A DNA stretch of 60,824 bases, from assembly GCA_040397585.1 (NCBI GenBank), contig JBBAVS010000010.1:1-60824 (forward strand), read 5' to 3'. This document shows, one piece after another, positions 1 to 60,824 of the stretch. Under the pieces are notes generated by a model. That model was not told where the DNA came from. It saw only the letters and a program-made list of their open reading frames with translations, and ran no database searches. This DNA comes from Pirellulales bacterium (lineage in GTDB: Bacteria > Planctomycetota > Planctomycetia > Pirellulales > UBA1268). Within the stretch, counting starts at the first letter, position 1; each line of letters begins with the position of its first letter. A program made the translations under genes and the position numbers.

Positions 1-61
1 GCCCGCACTCGCGCCGAAGCGCCATCCCGCTGCCCGCCCGGATGGCGGGCTCTCAAGATCA

Positions 62-91
62 GCCCGCACTGGCCACGAGGGCAGTGCGGGC
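62..91 (-). terminator. GC-rich hairpin immediately 3' of rpmI (possible terminator or REP-like stem-loop)
   Basis: Perfect 10-bp inverted repeat GCCCGCACTG (62-71) / CAGTGCGGGC (82-91), 6 nt downstream of the rpmI stop. There is no clear U-tract. The left arm GCCCGCACT recurs at 1-9, and a second 7-bp hairpin GCCCGCC/GGCGGGC lies at about 31-49. Confidence 0.35.
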
Positions 92-97
92 GTGTAT

Positions 98-301
98 TCA
101 GTAACTGTACTTGCCGAGCGCGTCGTGGATGCGGTGCTCGTCGGAGGCCGCCAGCACGCCGGTGCCGCGGAGCTTCCGCTTCCGCTTCGCCGTCAGGCGC
201 ACCTGCAGGTGGCTCGTGCCGGCACGGCGGTGCTTCACCTTGCCCGTGGCGGTGATCCGGAAACGCTTCTTGACGCCCTTGTGGGTCTTCTGCTTCGGCA
301 T
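98..301 (-). CDS. rpmI: 50S ribosomal protein L35
   Basis: 67-aa basic protein MPKQKTHKGVKKRFRITATGKVKHRRAGTSH with the typical L35 N-terminus. It lies directly downstream of infC, as in the conserved infC-rpmI arrangement. Confidence 0.95.
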   Translation of the reverse strand: MPKQKTHKGVKKRFRITATGKVKHRRAGTSHLQVRLTAKRKRKLRGTGVLAASDEHRIHDALGKYSY

Positions 302-347
302 GGCAAACTCTCCTGATGCGTGGTGCGGTGCGGGAAACGGTGGCGGT

Positions 348-848
348 TCACTTGGGCGAAAGCGTGCAGACGAGCCGGCGACCCATCTGCTGCGGCGGCG
401 CCTCGACCTTGCTGACGGGCTCGAGCTGTTGGACGATCTGCTTCATCACCCGCTGACCTTCGTCGATGTGGGCGAGTTCACGGCCGCGAAAGACCACCGA
501 GACGACCACCTTGTCCTTGTGGAGCAGGAAGCCCTTCGCCTGGTTGACCTTGAACTCGATGTCGTGCTCGCCCGTCTTGGGACGGAGGCGAATCTCCTTG
601 ATCTTGGCGTGATGAACGTGGGTCTTGTGGTGCTTCTTCTTTTGCTGGTACTTGAACTTGCCGAAGTCCATGATCCGGCAGACGGGCGGCTTCTCGTTGG
701 GCGCCACCTCCACCAGGTCGAGACCCGCTTCCCGCGCGAGGCTCATCGCCTCGTCGGTCGGAATGATGCCGAGCTGTCCGCCGTCGGCCGAAATCACCCG
801 GATCGGCGTGATCCGGATCTGCTCGTTGATGCGATGCTGCTTCTCGAT
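348..848 (-). CDS. infC: Translation initiation factor IF-3, probable non-canonical ATC start
   Basis: The ORF-track protein (348-797) matches the IF-3 N- and C-domains ([22 protein letters not shown]..., [13 protein letters not shown]...). The frame stays open upstream to a TGA at 854-852 and encodes the conserved [19 protein letters not shown] segment. The only initiator-like codon there is ATC at 848, with GGAGG (complement of 857-861) 8 nt upstream. Confidence 0.88.
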
Positions 849-1018
849 GGCTCACGCCTCCGGCCGCGGATCGGATGACCGCCAGCCGGAACGATGTCGT
901 GCTGCGCGCACACCGGGCCGGCGGATCTCCTGTCGAACATGTGCTGCGGCCGCGCCCTGACGCGGACGAAAGGGGCAATCCCGCATGAAAAGGAGTGTCG
1001 CCGTGAAACCGGCCAGCG

Positions 1019-2647
1019 TCAAGGCGTGCGGGATTCCTGCGGGAGCCGGGCCTGGCGGTCGGGAGAGGTCTCGCGGTCCCCGGCGGGTTTCCCTGCCGAT
1101 TCCCCGCGGGCCGGCAGCTGGATGCCGTCTACGAGCTCCTGGTCGGCCGCCCCGAAGCGCTTCTCCTGCGAGTCCTCCAGCGTGCACGTCACGGCGACTC
1201 GGTCGCCGTCGTCGTCGGTGAGCACGGCGTGGATCCAGCGGAACGGCAGCCCGTCGGCCCGGCCCGTCGCCACCACCCGCACCAGCCTGACCCCGTCGCT
1301 CCGCGTCGCCTCCGACGAGTGCTCGAGCCTGCCGAACTGCCCCGCCAGCGACCGCTCGAGGTCGCGTTCGACCCCAGCGATCGTCGGGGGCGACAGCGAC
1401 GGGGCCCGCGGGAGGGCGATGATCGAACACTGCGCCACCAGCGCCCCGCGATCGACCAGCCTCATCACCAGGCCGTCCGGCCCGTCTTCGATCACCCGCC
1501 AGCGGGCATCGTGCACGAGGTCATAGCGGCCCGCCGCGTCCCGCTGCCAAACGAAGCTCGGCTTGCCGGCGCCACGACGGCGGTTGCCCGAGGCCGCCGG
1601 CTCCGCCGCGGCGTCCGCAACGTCAGCCCGCTCCTCCGTCGCCGTCCGGGCAACGGTGAGCCGCGCCTCGACGTCGAAGCCGGGGGCCACGTGGCTCGCC
1701 TCGCGCCGCTCCTGGATTGTCACCGCGAGATTCGTGATCCCGGCGTCCAGCCGCATCTCGCCAGCGGCCGCCGCGGGAGCGGCATACGTTCCCTCGACGA
1801 CCACGTGGGTCGGCACGCCATCGGCGGCGCCGTCGATGATCCCCGAAAACTTCACCTCCGCGCGGCCGTCGCTGACCTCGACGAGTGTCGCATCGAGGGT
1901 CCCCGCCTCCACGGTGTCGATCGCGAGCAGGCCGGCGACGGCGTCGGCCGGCACCGTCCACGAGCCGCCGATCGGCGGCGCCGATTCCGGCAGCAGCCGG
2001 TCGAGCAGCAGCGGGTCGAACGGCGTCTCCAGCAGGTCGAGTTCCTCGCGGGTGAGGAAGCCCGTGTCGAGGGAGGGTGTGGGGGTCGCGCCCTCGACCG
2101 TCGCCCGCAGCGTGCGGGCGTCGGCCGGCAGGCGGGCCGTGCGGACGGCATCCTCGACCCGCACGTCGGCGGCGGCGTCACGGTAGCGGCGGATCACGCC
2201 CCGTTCCGCTGCGGCGGAGCCGGTCTGCACGAAGTCGAAGCGGGCATCGACCGCGATCGGCCGGCGCACGGGGGGAACGTCGCGGCCCGCCGGCGCGAAG
2301 ATCTCGCCGGCGGCATCGAGCTTGATGCGGATGCGATGCGACGTCGCCACCTCGACGAGCGGCTCAGCGGACGACTCCACGGCGGCGTCCGTCGGCTCAG
2401 CAGTCGCTTCCGGGGCGGCTGCGGCCGGCGCCGGTTCCTCGACTGCGGTCGGGGCGTCGGGCTGGGCCGGGCTGGGCTCCGGCGCGGTCAGCGGCTCGGC
2501 ATCTGCCTGGCGTTCTTCGGCCAGGATGTCCGGTCCGTCACCGTTCGCACCGTCGTCGGCCCGCACGCCCGGGGTTCCGGCCACAAAGGCCGACGCAAGA
2601 AGCATCGTGGCCAGCGATCGCACCCGACCAATGTTCCAGCCCGCCAT
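1019..2647 (-). CDS. Hypothetical secreted protein (signal peptide, Ala/Pro/Glu-rich linker)
   Basis: Internal ATG at 2647 gives MAGWNIGRVRSLATMLLASAFVAGTPGVRADD, a signal-peptide-like N-terminus, followed by a low-complexity APEPSPAQPDAP linker and about 400 aa with coding-like composition. No recognisable domain. The upstream 90 codons of the track ORF are probably not translated. Confidence 0.6.
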   Translation of the reverse strand: MAGWNIGRVRSLATMLLASAFVAGTPGVRADDGANGDGPDILAEERQADAEPLTAPEPSPAQPDAPTAVEEPAPAAAAPEATAEPTDAAVESSAEPLVEVATSHRIRIKLDAAGEIFAPAGRDVPPVRRPIAVDARFDFVQTGSAAAERGVIRRYRDAAADVRVEDAVRTARLPADARTLRATVEGATPTPSLDTGFLTREELDLLETPFDPLLLDRLLPESAPPIGGSWTVPADAVAGLLAIDTVEAGTLDATLVEVSDGRAEVKFSGIIDGAADGVPTHVVVEGTYAAPAAAAGEMRLDAGITNLAVTIQERREASHVAPGFDVEARLTVARTATEERADVADAAAEPAASGNRRRGAGKPSFVWQRDAAGRYDLVHDARWRVIEDGPDGLVMRLVDRGALVAQCSIIALPRAPSLSPPTIAGVERDLERSLAGQFGRLEHSSEATRSDGVRLVRVVATGRADGLPFRWIHAVLTDDDGDRVAVTCTLEDSQEKRFGAADQELVDGIQLPARGESAGKPAGDRETSPDRQARLPQESRTP

Positions 2648-2831
2648 CGGCAGCCTCCCGGAGTCCGTCCATACCGCCCGCGGCCCGGCAGCCGTCGTCC
2701 GGCCACCCCACGGGTTCTTCTTCGTCCGCGAGGCGGGCCCAGCGTCGCCCACCCTCGACATCGCGCCAAAGTTCTCCGCGATATCCCCGACGGCCCTGGG
2801 CAACGAAAGTGTCTGGTGAAACTTTTCCGCT

Positions 2832-2849
2832 GATTTTGCGGACAAAATC
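2832..2849. promoter_or_regulatory. Operator-like palindrome in the AT-rich divergent promoter region
   Basis: GATTTTG-CGGA-CAAAATC is a perfect 7-bp inverted repeat with a 4-nt spacer. It lies in the 536-bp gap between the divergent genes 1019-2647(-) and 3184-4680(+). The surrounding 2810-3030 is locally AT-rich (TTGAAAAAAGC, TATAAAAAGC). Confidence 0.3.
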
Positions 2850-3183
2850 CCTCCCCCCCTGGCCGAAACGAGAATTCTCGCCCCTGCCGGGAGCGTCACA
2901 AACCGTTTCCCACACACGACTTACGGATCGAAGGTGGGCGTCCGCCTGGATGGGTCAATTGAAAAAAGCTCAAGAATCCCAGTTGTCCATGAACCGGTTT
3001 CGAGCCGCCTCCGTATAAAAAGCACGTCCTCAAGCACGGACGGCGGCCAGGGATGTCCGCCATACGCATGGGACGGTGTGTCTCGGTCACGACCCAGTCG
3101 GAGCGAGGCGAATCGCTCGGGCAGTAGGCCCTTGCAGTCGCTGCGCCCCGTCACAACAGCTGGCACGGCCGCCGGCAGGAGTA

Positions 3184-4680
3184 ATGATCATGCGTTCCAG
3201 TGCTCCCAGCGAGAGCTTCATCCACCTGTTCGACGACGTGCCCACCAACGGCCACGCCGACGTGCCGCCTGTGTTCGGGCCCTGCGGCACCATCCCCACG
3301 GGCGAGCAGGTGCTCTCCATCGAGGAAGTGGCCCGCCGATTCAGCGTTTCGACCAAGACGATCTCGCGGTGGCGGGATCACGGCCTCGTCGCCCAGCGCT
3401 ACACCACCGACGGCCGGCGGCGGGTGGGCTTCCTCACCAGCGCGGTCGAGCGGTTCATCCACGACAATCCGCTGCGGATCGAGCGGGGTAGCCGGTTCAG
3501 CCAGCTCTCCGACGAGGAGCACGAGAAGATCGTCTCGTGGGCCCGGCGGCTCGCCGTCGCCGGCGCCTGCCCGGCCGACGTGCACCGCCGGATCGCGGAA
3601 CGTCTCGGCAGGAGCGTGGAGACCATCCGCTACACGCTCAAGCGACACGACCAAGAGCATCCCGACAACGCCGTGTTTCCGGCGACCGACGGGCACCTGC
3701 GTCCGGAGAGCCGCGCCCGCATCTACCAGCACCATCTTGCCGGCGAGGCCGTCGAGTCGATTGCCCGTCGCTACCACCGCTCCAAGGCGAGCATCTATCG
3801 CGTGATCCTCGCGCAGCGGGCCGAGCACGTGATGCAGCTGCCGCTGGACTACATGCCCAACGCGCTGTTCTCGCGGACGAGCGCGGAGAAGGTGGTGGAC
3901 CAGCCGTTCCCGGGCGTTCCCGACGCCAAGCGGGTCCGGCGGCCCAGCGGCCTGCCCGCCTACCTCGCCAGCCTCTATGAGGTGCCGCTGCTCACCCGCG
4001 AGCAGGAGGTCTGGCTGTTCCGCAAGTTCAACTACCTCAAGCACAAGGCGGTGACGCTCCGCGGACAGCTCGACATCGAACGGCCCAGCGCCCGCCTGAT
4101 GGATCAGATCGAGCGGATCTACACCGAGATCGTGGAGCTCAAGAACCGGATCGTGCGGGCGAACCTCCGCCTCGTGGTGTCGATCGCCAAGCGGCGGGTC
4201 TCCCCCGGCGACAGCTTCTTCGACCTCGTCAGCGACGGCAACATGTCGCTGATCCGCGCCGTGGAAAAGTTCGACTACGCCCGCGGCAACAAGTTCAGCA
4301 CCTACGCCTCGTGGGCGATCATGAAGAACTACGCCCGCTCCATCCCCGACGAGCACAAGCACCGCGACCGGTTCCGTGCCGCCGACATGGAGCTGCTCCA
4401 GTCGGCCGCCGACCGCCGGTCGGACGAGCTCCAGGAGCGGATGGCGGCCAACGACCGGCTGGCGCAGGTGGGCAAGTTCCTCGACCGGCTCGATTCCCGG
4501 GAGCAGACGATCATCATCCGCCGCTACGGCCTCGACCACCAGCACGAGCCCCAGACGCTCAAGGAAGTCGGCTCGGCGCTCGGCGTGACCAAGGAGCGGG
4601 TGCGGCAGATCGAGGCCAAGGCCCTGGAGAAGCTCCGCGGGGCCGCCCTCGCCGAGCAGATGCTCCCGGAACTGGAATAA
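3184..4680 (+). CDS. RNA polymerase sigma-70 family factor with a long N-terminal HTH-containing extension
   Basis: The C-terminal half carries sigma regions 2-4: YLASLYEVPLLTREQEVWLFRKFNYLK, DLVSDGNMSLIRAVEKFDYARGNKFSTYASWAIMKNY, and LKEVGSALGVTKERVRQIEAKALEKLR. About 270 N-terminal residues include a MerR/excisionase-like HTH (LSIEEVARRFSVSTKTISRWRDHGL). AGGAG lies at 3176-3180. ATG at 3184 or 3190 is the likely start. Confidence 0.9.
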   Translation: MIMRSSAPSESFIHLFDDVPTNGHADVPPVFGPCGTIPTGEQVLSIEEVARRFSVSTKTISRWRDHGLVAQRYTTDGRRRVGFLTSAVERFIHDNPLRIERGSRFSQLSDEEHEKIVSWARRLAVAGACPADVHRRIAERLGRSVETIRYTLKRHDQEHPDNAVFPATDGHLRPESRARIYQHHLAGEAVESIARRYHRSKASIYRVILAQRAEHVMQLPLDYMPNALFSRTSAEKVVDQPFPGVPDAKRVRRPSGLPAYLASLYEVPLLTREQEVWLFRKFNYLKHKAVTLRGQLDIERPSARLMDQIERIYTEIVELKNRIVRANLRLVVSIAKRRVSPGDSFFDLVSDGNMSLIRAVEKFDYARGNKFSTYASWAIMKNYARSIPDEHKHRDRFRAADMELLQSAADRRSDELQERMAANDRLAQVGKFLDRLDSREQTIIIRRYGLDHQHEPQTLKEVGSALGVTKERVRQIEAKALEKLRGAALAEQMLPELE

Positions 4681-4725
4681 CCGGAACTGGAATAACCGGA
4701 GTTGGGATGACCGGAGCTGGAATGA
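4666..4725 (+). repeat. 15-bp tandem repeat x4, each unit encoding P-E-L-(E/G)-stop in frame with the sigma gene
   Basis: Units are CCGGAACTGGAATAA (4666-4680, the real gene end), CCGGAACTGGAATAA (4681-4695), CCGGAGTTGGGATGA (4696-4710) and CCGGAGCTGGAATGA (4711-4725). Confidence 0.9.
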
Positions 4726-4777
4726 CGCGGTGCCGGCTTCGTGGCGGCCGGTCTGCCGTGGGGGTATTCTTGGCCGC

Positions 4778-7075
4778 ATGAACCGCCTCCTGTTTCATCG
4801 TGCCGCGGCCCTGCTCGCGATCGTGTCCGCCGCCGGCTCCGCAGGCAGCGCCGCGGACCGGCCGTTCGACGGCTGGCAGGCCCTGCGGGTGATCCCGCTC
4901 GAGGGGCGTGCCGACCGGCTGATCGTCGCCGATCTCGGCGCCGACGGGCGTGACGACGTGATCGTGGTTAACCCGCGGCAGGCGCGGCTCGATCTCTACC
5001 GCTGGCTGCCGGAGGCAGAACGGAAACGCGACGCCACCGGCGATCCCGATCGTCCCAACGAACTGCCGCTGGCGGCCGACTGGACCCACGGCGAGGTGCC
5101 GATCGACGAGCTGCCGGTCGATGCCGTCGCCCACGACGTCGATGGCGACGGCCGGCCGGAGCTGCTCGTGCTCACCACCCCGTCGAACCGCATCTCCATC
5201 TACACGCAGGCGGCCGACAAGCCGATCGACGCGAAGGGGGCCTGGAAGAAGACCGGCGAGTGGAACCTGCTCGCCGGCACGCCCACCGGCAAGTCGGGAT
5301 GCCTGCTCGTCCGCGACCTGTCCGGTGGCCGGCACGAGCTCCTCGTGAGCTGCGAGCAGGGCATCCAGCAGCTGCCGCTCGCCCGCGGCAGCCGGGCCCA
5401 GTGGCTCGCGCCGCGGGAGAGTCGCGGCCGCATCGACTGGTATCTCGCCGATCTCGACGGCGACGGCGCCCAGGATCTCGTGGAGTGGTCGAGTGTGGCC
5501 CGGCAGGTCGTCCGCTGGTATCCGTGCGGAGGCGACGGCAGCCTCCTTCCGGCCCAGACGCTCCACGACCAGCCGATCGAAGGGCTGCAGATCGGCTCGC
5601 GCCCCTCGGGGGCGGCCGACATCTATCTGCTCGGCGGCTCCGACAAGGGCGTACTCAGGCGCTACCAGGTCGCCGGCGGCGAGCCGACCGACGTCGGCCG
5701 GCAGGACGCGCTCCCGCTCAGCGCCGCGGCCCGCCGCAGCTGGTGCGGCATGCTGCTCGGCACGGGCAGCGACGCGACGCCGGCCATCGTCGCGGTCGAT
5801 GCGGCCCAGCCGCGGCTCCGGCTCCATCGGTTCGGCGCTGGGGGCTGGCAGGCCGAGGAGTCGTTCCCGGCGATCGGCAGCGTGAAGGCGCTCGCCGCCC
5901 CGGCCGGCGCGGCCGGCACTCTGCTCGTCTGGGCGAAGGATGCCGCCGACCTCCATCGCTGCCGCTGGGAGAACGGCCGCCTCACCTATCCGCAGCCCTG
6001 GGAACGCGAGGGCAAAGACCGCAAGATCGTGGCCCTCGACTCGGTCGGCTCGACCGTCTGGTGGGCGCAGCGGGTGGGCTCCGATCTCGATCTGTTCGTC
6101 TGGCCCGCCGACAAGCCGGAGCCGGTCGTCACCCACTATGCCGGCCTCGGCCCCAAGGTGGAGCAGGTCGTATGGCTCGGTGGCGATGCCCTGCTCGTGC
6201 AAGACGCCTACGCGACGGCTGCCAAGTTCGTGACGCTCGTCGAGGGCAAGCCTGACGTTCAGACACCGGCGCTCCTCGCCAAGGCCGATCTCTCCGAGTA
6301 CCTGCTGCTCGAGGGTGATGGCCGGCTCCGCAAGGCCCGGCTCACCGATGGCGTGCTCCAGTGGCTCGGCGACGACCTCCATCCCGTCGATCAGGTGATG
6401 CTCACGGAGGGGCAGAAGATCGCCAGCTACCTGCCGCTGCCGTCGCCCGCCGGCGCGCCGGCCGAAGCCTGGGCGCTCGAGCAAGGAGGCGGGTTCCTCC
6501 ACCGGCTGCGGGCCGACGAGGCGGGCGTGATGCGGGTTGCCGCGAGCGTCAAGCCTCCGGCCGGCACCGGCCTGCGCTGGGATCCCGTCCTCGGCCTCAT
6601 GCTCGTCGACCAAGACCGCGTGGTGCGACTCGTGGCGGGGCGACCCTGGGAACTCAAGTTGCTCGAGAGCATCGACGGCCGCATCGGCCGCCGGAGCGGC
6701 GTCAGCGAGTCGACGATCCACCGGATTCTCGCCACCGACCTCGACGGCGACCACTGCGACGACGTCGCGCTCTGCGACGACCGCAAGCACCAGCTCACCG
6801 CACTCCTCCGCCGGCCCGAGGGCCTGCAGCGGTCGGTGACCTGGAAGGTGTTCGAGGACCGCAAGTATCCCTATGACGGGGGCGAGTCGAAGGACATGGT
6901 GCCCGAACCACGGCGGATCGCGGGGCTCGATGCCGACGGCGACGGCGACCGCGACCTCGCGATGATCAGCCAGGACCGGCTGGTCGTCTATCTCTCGGCG
7001 GCCGATCCCGGCGAGCAACGCCCCGGGCCCGACGATCAGGGCCCCGCCACCCCGCACGACGAGGCCGGACGATGA
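4778..7075 (+). CDS. FG-GAP/VCBS repeat-containing secreted protein
   Basis: ATG at 4778 gives the signal peptide MNRLLFHRAAALLAIVSAAGSAGSAADRP. Repeated Ca-binding-type motifs DLGADGRDDVIVVN, DVDGDGRPELLV, DLDGDGAQDLV, DLDGDHCDDV and DADGDGDRDLA are typical of FG-GAP/VCBS beta-propeller blades. Confidence 0.8.
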   Translation: MNRLLFHRAAALLAIVSAAGSAGSAADRPFDGWQALRVIPLEGRADRLIVADLGADGRDDVIVVNPRQARLDLYRWLPEAERKRDATGDPDRPNELPLAADWTHGEVPIDELPVDAVAHDVDGDGRPELLVLTTPSNRISIYTQAADKPIDAKGAWKKTGEWNLLAGTPTGKSGCLLVRDLSGGRHELLVSCEQGIQQLPLARGSRAQWLAPRESRGRIDWYLADLDGDGAQDLVEWSSVARQVVRWYPCGGDGSLLPAQTLHDQPIEGLQIGSRPSGAADIYLLGGSDKGVLRRYQVAGGEPTDVGRQDALPLSAAARRSWCGMLLGTGSDATPAIVAVDAAQPRLRLHRFGAGGWQAEESFPAIGSVKALAAPAGAAGTLLVWAKDAADLHRCRWENGRLTYPQPWEREGKDRKIVALDSVGSTVWWAQRVGSDLDLFVWPADKPEPVVTHYAGLGPKVEQVVWLGGDALLVQDAYATAAKFVTLVEGKPDVQTPALLAKADLSEYLLLEGDGRLRKARLTDGVLQWLGDDLHPVDQVMLTEGQKIASYLPLPSPAGAPAEAWALEQGGGFLHRLRADEAGVMRVAASVKPPAGTGLRWDPVLGLMLVDQDRVVRLVAGRPWELKLLESIDGRIGRRSGVSESTIHRILATDLDGDHCDDVALCDDRKHQLTALLRRPEGLQRSVTWKVFEDRKYPYDGGESKDMVPEPRRIAGLDADGDGDRDLAMISQDRLVVYLSAADPGEQRPGPDDQGPATPHDEAGR

Positions 7076-8028
7076 AGATGCGGTGCCTGCTGCTCGTGGC
7101 CGGAATCTCGTGCGCCGCGGTCCACGCGGCCGAGATGGTGACCGTGACGGTCGTGGGCGGCAGCCGCGTGACGGCCCCGCTCCTCCGGCAGAGCGACGAC
7201 GGCGTGGTGCTCGACCTCGGCTTCGAGGCCCTGCAGATTCCGGCGAAGAAGCTGCTCGACGTCCGACCCGAGGCCCAGGCGGCCGACGCCGGCGACGCGC
7301 GGCAGTACGACATCTTCCGCACCGGCCGGCTGGAAGCCCGCGAGGTGCCCGAACTGGTGAAGCGGTTCGGCGAGGCGGTGGTGATGGTGCGGAATCCCGG
7401 CGGTCTCGGCACGGGCTTCCTGATCAGCCCCGACGGCCACCTGGTGACCAACTACCACGTGGTCGAGAACAACACCCGGATCCAGGTCACGCTGTTCCGC
7501 AAGACCGACAAGGGCTTCGAGAAGCACGAGTATCGCAAGGTGAAGATCGTCGCCCTCCAGCCGCTCCGCGACCTCGCCATCCTCCAGCTCGACCCTGAGG
7601 AGACGAAGGGGCGGCTGCCGGAGCCCGTCGTGATCAACGACCGAGACGATCTCCGCGTCGGTGACCTGGTGTTCGCGATCGGTAACCCGGCCGGCCTGGA
7701 GCGGAGCGTGACGCAGGGGATCGTCAGCAGCACCACGCGAACGATCGACCAGATGCGGCTCATCCAGACCGACGCGGCCATCAATCCGGGCAACAGCGGC
7801 GGGCCGATCTTCAATGCCCGCGGCGAGGTGGTCGGCGTCGCCTGCGCGGGTGCGGCCGTGTTCGAGGGCCTGGCCTTCGGCATCCCTGCCAACGAACTGA
7901 TCGACTTCCTCGTCCATCGCGACACGTATCCCTACGACGAGTCGCAGCCCCAGAACGGCGTCACCTACCTGCCTCCGCCCCATCAGCCCGGTGGGCCGGC
8001 GGCGGAAGGGGCGAAGGCCACGCCGTAG
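7072..8028 (+). CDS. Trypsin-like (S1C/HtrA-type) serine protease without a PDZ domain
   Basis: Signal peptide, then the catalytic-triad context TNYHVV (His), DLAILQL (Asp) and NPGNSGGPIF (Ser). The start overlaps the upstream stop by 4 bp (ATGA), implying translational coupling. Confidence 0.9.
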   Translation: MKMRCLLLVAGISCAAVHAAEMVTVTVVGGSRVTAPLLRQSDDGVVLDLGFEALQIPAKKLLDVRPEAQAADAGDARQYDIFRTGRLEAREVPELVKRFGEAVVMVRNPGGLGTGFLISPDGHLVTNYHVVENNTRIQVTLFRKTDKGFEKHEYRKVKIVALQPLRDLAILQLDPEETKGRLPEPVVINDRDDLRVGDLVFAIGNPAGLERSVTQGIVSSTTRTIDQMRLIQTDAAINPGNSGGPIFNARGEVVGVACAGAAVFEGLAFGIPANELIDFLVHRDTYPYDESQPQNGVTYLPPPHQPGGPAAEGAKATP

Positions 8029-8082
8029 CGGAACCGTCCGGCGTCGCCGGCCAGGGATCTCTCCATCGCGAAAGGATTCGTC

Positions 8083-10080
8083 ATGCGCCTCTGCGCCCGC
8101 CGGCTCCCGTGTGTCGTCGTCGTGATCGCCGCCGCCCGCCTCGCCGGCGCCGCCGAGGTGCGGCCCAGCTGGGAGTGTCTGCCGGAGGACACGGCGGCGA
8201 TGGTGCGGATGCCCCAGCCGGCCGAGTTTCTCGAGGCCGTCCGCGGACAGACGAAGTTCGGCGCGGTGGCGCTGGCTGCACCGCGGCTGAAAGCGTCCTG
8301 GAGCATGCTCGTCGATGCGGCGCGGAAAGACGCCCGGGGAGCCACCCTGCCCGACTTCGACGAGCAGCTCGCCACGTATGGGCTCGAACCGAGCGACCTG
8401 CAGGCTGCGTTTCGCGACGACCTGGGCGCCGGAGTCGTCGTCCGCCGCCGCGACGACGGCCTGCCGCCCCTGGTGATGGCGCTGGCGTGGCTGGAGCCGG
8501 GCGCGGAGCCGGCAGCGCGGCTGGTCACCGCGATGCAGCGGCGCGTCGAGGAGCGGAACGCCGCCGGCGAACCCGACGCACCGAAGCGGATCGACATCGA
8601 CGTCGCCGGCCACGAGGTGCTCTGGATGGTGGAGCCCATCCTGACGGTGGACACCGAGGGGCTCGACGTCGACGCCCAGGGCGAAGCGTTCGATGCCGAC
8701 GAGTTCAAGAAGCGGCTCGCCGAGCGGGTCGAGGCCCTGCGCGAGCGGATCCGCAACGGCCGGTTCGTGCAGGTCGGCGAGACGCACACCTTCCTGGCGC
8801 GGCTGGGTAGCCGCCTGCTGGCCGGTCAGACGATTCCCGATCCGGCCGCCGGCGCCCGCCGCGGCGCCGACGGAGACCGCGATTTCGCGGTGGAAAGCGG
8901 TGCCGAGGAGGCCCGCAGGGCGTTCGAGCAGTTCCTCGCGGCCCACGCGGAGTCGGGCCCGGCCCCGCTGGCCGAGGTGCTCGCCGTTCCCGGCATGGCG
9001 GCGGCGCTGCCGCCGGGCGTTCCGCTCCTCGACGTGGTCGTCGATCCGCGCGTCCTCGTGAACGCCTACGGCCACGAGCCCACCAAGGCGGCGCTGGGGA
9101 TGATCGGGGCCGACACGCTGGGGCCGGTCGCCTGGCGACAAACCCTCGACGATGGCCGCTACCGTGGCGGGCTGTTCGCCTCGCTGCCGGCCCCGCGGAG
9201 GAGCCTGATGCGCCTCCTCGACCAGGAGTGCGACGCCGCGGAGGTGCCGTCGTTCGTGACTCGCGAGGCGATCGACTTCTCGCAGATCTCGCTCGATCTC
9301 GGCAAGGCCTACGAGACCGTCAAGGAATATGCGGTGGCCACCGGTGGCGAGCAGACGGCGAACATGTTCACCGCGGTCGAGATGCAGGCCCAGGGGTGGC
9401 TGGGCGTCGAACTCCCGCGGGTGCTCGCATCGCTGGGCACACGCCACTGGCTGGTGAGCTACCCGCCGAGGGTCGCGGAGGCCTTCGCGGAGGCGCGGCA
9501 GGCACGCGGCCGCGCCGGCGGCCAGCAGGCGCGGCAGATCGCCGACCGCTTGGCCGTGGTCTGGCAGATCAGCGACGACGGTCCGCTGGGCAAGATCCTG
9601 CAGCGGCTCGCCGGCATGGCCGGCGGCGAACTCCAGGAGGAGCAGGGCTTTCGCGGTGTCCGCCTCCCCGACGGACCGGCCGTGTTCCTCGGACAGGATC
9701 ACCTCGTGGTCGGCATCGGCGCCGACTCCCTCGAGAAGACGCTCACCGCGATCCGCAACCCGCCCGCCGGCGAGGCATCGCTCCGCGAGAGCGATGTGCC
9801 CCGCCGGGCCGCCGAGCTGCTCGCACTGGAACCGGCGCGGCTGTTCGGCCTCAGCGACAGTTCGCGGTCGGGCGGCACGCTCGGCGTGCTCCGCGAGATG
9901 CTGCGGTCGCTCGAGCCGGAGGACGTCGAGGAGTCGTACCGCGACCTGCTCGCGACCGCGCAGAAACTGCTGCCGAGTGACGACGAGATGGAGGGCATGT
10001 TCGGCGTCGGCGCCACCACGCTCCGCGCCGACGACGACGGCGTGTCGTTTCAGACCGCCTGGGAAATGCCGGCGCCGTAG
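8083..10080 (+). CDS. Hypothetical secreted protein (665 aa), third gene of the FG-GAP/protease operon
   Basis: Signal-peptide-like N-terminus MRLCARRLPCVVVVIAAARLAGAAEV and coding-like composition throughout. Same strand, 54 bp after the protease gene. No domain recognised by eye. Confidence 0.65.
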   Translation: MRLCARRLPCVVVVIAAARLAGAAEVRPSWECLPEDTAAMVRMPQPAEFLEAVRGQTKFGAVALAAPRLKASWSMLVDAARKDARGATLPDFDEQLATYGLEPSDLQAAFRDDLGAGVVVRRRDDGLPPLVMALAWLEPGAEPAARLVTAMQRRVEERNAAGEPDAPKRIDIDVAGHEVLWMVEPILTVDTEGLDVDAQGEAFDADEFKKRLAERVEALRERIRNGRFVQVGETHTFLARLGSRLLAGQTIPDPAAGARRGADGDRDFAVESGAEEARRAFEQFLAAHAESGPAPLAEVLAVPGMAAALPPGVPLLDVVVDPRVLVNAYGHEPTKAALGMIGADTLGPVAWRQTLDDGRYRGGLFASLPAPRRSLMRLLDQECDAAEVPSFVTREAIDFSQISLDLGKAYETVKEYAVATGGEQTANMFTAVEMQAQGWLGVELPRVLASLGTRHWLVSYPPRVAEAFAEARQARGRAGGQQARQIADRLAVVWQISDDGPLGKILQRLAGMAGGELQEEQGFRGVRLPDGPAVFLGQDHLVVGIGADSLEKTLTAIRNPPAGEASLRESDVPRRAAELLALEPARLFGLSDSSRSGGTLGVLREMLRSLEPEDVEESYRDLLATAQKLLPSDDEMEGMFGVGATTLRADDDGVSFQTAWEMPAP

Positions 10081-10142
10081 CCCGCGGCGCACAAGGGCCG
10101 ACGTCGGTGCAGTTCGGCCATAGGCATCGAACGTTCGCGAGG

Positions 10143-10574
10143 CCCCGCAGCCGGCCGGAGACATGCTCGGCGCCGGCGGCACTTGTGAGTTCGAGGCTCT
10201 GACGGAATGTCCGCGCCCGGCGTCCACAAGTGTCACCGTCTTCTGCGCGTGCCTCCGATCCGGCTGCTGCCCCCACACCATGAACTCAGCGAGGGGCTGA
10301 CCGTACCCCGAGAGCCGGGCTATGGGCGGGCACCGATCCGCCGCAGGCGGATTGGTCGGCGGAGCCAGGATGGCGAAGCGCAGCGGACATGCAGAGAGCG
10401 TCGGGCAGGATGCCCGACGCGAACGTCCGGCGACGGGGTATGGTCAGCCCCGAGCGGCGCAGCGCACAGGTTGAAAACCTGTGCCCACGTGGCGACGGGG
10501 CATGGGCAGCCCCGAGCGGCGCGGCGGCACCAGGCGGGGATGGGATCCCGCAGGTTGAAAACCTGCGGCCACTT
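10143..10574 (+). repeat. Intergenic modular repeat, copy A1 (long form)
   Basis: Shares an identical 39-mer (10143-10181 = 27416-27454) and several long near-identical blocks with 27416-27841. Shares its core with 19229-19466 and 24563-24812. Contains hairpins at 10399-10419, 10464-10484 and 10548-10568. Fills the gap between convergent genes and ends 12 nt from the sbcC stop. Confidence 0.9.
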
Positions 10575-10586
10575 CGGGGCCGGGAG

Positions 10587-13286
10587 TCAGATGCCGACGA
10601 TCTCGGTGCGGAACGCATCGCCGCGACGCACGATCCGCAGCTGGGCGGGAATCGCCCGCTGCATCTCGTCGACGTGCGAGATCACCCCCACGACGCGGCC
10701 TTCGTCGCGGAGCGACGCGAGGGTGGCCAGCGCGTACTCGAGCGTCTCGGCGTCGAGCGAGCCGAACCCCTCGTCGATGAACACCGTCTCCAGCCGCCGC
10801 CCGCCCTGATGCCGTTCCGCCGTGCGGGCCAGCGCCAGCGAGAGCGCGAGCGAGGCCATGAACGTCTCGCCGCCGGAGAGCGTGCGGGCGGGACGGCGGG
10901 TGCCGTTCCAGGTGTCGAGCACGTCGATGTCGAGGCCGGCGAGCGACTTCCTGTCGGCACCAGACGCCGCCCGCAGGAGCTCGTAGCGGCCGCGGGTCAT
11001 CGTCCTGAGCAGCTCCGTCGCCTCCGCCACAACCTCCTCCAGCACCGCGCCGAGCACCCAGCGATGCAGGGAGACCTTGTCTTCCGCATGGGCCATGCCC
11101 GACACCATCTGGTGGAGGCGATACGACGTCTGGAACGCCGCGTCGGCCGCAGCGGACCGCGCCGCCACGTCGGCGTGCCGGCCCGCGAGCCCGCGCGACT
11201 CCTGGAGGAGTGTCCGCGCCGATTCGTCCTCCGTCCGGGCCCGGTCGACCGCGCCGGTGAGTTGCCGCTGGGTGGCCTCGACCGCCGCGACGTCCGGCTC
11301 CGGCCGGCCGTCGAGGGCGGCAACCGCGGCCGCCAGCGCATCGGCCGCGGCCACGGCTTCCCGATCCGCGGCGGCCAGCGCGGCCGTCAGCGACGCGATC
11401 GTGGCTGGATCCCGGTCCGCGGCGGCGAGTTCGTCGGCGGTGGAGAAGGGTGACGCGGCGAGCGCCGCATCGAACCGCTCCCGCGCGGCAGCGGCCTTCT
11501 CCGCGAGCAGGCCCGCGGCCCCGCGCGCCGCCGCCCGCGCCTCGTCGGCTCGCTGGGCCGCGGCACGGGCCTCGTCGACGCCGCGGCGGGCGGTCCGCAG
11601 GCCGCGGTCCAGCGCCGCGCGGCTCTCCTCGAGCGTCTTGCGTTCGGCCTCGAGCAACTTCATGTCGGGCGGCGCCGGCATGGCGGCCAGCGCCGCGCGC
11701 GTCGCCTTGGTGGCCGCCTCCGCGGCGGCGAGCGTCGCCTGCATGGTCGCGGCGGCCTTCGTGGCCGCCTCGCAGGCCGCACGGGCCTCGGCCTGCCGCC
11801 CGCGGAGCGCCTCGAGCGCCGCCTCCGTCGGGGCATGCACGGTGGGCGCGGCGAGCCGCGGATGCTCCGTGCTGCCACACACGGGGCAGGCTGCGTGATC
11901 GGCCAACTCCGCCGCGAGCCGGGCCGCGGTGCCGGCGAGGTACCGGCCGGTCGCATCCGCCAGATCGGCTTCCACCTGCTGCAGCGCGTCGGCCGCAGCG
12001 CAGGCCGACGCAGCGGCCGTCCGCGAGGCCGCGACCGCCAGCGCCTCGCGGGATTTGGCGGCGGTGACGGTCTGGCCCGCCGCCTCGAATCGCTCCCGGG
12101 CGAGCGTCGCATCCTCGAGTCGCGTGGCGATCTCCCCGAGCCGCTGATCGATGGCGGTTGTCCGCGCGGCGGCCTGCTCCGCCGCCGTGCAGGCGGCCGC
12201 CCGCGCCGCCACGACCTCCGCGGTTGCGGCGGCGGCCTGGTCACGCTCCCGCTCCAGGGCCTCGGCGGTGGCCTGTTGGGTGGCGAGCGCCCGCCACTCG
12301 CGGAGCAGCCGCGCCGGCTCGCGGGCTTCGAGCGCGGCCGCGAGCACGGCCCGATCGGCAGCCCGGCGGGCGCGTTCGTCCTGCGCCCGGTGGTCGCGTT
12401 CCCGCGCCCCCTTCACGCCCTTGGCCAGCCGCTCGATCTCGCGCGCCTGCCCCAGGGCCTCGGTCGCTGAGGCATGCTGCCGGGTCACCTCCGTCAGCCG
12501 GGCCGCGGTGGCCGCGGCCGACTCCGTCGCGGCGGCGATCCGTTCCTGAAGCGCCGCCGCGACCGCGGTGTCGTCCAGGGCCGCCGCCCAGGCATGCCCG
12601 TGGAGCAGCGCCTCTCGTTCGCGCTGAACCGCGTCACGGTCGACATGCGCGCCGCTGCGTCGGGCCGCGACGAGCGTTTCGAACCGCTCGAAGGCATCGG
12701 TGCCGAAGATCCGCTTGAGCAGCTCTTCGCGGGCCTCGCCGGATGCGACCAAAACATCCCGAAACCGGCCCTGCGGGATCACGACCACGCGGCGAAACTG
12801 CTCCGCGGTGAACCCGGTGATGGCATGAACCTGATCGGTGACGTCGCGGACCTTCGTGGCGATCGGCTCCCAGGCCCCCGGGCTCCCTGCCGGCTCGTCG
12901 GTCTGGCGATAGAGCACCGCCTTGGCCGGCTCCCGCGTGCTGCCTCCGCCGCGGAGCGCCGCCCGCTCGTACTCCGGATTGCGTTCGCAGCGGTAGGTGC
13001 GGCCGCCGACGCTGAACGCCAGATCGACCTTCGTCTTCTGCTCGGCCGCCGATCGCGTGCACCGCAGCTCCGCACCGCTCCGGCCGTCGATCTGTCCCTT
13101 GGCCTGCCCTTCGCCGGTGGTCTCGCCGAACAGCGCGTAGCAGAGGGCGTCGAGGATCGTCGTCTTGCCCGCGCCGGTCGGGCCGGAGAGCAGGAACAGG
13201 CCGGCCGAACCGAGGCGGTCGAAGTCGATCACTTCCTCCCCCGCGAACGGCCCGAAGCCGGCGATCGAGAGCCTGTGGAACCTCAT
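10587..13286 (-). CDS. sbcC: Exonuclease SbcC (Rad50-like SMC ATPase)
   Basis: N-terminus MRFHRLSIAGFGPFAGEEVIDF...LLSGPTGAGKTTILDALCYALFG (Walker A). Long Ala/Glu/Arg coiled coil with the zinc hook CPVCGSTEHP. C-terminal LSGGETFMASLALSLAL and VFIDEGFGSLD (signature and Walker B). Overlaps sbcD by 4 bp. Confidence 0.9.
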   Translation of the reverse strand: MRFHRLSIAGFGPFAGEEVIDFDRLGSAGLFLLSGPTGAGKTTILDALCYALFGETTGEGQAKGQIDGRSGAELRCTRSAAEQKTKVDLAFSVGGRTYRCERNPEYERAALRGGGSTREPAKAVLYRQTDEPAGSPGAWEPIATKVRDVTDQVHAITGFTAEQFRRVVVIPQGRFRDVLVASGEAREELLKRIFGTDAFERFETLVAARRSGAHVDRDAVQREREALLHGHAWAAALDDTAVAAALQERIAAATESAAATAARLTEVTRQHASATEALGQAREIERLAKGVKGARERDHRAQDERARRAADRAVLAAALEAREPARLLREWRALATQQATAEALERERDQAAAATAEVVAARAAACTAAEQAAARTTAIDQRLGEIATRLEDATLARERFEAAGQTVTAAKSREALAVAASRTAAASACAAADALQQVEADLADATGRYLAGTAARLAAELADHAACPVCGSTEHPRLAAPTVHAPTEAALEALRGRQAEARAACEAATKAAATMQATLAAAEAATKATRAALAAMPAPPDMKLLEAERKTLEESRAALDRGLRTARRGVDEARAAAQRADEARAAARGAAGLLAEKAAAARERFDAALAASPFSTADELAAADRDPATIASLTAALAAADREAVAAADALAAAVAALDGRPEPDVAAVEATQRQLTGAVDRARTEDESARTLLQESRGLAGRHADVAARSAAADAAFQTSYRLHQMVSGMAHAEDKVSLHRWVLGAVLEEVVAEATELLRTMTRGRYELLRAASGADRKSLAGLDIDVLDTWNGTRRPARTLSGGETFMASLALSLALARTAERHQGGRRLETVFIDEGFGSLDAETLEYALATLASLRDEGRVVGVISHVDEMQRAIPAQLRIVRRGDAFRTEIVGI

Positions 13287-14425
13287 GCCCGGTCCTCCCC
13301 CTGCAGTGCCCGCTCGAGGCAGTCGCGGGCGAGGTCGCGGACGTCGTCGCCGAGCGCGCCGGGATAGCGGGCCGCGAAGAACGCCTCGAGGAACTCCCCT
13401 TCACTCCGCCGCCCGGCCCCGGCCGCGGGTCCACGGGCCGGCGTCTCGACCTCCGGCCGCTCGTGATGAAACTCGAGCAGCTGGGGATAGAGCTGCCGGA
13501 GCGTGTCGTGGCTGCCAGGGATCAGGATCGCATCGGTGACCACGGCCCGCACCAGATCGAGCGGCCGACGGTCGTCCTCCGCGGCCTGCCGCCGCAGGTC
13601 CGCGAACGCGCCCCGGAGCGTCCGCATGCCGTGCTTCTGCGGCAGCGGGATCTCCTCCACGACCACGCCGGCGGCGGCATCGAGCTCGACGAGGCTCACC
13701 GTCTTGTCGTGGTCTTCCTCGGCGAACGAATACCGGGCGAGCGAGCCGCTGTAGCGGATGCGGTCGGTGCCCACGCGATGCGGACGGTGGAGGTGGCCGA
13801 GGGCCGTGTAGGCGAACGGGGCGAAGGCGGCAGGATCGACCGTGGCGATGCCGCCGACGGAGATGTCGCGTTCGGAATCCTTCGTCTCGCGGCCGCCCTG
13901 GGCGAAGAGATGCCCCACGAGCACGTGCCGCTGCGTGCCCGTGACGTCGGCCGAGGCGATCCGCGCCCGCGTCGCCTCGTCGTGCGACCGGACGTCGTCG
14001 CGGCGGAGCTCGTACCGCACCTGCTCGGGGGTGGCATACGGCATGAGATGGAAGCCGACGAGGCCGTGCTCGTCGCCGATGTCCACCCGCTCGACGCCGT
14101 CCCGCGACGTGCCCGCGAGGTAAACGCCCGCCCGCCGCAGCAGGCCGCGGCCAAAGTCGATCCGGCCGCCGCTGTCGTGGTTGCCGGCGATCGCCACCAC
14201 CGGGGCAACCTCGGCGAGCCGCCCCAGGGTGTCGTCGAAGAGCCGCACGGCGTCCTCCGGAGGGACGCCGCGGTCGTAGAGATCGCCCGCGATCACGACC
14301 ACGTGCGGCTGCACGTCGCGGGCGATGCGGACGAGCCCGTCGAGCGCATGCGCCTGCGCGTCGATCAGGTCGAAGCCGGCGAAGACGCGGCCGAGATGCC
14401 AGTCCGCGGTGTGGAGCAAGCGCAT
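13283..14425 (-). CDS. sbcD: Exonuclease SbcD (Mre11-like phosphoesterase)
   Basis: MRLLHTADWHLGR..., VVIAGDLYDR, GNHDS and GHLH are the calcineurin-like nuclease motifs. It lies immediately upstream of sbcC. Confidence 0.92.
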   Translation of the reverse strand: MRLLHTADWHLGRVFAGFDLIDAQAHALDGLVRIARDVQPHVVVIAGDLYDRGVPPEDAVRLFDDTLGRLAEVAPVVAIAGNHDSGGRIDFGRGLLRRAGVYLAGTSRDGVERVDIGDEHGLVGFHLMPYATPEQVRYELRRDDVRSHDEATRARIASADVTGTQRHVLVGHLFAQGGRETKDSERDISVGGIATVDPAAFAPFAYTALGHLHRPHRVGTDRIRYSGSLARYSFAEEDHDKTVSLVELDAAAGVVVEEIPLPQKHGMRTLRGAFADLRRQAAEDDRRPLDLVRAVVTDAILIPGSHDTLRQLYPQLLEFHHERPEVETPARGPAAGAGRRSEGEFLEAFFAARYPGALGDDVRDLARDCLERALQGEDRA

Positions 14426-14479
14426 GCCCGACAGTCTACGGCCGGCCGGTGGCGGGCCAACGGACCGCGGGTCGATGCT

Positions 14480-16420
14480 TCACTTCGGCAGCGGGGCCTG
14501 GTGGCCTGCGGGCACGACTCCCGTCGGGGGCTTCGTGCTGCCGGCGCGGGGCCGGGCGAGGTCGGCCGCCTCGGCCTTCGAGAGGGTCGTCGCCGGCATG
14601 GCGACGGCCCCCGGGGCGGCCCCCGGCGCCGCCCGCGTGGGCGACTGGCTCGTGCCCGCGACGAAGTTGTCGATCGTGGCCGACTCGCGGAGGTGGCTGA
14701 AGTGGCGGGCCATCTCGATCCGCTGCTTCTTCTCGAAGATGTCGTCGTAGAGCTCGTTCCGCACCTCGGCGAACTCCACCTTCGACGGCTCGGTGAAGCC
14801 CTCGCAGAAGATCACCATGAAGCGGTCGGCCACCTGGACGACGCCCGAGAGTTCGCCCGGCTTGAGGGCGAAGGCCTCGCGTTCGAGCGTGGGCTGACCG
14901 CCCCAGCGCTGGATGGGGGGCACCTCGCCGCGGAGCGACCGCGTGGTGGGATCGGCGGAGTAGGTCTCGGCGAGGGTCGCGATCTGCTCGGCCGTGGGGT
15001 TCTGCCGGGCCATCTGCCAGACTTCCTGGGCCCGCCGCTGGTTGTCGAGCACGATGATCCGGCACTTCGCCCGAGCGCCGAAGGTCGCCTGAAACGCCTT
15101 GTCGAGATCCTCCTGGGAGACCGCGACGCCCCCCACGAGCTTCTTGAGGGCCACCGTCGGCCCGACGACGTCCTCGAGGTAGTGCCGCATCGGCACCTTC
15201 TCCTCGCGGGTCACGCGCTCCAGCCAGGCGGCCGTGTCGGCGGTCCCGTCGGCCTTGGTGAATCCCATCTGCGTGGCGGCGCGGGCGATCTCGGCGTCGA
15301 GGTCGGCCTGCACCACCGCCTGCTGCTGCTTCTTCAGAGCCTGCTCGATCAGCGTCCGCGTCACCAGCACCTCGACGACGTCGCGGCCGTAGCGGTCGAG
15401 GCAGACCGCCTTCACCTCGTCGACCGTCACCGGCTGACCGTTGACGAGGGCTGCCACCCCGGGTCGGGCGGCGGCCTTCGCCGGATCGTTCATGATGTTC
15501 TCGACGGTGCTCGCTTCCTGCAGCTTCTTGAAGACCTCGCTCGAAGCCTGGCGGCTCTTCCGCTCCCGAAGCTCCTCCGCGAGGTGCGGCCGGACCTCGT
15601 CGAGCTTCGCGCCCGAGGGGGGCAGGTGACCCTCGCACTTGATCACGATGAACTGGTCGGCCACCTGGACGACCGCGGAGATGCCGCCCTCGGGGAGGGC
15701 GAACGCCGCTTGGTCGAACGCCGGATCGCCGGAGTGCGGCCGGATCGGCTGCACCCAGCCGTTGGCGCTGGCGCTGCCGACATCGACGGAATGCTGACGG
15801 GCGAGGGCCCCGAACTCGTCGGGCGCCTCGAGGGCCTGCTTCCGCACGGCCTCGGCCTCCGGCCGCGTGCGGGAGGCGATGATCCGCGCCTTGACGGCCG
15901 GTCCGAACCGATTTTCGAAGGCCTGCTGAAGCTCCTCGGGAGACGGCTCGACCGCGTCGCGGGCGAGGCTGCGGAGCGCGAGCATCGGCCAGACGATGTC
16001 GTCGGCATACTGCTTGGGCGCGATCCCCCGCTCCTGTTGGATCATCTCCAGCCACTTGTCGCGGGGCACGCTGAATCGCCGCGCCATGGCGTCGATCTCT
16101 CCGCTCACGTCCTGCGGCGTGATCGACAGGCCCTGCCGCTGGCAGGCCTGCTCGATGACGCGGCGATTGACCAGCGTCTCGAGGACGCTGCGGCCGTGGC
16201 GGCCGAGGCATTCGGTCGCGAGCTGGTCGGCGGTGATCTCGACGCCGTTGACGATCGCGACGGGCTTCGCGCCGCTCGCCGCGGCCGGCGCCGCCGGAGG
16301 GGGCGTCGCATCGGCCTCGAGGCTGCCGGTCATCAACCGCCAGCCGATCCCGACGGCCACGATCACCGTGGCGGCCGCCAGCTCGCGGGCCACGCCCCAC
16401 TTCGACGCATCAACTGCCAT
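14480..16420 (-). CDS. Membrane-anchored peptidyl-prolyl isomerase with two parvulin-like domains (SurA/PpiD-like)
   Basis: ATG at 16420 gives MAVDASKWGVARELAAATVIVAVGIGW, an N-terminal TM anchor. Two PpiC-type segments follow (…ISAVVQVADQFIVIKCEG, …LSGVVQVADRFMVIFCEG) with SurA-like chaperone helices between them. The upstream 78 codons of the track ORF are rejected. Confidence 0.85.
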   Translation of the reverse strand: MAVDASKWGVARELAAATVIVAVGIGWRLMTGSLEADATPPPAAPAAASGAKPVAIVNGVEITADQLATECLGRHGRSVLETLVNRRVIEQACQRQGLSITPQDVSGEIDAMARRFSVPRDKWLEMIQQERGIAPKQYADDIVWPMLALRSLARDAVEPSPEELQQAFENRFGPAVKARIIASRTRPEAEAVRKQALEAPDEFGALARQHSVDVGSASANGWVQPIRPHSGDPAFDQAAFALPEGGISAVVQVADQFIVIKCEGHLPPSGAKLDEVRPHLAEELRERKSRQASSEVFKKLQEASTVENIMNDPAKAAARPGVAALVNGQPVTVDEVKAVCLDRYGRDVVEVLVTRTLIEQALKKQQQAVVQADLDAEIARAATQMGFTKADGTADTAAWLERVTREEKVPMRHYLEDVVGPTVALKKLVGGVAVSQEDLDKAFQATFGARAKCRIIVLDNQRRAQEVWQMARQNPTAEQIATLAETYSADPTTRSLRGEVPPIQRWGGQPTLEREAFALKPGELSGVVQVADRFMVIFCEGFTEPSKVEFAEVRNELYDDIFEKKQRIEMARHFSHLRESATIDNFVAGTSQSPTRAAPGAAPGAVAMPATTLSKAEAADLARPRAGSTKPPTGVVPAGHQAPLPK

Positions 16421-16581
16421 GACTGCCCTCCTTGGACGCCGCTTCGACCGGATCGCTCCGCTCGCGGCTCTGAGGAGATAGGCAATCCGGCGATCGCGAT
16501 CAAGCCGAACCGCGGCTCGGGCGTGGACGGCCGCCCGGCGTTCGCGTAGGCTCCCTTCACCCGCTTTCCCAGAGCCCCCAC

Positions 16582-17280
16582 ATGTCGCACGCCTCCCCGT
16601 CTTCCGAAGCCCAGGTCCCGGAGTGCCTGCTGCTGCTCGGGCTCCGTCCTCCACTCACGCTCGAGGACGTGAAGCAGGCGTACATGGCCAAGGCGATGAA
16701 GGCCCATCCCGATCGCGGCGGCGATCCGCAGGAGTTCATCCGGCTCCAGAAGGCCTTCGACGAGGCCAACGAGTACGTGAAGTTCAAGGCCAGCAAGATC
16801 GAGTGGCTGGCCTCGAAGATCGACGCCTACGCGCAGCAGCAGGAAGTGGCCACGGAGACGATCGAGCGCGGGGGCAGCATCGAGATGGAGGAGACCGACT
16901 GGCTCCGGCGGTCGTTCGGCGAGGACTTCGGGCACGTGGCCGACAAGCTCGTGGCGGTGCGGCTGGCCAACGGCCGTGCCGACGACGTGTTCGCGGTGCT
17001 GCTCGGCTTCCGCGCGGATTCGCTGAAGGATCTCGTGCTCCTCGATCTCGCGGGCGGCACGATCACCGACGAAGGGCTGCTCCAGCTCAAGGACCTCAAG
17101 AACCTCCGCCACCTCGATCTCCGGGGCACGCGGGTCGGCAAGCTCGCCGCCGACGTTCCCGGCTGGTTCGAGCAGCTCGAGTTCCTCGGGCTGCCGAAGG
17201 GCGCGCTGGGAATGTTCGCCCGGATGACGATGCCGCGTCGCGTCCGGCTCGCGCTCGGCGACACTCCCGGCGAGGAGTGA
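16582..17280 (+). CDS. J-domain (DnaJ-like) protein fused to leucine-rich repeats
   Basis: LGLRPPLTLEDVKQAYMAKAMKAHPDRGGDPQEFIRLQKAFDEA is a J-domain with the HPD motif. The C-terminus LVLLDLAGGTITDEGLLQLKDLKNLRHLDLRGTRVG has LRR periodicity. Confidence 0.8.
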   Translation: MSHASPSSEAQVPECLLLLGLRPPLTLEDVKQAYMAKAMKAHPDRGGDPQEFIRLQKAFDEANEYVKFKASKIEWLASKIDAYAQQQEVATETIERGGSIEMEETDWLRRSFGEDFGHVADKLVAVRLANGRADDVFAVLLGFRADSLKDLVLLDLAGGTITDEGLLQLKDLKNLRHLDLRGTRVGKLAADVPGWFEQLEFLGLPKGALGMFARMTMPRRVRLALGDTPGEE

Positions 17281-17281
17281 G

Positions 17282-18070
17282 ATGCCGCTGCGGGCCTTCC
17301 TCCTGGGAGCGGTCGTGCTGATGCCCATGCCGCTGGCGGCCGAGGATCCGGCCATCGACGCCTTCGAGTCACGCCGCGTGACCGTGGCAGAGGATGGCGC
17401 GCCGGTCGAGTTTCGCTATCGCCTGCTCCGGCCGGCCACGACCGCAGCGGACACGCGCGCCCCCGTGATCCTGTTCCTGCATGGTGCGGGCGAGCGGGGC
17501 AACGACAACGAACGGCAGCTGAATCACTTTCCGAAGATGATGGCGGAGGCTTCCCAACGGACCGCGCATCCCTGCTTTCTCATCGCCCCCCAGTGCCGCC
17601 CGGAGCGTTCCTGGAGCGTGCTCGACTGGAAGACCAAGCGGCCGGCGGCCCTGCCCGACACGCCGACGACCGACATGGCCGCGGCCCTGGCCGCCCTCGA
17701 CGCCGTGCTCGCTGCGGAGCCTGGAGCCGACCCCGATCGCGTCTACCTCACCGGCCTGTCGATGGGCGGCTACGGCAGCTGGGACCTCGCGGCCCGGATG
17801 CCCGAGCGGTTCGCCGCCGTGATCCCGATCTGTGGAGGAGGAGACGAGGCCACGGCGCACCGGCTCGCGACGCTGCCGATCTGGTGCTTCCATGGCGAGG
17901 ACGACCCGCTCGTTCCCGTCGGTCTGTCGCGGTCCATGATCGCCGCCATCAAGGCCGCCGGCGGAACGCCCATCTCCTCGGAGCTGCCGGGCGTGGGCCA
18001 CGACTCATGGTCGCCGGCGTATCGCAATCCCGCGGTGCTCGACTGGCTGTTCGCCCAGCGGCGGCGGTAG
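17282..18070 (+). CDS. Secreted alpha/beta-hydrolase (esterase/peptidase S9-like)
   Basis: Signal peptide, VILFLHGAGERGNDN, nucleophile elbow GLSMGGYG, and a C-terminal FHGEDDPLVP...GVGHDSW (Asp/His). The start is 1 nt after the upstream stop. Confidence 0.8.
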   Translation: MPLRAFLLGAVVLMPMPLAAEDPAIDAFESRRVTVAEDGAPVEFRYRLLRPATTAADTRAPVILFLHGAGERGNDNERQLNHFPKMMAEASQRTAHPCFLIAPQCRPERSWSVLDWKTKRPAALPDTPTTDMAAALAALDAVLAAEPGADPDRVYLTGLSMGGYGSWDLAARMPERFAAVIPICGGGDEATAHRLATLPIWCFHGEDDPLVPVGLSRSMIAAIKAAGGTPISSELPGVGHDSWSPAYRNPAVLDWLFAQRRR

Positions 18071-18146
18071 CCACACGCGCGGGCGAGCCGGCCGCCATCC
18101 CCAGCGCTCACGCGATGGGGCTTCCTGAACCCGCTGCGACGGCGAC

Positions 18147-19109
18147 TCACTCGGGGAAGAGCCGCGTCGACAGATACCGCTCGCCGAGGTCGGGCAGCAC
18201 CACGACGACGAGCTTGCCGGCGTATTCTGGCCGACGGGCCACCTGCAGCGCCCCCCAGGCGGCGGCGCCGCAGCTGATGCCGCACATCAGTCCCTCGCGC
18301 TTGGCGAGCTGCCGGGCCGTCTCCATGGCATCTTCGTCGTCCACCTTCACCACCTCGTCGATGATGTCGAGGTTGAGGATGTCGGGAATGAATCCGGCGC
18401 CGATGCCCTGGATCGTGTGGCGGCCGGGCTTGATCGGCTGGCCGGAGAGCTTCTGGGTGATCACGGGGCTGTTGGCCGGCTCGACCGCCACGACCTTGAG
18501 GCCCGGCTTCTTGGCTTTGAGGGTCTCGCCCACACCGGTGATCGTGCCGCCGGTGCCCACGCCACAGACGACGACATCCACCTGCCCTTCGGTGTCGGCC
18601 CAGATCTCCTCCGCCGTCGTCCGCCGGTGCACGTCGGGGTTCGCCGGGTTCTTGAACTGCTGTGGCATGAAGAACTGCGTGCTCGAGCGGCTGATGTCCT
18701 CGGCGTGCCGCACGGCGCCGGGCATCCCCTCGGCGGCCGGCGTAAGCACGAGCTCCGCCCCGAGGGCCTTGAGCATCCGCCGACGCTCGAGGCTCATGCT
18801 CTCGGGCATGGTGACCCGCAGCTTGTAGCCGCGGGCGGCGCAGACGTAGGCCAGGCCGATGCCGGTGTTGCCGCTGGTGGGCTCAATGATGACGGTGTCG
18901 GGGCCGATCAGGCCGTCGCGCTCGGCCGCGTCGATCATCGCCCCGGCGATGCGGTCCTTCACGCTCCAGAGCGGATTCATGTTCTCGATCTTGGCGGCGA
19001 CGGTGGCCACGCAGCCCTCGGTGACCCTGCGGAGCAGCACCAGGGGCGTGCGGCCGATGCACTGGGTAATGTCGGTGCGGATGCCGGCGGGCAGCTTGGC
19101 GGTGACCAT
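18147..19109 (-). CDS. cysK: Cysteine synthase A (O-acetylserine sulfhydrylase)
   Basis: [26 protein letters not shown]..., the PLP-lysine context [21 protein letters not shown] and [10 protein letters not shown]. This is only the C-terminal 320 aa of the 1411-aa track ORF. ATG at 19109. Confidence 0.95.
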
Positions 19110-19228
19110 GAATCCCTCCCGTGTCTCGTCGCGGGCAGCCTCCGGCCCTTCGCCGGCGCCGCCCGCAGCATCGGCATTATCGGCACCACCGGCCAGAAAA
19201 TGCAGCCTCAGTGATCGGCACAGGGAGC

Positions 19229-19466
19229 GCGGGGCCGCCCGTGCCCCGAGAGCCGGCGTTTGTTTCCTCCGCGAGTCAGGATGACGAAGCGGAGGAAACA
19301 CCGAGTGAGCGGAGGGCAGGATGCCCGCAGCGAGCGTCCGGCGACGGGGCGCGGGCGGCCCCGAGCGGTGGGGCGGGCCACACTTTCCGCAGGTTGAAAA
19401 CCTGCGGCCACTTAAAACCTGCGGCCACTTGAAGACCTGCGGCCACTGGCGATTGGGCTTCCTGAG
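19229..19466 (+). repeat. Intergenic modular repeat, copy B1 (short form)
   Basis: Collinear with the reverse complement of 24563-24812. Has an 11-bp-stem hairpin GTTTCCTCCGC...GCGGAGGAAAC (19262-19299), a 9-bp-stem hairpin (19387-19407), a 17-nt tandem triplet (19397-19447), and the terminal motif GCGATTGGGCTTCCTGAG. Ends 11 nt from the stop of the 19478-20134 gene. Confidence 0.9.
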
Positions 19467-19477
19467 CGCGTGGCCAG

Positions 19478-20134
19478 TTACGGCAGCCGCTTCACGCGGA
19501 TGTTGCGGTAGTGGATCTCGCTGCCGGGATCGTGGGCCTGCAGGGCGAAGGTGCCCTGGGAGAGCTTCCGCGTGCCCGTCACCCCATCCGGCTCGACGAA
19601 CTCGAAGAGCACCCGGCCGTCCACCGCCACGCCCACGGCCTTGCCGTTGACCATCACCTCGAGCGTGAACCAGGTATCGTCCTTGGCCGGCGGCGTGAAG
19701 TTCTTGACCACGTTGTAGAGGCTGCCGGTGCGGACGGGATCCTGCTGGGAGTTGTTGACCTGCACCTCGTAGCCCTGGGCCGGCCAGCCGTCCGGCTGGA
19801 AGGCGGTGTGAATGAAGACGCCCGAGTTGGCGACCGGCTTCGTCAGCACCTCCGCCTTGAGGTGGAAGTTCTTGAACTCTTCGGGCCGCGCCGGATCGAC
19901 GCCCACGTAGAAAAGGTGGCTGCGGGGCCCCTTGCAGACGATCGTCCCGTCCCGCACCGACCAGCTGGCGGGGCTCTCGTTGGCCTTCCAGCCCGTGAGA
20001 TCCGTGCCGTTGAACAGGTTCGCGAAGCCCTCCTCCACGGCCCGTGCCGGGTCCGCCGCAGCCGCCAGGGCCACCAGGAAGACCGCCGCTCCGATAGCCT
20101 GCCGAACCACTCCTGGCATACGCTCGTAGATCAT
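19478..20134 (-). CDS. DUF1080 (3-keto-disaccharide hydrolase-like) secreted protein
   Basis: ATG at 20134 gives [32 protein letters not shown], a signal peptide. It is followed by [10 protein letters not shown]...W.V.DG.I...NSGVF...GYEVQV...[20 protein letters not shown], the characteristic DUF1080 pattern. Confidence 0.85.
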
Positions 20135-20237
20135 GGACGAAGCTCTCCGACGAATCCCCGCGAAAGTTCCGGCGATCACCACGACCGCTCCCAGGCATGA
20201 GCATACGGCCGCGGCCGGCCACGGGCCACCGCCCGGA

Positions 20238-23075
20238 GTGCCCGACCACGTGCACCGCCGCCTCGATGCGGCCGGGCTCAATCATCGCCCCGTCCTGCTC
20301 TCGGTGGGCACCGACGTGAGCTTGTCGGGGGAGCCCGCCGCGGAGTGGCTCGTGGTCACGCCCGACCACCTGGCCGCCACCGACGGCCACGGCACGCTCC
20401 GCGCCGTGCCCTGGCGGGGCGTGGAGCGGGTCCGGACGACGTCCGGGGTCGGCGGCGGCTCGCTGCAGGTCCGCACCGACGGCATCTGGATCGACCTCGT
20501 CCGCTACTCCAACGCCCTGGCCACGAGGTTCCACAAGGTGTCGCGGGCGCTCGACCGCAGCCGCGAGCGGCTCGCGGCCGGCCTGCCTGGCGAGCTCGAG
20601 GGCCTCGAGGGATCGCTCGACCCGCCCGCCTGCCCGTCGTGCGGCCTGCGGCTCCAGACGGCGGAAGACGCCTGCCCGCGGTGCCTCCAGAAGGGTCAGA
20701 TCCTCCGCCGGGTCGGCGGCCTGCTGGCCCCCTACGCCCGCGGCTCGGTGTTCCTCTGCCTGCTCACGTTCGTCGGGGTCGTCGCGGAACTGGTGCCGCC
20801 GAAGCTCCAGCAATACATGGTGGACGACATCCTCTCCGCCAAGGCCGGTGAGGTTGGCGGCACCACGCCCGACTTCAAGACAGCCCTCCTTGTGGTGGTG
20901 CTCGCGCTCGCCTTCTCCCGCGTGCTGCTCGCCGTGGTGGGCGTGATCAAGGGGCGGCTGACGTCCGCGATCGGCTCGGGGATCACCTCGGCCTTGCGGG
21001 AGGAGATGGTCCAGAAGCTCCAGGGCCTGTCGGTCGCCTACTACGACCGCCACCAGGTGGGCTCGATGATCAGCCGCGTGGCGCACGACAGCGAGGTGCT
21101 CCACGGCCTCATGCACCAGATCACGGGCGGCTTCCTCCTGCAGATCGTGCAGCTCGTCGCCGTCGGCGCGATGCTGGTCTGGATCAACCCCAAGCTCGCC
21201 CTGTTCACGCTGATCCCGGTGCCGCTGGTGATCCTCGGCTCCTGGATCTTCTGGCGGCACGTCTACCCGCGGCACTACCGGCTCTGGGATGCGGCCAGCA
21301 AGCAGATGACCACGCTCTCGGGGATGCTCTCCGGCATCCGCGTCGTCAAAGCCTTCGCCCAGGAATCCCGCGAACTCGACCGCTTCCACGCCGCCAGCGA
21401 CCACCTCCGCCGCTGGCGGCAGTGGGTGGAACACACCAACACCACCTACGCCGCGTCGATGCAGATCGTGTTCAGCCTGGGCGGCCTGATCGTCTGGTAC
21501 GTCGGTGGCCGCGACGTGATCGGCGGCAGCATGTCGCTCGGCCAGCTGATCGCGTTCCTCGCCTACCTGGCGATGTTCTACGCGCCGCTCGGGGCGCTCT
21601 CCAACTTCACCACCTGGCTCACCAGCTTCCTCTCCGGCAGCAAGCGGGTGCTGGAGCTGCTCGACACGCCTGCGCTGGTCACGGAGCCCGCGCATCCGGA
21701 AGCCTGGAACGACGTCCGCGGCGCGATCCGGTTCGCCAACGTGACCTTCGGCTACGACCGCAACCAGCCCGTGCTTCACGACGTGTCGTTCGAGGTGCAG
21801 CCAGGGGAGATGATCGGGATCGTCGGCCGGTCGGGCTCCGGCAAGAGCACGCTGGTGAACCTCCTGGCCCGGTTCCACGACGTCCAGGAGGGCTCGATCA
21901 CGGTCGATGGCCACGACATCCGGCAGCTCTCGTCCCACGACCTCCGCGAGCGGCTCGGGATCGTGTTCCAGGATTCCTTCCTGTTTCGCGGCACCATCTG
22001 GCGAAACCTCTCCTTCGGCCGGCCGCAGGCGACGATCGAGGAGGGGCTCACCGCCGCCAAGGCCGCCGGCGCCCACGACTTCCTCTGCCGCCAGCCGCTG
22101 GCCTATGAGACGCTCCTCGGCGAGCACGGTGCGGGGCTCTCCGGCGGCGAGAAGCAGCGGCTCTCGATCGCCCGCACGCTCCTCTACGACCCGCGCATCC
22201 TCGTGCTCGACGAGGCCACGAGCAACATCGACGCCGAAGCGGAGAAGGCGATCCAGGAGGCGCTCGCCGTGCTCGTCCGCGGACGGACGACGATCGCGAT
22301 CGCCCACCGGCTCTCCACGCTCCGCAACGCCGACCGGATCCTGGCCTTCGACCGCGGCCGGCTGGTGGAGCAGGGCACCCATGCCGAACTGCTCGCCGCC
22401 GACGGCGTGTACGCCCGGCTCGTGCGGATCCAGACGCAGGTCACGAAGCAGCCCACGATCGACACGCTGATTGCCGAGGAGGAGGCCCCGGCGGACGCGC
22501 CGGCCAAATCGGCGGACGCGACGGCCAAGTCAGCGGACGCGCCGGCCGAGCCAGCCTCCACGACGGCCGCGAGCATCACCTGGCTCGATCCCGCCCGGCA
22601 CCGGTTCACGATCGGCTCCCAGGAGCGGATCGAGATGGGTTTGCCCGATCAAGACCCCGCATCGGGCATCTTCATCATCCGCACGTTCCCGGCCACGCAT
22701 CCCGACGAGTATCTCTCGGTCCGCGGCTGGGACGAGCACGGCGACGAGGTGGAACTGGGCATGATCCGCAGGCTCGACGCCTGGCCGGAGGCCGACCGCA
22801 CGGTGATCCACGCCGCCCTGCAGCGGCGATCGCTGATCCGCGAGGTGCGCCGCGTGCACGAGGTGCGGCTCATCCACGGCTACCTCGACTTCGACGTCGA
22901 CACCGACGTGGGGCGGCGGCGATTCACGACCCGCTGGACCCAGGGTCAGGCCTTCGACTTCGGCACCGGCGGCAAGATGCTCGTGGACACCGACGAGAAC
23001 CGCTGGGTCGTACCCCGGATCGATGACCTACCAACGGCCGACCGGGAGCGGTTTCTGCAGTATGTCTACTGGTGA
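20238..23075 (+). CDS. ABC exporter (TMD-NBD half-transporter) with an N-terminal PH-like plus zinc-ribbon module and a C-terminal DUF1854-like domain
   Basis: Six-TM ABCB-type domain, Walker [10 protein letters not shown], signature LSGGEKQR and Walker [13 protein letters not shown]...CPRC lies before TM1. The C-terminal 170 aa ([18 protein letters not shown]...[21 protein letters not shown]...[32 protein letters not shown]) resemble DUF1854. The start is uncertain: ATG 20133 would overlap the divergent gene start at 20134, so GTG 20238 or 20250 is more plausible. Confidence 0.88.
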
Positions 23076-23080
23076 GGAAA

Positions 23081-23099
23081 CCCGCCTCGTCGGGGCGGG
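23081..23099 (+). terminator. Hairpin 5 nt after the ABC gene stop
   Basis: CCCGCCTC-GTC-GGGGCGGG forms an 8-bp stem including one G-U pair. It has no U-tract, so it is weak as an intrinsic terminator. Confidence 0.3.
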
Positions 23100-23306
23100 A
23101 AACACGCCCTCAGGATGGCTCGGAACCGCTGTTTTCAGCGGTCCGTTGCGAACCGCAGGCCCACCCTTTACAAAAATCATCTGTCCAGTCCCACGGCTTC
23201 GGTCCGCCTCCACGTCCCGCGCCGATGCCACCGCCCGCTCGCCGGGTGGGATCATGTCCAATCTTCGGTGGTTTACCAGTCCCGGTTTCTTTCCTTCTGG
23301 AGTTGA

Positions 23307-24467
23307 ATGATGAATATCTCGGATCTGATCATGAGCCAGCTGACGTCGCCCGACGTGCTGAGCAAACTCGGTGGCCTGATCGGCGCCAACGAGTCGCAGA
23401 CGAAGACCGCGACGAGTGCCGCGGTGCCCGCCCTGCTCAACGTGTTCGGCAAGATGTCGCAGACGAACAGCGGCGCCGACCAGCTCGCCAAGGCGATGGG
23501 CGGCCTCGACCTCGGCATGCTCGGCAATCTCGCCGGCCTGCTCGGCGGTGGCCAGGCCCAGGGCCTCGGTAGCCTGGGCGGCAACCTGCTCACCTCGCTG
23601 CTCGGCGGCGGCAACATGATGTCGAGCCTCGTCGGCACGCTGGCGTCGTTCGCCGGCATGCAGCCGGGCATCATGAAGACGCTGGTCACCTACCTGGCCC
23701 CGATCGTGCTCGGCATGGTGGCCAAGCAGTTCACCGGCAAGCCCGACGCCGCCGGCGTGGCCCGGCTGTTCTCGGAGCAGTCCGGCAACATCCGCAACGC
23801 CCTGCCGCGTGGACTGTCGCTCGCCGACTTCGACGCTGCGAGCGGTCGCGGCAGCGAGACGGTTCGCTCCGGCAGTCACTCGCAGGAGACGGTCCGTCAC
23901 GGCGGCCACTCGCGTGAGCCGCAGCCGGCGGGCGGTCTGCCCGGCTGGCTGCTGCCGCTCCTGGCGTTGGGCGCGCTCGCCGCAGGCTGGTACCTCTGGA
24001 ACCAGAACCGGCCGAAGGACGTCGTGGTGGCTCAGGGCGAGCGGAAGGTCGGCCCGGTCACCGAGCGGGTCACCGAGGTGATCGAGCGGCAGGGCCGCGA
24101 AGTCACCGACACCGTCGTCGACTCGTTCTCGATCGACCCCAAGTTCCTCGAGGCCGTCCGCGTCGGCAAGAACGCCACCGAGCTGTTCGGCGGCCTGACG
24201 AGCGTGCTCAAGGGCGTGACCAACGAGGAGACGGCCCGCCTCGCGGTGCCGGAACTCGAGAAGCTCGCCCCGATGCTCACCTCGCTCGAGGCAGAGGCCG
24301 GCCGGCTGCCCGCCGCGGAGAAGTCGGTGTTCAACGACTTCGTCGGTAAGAACCTCGGGCTGCTGTCGAAGGTGATCGACACCGTGATGGTGCTCCCGGG
24401 CGTCAAGGACCTGCTCGGCCCGGTCGTCGTCCCGATGGTCGAGACGCTGACCAAGATGTCGAAGTGA
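23307..24467 (+). CDS. DUF937-like protein with a central TM segment and an unknown C-terminal domain
   Basis: N-terminus MMNISDLIMSQLTSPDVLSKLGGLIGANESQTKTATSAAVPALLNVFGKM...GLLGGG matches the DUF937 pattern. A TM helix GLPGWLLPLLALGALAAGWYLW is present. GGAG lies upstream of the ATG. Confidence 0.72.
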   Translation: MMNISDLIMSQLTSPDVLSKLGGLIGANESQTKTATSAAVPALLNVFGKMSQTNSGADQLAKAMGGLDLGMLGNLAGLLGGGQAQGLGSLGGNLLTSLLGGGNMMSSLVGTLASFAGMQPGIMKTLVTYLAPIVLGMVAKQFTGKPDAAGVARLFSEQSGNIRNALPRGLSLADFDAASGRGSETVRSGSHSQETVRHGGHSREPQPAGGLPGWLLPLLALGALAAGWYLWNQNRPKDVVVAQGERKVGPVTERVTEVIERQGREVTDTVVDSFSIDPKFLEAVRVGKNATELFGGLTSVLKGVTNEETARLAVPELEKLAPMLTSLEAEAGRLPAAEKSVFNDFVGKNLGLLSKVIDTVMVLPGVKDLLGPVVVPMVETLTKMSK

Positions 24468-24491
24468 ACCCGCGGTTCACCAAGGCATGAC

Positions 24492-24538
24492 GAAACCCCG
24501 GCCCGGATCGGCCCCGCCGATCCGGGCCGGTTCGTTTC
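24492..24538. terminator. Strong GC hairpin, candidate bidirectional terminator
   Basis: Perfect 15-bp stem CCGGCCCGGATCGGC (24498-24512) / GCCGATCCGGGCCGG (24516-24530) with a 3-nt loop, flanked by GAAAC...GTTTC and followed by TTCGTTTCC. It starts 25 nt after the DUF937 gene stop. Confidence 0.6.
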
Positions 24539-24562
24539 CAGAACGAGCCCGACGCTCATGCC

Positions 24563-24812
24563 CTCAGGAAGCCCAATCGCGTAAGCGATGGGGATCTCGT
24601 GGCCCGCCCCACCGCTCGGGGCTGCCCATGCCCGTCGCCACGTGGCCGCAGGTTTGCAACCTGCGGTGCCCCACCGCTCGGGGCTGCCCATGCCCGTCGC
24701 CGGACGCTCGCTGCGGGCATCCTGCCCTGCGCTCGCTCGGTGTTTCCTCCGCTTCGCCATCCTGGCTCGCGGAGGAAACAAACGCCGGCTCCCGGGCACG
24801 GGCAGCCCCGAG
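24563..24812 (-). repeat. Intergenic modular repeat, copy B2 (short form, inverted)
   Basis: The reverse complement aligns along its whole length with 19229-19466. It has the same 11-bp-stem hairpin (24742-24779), a 9-bp-stem hairpin CCGCAGGTT-TGC-AACCTGCGG (24646-24666), a duplicated GGCGACGGGCATGGGCAGCCCCGAGCGG unit, and the terminal GCGATTGGGCTTCCTGAG motif. Confidence 0.9.
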
Positions 24813-24845
24813 CTCGTCGCGCGAAAGGCTTGAGCAGCAGCTCGG

Positions 24846-27362
24846 TCAGAGAATCGCCAGCGGGTTTTTCTTCTCTTCGAGCGTGCCGCGGGTCACGCCC
24901 ACGCGGTTGGTGGCCTTGAGCGCCGTCCAGACCTCCCGCCCGGTCGTCACGCCCGCCAGGAGATCGCGGTACGCGGCGATCACGTTCCCGATGGCCACGT
25001 GATCCTCGTCGAGCAGCTCCACGCGGACGTGCCGCACACCCTGGGCGAGCAGGGCCGGCACCGCCTCGGCTCCGCTCTGGGCGACGGCGTTGTAGAGCGT
25101 GTTGCGGCAGCCGACGTCGGCCGTGAGCGGATGCTCCACCCCGATGCGGTCTCGGAGCTTGACCGCATGGTCGTCGCAGGGCCGGCCGCAGTTGGTCTTG
25201 TTGGTGCCCGGCGAGAGCACGGCACAGAACACGCAGTGCTCCATGTGGAACATCGGCATGTGCTGGTGCACCACCACCTCGAGCCGCGTGGCGGCCGCGG
25301 CGCCGGCCAGGGCGAGCAGCTGCTCGCGGTTGCAGTCGTAGGAGGCCGTCACGCGGTCGCAGCCGGCTGCCAGGAAGAAGTCGGCGGTGCGCTCGTTGGT
25401 GACGTTGAGCGAGAAATCGCCGACGACCGGCAGCCCCGCGTCGCGAAAGAACCGCAGGGCCGCCCAGTTGCGGACGAGGACGCCGTCGGGCTCCTGCTTC
25501 GCCAGCAGCCGAAAAATCCCCAGCTCGTCGGGCTTCTGGATCCGCGGCGTGGCGAGCAGGATCGTCGCGCCGGCGGCGCGACAGCGCTCCACGGCGTCAC
25601 GATACTGGCGGATGTCGGCGAACTCGGCCTCGATCCGCCGTTCACCGAGCTCGAGCACCCGGCGGAGCTGGTCGAGGCTGCGGACGAGAACGTGGAGGGT
25701 GGGCAGGCAGGAAGCGGCCGGCGGGGCGGGCGCAGCGGACCCGTGAACCTCGCGCTCGCGGTCGGCCCGCGGCACGGTGGATGGACGCAGGACGGCCCTC
25801 TCGAGGGCGGCCACGAGATCGTGCCGCAGCTGGCCGAGCAGGCTGAAGGGCAGCATCGGCCCGCCGGTGATGTCGGCCGTGAGATCGCGGAGTTCGAACG
25901 GCGTGCCGCCGAGCCGGCCGAGCTGATCGCGAAGCGTCTCGACCGACAGCGCGTGCTTGGTCGCCGCGCGGGCCGGCTCAGCCGACGCCACCGCGCAGGT
26001 CGCCCCACGGGCCGTCCGGGCCGTCACGTGCAGCGGTTCACCGACGGTGGCCGTCACGTGCAGATCGACGGGCTGCCGCCGGCGGAGGCCGTCGCCCGCA
26101 AACGTCTTTCGCAGCCGCGCCGTCAGCTCCTGGTCGTCGGTCTTCCAGACCGCCTGGCCCGGCTTCAGCCGGCTCATGTCGATCGCGCCGTGGGCGAACG
26201 TGAGCTCCACCCGGCCCGAAGCCACCGGCTCGGTCAGCGACCGGCCTGCGGCGAAGACCTCGTACACGCGGCCACCCACGGCATCGTCGCTCGTCGTCCC
26301 GCAGTCGATCGCCACGCCGTCGCCCCGCTTCACCCCGCCCACCAGATCGACCGCCACGCGGTCGCGGCGAATCTCTGCCACGGTGCCGAGTCGCACCCCC
26401 CGCTTCGCACTCGTCGTTGCCGGCACGAGCATCTTGTGATCGCAGCCGCGGAGCCAGCCCGGCGAGAAACCGCGGGAGAAGGAGAGCTCCATCTCCTCGA
26501 CGTCGCGGGGCGTGAAGGCCACGGGCCGGCCGGCGACGGCTGTATCGATCGCCTGCCGGTAATGCCGCGTGATGTTGGCGACGTACTCCGGTGTCTTCAG
26601 CCGGCCTTCGATCTTGAACGAGGCCACGCCCGCCTCGATCAACTCCGGAGCGAGCGCGTAGGCGGCGAGATCCTGAGGCGAGAGCAGGTAGCGCTGGTCG
26701 CCGAGATCGACGTCCCGGCCGTCACAGACGAGGTCGTAGGGCAGGCGGCACGCCTGCGCGCACTGGCCGCGGTTGGCGCTGCGGCCGCCGAGCGATTCGC
26801 TCGTCAGGCACTGCCCGGAATAGGCCACGCAGAGGGCCCCGTGCACGAACACCTCGAGCGGCATCGCGGTCTGCCGGCGGATCGCCACGATCTCGTCGAT
26901 CGAGAGCTCCCGGGCCACGACCACGCGCTCCATCCCCAGCCGCTCGGCCAGCTCGATCGTCTCCGCGCTGGTGAGCGTCATCTGCGTCGAGGCATGCAGC
27001 GGGAGCTCCGGCCGCCGCCCGCGGATCAGCGTGGCCGCGCCGACGTCCTGCACCAGCACCGCATCCACGCCCGCATCCGCGACCGCCTCGACGGTGTGGC
27101 CGAAGGCCTCCAGTTCATCCGAGAAGATGAGCGTGTTGAGCGTGGCATAGCCCCGCAGGCCGCGGAGGTGGAGCATCTCCATCAGCCGCGGCAGGTCGGC
27201 CAGCGTGAAGTTCGTCGCCCGCGCCCGGGCATTGAACCCGGTGTCGAGCCCGAAGTAGACGGCGTCAGCCCCGTTTTCGATCGCCGCGCGGACGCAGTCC
27301 CAGTCGCCGGCCGGGGCGAGCAGTTCAGGAGCGGGTCGGGGGGCGGCAGGGGCATCGGGCAT
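24846..27362 (-). CDS. U32-family protein with two U32 modules separated by a beta-barrel (DUF3656-like) domain
   Basis: ATG at 27362 gives MPDAPAAPRPAPELLAPAGDWDCVRAAIENGADAVYFGL, a typical U32 N-terminus. A Cys cluster C-x6-C-x15-C-x3-C (LCVAYSGQCLTSESLGGRSANRGQCAQAC) is present. The second U32-like module has C-x2-C-x11-C-x3-C (HCVFCAVLSPGTNKTNCGRPC). The upstream 87 codons of the track ORF run through repeat copy A2 and are rejected. Confidence 0.9.
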   Translation of the reverse strand: MPDAPAAPRPAPELLAPAGDWDCVRAAIENGADAVYFGLDTGFNARARATNFTLADLPRLMEMLHLRGLRGYATLNTLIFSDELEAFGHTVEAVADAGVDAVLVQDVGAATLIRGRRPELPLHASTQMTLTSAETIELAERLGMERVVVARELSIDEIVAIRRQTAMPLEVFVHGALCVAYSGQCLTSESLGGRSANRGQCAQACRLPYDLVCDGRDVDLGDQRYLLSPQDLAAYALAPELIEAGVASFKIEGRLKTPEYVANITRHYRQAIDTAVAGRPVAFTPRDVEEMELSFSRGFSPGWLRGCDHKMLVPATTSAKRGVRLGTVAEIRRDRVAVDLVGGVKRGDGVAIDCGTTSDDAVGGRVYEVFAAGRSLTEPVASGRVELTFAHGAIDMSRLKPGQAVWKTDDQELTARLRKTFAGDGLRRRQPVDLHVTATVGEPLHVTARTARGATCAVASAEPARAATKHALSVETLRDQLGRLGGTPFELRDLTADITGGPMLPFSLLGQLRHDLVAALERAVLRPSTVPRADREREVHGSAAPAPPAASCLPTLHVLVRSLDQLRRVLELGERRIEAEFADIRQYRDAVERCRAAGATILLATPRIQKPDELGIFRLLAKQEPDGVLVRNWAALRFFRDAGLPVVGDFSLNVTNERTADFFLAAGCDRVTASYDCNREQLLALAGAAAATRLEVVVHQHMPMFHMEHCVFCAVLSPGTNKTNCGRPCDDHAVKLRDRIGVEHPLTADVGCRNTLYNAVAQSGAEAVPALLAQGVRHVRVELLDEDHVAIGNVIAAYRDLLAGVTTGREVWTALKATNRVGVTRGTLEEKKNPLAIL

Positions 27363-27415
27363 GGCCCGGGTGATTATAGGTCCGCCGGCGTCGGCATCTG
27401 CGCAGGTTTCGTCAG

Positions 27416-27841
27416 CCCCGCAGCCGGCCGGAGACATGCTCGGCGCCGGCGGCAATGAGGTCTCCGACCCACCTGCGGTGTGTGAGTTCAAGGCGCCAAC
27501 GGAATGTCGATGTCCGGCGTCCACAAGTGTCACCGGCTTCTGCGCGTGCCTCCGATCCGGCTGCTCGCCGTCAAGAGGGGCAAGCCATTGGAAAGGATCC
27601 GCGAGGGACTGACCGTGCCCCACCCACCAGGAATGAACTCAGCGAGGGGCTGACCGTGCCCCGGGAGCCGGCCTCGCTGGCCAGCGCAGCCAGGATGGCG
27701 AAGCGCAGCCAGCGCGGAGTGAGCGGATGCCACGATGGCATCCGCGAACGTCCGGCGACGGGGTATGGTCAGTCCCGAGCGGCGCAGCGCACAGGTTGAA
27801 AACCTGTGCCCACGTGGCGACGGGGCATGGTCAGTCCCGAG
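27416..27841 (+). repeat. Intergenic modular repeat, copy A2 (long form)
   Basis: See copy A1. It has the identical 39-mer, conserved blocks interrupted by 27-nt and about 56-nt insertions relative to A1, and hairpins at 27723-27745 and 27789-27809. It ends 7 nt from the acs stop. Confidence 0.9.
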
Positions 27842-27848
27842 CCCCCGA

Positions 27849-29825
<1,977 letters not shown>

Positions 29826-29852
29826 GAACCTTGCTCCTCGCCACGTTGCGTG

Positions 29853-30998
29853 TCATGTCGTCGATGGCGGCCTCGAACCCCCGCCACCCGCGAACGGACC
29901 CCCATCCTCGCCGTCGCCGAAGCCGATGCCAAGCGCCCTGGCCGCCTGCACGGCGGAACCACGGGGATCGACCGTCGAGAGCCGGCCAATGGCCTGGGCA
30001 ATGGGCACGCTCGCGATGTCGGGCGGCCGGTAGCAGACCATCTCGCCAAATCGACCCTCGTGGACGAGCCGGGCGGCATGGGCCCCGAACTCCGTCGCCA
30101 ACACGCGGTCGAAGGCCGTCGGTGCGCCCCCGCGCTGGAGGTGCCCCAGGATCACCGCGCGGGCCTCGCGGCCCAGTCGCTCCGCCACCTCGCGGGCCAC
30201 GATCTCGCCGATGCCGCCGAGCTTCACCTGCCCCCGGCCGCCGCTCTCGCCACCGTGGACGAGACCACCGTCGGGCAGGTGGGCTCCCTCGGCGACCACG
30301 ATCAGCGTGTAGCGCTTCCCTTCGCGGTCGCGCTGCGTCACCGTGCGACAGACGTTGTCGAACGTCCAGGCGATCTCCGGCAGCAGGATCACGTCGCCAC
30401 CACCGGCGATGCCCGCATGCAGCGCGATCCAGCCGGCGTGGCGACCCATCACCTCGAGCACCATCACCCGCTCGTGGCTCGCGGCGGTGGTGTGCAGTCG
30501 GTCGAGCGCGTCGGTCGCCGTGGCCACGGCGGAGTCGAAGCCGAACGTGAAAGCGGTGCAGCCGAGGTCGTTGTCGATCGTCTTCGGAACCCCCACCACC
30601 GGCACGCCATGCTCGTGCAGCTGCTGCGCGATGCCGAGCGACCCATCGCCGCCCACGCAGATCAGGCCCGCGATCCCCAACTGCTTCACCGTGGCCGCGG
30701 CCCGCGCGAGCAGTTCAGGGTCGATGCCCACCCGCTCCCCCTCGCCGACGAGCGACGTGAACCGGCCCTTGTTGGTCGAGCCGAGGATCGTGCCGCCCTG
30801 CAGGAGAATGCCCGCCGTGTTGTGCGCGTCGAGCGGCATGTAGCTCACCGGATCGACGAGCCCCTCGTAGCCCCGCAGGAAGCCGACGCAGTCGTAGCCG
30901 AGGCGGATGGCCGATTTGGTCGCCGCCCGGATCACGGCATTGAGCCCCGGGCAGTCGCCCCCCCCGGTGAGGATCCCGATCGTGGGCCTGCGGCTCAT
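29853..30998 (-). CDS. pfkA: 6-phosphofructokinase (phosphoryl donor ambiguous)
   Basis: IGILTGGGDCPGLNAVIRA, VGGDGSLG, GVPKTIDNDL and MGRHAGW are PFK-A family motifs. Confidence 0.93.
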   Translation of the reverse strand: MSRRPTIGILTGGGDCPGLNAVIRAATKSAIRLGYDCVGFLRGYEGLVDPVSYMPLDAHNTAGILLQGGTILGSTNKGRFTSLVGEGERVGIDPELLARAAATVKQLGIAGLICVGGDGSLGIAQQLHEHGVPVVGVPKTIDNDLGCTAFTFGFDSAVATATDALDRLHTTAASHERVMVLEVMGRHAGWIALHAGIAGGGDVILLPEIAWTFDNVCRTVTQRDREGKRYTLIVVAEGAHLPDGGLVHGGESGGRGQVKLGGIGEIVAREVAERLGREARAVILGHLQRGGAPTAFDRVLATEFGAHAARLVHEGRFGEMVCYRPPDIASVPIAQAIGRLSTVDPRGSAVQAARALGIGFGDGEDGGPFAGGGGSRPPSTT

Positions 30999-31001
30999 GG
31001 C

Positions 31002-32060
31002 TCAGTGCTCGCCGTGCTCGGCCAGCCAGCGCTCGGCGTCGAGGGCCGACATGCAGCCGGTGCCGGCGGCGGAGATCGCCTGGCGGTAGTAGTCGTCGGC
31101 CACGTCGCCGGCCGCGAACACGCCCTCCACGCTCGTGGCGGTCCGGAAGTGCTTCTTCCAGACGATGTAGTGCTTGGGCGTGAGCTCGAGCTGGCCGTCG
31201 AGAAACGCGGTGTTGGGCGTGTGGCCGATCGCCAGGAACACGCCCGTCGCCTCGATGGTCCGCTCCGCCCGCGGCTCGACCGTGCCCTCGAGCCGCACGC
31301 CGGTGACGCCGGCCGCGTCATCCCCGAGCACCTCGGCGAGCGCGGTGTTGAAGTGGATCGTGATCTTCGGGTTCTCATGGGCTCGGGCCGCCATGATCTT
31401 CGAGGCGCGAAGCTCGGCGCGACGATGCACGAGGTGCACCGTGCTGGCGAACTTGGTCAGGTAGGTGGCCTCCTCGACGGCCGAGTCGCCGCCACCCACG
31501 ACCACGATCGGCTTGTTGCGGAATCGCGGCAGCGCCCCGTCGCAGACGGCGCAGGCGCTCACGCCCCGATTCTTGAAATGCTCCTCGCTCGGCAGGCCGA
31601 GCCAGTTGGCGCTGGCGCCCGTCGCCACGATCACGCACTTCGCCTCGACGACGCCCCCCTCGGCCGGAAACAGCTTGAAGGGCCGCGTTGAGAAATCGAC
31701 CTTCACGATGTCGTCGGTGACGATCCGGGTGCCGAAGTTGGTCGCCTGCTGCCGCATCAGCTCCATCAGCTCCGGTCCGGTCACTCCCTTCCCCTCGTGC
31801 GGCGGCATCATCAGCCGCCGCTCCTTGGGCAGGGCCGACTCGAGGAAGCCGCCGAGGTCGCCATGGGGGAAGCCGGCGTAGTTCTCGACCTCGCTCGTGA
31901 GCGCCAGTTGGCCGAGCGGCAGGGTGCCGGCCATCCTGTTCTTCTCCGAGATCGCTCCCTCGTAGACGAGCGGCCGGAGCTGGGCACGGGCGGCGTAGGT
32001 GGCGGCCGACCAGCCGGCCGGGCCGCTGCCGATGATGACGAGGGTCTCGGACGATGGCAT
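31002..32060 (-). CDS. trxB: Thioredoxin-disulfide reductase
   Basis: ATG at 32060 gives [26 protein letters not shown] (FAD GxGxxG). Redox site CAVCDG, NADPH site [12 protein letters not shown], and C-terminal GVFAAGDV...[22 protein letters not shown]. There is an insertion of about 20 aa after FPHG relative to the E. coli-type enzyme. Confidence 0.93.
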
Positions 32061-32185
32061 GCGCGGGCTCCCCGGGAATGGCGTCCGGCGGCGCGCATCG
32101 ACGCCGACCGCGCGGACAGGCATGATGTACCCGTTCCTGGCGCCCAGGAAAACCCGCCCCCGCCAAATTCCGGAACCGGCCCGTC

Positions 32186-33973
32186 ATGAGCCTTCTCGCC
32201 GTCCTCCTGCCGAGCGCCGCGGTGCTGCTGCTGGCCTACCGGCTCTACGGGAGCCTCCTCGCCCGGCTCTTCCGCCTCGATCCCGCCGCCCCCACGCCCG
32301 CCGTCACGCTCCGCGACGACGTGGATTACGAGCCGATCCCGCCGCAGCTCCTCCTCGGCCAGCACTTCTCCGCGATTGCCGCGGCGGGGCCGATCGTGGG
32401 GCCGATCCTGGCAGGCGTGGCGTTCGGCTGGGTGCCCGCGCTGCTCTGGATCCTGGCGGGCAGCATCCTGATCGGGGGCGTGCACGACTTCGTGGCGCTC
32501 GTGGCCTCGGTGCGGCACAAGGCCCGCTCGATCGCCGAGGTGGTCCGCGATCACATGAGCCGCCGGGCCTACGTGCTCTTCCTGGCGTTCGTCTGGATCG
32601 CGCTGGTCTACATCATCGTGGCCTTCACCGACATCACCGCCCAGAGCTTCGTCGGCCGGCAGGTGCTCGAGAACGGCGAGAGCGTGTCGGGCGGCGGCAT
32701 CGCCACCTCGAGCCTGCTGTACCTCATGCTGCCGGTGATCATGGGCTTCTGCATGCGGTTCGCCCGGATGCCGCTCTGGCTGGCGACGGCCGTGTTCCTG
32801 CCGCTGGTGGGGCTCGCGATCTGGGGGGGCCAGAAGATTCCGTTCGATCTCGCCACGACGTTCGGCACCACCGACGTCACGGCCCAGAAGATCTGGGGCG
32901 TGCTCCTGCTGGCCTACTGCCTGGTGGCGGCGATGGTGCCGATGTGGTTGCTGCTCCAGCCCCGCGGCCACCTCGGCGGCTGCTTCCTCTACGTGGCCCT
33001 CGCCGGGGCGGCGATCGGCCTGGTGGCCAGCGACACCTCGCTCGCCGGCGTGTTCGGCGGCCGGTCCACCATCCGCTACCCGGCCTTCACCGGCTGGCAG
33101 GCCGCCAACGGCCAGCATCTCGTCCCCATGCTCTTCATCACGATCGCCTGCGGAGCCTGCTCCGGCTTCCACTCGCTGATCGCCTCGGGGACGACAAGCA
33201 AGCAGCTCCGCCGCGAGACCGACGCTCGTGCCATCGGCTACGGCACGATGCTGCTGGAGGCGATGGTGGCGGTGGTCAGCCTGTGCTGCGTGATGGTGCT
33301 CACCCGCGACGATCCGCTCACGAAGCAGTCGCCGAACTTCATCTACGCCCTGGGGATGGGGCAGTTCCTGGAGATCCTCGGCGTGCCCGCCACGATCGGC
33401 GTGTCCTTCGCGCTCATGGCCTTCACCACCTTCGTCTACGACACGCTCGACGTCTGCACCAGACTCGGCCGCTACATCGTGCAGGAGCTCACGGGGCTTG
33501 GCGGCCGGGCCGGAGGCTGGATCGGCACGGCGCTCACCGCGGGTGTGCCGCTCGTGTTCCTGCTCCGTCCCAACCTCGACGCCCAGGGCAATCCCGTGCC
33601 CGCCTGGAAGATGTTCTGGAATCTCTTTGGGGCGAGCAACCAGTTGCTGGCGGCGCTCACGCTCCTGGGCGTGACCGTGTGGCTCTGGCGGACGCGGCGG
33701 GAATCCTGGGTCTGGCTCGTGACCGGGCTGCCGACGGCGTTCATGTATGCCATGAGCACCTGGGCCCTGGTCACGCTCACGCTGCCGCGGTTTCGCGGCC
33801 CCGCCGGCTGGATCCTCCCCGCCGATCCGGTCCCCTGGGCCGGCCTCGTGCTCCTGGCTCTGGCGGCGGTCATGCTCGTCGAAGCGATCCGCGCCCTCGG
33901 CGACGCAGCAGGGCCGCGATCACCCCGCTCGATCCGAGCAGCGCCCACGTCGTGGGCTCCGGCACCGAGATGA
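32186..33973 (+). CDS. cstA: Carbon starvation protein A family transporter
   Basis: MSLLAVLLPSAAVLLLAYRLYG..., GQHFSAIAAAGPIVGPILA and ACGACSGFHSLIASGTTSKQL are CstA signatures, and the protein is polytopic. The last ~35 codons overlap the convergent PEP-CTERM gene. Confidence 0.9.
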   Translation: MSLLAVLLPSAAVLLLAYRLYGSLLARLFRLDPAAPTPAVTLRDDVDYEPIPPQLLLGQHFSAIAAAGPIVGPILAGVAFGWVPALLWILAGSILIGGVHDFVALVASVRHKARSIAEVVRDHMSRRAYVLFLAFVWIALVYIIVAFTDITAQSFVGRQVLENGESVSGGGIATSSLLYLMLPVIMGFCMRFARMPLWLATAVFLPLVGLAIWGGQKIPFDLATTFGTTDVTAQKIWGVLLLAYCLVAAMVPMWLLLQPRGHLGGCFLYVALAGAAIGLVASDTSLAGVFGGRSTIRYPAFTGWQAANGQHLVPMLFITIACGACSGFHSLIASGTTSKQLRRETDARAIGYGTMLLEAMVAVVSLCCVMVLTRDDPLTKQSPNFIYALGMGQFLEILGVPATIGVSFALMAFTTFVYDTLDVCTRLGRYIVQELTGLGGRAGGWIGTALTAGVPLVFLLRPNLDAQGNPVPAWKMFWNLFGASNQLLAALTLLGVTVWLWRTRRESWVWLVTGLPTAFMYAMSTWALVTLTLPRFRGPAGWILPADPVPWAGLVLLALAAVMLVEAIRALGDAAGPRSPRSIRAAPTSWAPAPR

Positions 33974-36900
33974 GGTTGACGAACGAGCCGCCGGGGAGGG
34001 GTGACGTCACGTTCACACCCGCCGTCGTCGACGAGTAGGCGATCCGCCAGGTGTTCGACCCCACGACGAACGTGTCGCCGTCGGCCAGCGACGTGCCGCC
34101 GTAGGAGAACAGCCCGCTGCCCGCCAGCGGCCCGCCGTAGTTGATCATGCTGAAGATCATGCCGGGGCTGACCGGAATATCGGGTCCGAGATCGGCCACG
34201 CTCAGCGGCACCGTGCCACTGAGCGACAGCGTGCTGGCCATCCGCAGCAGGTCGGCCGTCAGGAGGTTCGACTCGTACTGGAAGCCGAGCGTCGCCCCGT
34301 TCGAGAAGCTGACCGCCGAACCGGTCGTGAGCGTGGCGATGCCCGCCCCGGGCGCGAGCGTGCCGGCCGCATTGACGGTCACCGCGCCGCCGATGGTCCC
34401 GGACCCACCAAGCACGCCGCCGTTGACCACGAACGGGGCCACCACGCTGCCGCTGTTGCCGTTGATGAGCAGCGTGCCGGCCTCGACCAGTGTCGTACCG
34501 CCATAGGCGTTGCTGCCGCCGAGGATCCATTGCCCCGCCCCCGACTTGGTGATCCCGATCAGGCTGCCCGATCCGGAGTTCACGATCGGACCGGCGAGGG
34601 TGTTGGCGGCCGTGTTGCTGCCGCCGAGTCGCAGCGTCCGCTCCAACGCCAGCGAGAAGACGGCGTTGGTCGATACGGTCGCGATGGCCGCGTTGCTCAG
34701 CGTGTACTGATTGCCGCTGATCCCCACGATCGTGGTCCCCGCCGGCAGGGCGGTCGAGGTCACCGTCAGGCCCACCGCGGTGCCGGGAGCGACGTTTGAC
34801 GTGTTCACCGCCACGGCACTGCCACTGGTGAAGTTGAGGTTGAAGTTGGCGGTGTCGATCGCCCGCACCGTGCCCGTGAAGGTCAGCGGGGCCGCCCCCG
34901 ACGAGTCGATCGTGCCCCCCGTGGAGTCCACTTGGATCAGCCGGTTCGTGGCCTGGGTCGTCGCCCCGGTGTAGCGAAGCGTGCCGCTCGTGCCCTGCCC
35001 GGAGAACGTGAACGCCGTGCCCGATCCGAGGGCGCCTGCCACGCCCGAATGAGTGAGATTGGCCACGTCGAGCACCCCGTCGAGCACGGCTGGCGTGAGC
35101 GTGAACGTGCTGGCGGTCCCGGTCAGCGACCACGTGCCGGTCCCGTACTTGTTGATCCCGCTGCTCGACCCGGTCACGGCCAGCACCGGCCCGGCGACGA
35201 CGCCGTTGCCCGAGCCGCCGATGAACAGTGGCCGGCTACCGCCGGCGGTGTTGCTGATCGTGCCGGTGAGCGTGAGCAGGCCGCCGTCCGACTGCACGAT
35301 GATGCCGCTGCCCCCGGTGGACCCGACGTTCAGCGTGCCGGACAGCGTGGTGACCCCTTGGAGATTCTGGATCGTCGGCGAGCCGCCGATCGTGGGCGGG
35401 TTGGCCGATGCGAAGTTCGCGAACGAGTTGGCGAAGGTGTTCGTGCCCGCCACGTTGAGCTGCAGCGACCCGGTGCTCGCGCCCGCCTTGGGCAGCGAGA
35501 TCGTGCTGCTCGGCGACAGGGCCGAGGCCGCGTCGATCCGCAGGATGCCGCCGCCGTTCGAGACCGTGGTGGTGCCCGAGTAGGTGCTGGTGCCCGCGAG
35601 GATCGTCGTCGCCGTGCCCGACTTGGTGAGGCCGCCCGTGCCGCCATTGCCGGTGATGTTGCCGGTGAAGGTGGCGGCGACGTTGTTGAGCGTGGTGCCG
35701 GCGACGCTGCCGGCCGCAAACGACAGCGAGGTCGGAATCGTGCCCGTCACGTTCGTGAAGTTGATCGGGCCGGCCGACGCCCCGGTGATCGACGCCTGAC
35801 CCGACCCGAGCCCGGTGGCGGCCAGCACGTTCACCGTGCCCGACCCGAGCTGCTGGAATGGGCCGCTGAACGTGTTCGCCGACGCGGTGTTGGAAAGCGT
35901 CAGGTTGGCGCCGCCGGTCTTGACCACCGTTCCGGCGCCCGACATGGAGCCCGAGACGGTGATCGCGGCCCCGGCATCGGTGCTGAGGTTGAGCGTGCCG
36001 CTGACGGCCAAGGGCCCGCCGAGGTTGAACGCCACGCTATTGCCCGACTGGATCGTGGCACTGCCGGTCACGGTGAACGGCTCCGGAATGGTCGCGGAGT
36101 TGGCACTCGCGAGCAGGTAGATCCGCGAACCGTCCTGGAGCGTGGTGCCGACCGTCGCGTCGCCGAGGCCGTACGGGTTGGTCAGGTACATCAGCGCGCC
36201 GGGCGCGAGCGTCACGGTACCCGGGATCGTGTTGCTGCCGCTCACCGCCAGCGGAGCCGTGCCGGTGTAGACGAGGCCTCCCGTGCCCGAAATCACGCCG
36301 CCGGCCAGGGCGCTCGAGCCCGCGTTCCCGAACGTGAGCGTCTTGTCGCCCAGCGCCAGGGTTCCGCCTGCCGCCACGCTGAGCGACGAGGCCGTCAGGC
36401 TCGTTCCCGGGAGGCCGGTGAGGTCGAGCGTGCCCGAGCCCGAGGCACTGAGGCCGCTCGCCGGCGCGATCCCGCCGGCGCCGCCAAAGTTCAAGACACC
36501 GCCCGCCACCGAGGTGATCCCGGTGTAGCTGTTGGACGCGGTGAGCGTGAGCGTTCCCGAGCCGAGCTTGATCAGGCCGAGCGCGTTGGCGCCGCCGTTG
36601 GGATCGGCGAGCGCCGACCCGTAGGTCAGGCTGCCGCCGGCGTTGCTGGTGTCGATACCGATGAAGGACCCGGGCAGGAAGCCGGACGTGCCCGTGCCGA
36701 GCGCCGCGAGCGTATCCACGTCGGACGTGGTGAACTCGCCGGCACCGCCGACGTTGAGGGCCAGGCCGCCGCCGCTGCCGGTGATCAGGTTGGCGGCCGT
36801 CCAGCTGCCGGTGTTGCCCGCGTAGAGCGCCGATGGCGCGGCGAACTGGAGGACGCCGCCGTTGATCCGAGTCGCCCCGGTGTAGAGGCTCGTCCCGGAG

Positions 36901-38405
36901 AGCACCTGCACGCCCGGCGCCGCCGCCACCGCCAGCGAGGTGCCGGTCTTCACCAGTTCCATCCCGGCGGCCCCGTTGCCGAGGTTGCCCGCATACGTGA
37001 ACGTGCTGCCGGGTTGCGGGTTGAGCACGAGCGAGGTGATCGTGCCGTAGCCGACGGGGCTGAAGGCGCCGTTCCCCACGAGGCCGCCGAGCGTCACGGT
37101 CGTGCCGGACGCGAGCTGGAGCGTGCCCGAGCCGGTCGTGTCGAAGCCGCTGGTCGGCATCGCGGTCGCGTTGCCGAACACCAGCAGGCCGGCGGACACC
37201 TTCTCGGTGCCCGTGAAAGTGCTCGTGCCGGTGAAGGTGTGCGTGCCGCCCGAGATCACGAGGTTCACCTTCTTCGACGTGCTGCTGAAGTCGGCGATCG
37301 TGCCGCTGAACGCCGACGTGCCCGTGAGCGTGAGGATCGAGTCGCTCGTGGTCGACGTGTTGTAGATCCGGCCGCTGCCGGTGGTGCCGGTGCGAAGCAG
37401 GCCGAAGAGCGTCTGGTTGTTGCCCGCCAGGTCGAAGACGCTGTTGTTGTTGTTGAGGTTCTGGAAGTTGAACCTGGCACCGGTCGCGATGCCGTTGGTC
37501 GCGCCGACCCGGACCGTGCCCTCGCCCAGATCGACGGTGGAGTAGGAGCCGCTCCCCGCGAGGATGAAGGTTCCGAGCCGGAGGTTCAGGTTGACGGTCG
37601 AGTTGATCGGCCCGGTGAACAGCATCGCGCCGCTGCTCGCCGACGCCATCGAGATGTGCCCGCCTCCCGTGGCCGACGTCAGGATCGTAACGGTGCCCGA
37701 AACGGTGGCGGTGCCGGAGGACACGTTGTAGTGCAGGGCGCCGGCCCCCGAGAGGCCGTGCGTGCCGGTGATCGTCACGTTGTTGGCCAGCGTCATCGAC
37801 GTGCCGTTGAGCAACAGCCGGGGAATCTGGTTGCCCGCGGTGCCGTTGATGACGATCGGGCCCGAACTGGCCGCCGACCCGTTGTTGACGATCAGCGCGC
37901 CCGCGTTGATGGTGGTGGTGCCGCTGTAGGTGTTCGCGCCGGACAGGGTGAGGGACCCTGTGCCCTGCTTCGAGAATCCGGTTCCCGTGATGACCGAGCC
38001 GATCGTGCTGTTGCCCACAGACACGCTGACAACAGGCTGCGTGCTCGCGTTGGCCGCGAGCGTGAGCGTGCTGCTCGTCACCAGGCCGTTGGACGCGGAG
38101 AACGTGAGGCCGTTGGTGAACACCGTCTCCGCGAGCGTGGCCGTGCTGCTCAGCGTGTTGAAGATCGCGACGTTGGTGGAGCCCGACGTCGAGCCCCACG
38201 GCGTGCCGGAGGCCGCGGCCCAGTTCGCCGTGCCGGTGGACCACGACGCGTTGGCCGACGCCCCGCCGCTCCAGGTGAGGGGGGCCGCCGACGCCGAGTC
38301 GCCCTGGCTCAGGCAGGCGGCCAGCGCGGCGCATGCGAGCAGTGTGCGGAGGGGGCAGAGGCCCCGTGAACGGTCAGACGCAACCCTCGGGAGAGCGGGG
38401 GGCAT
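33870..38405 (-). CDS. Giant autotransporter-associated beta-strand repeat (PATR) protein with a PEP-CTERM anchor
   Basis: ATG at 38405 gives a signal peptide (…LLACAALAACLSQGDSASAAPLTW). About 1500 aa of G/T/S/A-rich repeats follow, with recurring LTLSGANTYSGTTTINAGAL-type units. The C-terminus is VPEPTTWALLGSSGVIAALLRRRGR (PEP-CTERM). Confidence 0.85.
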   Translation of the reverse strand: MPPALPRVASDRSRGLCPLRTLLACAALAACLSQGDSASAAPLTWSGGASANASWSTGTANWAAASGTPWGSTSGSTNVAIFNTLSSTATLAETVFTNGLTFSASNGLVTSSTLTLAANASTQPVVSVSVGNSTIGSVITGTGFSKQGTGSLTLSGANTYSGTTTINAGALIVNNGSAASSGPIVINGTAGNQIPRLLLNGTSMTLANNVTITGTHGLSGAGALHYNVSSGTATVSGTVTILTSATGGGHISMASASSGAMLFTGPINSTVNLNLRLGTFILAGSGSYSTVDLGEGTVRVGATNGIATGARFNFQNLNNNNSVFDLAGNNQTLFGLLRTGTTGSGRIYNTSTTSDSILTLTGTSAFSGTIADFSSTSKKVNLVISGGTHTFTGTSTFTGTEKVSAGLLVFGNATAMPTSGFDTTGSGTLQLASGTTVTLGGLVGNGAFSPVGYGTITSLVLNPQPGSTFTYAGNLGNGAAGMELVKTGTSLAVAAAPGVQVLSGTSLYTGATRINGGVLQFAAPSALYAGNTGSWTAANLITGSGGGLALNVGGAGEFTTSDVDTLAALGTGTSGFLPGSFIGIDTSNAGGSLTYGSALADPNGGANALGLIKLGSGTLTLTASNSYTGITSVAGGVLNFGGAGGIAPASGLSASGSGTLDLTGLPGTSLTASSLSVAAGGTLALGDKTLTFGNAGSSALAGGVISGTGGLVYTGTAPLAVSGSNTIPGTVTLAPGALMYLTNPYGLGDATVGTTLQDGSRIYLLASANSATIPEPFTVTGSATIQSGNSVAFNLGGPLAVSGTLNLSTDAGAAITVSGSMSGAGTVVKTGGANLTLSNTASANTFSGPFQQLGSGTVNVLAATGLGSGQASITGASAGPINFTNVTGTIPTSLSFAAGSVAGTTLNNVAATFTGNITGNGGTGGLTKSGTATTILAGTSTYSGTTTVSNGGGILRIDAASALSPSSTISLPKAGASTGSLQLNVAGTNTFANSFANFASANPPTIGGSPTIQNLQGVTTLSGTLNVGSTGGSGIIVQSDGGLLTLTGTISNTAGGSRPLFIGGSGNGVVAGPVLAVTGSSSGINKYGTGTWSLTGTASTFTLTPAVLDGVLDVANLTHSGVAGALGSGTAFTFSGQGTSGTLRYTGATTQATNRLIQVDSTGGTIDSSGAAPLTFTGTVRAIDTANFNLNFTSGSAVAVNTSNVAPGTAVGLTVTSTALPAGTTIVGISGNQYTLSNAAIATVSTNAVFSLALERTLRLGGSNTAANTLAGPIVNSGSGSLIGITKSGAGQWILGGSNAYGGTTLVEAGTLLINGNSGSVVAPFVVNGGVLGGSGTIGGAVTVNAAGTLAPGAGIATLTTGSAVSFSNGATLGFQYESNLLTADLLRMASTLSLSGTVPLSVADLGPDIPVSPGMIFSMINYGGPLAGSGLFSYGGTSLADGDTFVVGSNTWRIAYSSTTAGVNVTSPLPGGSFVNLISVPEPTTWALLGSSGVIAALLRRRGRGSLRRA

Positions 38406-38692
38406 GGCTCGTTGACTCCTGGTTTCTCGGGGCCGCGACGCCTGCAGATGCCGCACGATCCCCTCCTCAACTCCTCCATAGTTTCCGGCAACCGCCTTCC
38501 CCCCACAACGTCCCCGCGCGCCCGATTCGTCCCTGAATCAGCCCGTTTCGTCACATTTCTGGCCACAGCACGACCTCACCCTCCATCGCCGACCGTCCCG
38601 GCTCCGCCTGCGGCCCGCAGCGCGCGCCTGCAGCGAAATCCTCAAGCGCTGAATCGGGGCATGCCGATCCTGCCGGATGTGAGGGGAGGGGG

Positions 38693-39502
38693 ATGATGCA
38701 TCGATGGCTGCGCGTGGCGTTGATCGCCTGCGTTCGCGCGGTCGCGGCCGCGGTCTGCCTGGCGGGGAGCGGATCCGCCTTCGCACGCGAGGAGCTCGAG
38801 ACCGACCGCGACTCGTTCACCTTCGCCCCCACGACGGCCGGCCCTGGGCTCTCGATCCTCGAGTCGTCGTACTCGTTCATCGACAACCGCATCGGCCCCG
38901 AAGCCCACAGCGTGCCGGAAACGCTCCTGCGGCGCGGCGTCGGCGACCGCTTCGAGTTCCGCCTCGGCTTCAACTACGAGGCGGGCGGCCCGGGCACGGT
39001 GTCGGGTAGCGAGGTGGGCGGCCAGGACATCGAGACCGAGGACGAGAGCCGCGTGCTCTACGGCGCCAAGGTCGAGACCTCGGAGCAGGACGGCTGGCTG
39101 CCGCGTTCTGCGGCCATCGTCCAGGGCTATACGCCCACCTACGGCCCCTCGACGGCCTCGACCGTGCTGGTGGGGGAATCGTGGGGCTGGCGGTTCACCA
39201 ACGGCTGGGAATGGACGTCGGCGATGCGCTACGGCACCGGGTTCGACAAGGGAGACGCCTTCAACCAGTGGGCGCCTTCGACCGTGCTCAAGGTGCCTCT
39301 GAGCGACCGCTGGAACGTGCACGCCGAATACTTCGGCATCCTCTCGTCGGGAAAAGAGGAGCCGGTGGACGCCCAGTTCGCCAGCTTCGGCGGGCACGTG
39401 CTCCTGACCGAGGATTTCGAACTGGGGCTCCGTTTCGGCTGGGGCCTCACCGACCGCTCGCCCAACTTCTTCACGAACCTCGGCGTGGGCATCCGTTACT
39501 GA
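38693..39502 (+). CDS. Putative outer-membrane beta-barrel (MetA-pathway/phenol-degradation-like transporter family)
   Basis: Signal peptide, then LETDRDSFTFAPTTAGPG...LESSYSF and alternating-hydrophobic strands ending ...NLGVGIRY with an aromatic C-terminus. GGAGGG lies upstream of the ATG. Confidence 0.6.
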   Translation: MMHRWLRVALIACVRAVAAAVCLAGSGSAFAREELETDRDSFTFAPTTAGPGLSILESSYSFIDNRIGPEAHSVPETLLRRGVGDRFEFRLGFNYEAGGPGTVSGSEVGGQDIETEDESRVLYGAKVETSEQDGWLPRSAAIVQGYTPTYGPSTASTVLVGESWGWRFTNGWEWTSAMRYGTGFDKGDAFNQWAPSTVLKVPLSDRWNVHAEYFGILSSGKEEPVDAQFASFGGHVLLTEDFELGLRFGWGLTDRSPNFFTNLGVGIRY

Positions 39503-39639
39503 CCAGCCCGCCGGAGCGGTGAGTCGCCGTCCGGTTTTTGGCGGGAAGTGCATTGTGCTCCCGGCCCTGAGCGAGGATACCGATGCCCTCGCCACGCGGC
39601 CGTCGGTCGCCGGTCGCGAGCCGCCCCCGGAGCCCGCCG

Positions 39640-41208
39640 ATGATCATCCGTACGCTGACGTCCGCTGCCTCGATCCTCGCCCTGGCCGCCTGCGGCCTCG
39701 CCTTCGTGGCGGCAGTCCCGCGCGACGCCCATGCCCAGGCGGCGAAGAAGAGGCCCAACATCCTCGTGATCTGGGGCGACGACATCGGCCAGTTCAACGT
39801 CGGCGCCTACAACCTGGGCATGATGGGCTACAAGACGCCCAACATCGACCGCATCGCCCGCGGGGGCGCGCTGTTCACCGACTGGTACGGCCAGCAGAGT
39901 TGCACCGCGGGCCGCGCGGCCTTCATCACCGGCCAGTCGCCGATCCGCACCGGACTCACGAAGGTGGGCCTGCCCGGTGCCCCCGAGGGCATGAAGAAGG
40001 AAGACCCCACGATCGCCACGCTGCTGCGGGCGCAGGGCTACGTGACCGGGCAGTTCGGCAAGAACCACCTCGGCGACCGCGACGACATGCTGCCCACGAA
40101 CCACGGCTTCGACGAGTTCTTCGGCAACCTCTACCACCTCAACGCCGAGGAGGAGCCGGAGCATCCCGATTACCCCAAGAATCCGGAGTTCAAGAAGAAG
40201 TTCGGGCCGCGGGGCGTGATCCACTCGTTCGCCAACGGGTCGATCACCGACACCGGCCCGCTGACACGGAAGCGGATGGAGACGATCGACGAGGAGGTCA
40301 ACGCGAAGACGTTCGCCTTCATGGAGAAGGCAAAGGCCGACGACAAGCCGTTCTTCGTCTGGTGGAACTCGACCAAGATGCACATCTTCACGCACCTCAA
40401 AGACGGCGTGGCGGGCAAGACGGGCCTCGGCATCTACGCCGACGGCATGGTGGAGCACGACCGACAGGTGGGCGAGTTGCTCGCGAAGCTCGAGGAGCTC
40501 GGGCTCGACGAGAACACGATCGTGATGTACTCGACCGACAACGGCGCCGAGGCCTTCACCTGGCCCGACGGCGGCTCCACGATGTTTCGGGGCGAGAAGA
40601 ACACGCAGTGGGAGGGAGGCTACCGCGTGCCCTGCGCGATCCGCTGGCCGGGCGTGATCGAGCCGGGCACCGTGATCAACGAGATCGCCGCCCACGAGGA
40701 CATGCTCACCACGCTGTGCGCGGCGGCGGGCGACGCCACTGCGAAGGACGATCTCAAGAAGGGCCGGCGGATCGGCGACCGGTCCTACAAGGTGCACCTC
40801 GACGGCTACGACCTGGGCCCGGCGCTCCGCGGCCAGGCGGAGTGGCCGCGGAAGGATTTCATCTACTGGACCGACGACGGCAGCGTGGCCGCCCTGCGCT
40901 ACGAGAACTGGAAGGTGACCTTCCTCAAGCAGAACGCCCACGGCCTGCACGTCTGGCAGCAGCCCTTCGAGGAGCTGCGGGCTCCCACGCTCGTCAACCT
41001 CCGGATGGACCCGTTCGAGCTCGCCCAGGACATCGGCATGGACTACCAGCGGTGGTACTTGGAGCACATGTTCGCGATCGCCCCCGCGGCCGCCTACGTG
41101 GGCCAGTGGCTGCAGAGCTTCCGGGAGTTTCCCCCGCGGCAGAAGCCGGGCAGCTTCAACCTCGAACGTGTCATGGAAGCGGTCACGGCCGCAGCGACCG
41201 ATCACTGA
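39640..41208 (+). CDS. Arylsulfatase (formylglycine-dependent sulfatase family)
   Basis: ATG at 39640 gives a signal peptide. PNILVIWGDDIG..., the FGly motif SCTAGRAAFITGQ (C-x-A-x-R), GKNHLGD and YSTDNGAE follow. Confidence 0.9.
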   Translation: MIIRTLTSAASILALAACGLAFVAAVPRDAHAQAAKKRPNILVIWGDDIGQFNVGAYNLGMMGYKTPNIDRIARGGALFTDWYGQQSCTAGRAAFITGQSPIRTGLTKVGLPGAPEGMKKEDPTIATLLRAQGYVTGQFGKNHLGDRDDMLPTNHGFDEFFGNLYHLNAEEEPEHPDYPKNPEFKKKFGPRGVIHSFANGSITDTGPLTRKRMETIDEEVNAKTFAFMEKAKADDKPFFVWWNSTKMHIFTHLKDGVAGKTGLGIYADGMVEHDRQVGELLAKLEELGLDENTIVMYSTDNGAEAFTWPDGGSTMFRGEKNTQWEGGYRVPCAIRWPGVIEPGTVINEIAAHEDMLTTLCAAAGDATAKDDLKKGRRIGDRSYKVHLDGYDLGPALRGQAEWPRKDFIYWTDDGSVAALRYENWKVTFLKQNAHGLHVWQQPFEELRAPTLVNLRMDPFELAQDIGMDYQRWYLEHMFAIAPAAAYVGQWLQSFREFPPRQKPGSFNLERVMEAVTAAATDH

Positions 41209-42106
41209 CGCGGCCGAGCGTCTCCGACGGGGTCTCGCCGAACTGCCGGCGGTAGCGGGCAGCGAAGCGGCCAAACTCCCAGATGCCGTGCTGCACGAGC
41301 ACGTCGGCCACCGTCGTGTCGGGCGGCCCCTGGCGGAGCAGCCTGCGGCGGACGGCGTGCAGCCGCCGCAGGGCGAGGTAGGACCGCGGCGACGTGCCGA
41401 AGTTCTCCTCGAAGGCTCGGAGCAGCGTCCGGTCGGTCACACCCACGCGGCGCGTGAGCTCGCCCACCGAGGGCAGGATCTCGCCCGCCTCGTCGAGTGC
41501 CGTCATCGCGCGGCGGATGATCTCCGCCCGGTCGAGCCGGGGGCGGCCCACCGCGGATGCCGCCGGAGCGACATCCGGCCAGCAGGCGGTCGCCGCCGAC
41601 ACGAGCGCAGCGCCGGCCGCCTCGTGGGCTGGGCTGGCCGCGTCGAGCGGCATCACGCCCGCGACGATCTCTTCGACGAGCTGGCGGAGCCGGCGGACGC
41701 CGCCGCCAGGGCTCGTGACGCGGCCGCTGGCGGTCGCCGGGATGGTGTCGGGCAGGGCCATCTCCGCCGGCAGCGCGATCGAGCACCAGGCATGGGCCCG
41801 GCGCCGCACGCCGATGCGGAAATCGGCGCCGCGGGGGATCACGAACAGCGCGTCGTCGTCGAGCGGCACGCCGTTGGCAACATGCTCGTGCGGGTGGGTG
41901 AGCGGCAGGAAGAGCAAGGCGCCATCGTGCGCGTTGCCGCCATAGCAGGCGTTGCCGCCCCCCTCGGTCGCCACCTGGAGGACGACGGGGCCGAGTCTGG
42001 CGACGCCGAGCGTCCAGCGGCGGGTCTCGACGCCGTCGCAGACGAGCCGCAGGTGGGCTCCGCTGACGGCATCTCCCCAGGCGTCGAAATCGTCGAAGAC
42101 GAGCAT
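41183..42106 (-). CDS. AraC-family transcriptional regulator
   Basis: C-terminal double HTH: SVGELTRRVGVTDRTLLRAFEENFGTSPRSYLALRRLHAVRRRL and VADVLVQHGIWEFGRFAARYRRQFGETPSETL. ATG at 42106. The 3' end overlaps the sulfatase gene by 26 bp. Confidence 0.85.
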   Translation of the reverse strand: MLVFDDFDAWGDAVSGAHLRLVCDGVETRRWTLGVARLGPVVLQVATEGGGNACYGGNAHDGALLFLPLTHPHEHVANGVPLDDDALFVIPRGADFRIGVRRRAHAWCSIALPAEMALPDTIPATASGRVTSPGGGVRRLRQLVEEIVAGVMPLDAASPAHEAAGAALVSAATACWPDVAPAASAVGRPRLDRAEIIRRAMTALDEAGEILPSVGELTRRVGVTDRTLLRAFEENFGTSPRSYLALRRLHAVRRRLLRQGPPDTTVADVLVQHGIWEFGRFAARYRRQFGETPSETLGRVSDRSLRP

Positions 42107-42141
42107 GGGGCGAACCGTCACGGGACGGACGGGACGAGGAG

Positions 42142-42224
42142 TGCCGGAGGTGGGACTTGAACCCACACGCCCTTGCGGGCAACGGATTTTGAGTCCGCCG
42201 CGTCTGCCATTCCGCCACTCCGGC
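42142..42224 (-). tRNA. tRNA-Leu (anticodon CAA)
   Basis: The minus-strand sequence GCCGGAGTGGCGGAATGGCAGACGCGGCGGACTCAAAATCCGTTGCCCGCAAGGGCGTGTGGGTTCAAGTCCCACCTCCGGCA folds by hand into a cloverleaf. It has a 7-bp acceptor stem, the anticodon loop CT-CAA-AA, a long variable arm GCCC/GGGC and the T-arm GTGGG-TTCAAGT-CCCAC. CCA is not encoded. Confidence 0.95.
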
Positions 42225-42350
42225 TCGTGAGGACCGCCGACCCGGGAGAGCCTACGCCCCTCCGCGGCCCCATGCCAGCCACCGGCTGATTCCTGGCTAG
42301 AATGGTCGCATCGTTGTCATCCCGCTCCCCGCCCCGAGGACGCGTCTCCC

Positions 42351-43232
42351 GTGTCGATCCAAGACGCCTATGCCGGCAGCCGCTTCGGGCTGTCGTTCGA
42401 GCTCTTCCCTCCCAAGACGCCCGAGTCGGAGTCCGTCATGTGGCGGACCGTCGACGAACTGATGGCGTTCGACCCGGCGCTGATCACCTGCACCTACGGT
42501 GCGGGCGGCTCGACCCGCGGCACCACGCTCGACGTGCTCAAGGGCGTGATCGGCCGCCACAACCTGCCGGTGGCCAGCCACCTCACCTGCGTGGGCAGTT
42601 CCGTCGACGAGCTCCGCGACTACCTCCGCGAGGCGCTCGCGCTCGGCGTGACCGCGATCGTGGCCCTTCGCGGCGATCCGCCGAAGGGGGAGACGGCGTT
42701 CCAGCAGGCCGACGGCGGCCTCCGCTACGCGTCCGAACTGGTGGCGCTCATCCGCAGCGAGTTCCCCGAGTTCGGCATCCTGGTCGCCGGCTATCCCGAG
42801 ACGCACCAGGAGGCCGTGAGCCCCGCGGCCGACCTGGAGAACCTCCAGCGGAAATGCGCTGCCGGGGGCGACGTGGTGGTGACGCAGCTCTTCTACGACA
42901 ACGCCGACTTCTTCCGCTTCCGCGACCGCTGCGCCGCCCTCGGCATCAGCCAGCCGATCGTGCCCGGCGTGATGCCCGTGACCAACTTCGCGCAGATCCG
43001 CCGCATCGCCAGCCTCTGCAAGGCGCAGCTGCCCGACGCCTTCACGCGGGCCTTCGAGGCCGCCGGCGACGACGAGGCGGCGCAGTTCGAGGCGGGCGTG
43101 ACCTATGCCGCGCGGCAGGTCGAGGCGCTGGTGGCCGCCGGCGTGCCCGGAATCCACTTCTACGTGCTCAACAAGTCGCCGGCCACGATCCGCGTGCTCG
43201 ACCACGTGGGCCTGAAGCGGGCCGGAGCGTAA
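42351..43232 (+). CDS. metF: 5,10-methylenetetrahydrofolate reductase
   Basis: FELFPPKTPE, CTYGAGGSTR, ALRGDPP and FYDN...F are MetF family motifs. GTG start at 42351. Confidence 0.92.
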   Translation: MSIQDAYAGSRFGLSFELFPPKTPESESVMWRTVDELMAFDPALITCTYGAGGSTRGTTLDVLKGVIGRHNLPVASHLTCVGSSVDELRDYLREALALGVTAIVALRGDPPKGETAFQQADGGLRYASELVALIRSEFPEFGILVAGYPETHQEAVSPAADLENLQRKCAAGGDVVVTQLFYDNADFFRFRDRCAALGISQPIVPGVMPVTNFAQIRRIASLCKAQLPDAFTRAFEAAGDDEAAQFEAGVTYAARQVEALVAAGVPGIHFYVLNKSPATIRVLDHVGLKRAGA

Positions 43233-43263
43233 CGGCCTCCGGCGCTCGCGCGTCCCGGCTCGC

Positions 43264-43743
43264 TCACCGTGGCGGCTGGTCGTCGTCCATCGTGCGGATG
43301 TAGCTCCGCAGCCGCTCCAACTCGTCGGCGATGTGCCCGAGCTTGAGCATGTTCTCCACCCGCTTGACGAGCTCCACGCGATTGACGGGCTTGGAGAGGA
43401 AGTCGTCGGTCCCGGCCTCCACCGCCCGCTCGATGTCGCCGAGTTCGCCGAGCGCGGTCACCATCAGGATCATGATCCGGCTCGTCGCAGGATCCGACTT
43501 CAGCCGCTGGCAGACCTCGAAGCCCGAGAGCTTCGGCATCATCACGTCGAGGAGGATCACGTCGGGCTTGAACGACGCCACCTTCTCGAGCGTGTCGGCA
43601 CCGTCGACCGCCGCGGCCATCTCGCAGCCGATGCCCGCGAGGTAGACCTCGAGCAGTTCGCGATTGGGCTCGTTGTCGTCGGCGATCAGCACGCGGGGCG
43701 TGCGGGCCTGACGTTCGGCGGGTGCGGCCTTGCGGGTGGGCAT
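43264..43743 (-). CDS. Stand-alone response regulator (CheY-like receiver)
   Basis: ATG at 43743. RVLIADDNEPNRELL..., DVILLDVMMPKLSGFEV (phospho-acceptor Asp context), ILMVTA and DDFLSKP are present. There is no output domain. Confidence 0.9.
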   Translation of the reverse strand: MPTRKAAPAERQARTPRVLIADDNEPNRELLEVYLAGIGCEMAAAVDGADTLEKVASFKPDVILLDVMMPKLSGFEVCQRLKSDPATSRIMILMVTALGELGDIERAVEAGTDDFLSKPVNRVELVKRVENMLKLGHIADELERLRSYIRTMDDDQPPR

Positions 43744-43785
43744 GGGCGGCAGTCTCGCGAAGGGCGACCGGACCCGCAAGACCGG

Positions 43786-44325
43786 TCAGGGCGTCTCGAA
43801 CACCGACTGACTCTTCACGATCGCCAGGTCGTCGGGAAACGTGTGGAAGGCCTGGATGATCAGGGTCCGGGGCCTCGTCTCGACGTCGATCCAACTGACC
43901 GCCCCGAGGGCCACCCGGCCCCCCGACTCGAACCGATGGAGGAGTCCCCGCTTCATGCCCGCCTCGACGAGTTCCTGCTGGAACGACCAGAAGACTTCCG
44001 GCTGGACGGCCTCCAGCTGGAAGCAGGTCTCGTAGCTGGCCCCCCCACGGCACTCCATGCGGTCGCTCCGCTCGCCGGCGATCCGATGGGAGATGAGCCG
44101 CCGCTTCTGCGGCAGCGGCTGGGAGAGGCTCGTGGCGATCTCGGTAAGCGTCAGCCCGTCCTTCCGCCAGCTGACGAGATGGCCGGCCGTAGTGATCGCG
44201 ACCGTCGCGGTGTAGCCCCCGCGGTCGATCGACCGCGTCGAGCAGATCTCGAAGAGTTCGGGATGGAGGCCGCGGCCGTAGAGCTGAAACACCAGCTCAC
44301 CGACCTTCGGTCGCAGCGATATCAC
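43786..44325 (-). CDS. Conserved hypothetical protein (179 aa), co-oriented with the response regulator
   Basis: MISLRPKVGELVFQLYGRGLHPELFEI... has coding-like composition and lies 42 bp upstream of the receiver gene. It possibly belongs to a DUF family, but I cannot assign one with confidence. Confidence 0.55.
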   Translation of the reverse strand: MISLRPKVGELVFQLYGRGLHPELFEICSTRSIDRGGYTATVAITTAGHLVSWRKDGLTLTEIATSLSQPLPQKRRLISHRIAGERSDRMECRGGASYETCFQLEAVQPEVFWSFQQELVEAGMKRGLLHRFESGGRVALGAVSWIDVETRPRTLIIQAFHTFPDDLAIVKSQSVFETP

Positions 44326-44480
44326 GCTCGTCGCTCCTGCACGATGTTGATCGCCGACGCAGTCGGCGGGCCCGGCGTTGGTCGCCGGCCACGCGTCATC
44401 ACGCGGCTCGTGGTCGGATTATACGACCTCGACGCCGAGGCGACCACGTTCGTGCGCCCAAGCCGCGGAGCGGGCGGGAA

Positions 44481-45290
44481 CTACAGCAGTCCCACGAGGA
44501 TGTCGTAGACCGCGTGCGTGCCTGCCGCGATCCCGAAGCCGCGCACGAGGAACAGGATCGCGAAGAACATCCCCGCCAGAAACCGAAACGTGAAGCTGTA
44601 GATCGTGAAGGTGTCGCCAAGGGGGCCGACGTAGTGGGCCGCGCTGAACAGCAGGCTCGACGCCACGAGCCCGCAGCAGGCCGCCCAGCCCGCGGCAACC
44701 CCGAGCCTCTGGAACGCCCAGACGAGCAGCGGCAGGAGCAGGAGGCGAAACAGCACCTCCTCGTAGAGCCCCGCACCGCAGAAGGCCACGAGCCGGGCGA
44801 TGATGCCGTCGGCGGCAAGCGGCCAGGCGAGCGGCCAGAGGCGGTCCTGGAGCCGGGCGACCCCGATCAGCGCCGCGGCCCAGAGGACGCACTCCGCGGC
44901 CATCGCCACGAGCACGCCGGGGCGGAACTTCCAGGCGTCGTGCTCCACGTGGTGCCAGGCCAACAGCCCGATCACCGTGAGCGCCGGGAGGAGGAAATAC
45001 TGGCCGAAACCGGCCGCGTCGAGGATCTGACGCAGCCACACATCGGCCCCGTTTCGCGGCGATCCCCGCCCCAGCGCCAGCACGCCTCCCTCATACGCCA
45101 GCACGAGCGGCAGGGCAAACACGAGGCTCGTCAACGGTGTCCGCGACGCCTCCCAGTAGCTCGCGCCGGCCACCGCATCCGCGGGCGGCGTGGTGGCCTC
45201 GCCACCGGCGCTGGCGTCGAGGGATTCGAGCAGCTCGTCCAACCCACGATCCACATCGTCCTGCCCGTGCGAATCGTCGCCTGAAAACAC
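44481..45290 (-). CDS. CPBP-family intramembrane glutamic endopeptidase (CAAX protease-like)
   Basis: Motifs YEEVLFRLLLLP (EExxxR), FSAAHY (FxxxH) and THAVYD (HxxxD/N) sit in a polytopic protein. GTG start at 45290. Confidence 0.8.
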   Translation of the reverse strand: MFSGDDSHGQDDVDRGLDELLESLDASAGGEATTPPADAVAGASYWEASRTPLTSLVFALPLVLAYEGGVLALGRGSPRNGADVWLRQILDAAGFGQYFLLPALTVIGLLAWHHVEHDAWKFRPGVLVAMAAECVLWAAALIGVARLQDRLWPLAWPLAADGIIARLVAFCGAGLYEEVLFRLLLLPLLVWAFQRLGVAAGWAACCGLVASSLLFSAAHYVGPLGDTFTIYSFTFRFLAGMFFAILFLVRGFGIAAGTHAVYDILVGLL

Positions 45291-45866
45291 GCTCGAGCCC
45301 TCGTGTCCTTCGTGTCACCACCGCACCGCTGGCCGGCGCCGACATACGATACCGCGGCGGCGATCGCGGCGCCTCGCTCCGCCATCGGCGCGACAGGCCT
45401 CGCACCGTCGGCACGGAAAAAAAGTTTTTTGTCAATCGGCTGTTTTCCGCCGCAGAAGTCGCCTGCGTCTCACCCGACCGCGCCTCTCCTTGACAACTCG
45501 CACGGCCTCGGAAGAATCACGCCATCGTCATCGTCCGGCGTCAGCGCGGTGCGACGACGCAGCGAGTTCCGCTGAGCGAACGACTGCGACACCTGCTTCG
45601 CGATCGTGAGTGGATCTCGCCCGCACGACACGTTCGAGGAATCGGCATTTCGAGAAAACAGGGGGGCGACGACTTGAGGGATCGACAGTCGACGACCTTG
45701 GTCGTGGCCTGGATGTCCCCCCCGGCTCTCGAAGTGGCGAACCTGTCTCCGGGGTGTGCCCTGGGGCGTGGCCGGGCCAGGGCCGCGGACCAAACAGTGG
45801 TTTGCACGGCGGCCCGGCCCGGGCGATAGAATCCCCCGGAGATCGAAGGCCCGGGGAAACGCCGCC

Positions 45867-46958
45867 ATGGCACGATGCCTCATCGGATGCGGCTCCAATC
45901 TCGGCCGCCGTCGGGATCTGCTCGACCGGGCGATGGAGCTGCTCGGGTGCATGCCCGGAGTCAGCGTCCGGGCCGTGAGCCACTATCGGGAAACCGTCCC
46001 CGTCGGCGGTCCGCCGGGCCAGCCGGCCTTCCTCAACGCCGCCTGCCTGATCGACACCGACCTGCCTCCTGCCGGAGTGCTCGAGATCCTCGCCGCGGTC
46101 GAGCGGACGCTCCAGCGCGAGCGGACCGAGCGGTGGGCGGCCCGCACGATCGACCTCGACCTGCTGCTCTACGACGACGTGGTGCTCGACACGCCCGACC
46201 TCACGATCCCGCATCCACGGATGGCGACCCGCCGGTTCGTGCTCGAGCCGGCGGCGGAGATCGCCGGCGAGATCGCCTTTCCGCCGACGGGCTGCACCGT
46301 CCGCGACCTGCTCGACAACATCTCCGCGCCCCATCCGCTCGTCGCCGTGATCGGCGTGCCGGGCAGCGGAGCCTCCGAGATCGCCTCCGCCGTTGCCGAC
46401 GCGGTGATGGGCCGGCCGCTGCACGCCCCCATGCCACTGCCCATGGCCGACGGCGGACCGCGGGCGGCGCTCGCCCGCTGGCAGGCGACGCTCACCGCCT
46501 GGGCCGAGCCGCTCGCCCGTGACCGCTGGACCGACGCGGGAACCGTCACGGTCGCCGACTACTGGTGCGACGGCCTCGTGGCCGCCGCAGCCGACGAGCT
46601 CGACGCCGACGAACTCGAAGACCTCCGTGTCGCCGCGGATGCGATCGCGGCCCGATCGGTCGCGCCCCGCGTGGCCATCATGCTCGTCGCCGATCCCGCG
46701 GCCCTCGAGGAACGGATCGCGTTCCGCGCGCGGCGGTCGCGCGACCACACCGACGTGTTCGCCGATCTCGCCGCCACGGCCCTGGTCTGCGATCGCCCCG
46801 GCGATCGCGTCGCACCGTTGATCCAGCTCCAGGACCGCCTGCTGAGGAGACTGCGGGCCGCGTTCGGCAGGGCGCCCAAGGCGGTGCTCACGATCGACGC
46901 CTCCGACCTCTCGCGGGCGGCGCTCGAGTCGATGGCGGCCGTCGAGGCGATGCTCTGA
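45867..46958 (+). CDS. folK: HPPK (2-amino-4-hydroxy-6-hydroxymethyldihydropteridine diphosphokinase) fused to a degenerate P-loop kinase-like domain
   Basis: ATG at 45867. The sequence MARCLIGCGSNLG...LNAACLIDT...ERTERWAARTIDLDLLLYDD...LTIPHPRMATRRFVLEP is HPPK. About 220 further residues begin VAVIGVPGSGASEIA, a Walker-A-like motif that lacks the Lys. Confidence 0.85.
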   Translation: MARCLIGCGSNLGRRRDLLDRAMELLGCMPGVSVRAVSHYRETVPVGGPPGQPAFLNAACLIDTDLPPAGVLEILAAVERTLQRERTERWAARTIDLDLLLYDDVVLDTPDLTIPHPRMATRRFVLEPAAEIAGEIAFPPTGCTVRDLLDNISAPHPLVAVIGVPGSGASEIASAVADAVMGRPLHAPMPLPMADGGPRAALARWQATLTAWAEPLARDRWTDAGTVTVADYWCDGLVAAAADELDADELEDLRVAADAIAARSVAPRVAIMLVADPAALEERIAFRARRSRDHTDVFADLAATALVCDRPGDRVAPLIQLQDRLLRRLRAAFGRAPKAVLTIDASDLSRAALESMAAVEAML

Positions 46959-47836
46959 TGGGGGCCGCACGTGGATCCTCCACCGGTGGACCGGTGATCG
47001 TCACCGATCCCGAGCAGATGCGACGCGAGGTGCACGCGGCACGCGGCCGCGGCCGACGGGTCGGCTTCGTGCCCACGATGGGGGCGCTGCACCATGGCCA
47101 CGTGAGTCTCGTGGAGCGGGCGCGGGAAGAGTGCGACGACGTCGCGGTCTCGATCTTCGTGAACCCGACCCAGTTCGGCCCCGGCGAAGACTTCACCCGT
47201 TACCCGCGGAACCTCGCGGCCGACGTCGCGGCGGTCGCGAACCGCGGCGCCGTCTGGATCTTCGCCCCCGAGCCCGACGCCATCTATCCGCCTGGCTGGG
47301 CCACCCGGATCGTCGTCGATGGGCCCGCCCGCCGCTTCGAGGGCGAGATCCGGCCGGGGCACTTCTCCGGGGTCGCCACCGTCGTCTGCCGGCTGTTCCT
47401 CGCGGTGCCGGCCGACGTGGCCTACTTCGGCGCCAAGGATTGGCAGCAGACGCTCGTGGTGAAGCGGATGGTCCGCGACCTCGGCCTGCCGATCGCGATC
47501 AGCGTCTGCCCCACGATCCGAGAGCCTGACGGCCTGGCCCTGAGCTCCCGCAACGCCTACCTCTCCGCGACCGAACGGCCGCGGGCCGTCGCGCTCCACG
47601 AGAGCCTGCTCCTCGCCGAACGCGGCTGGATCGCGGGGGACGAGGTCGCGGCGATCGAGCGGGCGATGCGGGCCCACCTCGCCTCCCGGGAAATCTCCGT
47701 CGACTACGCGGCGCTCGTCGATCGGGACTGTCTCGAACCGCTCTCCGACCCCCGCGGCAACGCCATCGCGCTCGTGGCCGGCCGGCTCGGCGCGACGCGG
47801 CTGATCGACAACCACCTGCTGCCACCCCGCGGCTGA
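46958..47836 (+). CDS. panC: Pantoate--beta-alanine ligase
   Basis: VGFVPTMGALHHGHVSLV, VSIFVNPTQF, RPGHFSGVATVV, YFGAKDWQQ and LALSSRN are present. The ATG overlaps the folK stop (TGATG). Confidence 0.95.
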   Translation: MGAARGSSTGGPVIVTDPEQMRREVHAARGRGRRVGFVPTMGALHHGHVSLVERAREECDDVAVSIFVNPTQFGPGEDFTRYPRNLAADVAAVANRGAVWIFAPEPDAIYPPGWATRIVVDGPARRFEGEIRPGHFSGVATVVCRLFLAVPADVAYFGAKDWQQTLVVKRMVRDLGLPIAISVCPTIREPDGLALSSRNAYLSATERPRAVALHESLLLAERGWIAGDEVAAIERAMRAHLASREISVDYAALVDRDCLEPLSDPRGNAIALVAGRLGATRLIDNHLLPPRG

Positions 47837-47846
47837 CCGGCTTCGC

Positions 47847-48872
47847 ATGCGCTCCACGCTGTTCCACATCCCGACCTCCCTCGATCTCGGCGGCGGTTCC
47901 GTGCCGCTGTTCGGCTGGGGTCTCGGGCTGGCGGTCTGGGCGGTCGTCGCCGTCGCGGGCCTCGCGTGGGCCGCGTCGCGTCATGGCCTCGCGCCGGCGA
48001 TCCGCGCGATCGGCATGCCGCTGGCGGTCGTGGCCGCGCTGCTCCTCTGGGTGCTGCCGGCGCTCGACGATGGCGCCGGCGTGCCGATCCGCGGCTATGG
48101 CGTGATGCTCCTCGTCGCCGCCGCCGCGGGGACATGGCTGTCGATCGTCCGCGGACGGCGGATGGGCTTCGACGCCGACACGATCCTCGCCCTGGGCACG
48201 GAGGTCTTTCTCTGGGGGCTCGTCGGCGCCCGGCTGTTCTACGTCCTCGAGTATCGCGACCAGTTCTTCGGCCCCGGCATCCCCCTGGGCGAGTCGCTCG
48301 CCCGCATCGTCAACATCGCCGCGGGGGGGCTCGTGGTGTTCGGCTCGCTTCCCACGGCAGCCGTCGCCGCCTGGCGGTTCGCCGCCCGCCGGGGCCTGTC
48401 GCTCGCCCGGCTCGCCGACTGCGTGGCCCCCGGGCTGCTCGTCGGACTGGCGATCGGCCGCGTGGGATGCTTCCTCAACGGCTGCTGCTTCGGCGGTCCG
48501 TGCACGCTCCCGTGGGCCGTGCGGTTTCCCGCGGGCACGGGCCCCGCCGCGGCGTATCCGGCAGCCGACGGCGGCAGCGTGCCGATCCACCCGGCACAGC
48601 TCTACGCGGCGCTCGACGCGGCGCTGCTCGCGGTGCTGGCGGTGGCCTTCACGCCGTGGACCCGCCGCGCTGGCGAGGTGTTCGCACTGGTGCTCACGCT
48701 GCATCCGATCTCCCGAATCCTCCTGGAGATCATCCGCGTCGATGAGCCGCCGGCGCTCGGCACGCCGCTGTCGATCTCGCAGCTCCTGTCGCTGGCCCTG
48801 CTGGCCTTGGCCGCCGCCCTCTGGTGGTGGATCGGTCGGCAGCCGCTGCGGCCCGCCACTCCCGGCCTTTGA
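47847..48872 (+). CDS. lgt: Prolipoprotein diacylglyceryl transferase
   Basis: IRGYGVMLLVA..., GARLFYVLEY, IGRVGCFLNGCCFG and HPAQLY are Lgt signature segments in a polytopic protein. Confidence 0.9.
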   Translation: MRSTLFHIPTSLDLGGGSVPLFGWGLGLAVWAVVAVAGLAWAASRHGLAPAIRAIGMPLAVVAALLLWVLPALDDGAGVPIRGYGVMLLVAAAAGTWLSIVRGRRMGFDADTILALGTEVFLWGLVGARLFYVLEYRDQFFGPGIPLGESLARIVNIAAGGLVVFGSLPTAAVAAWRFAARRGLSLARLADCVAPGLLVGLAIGRVGCFLNGCCFGGPCTLPWAVRFPAGTGPAAAYPAADGGSVPIHPAQLYAALDAALLAVLAVAFTPWTRRAGEVFALVLTLHPISRILLEIIRVDEPPALGTPLSISQLLSLALLALAAALWWWIGRQPLRPATPGL

Positions 48873-48903
48873 CGCCTACGCCGGGGACAGCGACATTGGT
48901 GAG

Positions 48904-49260
48904 GTGCCGAGCCTGCCCCCGGTCCGGCGCTCCCACCCCGAGCAGACCCCCGTGAACGACCGCCCCACCGAGCCAAACCCAGCGCCTCCCCAAGCCGCCG
49001 GCGGCACGACCGGCGATGCCGACGAGGCCGCCGTCGCGGCCGAATGGCGGCGGATCGAGGCGGAGCGCATCGCCGAGGAGCGGCAGGAGGCCCGCGAGGA
49101 TGCCGAGGACGACATCCCCCCGGCTGCCCCGCGGTGGCCGTGGCTGGCCTTCGCCGCCGCCCTGCTCGCCGGGCTTGTCCTGGCGATCGCCCTCAACTGG
49201 CCCTCCCTCGTCTCCCGTCCAAACGCCGACAGCCCGCCAGCGGCACGGCCGGAGCCATGA
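48904..49260 (+). CDS. Possible small membrane-anchored protein (start uncertain)
   Basis: The frame is open after the lgt stop. It has an acidic/charged segment (EWRRIEAERIAEERQEAREDAEDD) followed by one TM helix (WPWLAFAAALLAGLVLAIAL). Its stop overlaps the next ATG (ATGA). Only GTG candidates exist (48904, 48952), neither with a good SD. Confidence 0.3.
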   Translation: MPSLPPVRRSHPEQTPVNDRPTEPNPAPPQAAGGTTGDADEAAVAAEWRRIEAERIAEERQEAREDAEDDIPPAAPRWPWLAFAAALLAGLVLAIALNWPSLVSRPNADSPPAARPEP

Positions 49261-49532
49261 CGGACGATCGCCAGCCGCCGGAGCAGGCCAGGCGGGTGGT
49301 CCCCGGCTGTGCGACCATTCGCTGCCGCCTCGACGGCCCGCTGGTCGTGGAGTTGCCCGGCGACATCCGCCTCCGGGTGACGGATCACCTGGGACGCGAG
49401 TTTCCGCTGCCGGGCGGCAAGCCTGCCGTGGCCCTGTGCCGGTGCGGCTGCAGCCGCACCAAGCCCTTCTGCGACGGCTCCCACCGCGACCACGGGTTTT
49501 CGGCCTCCGAGACGTCGGCGGCCCCGGAGTGA
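49257..49532 (+). CDS. CDGSH-type iron-sulfur domain protein (single motif)
   Basis: CRCGCSRTKPFCDGSH matches C-x-C-x2-S-x3-P-x-C-D-G-S-H exactly. 91 aa from the ATG at 49257. Confidence 0.8.
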   Translation: MTDDRQPPEQARRVVPGCATIRCRLDGPLVVELPGDIRLRVTDHLGREFPLPGGKPAVALCRCGCSRTKPFCDGSHRDHGFSASETSAAPE

Positions 49533-49728
49533 CCGGCACCCGGGGGGTGGGCCTGATCCGGCTGGAGCGGCTGTGCGACAGACGGAAACTCTTCTCTCAA
49601 AACCACTTACGACGAGTTCGGGGCTGAAAAAAGGGGCTCCGAGGGGGCGGAACGATATGGACTGGCCGGTTCCGGGCCTGTAGGGTTGATTGGCTCGGAC
49701 GCGGAGATCGCCCCCGAAAACGCCCCGG

Positions 49729-52242
49729 ATGGCCCTGATGTCCCATCACCGCACCAACTTCTACCAGCGGTACAGCGTCGGGATCATGGCGGTCCTGGTG
49801 TTCCTCCTGCCCATGGTGGTGGTCGGGGCGATCAAGGCGAAGTCCAACAACCGCAACGACGTCAAAGGCTGGCTGCCGGCGGAATACGAGGAAACCCGGA
49901 CCTATCGGTTTTTCCGCCAAAACTTCCAGGGCGAGGAGTTCATTCTCGTCAGCTGGGAAGGCTGCACGATGGCCGACCCGCGGCTGGAAATGCTGGCCCG
50001 GAAGCTCCTGCCGCCCCCGGAGGAGGCCTCCCGGATCGAGCGGCCGCTGTACTTCAAGTCGGCCCAGACGGGGCCGCGGGCCGTCTCCCGGATGTGCCAG
50101 GAACCGCTCAACCTCGAGCGGGGTGAGGCGGTCGCCCGGCTCACCGGGGCCCTGATCGGCCCCCCGCCTGCCGGGATCGAGGCAGGGGCGGCGGGCGACG
50201 ACCTGGACCAGCGGAAGACCTGCCTTGTGCTGACCCTCGCCGACATCGCCCGGGCGAACCTCCACGGGGCGATCGACGAGATCCGCAAGGTGGCGGCCGC
50301 GGAGTGCGGCATCCCCGACTCCGCGATCCACATGGGCGGCCCGCCGGTGGACAACGTGTCGATCGACAAGGCCGGCCAGACGAGCGTGACGATCCTCTTC
50401 GGCCTGTCGCTCGTCGTGGGCTTCTTCGTGAGCTGGTTCAGCCTCAAGAGCAAAACGCTCGTGGCGATGGTGATCGCCTCCGGCGTCTACAGCATGTTCG
50501 CGAGCCTGGCGCTCGTGTGGTATTCCGGGTATCCGGTTGATGCCATCCTCCTGACGATGCCGTCGCTGGTCTACGTGGCCACCACGAGCGGCGCGATCCA
50601 CCTCGCCAACTACTACCGCGACCAGCTCGCCGAAACCGGCGTGCAGGAGGGGGCGGCCGGCCGCGCCGTCCACCACGCCCTCCTCCCGCTCTCGCTCGCC
50701 ACCGGCACCACCGCCATCGGCCTGGCCACGCTCGCCGTCAGCGAGCTGGTGCCGATCCGCATGTTCGGCATCTTCTCCGCCGCCGGCGTGCTGGTGAGTT
50801 TCGTGATCCTCGTCACGTTCATGCCCGCGGCGCTCGAGCTCTTCCCGCCGAAGCTCCGGGTCGGCAAGCTCGCCGACGACGAGCAGGGCGCCGGCTGGAA
50901 GCCGATCGAGTCGAGCCGCTGGTGGGCCGTCGGCCAGTGGATCACGCAGCACCACGCCCTCGCCACGGCGGCCTGCCTGCTGGTGATGGCGGCCGTCGGC
51001 TACGGCATGACCCGCGTCGAGAGCAGCGTGCAGCTGATGCGGCTCTTCTCCCGCAAGGCCCAGATCCGCACCGACTATGCCTGGCTCGAGAGCCACCTCG
51101 GGCCGCTCGTGCCGATGGAGCTCCTCGTGCGGATCGACGAGAACTGTCCGCTGAACTTCCTCGAACGGATGGAGCTCGTCGACACGATCCAGCGGGAGAT
51201 CGGCCGCCTCGACGAGGTGGGCAGCTCGCTCTCCACCGTCACCTTCGGCCGCAGCCTGGAGATGGCCAACGGCGGCGAGGGGCTGCGGGCGAAGCTGGCG
51301 CGGAGCACCCTCAACAAGGCCTTGGTGCGGCACCGCGACGAGTTCCTGGCCGGCGACTACCTCCGCGAGGCCAGCATCACCACGGCCGACGGCAGCCGCC
51401 GCACCGAGGAGCTCTGGCGGATCAGCGCCCGGGTGAGCGCCATCAAGGAGGTCGACTACGCCCTCTTCAAGGCCGACCTGCAGAAGAAGATCGATCCGGT
51501 GCTCGCCCGCCTCGTCGACGACGGCGTGAAGGGCGTGGCCGTCGAATACACCGGCCTGGTGCCGCTGGTCTACAAGGCGCAGCACTCGCTGCTCGAGAAC
51601 CTCAAGATCGGGTTCGTGTTCGACTTCGCGATCATCGTGGCGGTGATGATCCTCCTCTGCCGGGCGTTCTCCGCGGGCTTGGTGCTGCTGCTCCCCGCGG
51701 CCTTCCCCGCCGTGCTCGTGTTCGGCGCGATGGGCTGGGGCAACGCCCTGGTCAAGTGGATGCATGCCGGCAACTTGTTCATCGACATCGGCACCGTGAT
51801 GGCCCCGAGCGTGGCCCTCGGCGTGACGGTGGACGACGTCGTCCACTTCATGCTCTGGTTCCGCCGCGGCATCGCCGACGGCCTCGACCGCCGGCAGGCG
51901 ACGATGCTCGCCTACAAGGGCTGTGCCCGCGCCATGTACCAGAGCTGGGGCGTGATCGGGATCGGCCTGTCGGTGTTCTCGCTCTCGCCGTTCGGCCCCA
52001 CGCAGCGGTTCGGCCACATGATGCTCGCGATGCTCACCATCGCGCTGGTCGGGAACCTCGTCCTCATGCCCGCGCTCCTCTCCGGCCCGCTGGGCGCCGT
52101 GTTCGCCTGGAGCGTGCAGCGGATCGAGCGGAAGAAGGCCGCCAAGGAGGGCAAGCGCCGCGTGATCACCGACCCCGGCAGCGACGCGATCCCCGCCCCC
52201 CACGTCACGCCGGGACCGGCCAAGCAGGTCGTGCACGCCTGA
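49729..52242 (+). CDS. RND-superfamily (MMPL/SSD-type) membrane transporter
   Basis: Two blocks of 5-6 TM helices each follow a large extracytoplasmic loop. The N-terminus YQRYSVGIMAVLVFLLPMVVVGAIKAKSNNRNDVKGWLP and repeated GxxxD/ TVDDxxH segments are typical of MMPL/HpnN-like exporters. ATG at 49729 or 49738. Confidence 0.82.
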   Translation: MALMSHHRTNFYQRYSVGIMAVLVFLLPMVVVGAIKAKSNNRNDVKGWLPAEYEETRTYRFFRQNFQGEEFILVSWEGCTMADPRLEMLARKLLPPPEEASRIERPLYFKSAQTGPRAVSRMCQEPLNLERGEAVARLTGALIGPPPAGIEAGAAGDDLDQRKTCLVLTLADIARANLHGAIDEIRKVAAAECGIPDSAIHMGGPPVDNVSIDKAGQTSVTILFGLSLVVGFFVSWFSLKSKTLVAMVIASGVYSMFASLALVWYSGYPVDAILLTMPSLVYVATTSGAIHLANYYRDQLAETGVQEGAAGRAVHHALLPLSLATGTTAIGLATLAVSELVPIRMFGIFSAAGVLVSFVILVTFMPAALELFPPKLRVGKLADDEQGAGWKPIESSRWWAVGQWITQHHALATAACLLVMAAVGYGMTRVESSVQLMRLFSRKAQIRTDYAWLESHLGPLVPMELLVRIDENCPLNFLERMELVDTIQREIGRLDEVGSSLSTVTFGRSLEMANGGEGLRAKLARSTLNKALVRHRDEFLAGDYLREASITTADGSRRTEELWRISARVSAIKEVDYALFKADLQKKIDPVLARLVDDGVKGVAVEYTGLVPLVYKAQHSLLENLKIGFVFDFAIIVAVMILLCRAFSAGLVLLLPAAFPAVLVFGAMGWGNALVKWMHAGNLFIDIGTVMAPSVALGVTVDDVVHFMLWFRRGIADGLDRRQATMLAYKGCARAMYQSWGVIGIGLSVFSLSPFGPTQRFGHMMLAMLTIALVGNLVLMPALLSGPLGAVFAWSVQRIERKKAAKEGKRRVITDPGSDAIPAPHVTPGPAKQVVHA

Positions 52243-52277
52243 CCGCCCAGCCGCGGTCCCGGTGGTAGAGTTGGAGG

Positions 52278-53513
52278 ATGATGCCTCCCGACTCTCCCGC
52301 CGCGTCGCCACTCACGGGCCTTCCCACCGCGACGGTGGTGCTCAAGCCGAAGCGGGCCCGCCCGTTCTTCGGTCGCCATCCCTGGGTGCTCGATTCCGCC
52401 GTCGCCACGGTCGACGGCAGCCCGGCCGATGGCGACGTGGTCGATCTGGCGACGCACGACGGACACTTCGTGGCCCGTGGCCTGTGGAACTCCCGGAGCC
52501 GGATTCGCATCCGGCTGTATGCGTTCGACGCCGGCACGCCGCTCGACGACGCCTTCTGGCACGGCCGGATCGCCACGGCGGTGGCCCTGCGTCGCCATCT
52601 CGGCCTCGACGATCCCGGCGGTGCAACGCGGCTGGTGAACAGCGAGGGAGACGATCTCTCCGGCCTGATCGTCGATCGCTACGGCAGTTACGTCGCCGTG
52701 CAGGTGACGGCGCTGGCGATCGCGACGCGGCTGGAGACGATCTGCGACGCGCTCGTCGCCGCCGTGGCGCCGCAGGGCATCCTGCTGCGGGGGGCGGAAC
52801 GCGGGCTGGCGAAACTCGAGGGCCTCGCCTTGCCGGACCGGGTGGTTCGGGGTTCGGCCCCCGCGGGTCCGATCTTCGTCCACGAGCACGGCCTGAAGTT
52901 CGGCGTCGACCTCGCCGAGGGCCAGAAAACGGGCTACTACCTCGACCAGCGCGACAATCGCCAGGCGGCCGCCCGGCATGCCCGCGGCCGGCGGGTGCTC
53001 GACATGTTCTGCTACTCCGGCGGGTTCGCCGTCGCCTGCGCCGTCTCGGGCGGGGCGCGGAGCGTGCTGGCCGTCGATACGAGCGGCAAGGCGGCGGCGC
53101 TCGCCCGGGCCAACGCCGAGTTGAACGGGGCCGCCAACGTCAGCGTGGAGGCGGTGGACGCGTTCGAGAAGCTCGACGCCCTGACCGCGGCGGGGGAGCG
53201 GTTCGGGATGATCGTGCTCGATCCTCCCAAGTTCGCCCGCAGTCGGGCGACGGTGGACGATGCCCTGCGGGCCTACCATCGCATCAACCGCGTGGCCGTG
53301 GGCCTGCTCGAGCCGGGCGGCATCCTCGTGACCTGCTCCTGCTCGGGCTCGGTGACCCGCGACGACTTCCACCAGATGCTCGCCGGCGTCGCCCAGCGAT
53401 CCGGGCGGCCGATCCAGATCCTCGAGAGCCGCGGGGCGGCGGCCGACCATCCAGTGAGCGCCAGCTGCCTCGAGGGGGAGTATCTCACCTGCGTGATCGC
53501 CCGCGTGGCCTGA
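52278..53513 (+). CDS. rlmI: SAM-dependent rRNA (cytosine-C5) methyltransferase, RlmI-like
   Basis: PUA-like N-terminus (GDVVDLATHDGHFVARGLWN), LSGLIVDRYG, QKTGYYLDQRDNR, VLDMFCYSGGF, DPPKFA and TCSCS are present. GGAGG precedes the ATG. Confidence 0.82.
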   Translation: MMPPDSPAASPLTGLPTATVVLKPKRARPFFGRHPWVLDSAVATVDGSPADGDVVDLATHDGHFVARGLWNSRSRIRIRLYAFDAGTPLDDAFWHGRIATAVALRRHLGLDDPGGATRLVNSEGDDLSGLIVDRYGSYVAVQVTALAIATRLETICDALVAAVAPQGILLRGAERGLAKLEGLALPDRVVRGSAPAGPIFVHEHGLKFGVDLAEGQKTGYYLDQRDNRQAAARHARGRRVLDMFCYSGGFAVACAVSGGARSVLAVDTSGKAAALARANAELNGAANVSVEAVDAFEKLDALTAAGERFGMIVLDPPKFARSRATVDDALRAYHRINRVAVGLLEPGGILVTCSCSGSVTRDDFHQMLAGVAQRSGRPIQILESRGAAADHPVSASCLEGEYLTCVIARVA

Positions 53514-53557
53514 GTGGCCGTGAGCGGCGGAGAAGACCGCCCCGATTCGCGGCTGAC

Positions 53558-54373
53558 TCAGGGGATCTCGAAGCGAAACAGCTGCTCGCCGCAGCGAAAG
53601 TGGCAGTGGGGCGTGAGCGTCACCGAGGTGGTCGAGACCCAGACGCCATTGCGGGTCGTTTCCGCCACGATCAGCCAGGTGCCGTCGCGCTGCCGCTCGA
53701 GCTGGGCGTGACGATCGGCGAGCAGCGGATCGTCGAGCTCCAGATCGGCGCCCCCGCCGGCGCGGCCGATCGACACCACGTCGGTTCGCAGCGGCACCTC
53801 GAGGCCGGGCGCTCGCTGCGTGGCCTCGGCGAGCACGGGCCAGACTCCCTGCGGCAGCGCGGAGTCGATCAGCCGCGTGGCGGCCACGGGGGACGTGCCG
53901 CGGCCCGCCAGCAGCGGATTCCGCAGCCGGAACCTTCGCGAGCCGAGAATCACCAGGGCCTCGGCGTGAAACACCCCGCGGGCCACGCGGACGAACGTGC
54001 CGTTGACGCTGCCGAGATCGACCAGCTGCCACTGGAAGCTGCCCTTCCACGGCACCCGGCGGATCTCGGCGTGCAGCCCGGAGATCGCCGGGTCGTTGGC
54101 GAGCACGAGGTCGCCGGACGTGCGGCCGATCGTGAAGGTCTCGCTCCGCAGCCGGATCGCCTCGCCGTGCTGCTGCGCGCCGTCGTCGAGGACGGTCAGG
54201 ACCGGCACGGCGGGCCGGAGAATCGGCCGGAAGTCGTGCGTGTCCTCCTTCGCATAGGGCGTCGAGGCGACCGGGTGGCCGGGGCCGACGCCGAGAATCC
54301 AGCCGAGTGCCCGACGATCCTCCATCTCCGGCGGAGGATGATCTCCCGGCAGTCGTTCGTGCTCGTCGGCCAT
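53558..54373 (-). CDS. Protein with two FHA domains
   Basis: Two segments fit the FHA G-R...S..H...N pattern: FTIGRTSGDLVLANDPAISGLHAEI...LVDLGSVNGTFV and VSIGRAGGGADLELDDPLLADRHAQL...NGVWV. The gene is divergent from the kinase gene. Confidence 0.85.
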   Translation of the reverse strand: MADEHERLPGDHPPPEMEDRRALGWILGVGPGHPVASTPYAKEDTHDFRPILRPAVPVLTVLDDGAQQHGEAIRLRSETFTIGRTSGDLVLANDPAISGLHAEIRRVPWKGSFQWQLVDLGSVNGTFVRVARGVFHAEALVILGSRRFRLRNPLLAGRGTSPVAATRLIDSALPQGVWPVLAEATQRAPGLEVPLRTDVVSIGRAGGGADLELDDPLLADRHAQLERQRDGTWLIVAETTRNGVWVSTTSVTLTPHCHFRCGEQLFRFEIP

Positions 54374-54467
54374 GCGTGCTCCCCTTCTCCGGTCGCCGGA
54401 TGACGCCCCGGGAAAGTCTACGCACGGGCACCCGGCTTGGCCTGCGGCAGCTCTCCGTCTACTCTGG

Positions 54468-56285
54468 ATGTGGGCAAGGTGGACGCGTCCCGCGTTGGTG
54501 CTCCATCCCGTGCAGCATTCCGAGTTCGGCCCCTATCGCGTCGTCCGCCTCCTGGGCCAGGGCGGCATGGGCACCGTCTACGAGGCCGTCGATCCGGCAT
54601 CGGGCCGGACGGTGGCCATCAAGACCCTGCCGTTCCACCTCGCAAACAACGAGGGCATCCGGCGGCGATTCCAGTCGGAGATCGACACGCTGATGACCCT
54701 CCGGCATCCGGGCATCGCCCGGATGGTGGGATTCGGCGACCAGGGGGGCGTGCCGTTCTTCGCCATGGAGTTCGTCCAGGGCCAGACGCTCGACCAGCTC
54801 CTCGCCTCCGGCCGGCGGTTCACCTGGCACGAGACCGCGGTGATCGCGCTGGAAATCGTCCGCGTCTTGAAGGCGGCGCACGACCAGGGCGTGGTGCATC
54901 GCGATCTCAAGCCCGCCAACCTGATGTTTCCGCCGGCGGCCGGCGGTGGCTTTCACGTGAAGCTCACCGACTTCGGCATCGCCAAGCTGTTCGGTGAAAC
55001 GGGCCACACCCGCTCCGGCATGGTGATCGGCACGCCCGAATACATGCCGCCTGAGCAGGCGACGGGGCTGCCCGTGGATCACCGCGCCGATCTCTACAGC
55101 CTCGGGCTCGTGATGTTCGCCATGCTCGCCGGCAAGCCGCCGTTCCAGGGATCGGTGCCGGAGGTGCTGGAGTGCCAGCGGACGCGGCGGCCGCCCCGCA
55201 TCGCAGCGGTCGTGCCCGACGTTCCCGGGCCACTCGACGACCTGATCGACAACCTGCTCGCCAAGGCGACCGCCGACCGGCCCGCCAACGCCACCGTCGT
55301 GGCCCGACGCCTCGCCGAGATCGCGGCGCTGCCGCTGCAGCCCACCATCCAGGCGCCCCCCGTTCCGCCGCAGGTGCCCGGCCCGACGATCGCCGATGAC
55401 GCGCGGCCCACGGGTCCGGCGGCGGCCGATGCGCCCGCCCCCCCCTCCACCTTCACCACCGTCGAAGCGGCCGCCCGCGCCATTCGCGAGCGGGAGGAGG
55501 CTGCCGCGGGCCGGCGTTCGGCGGCGCTGCTGGCGGCGTCGTTCGCCACGATCACCGCGATCGCGGTCGCCGGCTGGTGGCTCCTGCTCAGGCCGTGGCC
55601 ATGGCCCGACCCCGGCGCCGAGCAGCGGCACTATGCCCGCATCCTCGCCATGCTCGGAGACCCCGACGACCTCGGCGACCCCTGCCGCGAGATGAAGTCT
55701 TACCTCGCCCGCTATCCCCGGGGGCAGTTCACCACCGACGTCCGCACGCTGGGCCGCGAGGTCGCCCTCGACCGGCTCCACAAGCTGTCGCGACACCGGT
55801 TTCCCACCTACACGCCGAAGTCGCGGGAGGAGCGGGCGTATCTGGACGCGATCCGCGTCAGCGACGCCGACCCCAAGGCCGCGGCCGGGAAACTCCGCGA
55901 CCTGCTGACGGGCTCCGCGAACGAGGCCGCGGGCGGGAGCAGCGGCCCCCTCGACGATCCCTGCGCCGCGGTGGAGGACCCGGCTCCCGACACCTGGCGG
56001 GAACTGGCTCGTCGGCAGCTGGAGATCGTCACGCAGATCGTCAGCCGCGAGGAGGCCGCCCGCCGCCAGGAGACCGTCACCGACCAGGACCGCGCGAAGG
56101 CGATCCTGGCCCAGGCCGCCGCCTACCAGCGGGAGGTCGAGACCACGACCGATGCCACCCGCCGGGTGGTGGCCGTGACCCGCCGCCACCAGATGCTCGA
56201 GGAACTCGCGGAGACCTACGCCGCCAAGCCGCACTGCGCCGAGCACGTCGCCGAGGCGCGGCGGCTCTTGGCCACCGACCGCTGA
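54468..56285 (+). CDS. Ser/Thr protein kinase (Hanks type) with TM and a C-terminal extracytoplasmic domain
   Basis: LGQGGMGTVYEA, VAIKTL, HRDLKPANL, DFGIAK and GTPEYMPPE are present, as is the TM helix LLAASFATITAIAVAGWWLLL. The start is ATG 54468 or a nearby GTG. Confidence 0.92.
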   Translation: MWARWTRPALVLHPVQHSEFGPYRVVRLLGQGGMGTVYEAVDPASGRTVAIKTLPFHLANNEGIRRRFQSEIDTLMTLRHPGIARMVGFGDQGGVPFFAMEFVQGQTLDQLLASGRRFTWHETAVIALEIVRVLKAAHDQGVVHRDLKPANLMFPPAAGGGFHVKLTDFGIAKLFGETGHTRSGMVIGTPEYMPPEQATGLPVDHRADLYSLGLVMFAMLAGKPPFQGSVPEVLECQRTRRPPRIAAVVPDVPGPLDDLIDNLLAKATADRPANATVVARRLAEIAALPLQPTIQAPPVPPQVPGPTIADDARPTGPAAADAPAPPSTFTTVEAAARAIREREEAAAGRRSAALLAASFATITAIAVAGWWLLLRPWPWPDPGAEQRHYARILAMLGDPDDLGDPCREMKSYLARYPRGQFTTDVRTLGREVALDRLHKLSRHRFPTYTPKSREERAYLDAIRVSDADPKAAAGKLRDLLTGSANEAAGGSSGPLDDPCAAVEDPAPDTWRELARRQLEIVTQIVSREEAARRQETVTDQDRAKAILAQAAAYQREVETTTDATRRVVAVTRRHQMLEELAETYAAKPHCAEHVAEARRLLATDR

Positions 56286-58417
56286 CGCCGTCCGCACCAC
56301 GCCGCGGCCACGACCGCGATCACCGCCAGCCCGGCTGAGGTCGGCTCCGGCACGGCCGCCACCGCACCACCGGCTCCAGCGGTCGCGGCGATGTAGGGCC
56401 CCGCGTCGAACAGGCCCGTCGACAGGAAGTCGGCCGCATCGAGGATGTCCACCAGACCGTCGTAGCCGAAGTCGCCCTCGTTCCAGCTCGCCGGCGTTCC
56501 GGAGTCGAACTTGCCTCCCGCCAGGAAGTTCGCGCCGTCGAGGATGTCCACCTGGCCGTCGATGTTGGTGTCGCCGGGGGCGGAATAGGCGAACACGACC
56601 GAGCCGTCGCCGTTGTCGAGCCAGCCGACCGACCGGGGAATGCTCGCGACCACGTCGGCCGCCACCGCCGACGAGGTGATGCCATTGGTGCCGTTCCACG
56701 TGCCGTCACCCCGACCGTTGAGGATCGCCGTCACCATGCCGGCCGCGGAGAGCCCGGCCGCGACGGTCACCGATCCCGTGCCCACGTCCACGAGACCGCC
56801 CGCGTTGGCCGCGAGCCCGGGGACGGTGGTGGCGAGCCGCGGGGCGATCGCGAGCGTGCCGCCGGCAACGGGCACGATCGTGCCGCTGCCGGTCTGGCCG
56901 TCGGCCGTCAGCCGCAGTACGCCCCCCTCGATCCGCGTCGGGCCGGCGTAGGTGTTGCTGCCCGACAGCGTGAGGGTGCCGCCGTTGACCGTGACTCCGC
57001 CGCCGCCGCCGATCTGATTCGTGAAGGGGCCGCCGTAGTCGTCGCTGCGGTTGAAGGCGATGGTCGCGCCGCTCGACACGGTGATCGCCACCGGAGCTCC
57101 GACGAGACCGGACGTGCCGCCAGACCCAACCTGGAGCGTGCCCTCCTCGACGTACACGGTCCCGGCCGCAAAGGCGGTCGCCTGATCGACCACGAGCGTG
57201 CCGGCACCCTTTTTGGCGACCGGCACCAACCCGGTGAGCGAGGTCGTCGGGGTGGCCGTGCCGCCGGACACGGTCTGCACGTTCACATCGAGGTCGAAAA
57301 TCGAGACGGTGCGGTTCTGAAAATCCATCACCGCCAGCGTCTTGGTTGTGAGGTCGTAGCCGAAGTCGTACCAGCCGTTGCCTTTCGCGGGGGTGGATCC
57401 GAAGAGCACATTCCAGTTGACCGGCACCGTCGCTCCCGTCGTGGCTACGACCTGGTTGGCCGTGGTGAACGAGGTCGATCCTTCCGTGGTGCCCACGGGG
57501 CGACTGTTCCAGATCACGGCATTGCCCGCGAACGAACCGGCCGGATCGACCACGCCCCCCATGAAGGCCAGGCTCTGGCCGGCCATGCCCGCGCCGTTGT
57601 TGGAGTTGTTGACGAGAAACTGCTGGACGTTCCCCGAGATCGCGTTGGTGCCGGTGCGGACGCCGGAGGCCACGTTGTTGGAGTTGCGGGTGTAGATGTC
57701 GCCCGTCGCCGGATCGAAATCGACGTCCCGCCACTCGGTGTTGGTGGGGGAGGTGTTGATCACCATGCCGGGCAGGGCGGAGCCGGTCAGGCCATACACC
57801 GTCGCCCCGGTGGCCGGGTCGAACGTCGGCCGGCGGCCCGAGTTGAACACCAACCCCGTGATCCCGGAACCTCCCTGGCTGACTCCGCCGACGACGTACC
57901 CGGGGTCGAAAGCCGCCCCGCCCATCTGCCGGCCGGCGAGGGTGCCGGTCCAGATCACGCTGCCATCGACGGTGCTCAAGGCCTGCATCCCGTCGGTCGT
58001 GGCCGGCGTCGTCGTGCCGTTGTCCCACGCCGCCGCGAGCACCGTGCCGCTCACCGCCAGGCCCGTGAAGCCGCGGCCGTTGAGTGTGGCAGACCGGGTG
58101 CCGAACGCCGGCGTGAAGGCCGGCACGACGCCGAGGCCCGGAGTGGCGAGGGGATTGGTGATCCCGGTGATCGCGGTTCGGCTCGTCGACCCCGAGGCAT
58201 TGACGCCGGCGACGTAGACGGCCGAGCCCGTCCAGGCGATGGTCGATGGATTCGCGCCGATGAACTGCGGGTTGCCGCCGTTGGCGGTGCTGGCGATGTT
58301 CAGCCGCACCCGCTCGTAGACGGAGAGCGACTGGGCGAGCGCCGGCCCGCCGGCAGCGGCGGCGAGGGCGGCCATGACCAGCACGGGCAGCAAGACACGG
58401 GGCGCGAACCGTCGCAT
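56216..58417 (-). CDS. Secreted PATR-repeat / dockerin-like / PEP-CTERM protein
   Basis: ATG at 58417 is preceded by GGAGG and gives a signal peptide. The N-terminal ~400 aa are unique. PATR units follow (GGTLTLSGSNTYAGPTRIEGGVLRL), then paired D-x-D-G-x-VD-ILD motifs (dockerin/EF-hand-like), then VPEPTSAGLAVIAVVAAAWCGRRQRS (PEP-CTERM) plus a 19-aa tail. Confidence 0.8.
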   Translation of the reverse strand: MRRFAPRVLLPVLVMAALAAAAGGPALAQSLSVYERVRLNIASTANGGNPQFIGANPSTIAWTGSAVYVAGVNASGSTSRTAITGITNPLATPGLGVVPAFTPAFGTRSATLNGRGFTGLAVSGTVLAAAWDNGTTTPATTDGMQALSTVDGSVIWTGTLAGRQMGGAAFDPGYVVGGVSQGGSGITGLVFNSGRRPTFDPATGATVYGLTGSALPGMVINTSPTNTEWRDVDFDPATGDIYTRNSNNVASGVRTGTNAISGNVQQFLVNNSNNGAGMAGQSLAFMGGVVDPAGSFAGNAVIWNSRPVGTTEGSTSFTTANQVVATTGATVPVNWNVLFGSTPAKGNGWYDFGYDLTTKTLAVMDFQNRTVSIFDLDVNVQTVSGGTATPTTSLTGLVPVAKKGAGTLVVDQATAFAAGTVYVEEGTLQVGSGGTSGLVGAPVAITVSSGATIAFNRSDDYGGPFTNQIGGGGGVTVNGGTLTLSGSNTYAGPTRIEGGVLRLTADGQTGSGTIVPVAGGTLAIAPRLATTVPGLAANAGGLVDVGTGSVTVAAGLSAAGMVTAILNGRGDGTWNGTNGITSSAVAADVVASIPRSVGWLDNGDGSVVFAYSAPGDTNIDGQVDILDGANFLAGGKFDSGTPASWNEGDFGYDGLVDILDAADFLSTGLFDAGPYIAATAGAGGAVAAVPEPTSAGLAVIAVVAAAWCGRRQRSVAKSRRASATCSAQCGLAA

Positions 58418-58499
58418 GACAACCTCCGAGGGCAGGGAGCTGCCACGCGAGACTGCCGCGTCCCGCCCCGTGGCGGAAATAGCATATGCCACGCGCCGG

Positions 58500-58775
58500 T
58501 CAGATGCGACGCAGGCGGGTGAACTCGTCGATGGTGACGGTCGTCAACTCGCCGTCGTCGCGGGCGAGGATCAGGACGTCGCTGTAGACCTTGTCGTCGG
58601 CATTGCGGCGAAAGTGCAGCCCGTGCCGCCGCCGCTCCCGGCGGAGCACCTTCCCGGTGGTCTTCGTCGTCCAGGTGGCGGACGACCCCACCTGTACCCC
58701 GTGGATCACCTCCACCGCGTCGCCGGGCTGGAGCTGCTCGTAGAGGCCGCGGGCCTCGTATTCCTCGGGCGTCAT
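58500..58775 (-). CDS. Small hypothetical protein (91 aa) immediately downstream of ilvC
   Basis: ATG at 58775 lies 8 nt after the ilvC stop. MTPEEYEARGLYEQLQPGDAVEVIHGVQVG... has non-repetitive, coding-like composition. No recognised domain. Confidence 0.45.
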   Translation of the reverse strand: MTPEEYEARGLYEQLQPGDAVEVIHGVQVGSSATWTTKTTGKVLRRERRRHGLHFRRNADDKVYSDVLILARDDGELTTVTIDEFTRLRRI

Positions 58776-58783
58776 GGCGTGGC

Positions 58784-59788
<1,005 letters not shown>

Positions 59789-59858
59789 GGGATCGCTCCG
59801 GGGGTGGTGACTCGGTCGGGTAAGCGGTGACGGATCGTGGATCGGGTGCGCCGGGACG

Positions 59859-60413
59859 TCAGGCGAGCGACTCGCCCGGAGAACTGTCGGCAGCGCGGGC
59901 GCCGTCGGCGGCCTCGGTGAGTTCGCGGGTCGGCGGGCTTCCCCGGACCATCGCGATCCGCCCGGTGCGGACGAGTTCGAGGATGCCCTTGGGCCGCACG
60001 AGTTCGATGAAGCCCTCGAGCTTCTTCTCGGTGCCCGAGACCTCCACGATCACGCTGTCGGCGGCGACGTCGACGATCCGGCCTCGAAAGATCTCCGCGA
60101 GCTCCTTGACCTCCGTGCGGTCGGGGCCCGGGACGGCGGCGACCTTGATGAGCATCAGGTCGCGCTCCACGTAGTTGCGGCTGCTGATGTCATCGACCCG
60201 CACCACCGTGACGATCTTCTCGAGCTGACGGCGGACCTGGTCGAGCACGCGGTCGTCGCCGCGGAGCACGAACGTCATCCGGGAAAACCGCGGGTTCTCC
60301 GTCTCGCCGACGGCAAGGCTGTCGATGTTGTAGCCCCGGGAGGCCAGCATCCCCGACACGTGGGCGAGCACGCCGGGCACGTTCTGGACGGTGGCAGAGA
60401 GGACGTGACGCAT
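59859..60413 (-). CDS. ilvN: Acetolactate synthase small (regulatory) subunit
   Basis: ATG at 60413. [39 protein letters not shown]... is the ACT domain, followed by the ALS_ss_C region ...[33 protein letters not shown]. Confidence 0.93.
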
Positions 60414-60590
60414 GGGTGGCTCGCGACGGATTCCGGGCCGGACGGGCAGGCGGGTCGGCGGACGAACGCCGTCGCTGCGGGGCAGGGCGGAGTCTAGTAA
60501 GGCGAAACCCACGCATTCAAGCCTTGGTCGGCCCGCGGGGGCCGGACAGCCCCCGGAACCCCCATCCTGCCCGGCGGCGGCCGAGGCACG

Positions 60591-60620
60591 TTGACAGGGA
60601 GGGAAAAAAGCCGATAGTTT
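60591..60620 (+). promoter_or_regulatory. Sigma-70-like promoter upstream of rpsB
   Basis: TTGACA (60591-60596), an 18-nt spacer, and TAGTTT (60615-60620) lie about 57 nt upstream of the rpsB GTG. The spacer is locally AT-rich. Confidence 0.4.
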
Positions 60621-60676
60621 GCGGTGCTCCGCACCATGCGGCATTACCCCTTTTTCGTCCCAGCGAGCGTGTAAGC

Positions 60677-60824
60677 GTGTCGAACGTCTTGGCCCAGGAA
60701 CTGATCGAAGCCGGCGTCCATTTCGGCCACCGTGCCAGCCGGTGGAACCCGAAGATGCGGCCCTACATTCACGGCCGCCGCAACCTCATCCACATCATCG
60801 ACGTCCGCGAGACGATCCGCGGCC
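60677..60824 (+). CDS. rpsB: 30S ribosomal protein S2 (5' fragment, runs off the window)
   Basis: Not in the ORF track because it is open at the window edge. GTG at 60677 translates to [49 protein letters not shown], the conserved S2 N-terminus. Confidence 0.88.

Follow-up and report, generated by a model that had tools for sequence, protein, structure and literature searches.

The repeat lying past gene 3' ends in the 60,824 nucleotides analysed here (the window) is best read as a REP/REPIN/BIME-like non-autonomous DNA element that some enzyme with its gene elsewhere, probably a Y1 HUH transposase, handles in single-stranded form. We put the probability of this reading at roughly 0.55. Of the three options left by an earlier, sequence-only reading of the window, the REP/BIME-like or non-autonomous element is favoured because of the copy number, the mosaics, the inverted dimers and arrays, the turnover of spacers and the orientation relative to GC skew, while a 3'-UTR or antisense RNA is less likely. 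The unit shared by all full copies is a core of ~150 nt, predicted to fold as a three-way junction of a closing stem (P1) and two hairpins (P2 and P3). The blocks of 250-430 nt that had been described in the window are mosaics of this core and short hairpin modules.

The core pattern CAGGATGRCGAAGCG-N38-46-CGTCCGGCGAC matches the window at 10366, 19277 and 27691 on the + strand and at 24696-24764 on the - strand, the expectation from 100 shuffles being 0 matches. A covariance model built here finds exactly four full core copies in the 61 kb and scores everything in the rest of the window at 22 bits or less. Pattern scan and model thus recover all four full copies where they had been placed, and the identical 39-mer, the long blocks shared by A1 and A2 and the hairpins are all present. 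The neighbouring genes had been named correctly as SbcC-like, Acs, DUF1080 (3-keto-disaccharide hydrolase) and DUF937; the distances of 12, 7 and 11 nt from the element to the stop codons of sbcC, acs and the DUF1080 gene were borne out, as were the 95 nt to the stop of the DUF937 gene, with a terminator hairpin (24487-24530) in between. The supposed lack of terminal inverted repeats is wrong for the core, whose P1 arms are such repeats (e.g. 10289-10310 and 10429-10455), and the "terminal fragment" at 18111-18128 turned out to belong to another module, present here as a complete solo copy (18099-18128), and is no piece of the core. The features of the window are as follows.

10145..10268, + strand: A-module of A1, an optional ~125-nt 5' extension of the core (coordinates read here), with hairpin 1 (10145-10179), hairpin 2 (10184-10238, CACTTGTG...CACAAGTG) and a tail (10240-10268)
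10277..10466, + strand: core A1 (covariance model, 103-108 bits), with P1 5' arm 10289-10310, P1 3' arm 10429-10455, P3 10398-10420 and a P2 that has an extra hairpin inserted at 10333-10355 and the tip GCC-AGGAT-GGC at ~10364-10376
10465..10488, - strand: GTGG-tagged REP hairpin (GTGGGCACAGGTTTTCAACCTGTG) of A1, tag strand opposite the core + strand
10491..10517, + strand: solo extra P1 3' arm (GGCGACGGGGCATGGGCAGCCCCGAGC) of A1, repeat family D3
10549..10572, - strand: second GTGG-tagged REP hairpin of A1, 14 nt from the sbcC stop codon
18099..18128, + strand: solo module iii (CCCCAGCGCTCACGCGATGGGGCTTCCTGA), a hairpin with a CTTCCTGA tail, between convergent genes
19215..19377, + strand: core B1 (covariance model, 129.5 bits)
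19388..19465, - strand: B1 tail, with a REP hairpin tagged GTGG at 19388-19411, a further two REP half-repeats at 19414-19446 and, reading on the + strand, one half of module iii at 19449-19465
24487..24530, + strand: hairpin of the DUF937 gene that resembles an intrinsic terminator, with TTCGTTTCC after a G+C-rich stem; it is outside the repeat family
24564..24665, - strand: B2 tail, with module iii at 24564-24593, a P1 3' arm standing alone at 24614-24639 and, at 24642-24665, a REP hairpin whose GTGG tag is on the + strand
24665..24825, - strand: core B2, inverted (covariance model, 127.3 bits; inverted repeat I1)
27418..27565, + strand: A-module of A2
27601..27622, + strand: solo extra P1 5' arm of A2
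27630..27791, + strand: core A2 (covariance model, 148.7 bits)
27790..27842, + strand: A2 tail, with a REP hairpin at 27790-27813 whose GTGG tag is on the - strand and a P1 3' arm standing alone at 27816-27842, at 7 nt from the stop of acs

P1 is long and consists of two inverted arms of ~28 nt, P2 and P3 are both tipped by a GGA triloop closed by an A-T pair, and tandem G.A mismatches occupy three fixed places in the core. Stem positions are paired in 88.8% of 5867 alignment cells, a value that falls to 31-41% once the 3' partners are slid by 1-3 columns; both-sided changes occur in 41 of the 55 pairs of the core stems, and none of 500 shuffles reached the observed values. The triloop is GGA in 133/136 copies at P2 and in 97/133 at P3, where CGA accounts for 23% of the loops. 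Thirty-three copies that lie outside the seed pattern retain AGCGCAG-SCAGGATGSC-GAAGCG, CGAGYGAGCG and GCGARCGTCCGGCGA, and among them the P2 tip is found swapped from GCC/GGC to GGC/GCC. Since the stems co-vary while the loops and the junction are conserved, the core fold is under selection. A hammerhead-like reading of the junction, made by eye, was rejected (CGAGUGA, not CUGANGA; the pair 15.1-16.1 wrong), as were a kink-turn reading of the tandem G.A sites (bulges of 0-2 nt, not 3) and a resemblance to group II intron domain V (GAGCCGGCGUAUGCC; no 34-nt hairpin, no Rfam match). Rfam at the gathering score matched tRNA alone in the window and no element family; at permissive E-values the best match of A1 and B1 was a flavivirus xrRNA, whose 20 bits stand against a cut-off of 46.5; the others scored 12-18 bits, and all were taken as chance. 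A literature search for the motif strings of the element found no paper containing them.

The fold belongs to one strand. Taking the orientation of A1 as the + strand of the element, this strand folds more stably in 104/108 copies, with a mean gain of 8.9 kcal/mol; its mismatches are G.A/A.G in 394 cases versus C.T/T.C in 34, GU-type pairs number 191 versus 86 of AC-type, and the covariance model scores it at 102-149 bits versus 13-22 bits for the - strand. As single-stranded DNA, core B2 (95% identical to B1 over 104 nt) has a predicted fold of -63.5 kcal/mol (z = -11).

The core is combined, in fixed relative orientation, with GTAG/GTGG-tagged REP hairpins, module iii, the A-module and solo arms. 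The tag strand of the REP hairpin is opposite the core + strand in 42/50 cases; the tag of these accessory hairpins is GTGG in the window and GTAG in other genomes, and the arms of the core are untagged. Adjacent core pairs are mostly inverted, with their 5' ends abutting (16/29), tandem arrays also occur, and P1 arms are found as solo and tandem units. The arrangements seen in the window recur outside it: the A-module is found on the 5' side of the core, and oriented alike, in loci L001, L077, L108 and L087, its hairpin 1 occurs without the rest in L033 and L026, the P2 insertion variant of A1 is found again in L012, L072 and L073, and module iii is present in many loci, often in tandem.

The family is highly abundant beyond the window. 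Copies with the exact pattern number at least 230 in Planctomycetota/Pirellulales MAGs and freshwater metagenomes, with at least 113 stretches that contain the core pattern in genomes and at least 120 in metagenomes; among the genome matches listed, nearly all are Planctomycetota or Pirellulales MAGs, and viral contigs gave 0 matches. The read depth of the element DNA is 50-400x that of the flanking genes, which implies hundreds of copies. Copies within a genome are ~81% identical, hence there is no sign of a recent burst. Orthologous spacers differ both in the presence and in the orientation of the element, one convergent spacer holding, across five MAGs, the core in either orientation or none. 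A candidate filled-versus-empty allele at the frr-pyrH spacer of sister assemblies was rejected as an assembly gap or a collapse of tandem copies; the loci compared contained no clean allele of this kind, and the exact ends of the mobile unit are therefore uncertain.

No copy out of 244 lies inside a gene. Core-bearing spacers are convergent in 29, co-directional in 39 and divergent in 3 cases, versus 46, 295 and 75 for core-free spacers (p = 2e-10), and the test was replicated (31, 42 and 5 with a core versus 62, 348 and 85 without; p = 5e-9). Convergent spacers are thus over-represented among those with a core, divergent ones are scarce, and these counts lend statistical support to the position at gene 3' ends that had been noticed in the window. 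The fixed antisense orientation proposed with it is true of the four window copies and does not extend to the family, in which co-directional spacers hold 45 sense versus 40 antisense copies; the pattern in the window is a small-sample effect.

Orientation instead tracks the chromosomal GC skew, not the direction of transcription, in two independent sets of loci. Flanking DNA has a GC skew of -0.014 on the element + strand (54 loci negative, 22 positive), and genes on either strand give the same sign (-0.015 and -0.011; 36 v 14 loci). The metagenome loci replicate this (-0.0225 and -0.0102; 40 v 12 loci, t = -5.2), also with all genes taken together (50 v 19 loci, p = 2e-4). In the window, the + strand has a negative skew in 10/12 bins and carries 3/4 of the cores. 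Across the loci, neighbouring core groups on one contig agree in orientation in just 17 v 13 cases. The bias is moderate, ~70%, and GC skew stands here as a proxy for the direction of replication.

A transposase was sought in all loci by tblastn with an approximate E. coli RayT sequence and by HUH...Y regular expressions. In agreement with what had been said of the window, no Y1/RAYT-like gene lies beside any of ~260 copies (the window, ~0.7 Mb in genome loci and 0.98 Mb in metagenome loci). The loci contain no open reading frame with NHVH...YVxxEQ, the pattern sought for a class 3 Y1 HUH gene; clustering of 606 predicted neighbour proteins revealed no recurrent family, and the 105 nearest, compared with Pfam, belong to no transposase family and are products of ordinary housekeeping genes. 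The absence of a target-site duplication was likewise upheld, direct repeats at the P1 ends being distributed as in shuffled pairs.

We propose that the family has spread through the genomes of one clade of freshwater Planctomycetota (Pirellulales and relatives), in which the fold would be what an enzyme acting in trans on single-stranded DNA recognises at the replication fork. This enzyme would most likely be a Y1 HUH transposase (RAYT or "class 3" type) with a single gene elsewhere in the genome, and may copy or move the element without making a target duplication; because no Y1/RAYT-like gene stands beside any copy, it is an enzyme that we purely infer. Selection would purge copies that land in genes or promoters, leaving the survivors at gene 3' ends, where a very stable hairpin may also, as a side effect, end or protect transcripts. 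A counterpoint is that the better-folding (+) strand is the C-rich one. By the usual rule the G-rich strand is the leading strand, and the top strands of IS200/IS605 elements sit on the lagging-strand template. By that rule the + strand would not be on the template used by IS200/IS605 top strands, and the co-oriented REP tags alone fit the IS200/IS605 lagging-strand paradigm.

A structured RNA that acts after transcription, either as a 3'-UTR hairpin stopping 3'-5' exonucleases or transcription, or as a distributed protein decoy, is a possible but doubtful explanation. Covariation and tolerance of G.U pairs as in functional RNA, the clear preference for one strand and the location just past stop codons all agree with it. 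CAGGAUG is the repeat motif of CsrB/RsmZ-type CsrA sponges. Both tips of the core read CAGGAUG, so that a CsrA-like protein could be titrated by the transcripts of hundreds of copies, and the prevalence of GGA triloops at P2 and P3 points the same way; CsrA orthologues have been reported in Planctomycetes (PMC4682653). However, CGA in nearly a quarter of the P3 loops would abolish a GGA-dependent contact, and orientation is independent of transcription and tied to GC skew. Neither a promoter-like nor a terminator-like site was found in the element, nor a U-tract after P1, and an RNA gene does not usually come in hundreds of copies with inverted dimers and arrays. Element sequences do occur in several lake metatranscriptomes, in unstranded Logan contigs; their depth relative to genes is 10-50x in these RNA contigs, no higher than the 50-400x in DNA, and gives no sign of a discrete abundant RNA, a weak argument with contigs of this kind.

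It is less probable that the junction constitutes a new class of structured single-stranded nucleic acid with a function of its own, a reading that we regard as unlikely in either version. It would then be more than a passive palindrome of the REP kind. As single-stranded DNA, it would be a multi-helix "REP" recognised by an uncharacterised Planctomycete HUH enzyme, and would widen the range of structures that HUH enzymes are known to read; as RNA, several hundred GGA-hairpin 3'-UTR decoys across the genome would buffer a CsrA-like regulator.

A classical MITE, that is an internally deleted IS whose P1 arms would be terminal inverted repeats bound as double-stranded ends by a DDE transposase, would account for the size of ~150 nt, the ~28-nt arms and a high-copy, intergenic family with presence/absence differences between genomes. 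It is nevertheless improbable: a double-stranded binding site requires neither the covariation of P2 and P3 nor conserved loops, the strand asymmetry is strong, the arms occur also as solo and tandem units, and none of the ~260 copies has a transposase gene nearby. Target-site duplication is no higher than in the shuffled control, a comparison made at P1 ends, the true ends of the mobile unit being uncertain. Least credible of all is a site for site-specific recombination folded as single-stranded DNA like the integron attC sites, which follow gene 3' ends and conserve structure rather than sequence, as does this strand-specific fold directly past stop codons, but the element is surrounded, in both orientations, by housekeeping genes and not by cassette arrays, some copies are in sense orientation or between convergent genes, the ends have no R/L-box core sites (GTTRRRY), and the 105 neighbour proteins include no integrase.

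The REP/BIME-like element favoured here resembles described REPs, BIMEs and REPINs as a set of high-copy extragenic palindromes in mosaics, present as singles, inverted dimers and clusters, with G.T pairs in the stems and enrichment between convergent and co-directional genes, and GT[AG]G hairpins are themselves modules of its mosaics. It differs in its conserved unit, a 150-nt three-way junction with conserved loops where a REP is a hairpin of 20-40 nt or a simple doublet, in core arms that have no GTAG tag and in the absence of a RAYT gene beside the copies (by an approximate query). No described REP comes near the core, with its 150 nt and three helices, in size or complexity. Planctomycetes have been reported to carry GTAG REPs and many genes for Y1 transposases, and the GTGG variant is known from Opitutus terrae too (PMC3733652). 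Atypical secondary structures in high copy number flank the "class 3" Y1 HUH genes, which are found mainly in Planctomycetes (Quentin et al. 2018, PMC6006769). These structures also occur in Acidobacteria, reach ~600 in one genome, are REPtron-like and not IS-like, and have a CnGA 5' foot (PMC6006769). The Planctomycete setting, the high copy number and the REPtron-like character are common to both, whereas the foot of the arm hairpin is GCGA here, CnGA is not evident and the loci have no class 3 gene; this comparison is with the published description.

Like IS200/IS605 elements and the gene-less PATEs, the element would have single-strand hairpins as recognition elements; it too shows no target duplication, and its orientation follows GC skew, a proxy for replication-related strand asymmetry. 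Unlike them, it has no distinct left and right ends and neither tnpA nor tnpB, its better-folding strand is C-rich and its bias is just ~70%. With ERIC/IRU, Correia (NEMIS), BOX and RUP it shares the form of long imperfect palindromes of 100-200 nt, intergenic and co-transcribed with neighbouring genes, and it recalls BOX in its modularity and ERIC in its internal-insertion variants, such as the P2 insertion. These families belong to another phylum and have no sequence similarity to it; Correia has a TA target duplication, which is absent here, and covariation and strand asymmetry are much stronger in the present family. CsrB/RsmZ-type RNAs also display CAGGAUG in hairpin loops, two of which are present per unit here, but they are one to a few dedicated sRNA genes with promoter and terminator, in contrast to hundreds of promoter-less copies in either orientation, about a quarter of whose P3 loops lack GGA.

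These repeats break the assemblies of abundant freshwater Planctomycetes, and many copies lie at contig ends, so that a model of the family helps binning and annotation. The element is a natural test case for the recognition of a complex DNA fold by single-strand-specific enzymes and would offer the class 3 Y1 HUH proteins of Planctomycetes, which are uncharacterised, a candidate substrate. Planctomycetota are, to our knowledge, a phylum with almost no known RNA biology; if the fold works as RNA, several hundred structured 3' UTRs per genome would be added to the regulatory inventory.

The two conserved core blocks CAGGATGRCGAAGCG and CGTCCGGCGAC, with a spacer of 38-46 nt (CAGGATGRCGAAGCG-N38-46-CGTCCGGCGAC), served as a search pattern, which matches the window four times, where the sequence-only reading had placed its four repeat copies (A1, A2 and B1 on the + strand, B2 inverted), and has no match in 100 dinucleotide-preserving shuffles. 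Repeat finding recovered the same families and the inverted pair of B1 and B2 (104 nt, 95%). The names given to the adjoining genes, SbcC-like, acetyl-CoA synthetase, DUF1080 (3-keto-disaccharide hydrolase) and DUF937, were upheld, the remaining flanking genes are those of a peptidase U32 and a PLP-dependent enzyme, and, as had been claimed, there is no transposase in the neighbourhood of the window copies.

Features of the window
8083-10080 (+), 665-aa open reading frame, coding statistics good, without a Pfam match at E <= 1e-5; its 3' flank contains A1
10366 (+), core pattern match
10491-10517, solo arm of the closing stem P1
18099-18128, complete solo module iii
19277 (+), core pattern match
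22491-22568, three tandem 21-nt units (GCGGACGCGCCGGCCAAATCG-like), a 7-residue repeat within the ABC-transporter/DUF1854 gene 20238-23075
24614-24639, solo P1 arm
24696-24764 (-), core pattern match
27601-27622, solo P1 arm
27691 (+), core pattern match
27816-27842, solo P1 arm
33870-38405 (-), very large gene of ~1500 aa, within which repeats of family D8 recur at a spacing of ~700-1300 nt
42141-42224 (-), tRNA-Leu (anticodon CAA), the sole Rfam/ARAGORN match in the window

The part common to the aligned copies, four from the window and 105 from other genomes (109 sequences), is a core of ~150 nt, folded as a tight three-way junction of the long closing stem P1 and the hairpins P2 and P3. 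Its sequence, in two consecutive parts, is:
GCGAGGGGCTGCCCGTGCCCCG-n-GAGCCGG / CGT-ATGCCGCC-AA-GCGC-A-GCC-AGGAT-GGC-GAA-GCGC-n-GGCGGCAT-C-CG / A /
GT-GA-GCGnAGGGC-AGGAT-GCCCGnAGC-GA-AC / GT / CCGGC-GA-CGGGGCACGGGCAGCCCCGAGC
The P2 and P3 tips are GGA triloops with an A-T closing pair, and 5'-GA/5'-GA tandem mismatches occupy three fixed sites. The P1 arms form an inverted repeat of ~28 nt, so that the earlier statement that the element has no terminal inverted repeats fails for the core.

The blocks of 250-430 nt are mosaics of the core and other short modules: a GTGG-tagged REP hairpin (GTGG-CCGCAGGTT-TTC-AACCTGCGG; five copies in the window), solo P1 arms, module iii (CCCCATCGCTTACGCGATTGGGCTTCCTGA), whose complete solo copy had been taken for a terminal fragment at 18111-18128, and an A-module of ~125 nt, which is the source of the extra length of A1 and A2 and which other genomes also have on the 5' side of the core. 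The outside loci L026, L059, L060, L071 and L083 have one more recurrent short module, CCCGCGGCCTTACGGCCGGTCGGCTT, next to cores; the window lacks it. P2 carries an extra inserted hairpin in A1 and at L012, L072 and L073, and is missing from a core at L115. Just past the window end, the pyrH-frr spacer of sister assemblies of the window's organism (L114 5830-6499, L115 4864-5122) holds more copies in sense orientation, one of them a 122-nt variant without P2; the assemblies differ at this point by a scaffold gap or collapsed tandem copies. Tandem triple cores occur at L047 702-1457 (period ~297 nt) and L171 646-1304 (period ~248 nt), and pairs of inverted core dimers bracket gene-containing segments of 4.4-5 kb at L022 (434-757 and 5737-6060) and L027 (2902-3271 and 7645-8000).

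The core fold is under selection. Standard pairs fill 88.8% of the cells of the 109-sequence alignment and fall to 31-41% in a control with the 3' partners slid by 1-3 columns; the stems covary, with changes on both sides in 41 of 55 pairs (548 cells), and none of 500 shuffles reached the observed values. Since the search-pattern blocks are invariant by construction, a covariance model was built and the loci were searched again, which gave 137 good matches, 33 of them outside the seed pattern. These 33 retain the P2 tip and the junction strands CGAGYGAGCG and GCGARCGTCCGGCGA, and a compensatory swap (GCC/GGC to GGC/GCC) is found in the P2 tip of non-pattern copies.

One strand of the core, the + strand of A1, is preferred. 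In 104 of 108 copies it has the more stable fold of the two strands (mean difference 8.9 kcal/mol), and the covariance model scores 102-149 bits on it versus 13-22 bits on the other strand. Non-standard cells are G.A/A.G in 394 instances versus C.T/T.C in 34, wobble-type cells number 191 versus 86 of A.C type, and the states of the outer P1 end are GA/GA (48), TC/GA (16), GA/TC (10) and TC/TC (0). The DNA folding energies of the two strands, -63.5 kcal/mol (z = -11) and -59.3 kcal/mol (z = -9), are both far beyond those of shuffles. Among the features of very stable DNA hairpins are the GCGAAGC motif, GNA triloops and sheared G.A pairs in tandem; these occur in RNA too and therefore do not decide between a DNA and an RNA reading.

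Copies beyond the window, which the sequence-only reading had left to be checked, amount to at least 113 exact pattern matches in a species-representative genome collection and at least 120 further ones in JGI freshwater metagenomes; viral contigs gave no match. Among the genome matches listed, the carriers are Planctomycetota/Pirellulales MAGs (several matches per MAG, some MAGs mislabelled Kuenenia), the exceptions being one contig labelled Chitinophagaceae and one match in Paracoccus that is due to chance. In MAGs and metagenomes, the source of the loci, repeats collapse during assembly, and the seed pattern biases the sample to one part of the family; contig ends hold many matches, as expected because repeats break assemblies. 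The window's organism is present in lake metagenomes. The core depth, 50-400 times that of flanking single-copy genes in four lake metagenomes (e.g. 7000-8400 versus 35-40; contig depth is an approximate measure), and the four copies in 61 kb of window point to several hundred copies per genome. Copy identity is ~81% within one MAG and ~77% between MAGs, and the nearest relative of a copy lies in the same MAG in 25 of 83 cases (3 expected); the family is therefore old and has subfamilies common to different species. No Rfam family matches the element, and its motif strings were not found in the literature searched.

Five MAGs have one convergent spacer in common, with the same four flanking genes and varying content: a core in one orientation at L070, an oppositely oriented, diverged core at L005, nothing but other modules at L083 and L093, and an extra gene at L073; copies have thus been gained and lost. 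Direct repeats flanking the P1 ends do not exceed the level of shuffled pairs, in agreement with the reported absence of a target-site duplication. A search of ~1.7 Mb around copies for Y1/RAYT-like open reading frames found none, and the 105 nearest complete neighbour proteins yield 133 Pfam families, each recurring at most three times, with no transposase families among those listed.

Genes were called with a simple home-made codon-model caller, for which the data themselves were the training set. By these calls all 244 copies are outside genes, and the spacer types differ in core content both at the genome-collection loci (set 1, p = 2e-10) and at independent metagenome loci (set 2, p = 5e-9).

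Spacers with and without a core
Convergent: set 1, 29 with, 46 without; set 2, 31 with, 62 without
Co-directional: set 1, 39 with, 295 without; set 2, 42 with, 348 without
Divergent: set 1, 3 with, 75 without; set 2, 5 with, 85 without

The statistics of both sets support the abutment of the element on gene 3' ends. The fixed antisense orientation claimed together with it did not hold, since co-directional spacers contain 45 copies in sense and 40 in antisense relative to the genes; its appearance in the window's four copies is a small-sample effect.

Element orientation follows the chromosome, not transcription, with a moderate bias. In loci oriented by the element, with the element and 300 nt on each side masked, the GC skew of the flanks, a mere proxy for replication direction, is -0.014 on the element's + strand (54 loci negative, 22 positive; t = -3.9). 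The skew is -0.0149 for genes that share the element's strand and -0.0108 for those on the opposite strand (36 versus 14 loci); as both are skewed alike, it is a property of the strand rather than an effect of the coding strand. The metagenome loci replicate the result (-0.0225 and -0.0102; 40 versus 12 loci, t = -5.2; all genes, 50 versus 19, p = 2e-4). The window's + strand has a negative skew in 10 of 12 5-kb bins and carries three of the four cores; within one contig, adjacent groups agree in orientation only 17 versus 13. The G-rich strand is the leading strand in most bacteria, which is assumed for the carriers. The GT[AG]G-tagged strand of REP hairpins is opposite to the core + strand in 42 of 50 cases; if the G-rich strand is leading, the tagged strand sits on the lagging-strand template, and the better-folding strand of the core, opposite to it, lies off that template. 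The active strand of IS200/IS605 is known to sit on the lagging-strand template (PMC6006769), an arrangement that the tagged strand would match under the same assumption. One possibility is that stable hairpins are selected against when on the lagging-strand template, which would account for the strand placement of the core.

The stretch 10398-10480 (+), which comprises P3 and the 3' arm of P1, gave a sub-threshold match to the tick-borne flavivirus exonuclease-resistant RNA model (20 bits against a cut-off of 46.5, E = 0.07) that was treated as chance. Element sequences are present in lake metatranscriptomes, as unstranded contigs only, in an excess over flanking genes (10-50x) that is no greater than in DNA, and the surroundings of A1 showed no site resembling a promoter or a terminator; these results are compatible both with an RNA role and with its absence. 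The P2 and P3 tips both read CAGGAUG, the CsrB-type CsrA-binding motif, and the loop is GGA in 133 of 136 P2 and 97 of 133 P3 hairpins (CGA in 31 P3 loops). Planctomycetes are reported to have CsrA orthologues (PMC4682653), and, speculatively, the hairpin tips might act as CsrB-type sites for CsrA in transcribed copies.

The closest known systems are REP/BIME/REPIN; also close are the high-copy "atypical secondary structures" on the flanks of class 3 Y1 HUH genes, which are mostly from Planctomycetes (PMC6006769). GTAG/GTGG-tagged REP families have already been described in the PVC group (PMC3733652). The present family differs from these systems in its larger and more complex conserved unit, the arms of which are without a tag, and in that the search of ~1.7 Mb around copies identified no enzyme for it, whereas it resembles them in abundance, extragenic position, spacer-class preference, mosaics, dimers and wobble pairs. 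We consider it most likely that the element acts like REP/REPIN, as a non-autonomous element that would be handled as single-stranded DNA by a putative enzyme.

Follow-up and report, generated by a model that had tools for sequence, protein, structure and literature searches.

A short hairpin repeated throughout a Pirellulales genome is very probably the palindromic unit of a GT(A/G)G-headed REP family

When the two arms of a short hairpin change in step from copy to copy, is the structure kept for an RNA, for a site in double-stranded DNA, or for something else? The question is raised by five 21-nt hairpins in the window, by which we mean the whole stretch of 60,824 nucleotides analysed here, on contig C10 of a Pirellulales draft genome. 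An earlier note had placed these hairpins and had pointed out that their two stem versions differ at positions 1 and 3, with the partner bases changed in step. Pattern matching and reading of the sequence returned exactly the same coordinates for all five, and the paired changes are plainly seen in the window. The core CAGGTT-NNN-AACCTG matched five times (at 10467, 10551, 19390, 24649 and 27792); over 100 dinucleotide-preserving shuffles the mean number of matches was 0, and none of the 100 reached five. Folded as single-stranded DNA, each copy closed a 3-nt loop with a 9-bp stem, with energies between -9.2 and -10.9 kcal/mol (z between -2.0 and -5.6). The note had also described a loop that varies, GAA versus TGC/GCA, over a stem that is kept. 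The difference is real, and the TGC copy (24646) is a unit on the opposite strand, whose loop reads GCA in the common orientation. Further features had been missed: an asymmetric tail, CCACGT or CCACTT, is conserved at every window copy, the 19387 copy is trailed by two tandem half units, and all five hairpins sit inside larger mosaic repeats, adjoining a structured repeat that we call module X (Table 1). All five are found in spacers between called genes or in a stretch, 18070-20133, where no gene was called.

Table 1. Hairpin units and companion repeats in the window, with positions counted from its first letter
Feature	Positions	Strand	Composition	Basis or remark
Probable REP unit, rare GCA stem type	10464..10488	+	hairpin GCACAGGTT-GAA-AACCTGTGC at 10464-10484, tail CCAC at 10485-10488, then GT	
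Probable REP unit, dominant CCG (type A) stem	10548..10574	+	hairpin CCGCAGGTT-GAA-AACCTGCGG at 10548-10568, tail CCACTT at 10569-10574	
Probable REP unit, type A	19387..19413	+	hairpin CCGCAGGTT-GAA-AACCTGCGG at 19387-19407, tail CCACTT	
Two tandem half units (3' arm and tail, without 5' arm)	19414..19449	+	AAAACCTGCGGCCACTT at 19414-19430, degenerate GAAGACCTGCGGCCACTGG at 19431-19449	directly after the 19387 unit
Probable REP unit, type A, opposite orientation	24642..24666	-	head GTGG at 24642-24645, hairpin CCGCAGGTT-TGC-AACCTGCGG at 24646-24666	TGC is GCA when the tail is on the right
Probable REP unit, GCA type	27789..27813	+	hairpin GCACAGGTT-GAA-AACCTGTGC at 27789-27809, tail CCAC, then GT	sequence equal to the 10464 copy
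Module X	10289..10457	+	structured repeat of ~140-170 nt closed by terminal inverted repeats, directly upstream of a probable REP	DNA fold
Module X, second copy	19227..19368	+		
Module X, third copy, reverse orientation	24674..24813	-		
Module X, fourth copy	27642..27781	+		
Solo 27-nt unit	10491..10517	+	GGCGACGGGGCATGGGCAGCCCCGAGC, equal to the right terminal repeat of X, between two probable REPs of one spacer	repeat family D3

The hairpin is far from confined to the window. Over the whole genome (G000; a 4.27-Mb draft in 272 contigs, 69.6% G+C, 94% complete) the core occurs 901 times and the reversed control pattern 0 times. This family makes up the bulk of all perfect hairpins with stems of at least 8 bp: with 8-bp arms and 3-nt loops, CGCAGGTT was counted 496 times, TGCAGGTT 234, CACAGGTT 75 and GGCAGGTT 42, and the next unrelated hairpin 23 times. 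In 603 oriented copies with a GAA or TTC loop, the tail after the stem was conserved base by base (frequencies C.99, C.93, A.93, C.93, T.76, T.81) and the flank opposite to it was not. The tail CCAC(T/G)T is a GTGG head on the other strand; read head first, the unit measures 25 nt and consists of the 4-nt head GTGG, a 9-bp stem and a 3-nt loop. The inner six base pairs, CAGGTT/AACCTG, are constant. Types are told apart by the loop and the outer three pairs, which are CCG or CCA in type A and GTG or GGG in type B; to these is added the rare GCA type, whose exact 21-mer (GCA/TGC) occurs only 4 times in the genome, three times with a GAA and once with a TTC loop. Among 853 full units, CCG was counted 499 times, GTG 238, GGG 45 and CCA 30. 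The tail sets the orientation of 866 of 882 copies, 430 on the plus and 436 on the minus strand, and the loop follows it genome-wide (GAA 334 times with plus, TTC 328 times with minus).

Pairing was assessed on sites anchored solely on the core of the 3' arm and the tail (AACCTG-NNN-CCAC), so that palindromes were not preselected. Among 1166 such sites, 780 had nine of nine Watson-Crick pairs, 49 had eight and 17 had seven, which together are 846 full units; the approximately 320 sites with six or fewer pairs are half units. Where a 5' core could be recognised (858 units), pair 1 was C-G (533) or G-C (293), pair 2 was C-G (536), T-A (239), G-C (47) or A-T (5), and pair 3 was G-C (796) or A-T (32). 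Pairing reached 96% at each outer position, compared with 49-53% (pairs 1 and 2) and 89% (pair 3) expected from base frequencies, and the mutual information of the two most variable outer pairs was 0.87 and 1.06 bits. At least eight fully complementary outer stems coexist: CCG, GTG, GGG, CCA, GCA, GGA, GAG and CAG. These types are subfamilies copied many times, so that independent compensatory events number roughly eight rather than hundreds. The two GCA copies of the window belong to a rare A-T subfamily whose outer pairs are often imperfect (CCA..TGC 15, GCA..TGG 15, GCA..TGT 9).

Could the copies simply fall into at least two sequence subfamilies in which pairing is unconstrained? Copying does inflate the counts of paired combinations, as most units belong to the few abundant types CCG, GTG, GGG and CCA. 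However, every abundant type is fully complementary, the rare GGA/TCC, GAG/CTC, CAG/CTG and GCA/TGC are likewise, and the set of complementary stems built on this core is enlarged by those of related species (GGACAGGTT, GGTCAGGTT and CGGGTT/AACCCG). With pairing at 96% where about 50% is expected, we give this explanation practically no credence. Stem variants that break the pairing, whose genome-wide tabulation the earlier note had proposed as a check, turned out not to be numerous. Its view that conservation acts on pairing rather than on a peptide agrees both with these frequencies (780 of 846 units perfectly paired) and with the extragenic location of at least 92% of the cores.

That location was determined with a crude GC3-based scheme of gene calling made for this analysis (2308 genes, 71.5% of bases), by which 72 of the 901 cores fell inside genes: 51 within 200 nt of a start that is probably over-long, 3 within 60 nt of a stop and 18 in the interior. 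Units lie mostly at the 3' ends of genes: of 311 convergent spacers 87 (28%) carry them, and the share falls to 82 of 1057 (7.8%) for tandem and to 17 of 354 (4.8%) for divergent spacers. Such a concentration would suit a hairpin kept mainly for an RNA role, as a terminator or a stabiliser of mRNA 3' ends, with its spread being secondary; as DNA the hairpins are stable, at -9 to -11 kcal/mol, and effects on mRNA stability and termination have been reported for E. coli REPs in parts of two studies (PMC3733652, PMC3479197). The depletion from divergent spacers, however, could equally reflect selection against hitting promoters, and several observations speak against such a role. Instead of the T-run of a Rho-independent terminator (a U-run in the transcript), the stem is followed by CCAC and two conserved T (76% and 81%). 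Orientation is random, both overall and in tandem spacers, where 76 units have the orientation of the upstream gene and 107 the opposite one. Mismatches of the G-T kind are no commoner than A-C (17 versus 16), and there is therefore no strand-specific signature of RNA wobble pairing. Rfam 15 yielded nothing above the gathering score in the whole window except a tRNA, and its best match in 10080-10600 had an E value of 0.075 and 20 bits, against a threshold of 46.5 bits. Finally, sister species are hundreds of copies apart, as would be expected of a mobile element more than of a conserved regulator. An RNA role as the main reason for conservation is accordingly improbable, and we found no supporting sign for the earlier suggestion that structure is selected for a dedicated RNA or cruciform function.

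A double-stranded site for a dimeric protein (a nucleoid protein, a regulator or a restriction-modification enzyme), or a cruciform, is a further candidate, in which the matched changes would express two-fold symmetry. A perfect inverted repeat around a fixed 3-nt centre has the appropriate shape, and E. coli REP/BIMEs are reported to bind several proteins (PMC2817692). The unit is nevertheless asymmetric, with a tail of 4-6 nt on one side only, and its half units consist of one arm plus the tail. Further, a dimer that reads sequence would not tolerate at least eight complementary sequences in the outer pairs, and in relatives the unit flanks RAYT genes, as described below. We regard a dimer site as highly improbable.

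The arrangement of the units is also informative. Scoring gave 432 clusters, built from 853 full (F) and 341 half (h) units; 151 of the clusters are a single full unit. Units occur singly, as inverted doublets of A and B, in homotypic tandem arrays, with half units trailing them, and at junctions with module X. Inverted doublets were either heads-out (204) or heads-in (74), and none joins two units of one type. The heads-out class is made of CCG+GTG (157), CCG+GGG (23), CCA+GTG (9), CCA+GGG (7) and a few odd pairs, with a spacer of 25 nt in 112 of the 204; CCG+GTG is also the leading pair among the heads-in doublets (54 of 74). Neighbours in the same orientation are mostly homotypic (CCG-CCG 49, GTG-GTG 14). 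Half units are nearly always found on the tail side of a full unit (Fh 116, Fhh 31, Fhhh 10, Fhhhh 3), at a period of 18-21 nt that is equal within the array in 47 of 67 arrays. These periods suggest that half-unit and tandem arrays arose by local tandem duplication or slippage, not by repeated insertion. The scan for half units was based on AACCTG and left out variants made of head and 5' arm, such as those at C218:3700-4003, where tandem 19-nt repeats of a B-type head and 5' arm (GTGGGTGCAGGTGCTTGAA, three copies) are followed by a complete B unit.

Module X, the frequent companion, carries internal hairpins of 9-11 bp with 3-nt loops, and the DNA fold of 10280-10590 reached -102.5 kcal/mol (z -7.2). 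The genome holds 138 copies of its core, 91 of them with a REP unit nearby; conversely, 128 of the 432 REP clusters have an X core no more than 200 nt away. The 27-nt solo unit family, D3, has 6 copies in the window, one of them at 27816-27842. Some additional observations concern this neighbourhood. Copies of the X core (10359-10459) are 85-96% identical throughout the genus, compared with 65-80% for the neighbouring genes. Upstream of module X the shared repeat is extended by a stretch of 85 nt that is 89% identical between 10184-10268 and 27481-27565, and a longer X-containing form (~430 nt) has about 27 copies in the genome. A second REP-like family, formed by CAGGAAGC, an 8-9-bp stem and a GNRA loop, has two units in the window (about 19449-19470 and 24560-24600), beside REP clusters.

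In 41 related genomes that we drew, the core was abundant in a few species of the same genus (342 copies in G010, 271 in G004) and was counted 0-24 times elsewhere. Further members of the genus gave 660 (G165), 652 (G183), 111 (G182), 39 (G138) and 25 (G190) copies, and 0-2 in most others. The same hairpins carry a GTAG head in G004 and G010, for instance GTA-GCACAGGTT and AACCTGCGG-CTAC, as read on 21 and 38 copies, respectively, from 10 stretches per genome. Counts of AACCTG-N3-4-TAC extend this to other sisters (G165 691, G183 689, G010 355, G004 292), compared with 24 in G000, where the control gave 11. Conversely, G000 has 828 CCAC-tailed units, while the next highest numbers among 151 genomes of the family are 30, 15 and 13, and G004 has 3. 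The head is therefore GTGG in 93% of G000 units and GTAG on the same stems in the sister species. At a single locus, the spacer downstream of the ortholog of the 8083-10080 gene contains one GTAG-headed unit of GCA type in G165 and in G183, and no unit within the stretches examined of G004, G182, G177, G175 and G023; synteny of the second flanking gene is kept only in G165.

It is conceivable, and we propose it tentatively, that the whole REP population, partners A and B together, was re-tagged from GTAG to GTGG since the split from the sister species. Because two separate heads changed alike, the simplest cause would be a shift in the head and cleavage-site preference of a RAYT that is absent from the assembly. 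Part of the work on E. coli TnpA-REP proposes that A3 and G4 of the head specify its CT cleavage site (PMC3479197); by that guide rule, cleavage would have shifted from between C and T to between C and C. Heads of both kinds have been described before: in the portions of PMC3733652 that concern them, GTAG-type REPs are reported in Planctomycetes (R. baltica), with the head mutated to GTGG in Opitutus terrae.

RAYT genes flanked by the hairpin were found in sister species. Y1 genes were searched with PF01797 and NF047646, in six frames over G000 and also in five relatives. In none of the 24 Y1 loci first examined (G000, G004, G010, G011, G019 and G029) was the hairpin beside the gene; other repeats, or none, were found there. 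One G019 Y1 gene is flanked by a close variant, GTAG-CCGCGGGTT-TT(C/T)-AACCC(G/T), and a search with its protein over 68 genomes of the genus found homologs in 15. In G183 (locus L061), a RAYT of 221 aa, in which the HxH and Y motifs are present, has GTAG-CCGCAGGTT-GGY-AACCTGCGG to either side, four units on one and a single unit on the other, each accompanied by a GTG-type (B) partner. G138 and G190 have a RAYT flanked by the same core with 4-nt loops. Among the six genomes with more than 100 copies, only the G183 assembly contains a cognate RAYT. A profile made from nine such RAYTs retrieved 206 relatives from metagenome contigs, of which 80 were kept, and CAGGTT-core hairpins with GTAG or GTGG heads are present at 18 of these 80 loci; the way in which GTGG heads are distributed over a tree of 26 RAYTs requires two or more changes.

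A side observation concerns half of those 18 loci (L090, L099, L101, L102, L103, L107, L109, L119 and L150), where one to four hairpins lie in frame within the RAYT coding sequence itself. They are located just after the HxH motif (MPSH.HWVFRP) and encode GQV(A/G)NLP repeats, with an open frame and 0 stops, as for example in L150:1201-2058. A literature search brought up no paper describing REPs in frame inside rayt genes.

In G000 the six-frame search found two solid Y1 genes and two weak matches (E values 0.066 and 0.38), and no RAYT flanked by the CAGGTT-core hairpin in an assembly that breaks at the locus syntenic with the RAYT of a sister species. One of the two, at C31:30556-30972 (locus L001:1050-2100), is RAYT-like, with 72.5 bits to NF047646 (below the 80-bit cut-off) and an intact open frame of 260 aa. 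A tblastn search of the genome with five cognate-type RAYTs matched only this C31 gene, at 26-33% identity, and no ortholog. Its G+C content is below that of the genome, and it is bracketed by an A+T-rich inverted repeat, AAAGGTGTCAGGAACCTTT, with two copies upstream and three downstream; this is a third repeat family, of about 9-20 copies, and the G004 ortholog of the gene has similar flanks. The other, at C47:56-607 (locus L002, C47:1-830), is an IS200-like Y1 gene bracketed on both sides by units of CAGGAAGC, stem and GNRA loop, and gene and units may constitute the REPtron of that family.

These results leave room for a relic or trans-driven family, in which the cognate RAYT was lost, leaving the ~850 GTGG-headed units either to decay or to be moved by the unrelated RAYT on C31. 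The assembly indeed contains no cognate RAYT, the C31 frame is intact, and REPtrons can be deleted in some strains, according to sections of PMC3733652. However, the palindrome is still perfect in 92% of full units and the head is preserved in 93%, unlike in an old, unattended population, and the C31 RAYT has its own, different flanking repeats. Moreover, the assembly breaks exactly at the place that the RAYT occupies in G183. The neighbours of that gene map to contigs C34 (left-hand, 90% identity) and C218 (right-hand, 85%); C218 ends inside an A+B doublet array ~340 bp after the ortholog of the right-hand neighbour, and on C34 a run of N begins 23 nt after that of the left-hand one. Units lie within 150 bp of 147 of the 544 contig ends. 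We therefore judge a relic or trans-driven population unlikely, though less so than the RNA or dimer explanations. The repeats interrupt other assemblies as well: metagenome contigs over the window, from four DNA runs, stop at them, with a summed depth there of ~50-100 times that of the flanks, and no insertion polymorphism was readable in these four runs, whose contigs break at the repeats. Intervals of 350-3000 bp between units number 47 in G000.

Taken together, the head, the copy number, the clustering and the RAYT gene flanked by the unit in sister species identify the hairpin, very probably, as the palindrome of a REP family that belongs to the GT(A/G)G-headed superfamily; presumably it is maintained and spread by a RAYT that is active in G000 and acts on single-stranded DNA. 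The family shows several features by which REPs are recognised, namely a short palindrome, high and dispersed copy number, extragenic location, the GT(A/G)G head and complementary changes, and also those of BIMEs and REPINs, with two unit types regularly spaced in alternating orientation. The most likely reason for its conservation is that the transposase recognises the hairpin in single-stranded DNA. The RAYT, a HUH/Y1 tyrosine transposase, would bind the folded hairpin and the 4-nt head in single-stranded DNA, cut, and then rejoin nearby; only copies with a paired stem and an intact head would remain substrates and multiply. Selection of this kind would yield stem variants that stay complementary throughout even if they do nothing as RNA. 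The matched changes in the stem are genuine, but they are what a REP family is expected to show and do not point to a new RNA: as ordinary selfish DNA explains them, they should not be taken to reveal a novel RNA gene or regulator. Of minor interest are the strictly A+B composition of the doublets, the half units that trail full ones and the species-wide GTGG where the sisters have GTAG.

Other repeat classes were considered and rejected: a CRISPR-like array, as the spacers are of 3-60 nt and not unique; DNA uptake sequences, as the units are almost wholly extragenic, form hairpins and flank RAYT genes in relatives; and integron attC sites, as the order of the GTT/AAC core is reversed.

The closest known relatives are the GTAG-tagged REP superfamily and its REPtrons (Nunvar et al. 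2010, PMC2817692; Di Nocera et al. 2013, PMC3733652). The parts of PMC2817692 that bear on REP/RAYT systems describe a GT(A/G)G head, two inverted REPs flanking the gene, dimorphic REPs and complementary mutations that keep the palindromes; they also mention the E. coli rayt, bounded by two different units, Y and Z2, and Pseudomonas REPs with GTGG heads. As far as these portions of the two papers go, our family shares the perfect or nearly perfect palindrome with a 6-9-bp stem and GT(A/G)G head, the hundreds of extragenic copies, the coexisting complementary stem types, the dimers and clusters and the unit-flanked RAYT, here in sister species. It differs in that G000 has GTGG in 93% of units, no flanked RAYT in its assembly and frequent trailing half units. 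A stem with the CAGGTT core was not found in these portions of the two papers.

With the REP/BIMEs of E. coli (units Y, Z1 and Z2; TnpA-REP) the family shares a mosaic organisation, with units of two types following one another in alternating orientation; in G000, A+B accounts for all but a handful of the 204 and 74 inverted doublets, and none is homotypic. Extra non-REP motifs between units are also common to both. In the relevant part of PMC3479197, TnpA-REP requires both the head and the folded hairpin if it is to bind and cleave single-stranded DNA, so that in E. coli the two together are the substrate of a Y1 enzyme. On the other hand, E. coli units are imperfect palindromes with internal mismatches, whereas here the 9-bp stems are perfect around a 3-nt loop, and the short linker motifs of BIMEs contrast with a companion module of ~140 nt with a structure of its own. 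The REPINs of Pseudomonas fluorescens (Bertels and Rainey 2011, PMC3116915) resemble our family in their inverted doublets with a short fixed spacer as the likely mobile unit, in their GTGG-type heads and in their vertical, lineage-specific populations. In our case, in contrast, the halves of a doublet differ in stem type, and a doublet is therefore not one long perfect hairpin; further, about a third of the clusters (151 of 432) are single units.

The family explains a conspicuous feature of this genome, with ~1,200 full and half units and a quarter of the contig breaks. For annotators, these are repeats that fragment assemblies of these freshwater Pirellulales. For those who work on REPs and RAYTs, they provide a set of close species in which one hairpin carries GTAG or GTGG and the doublets are strictly heterotypic, with a sister species supplying the cognate enzyme. 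If the re-tagging of the whole population proved true, this species and its sisters would be a natural pair for testing the co-evolution of RAYT and REP.
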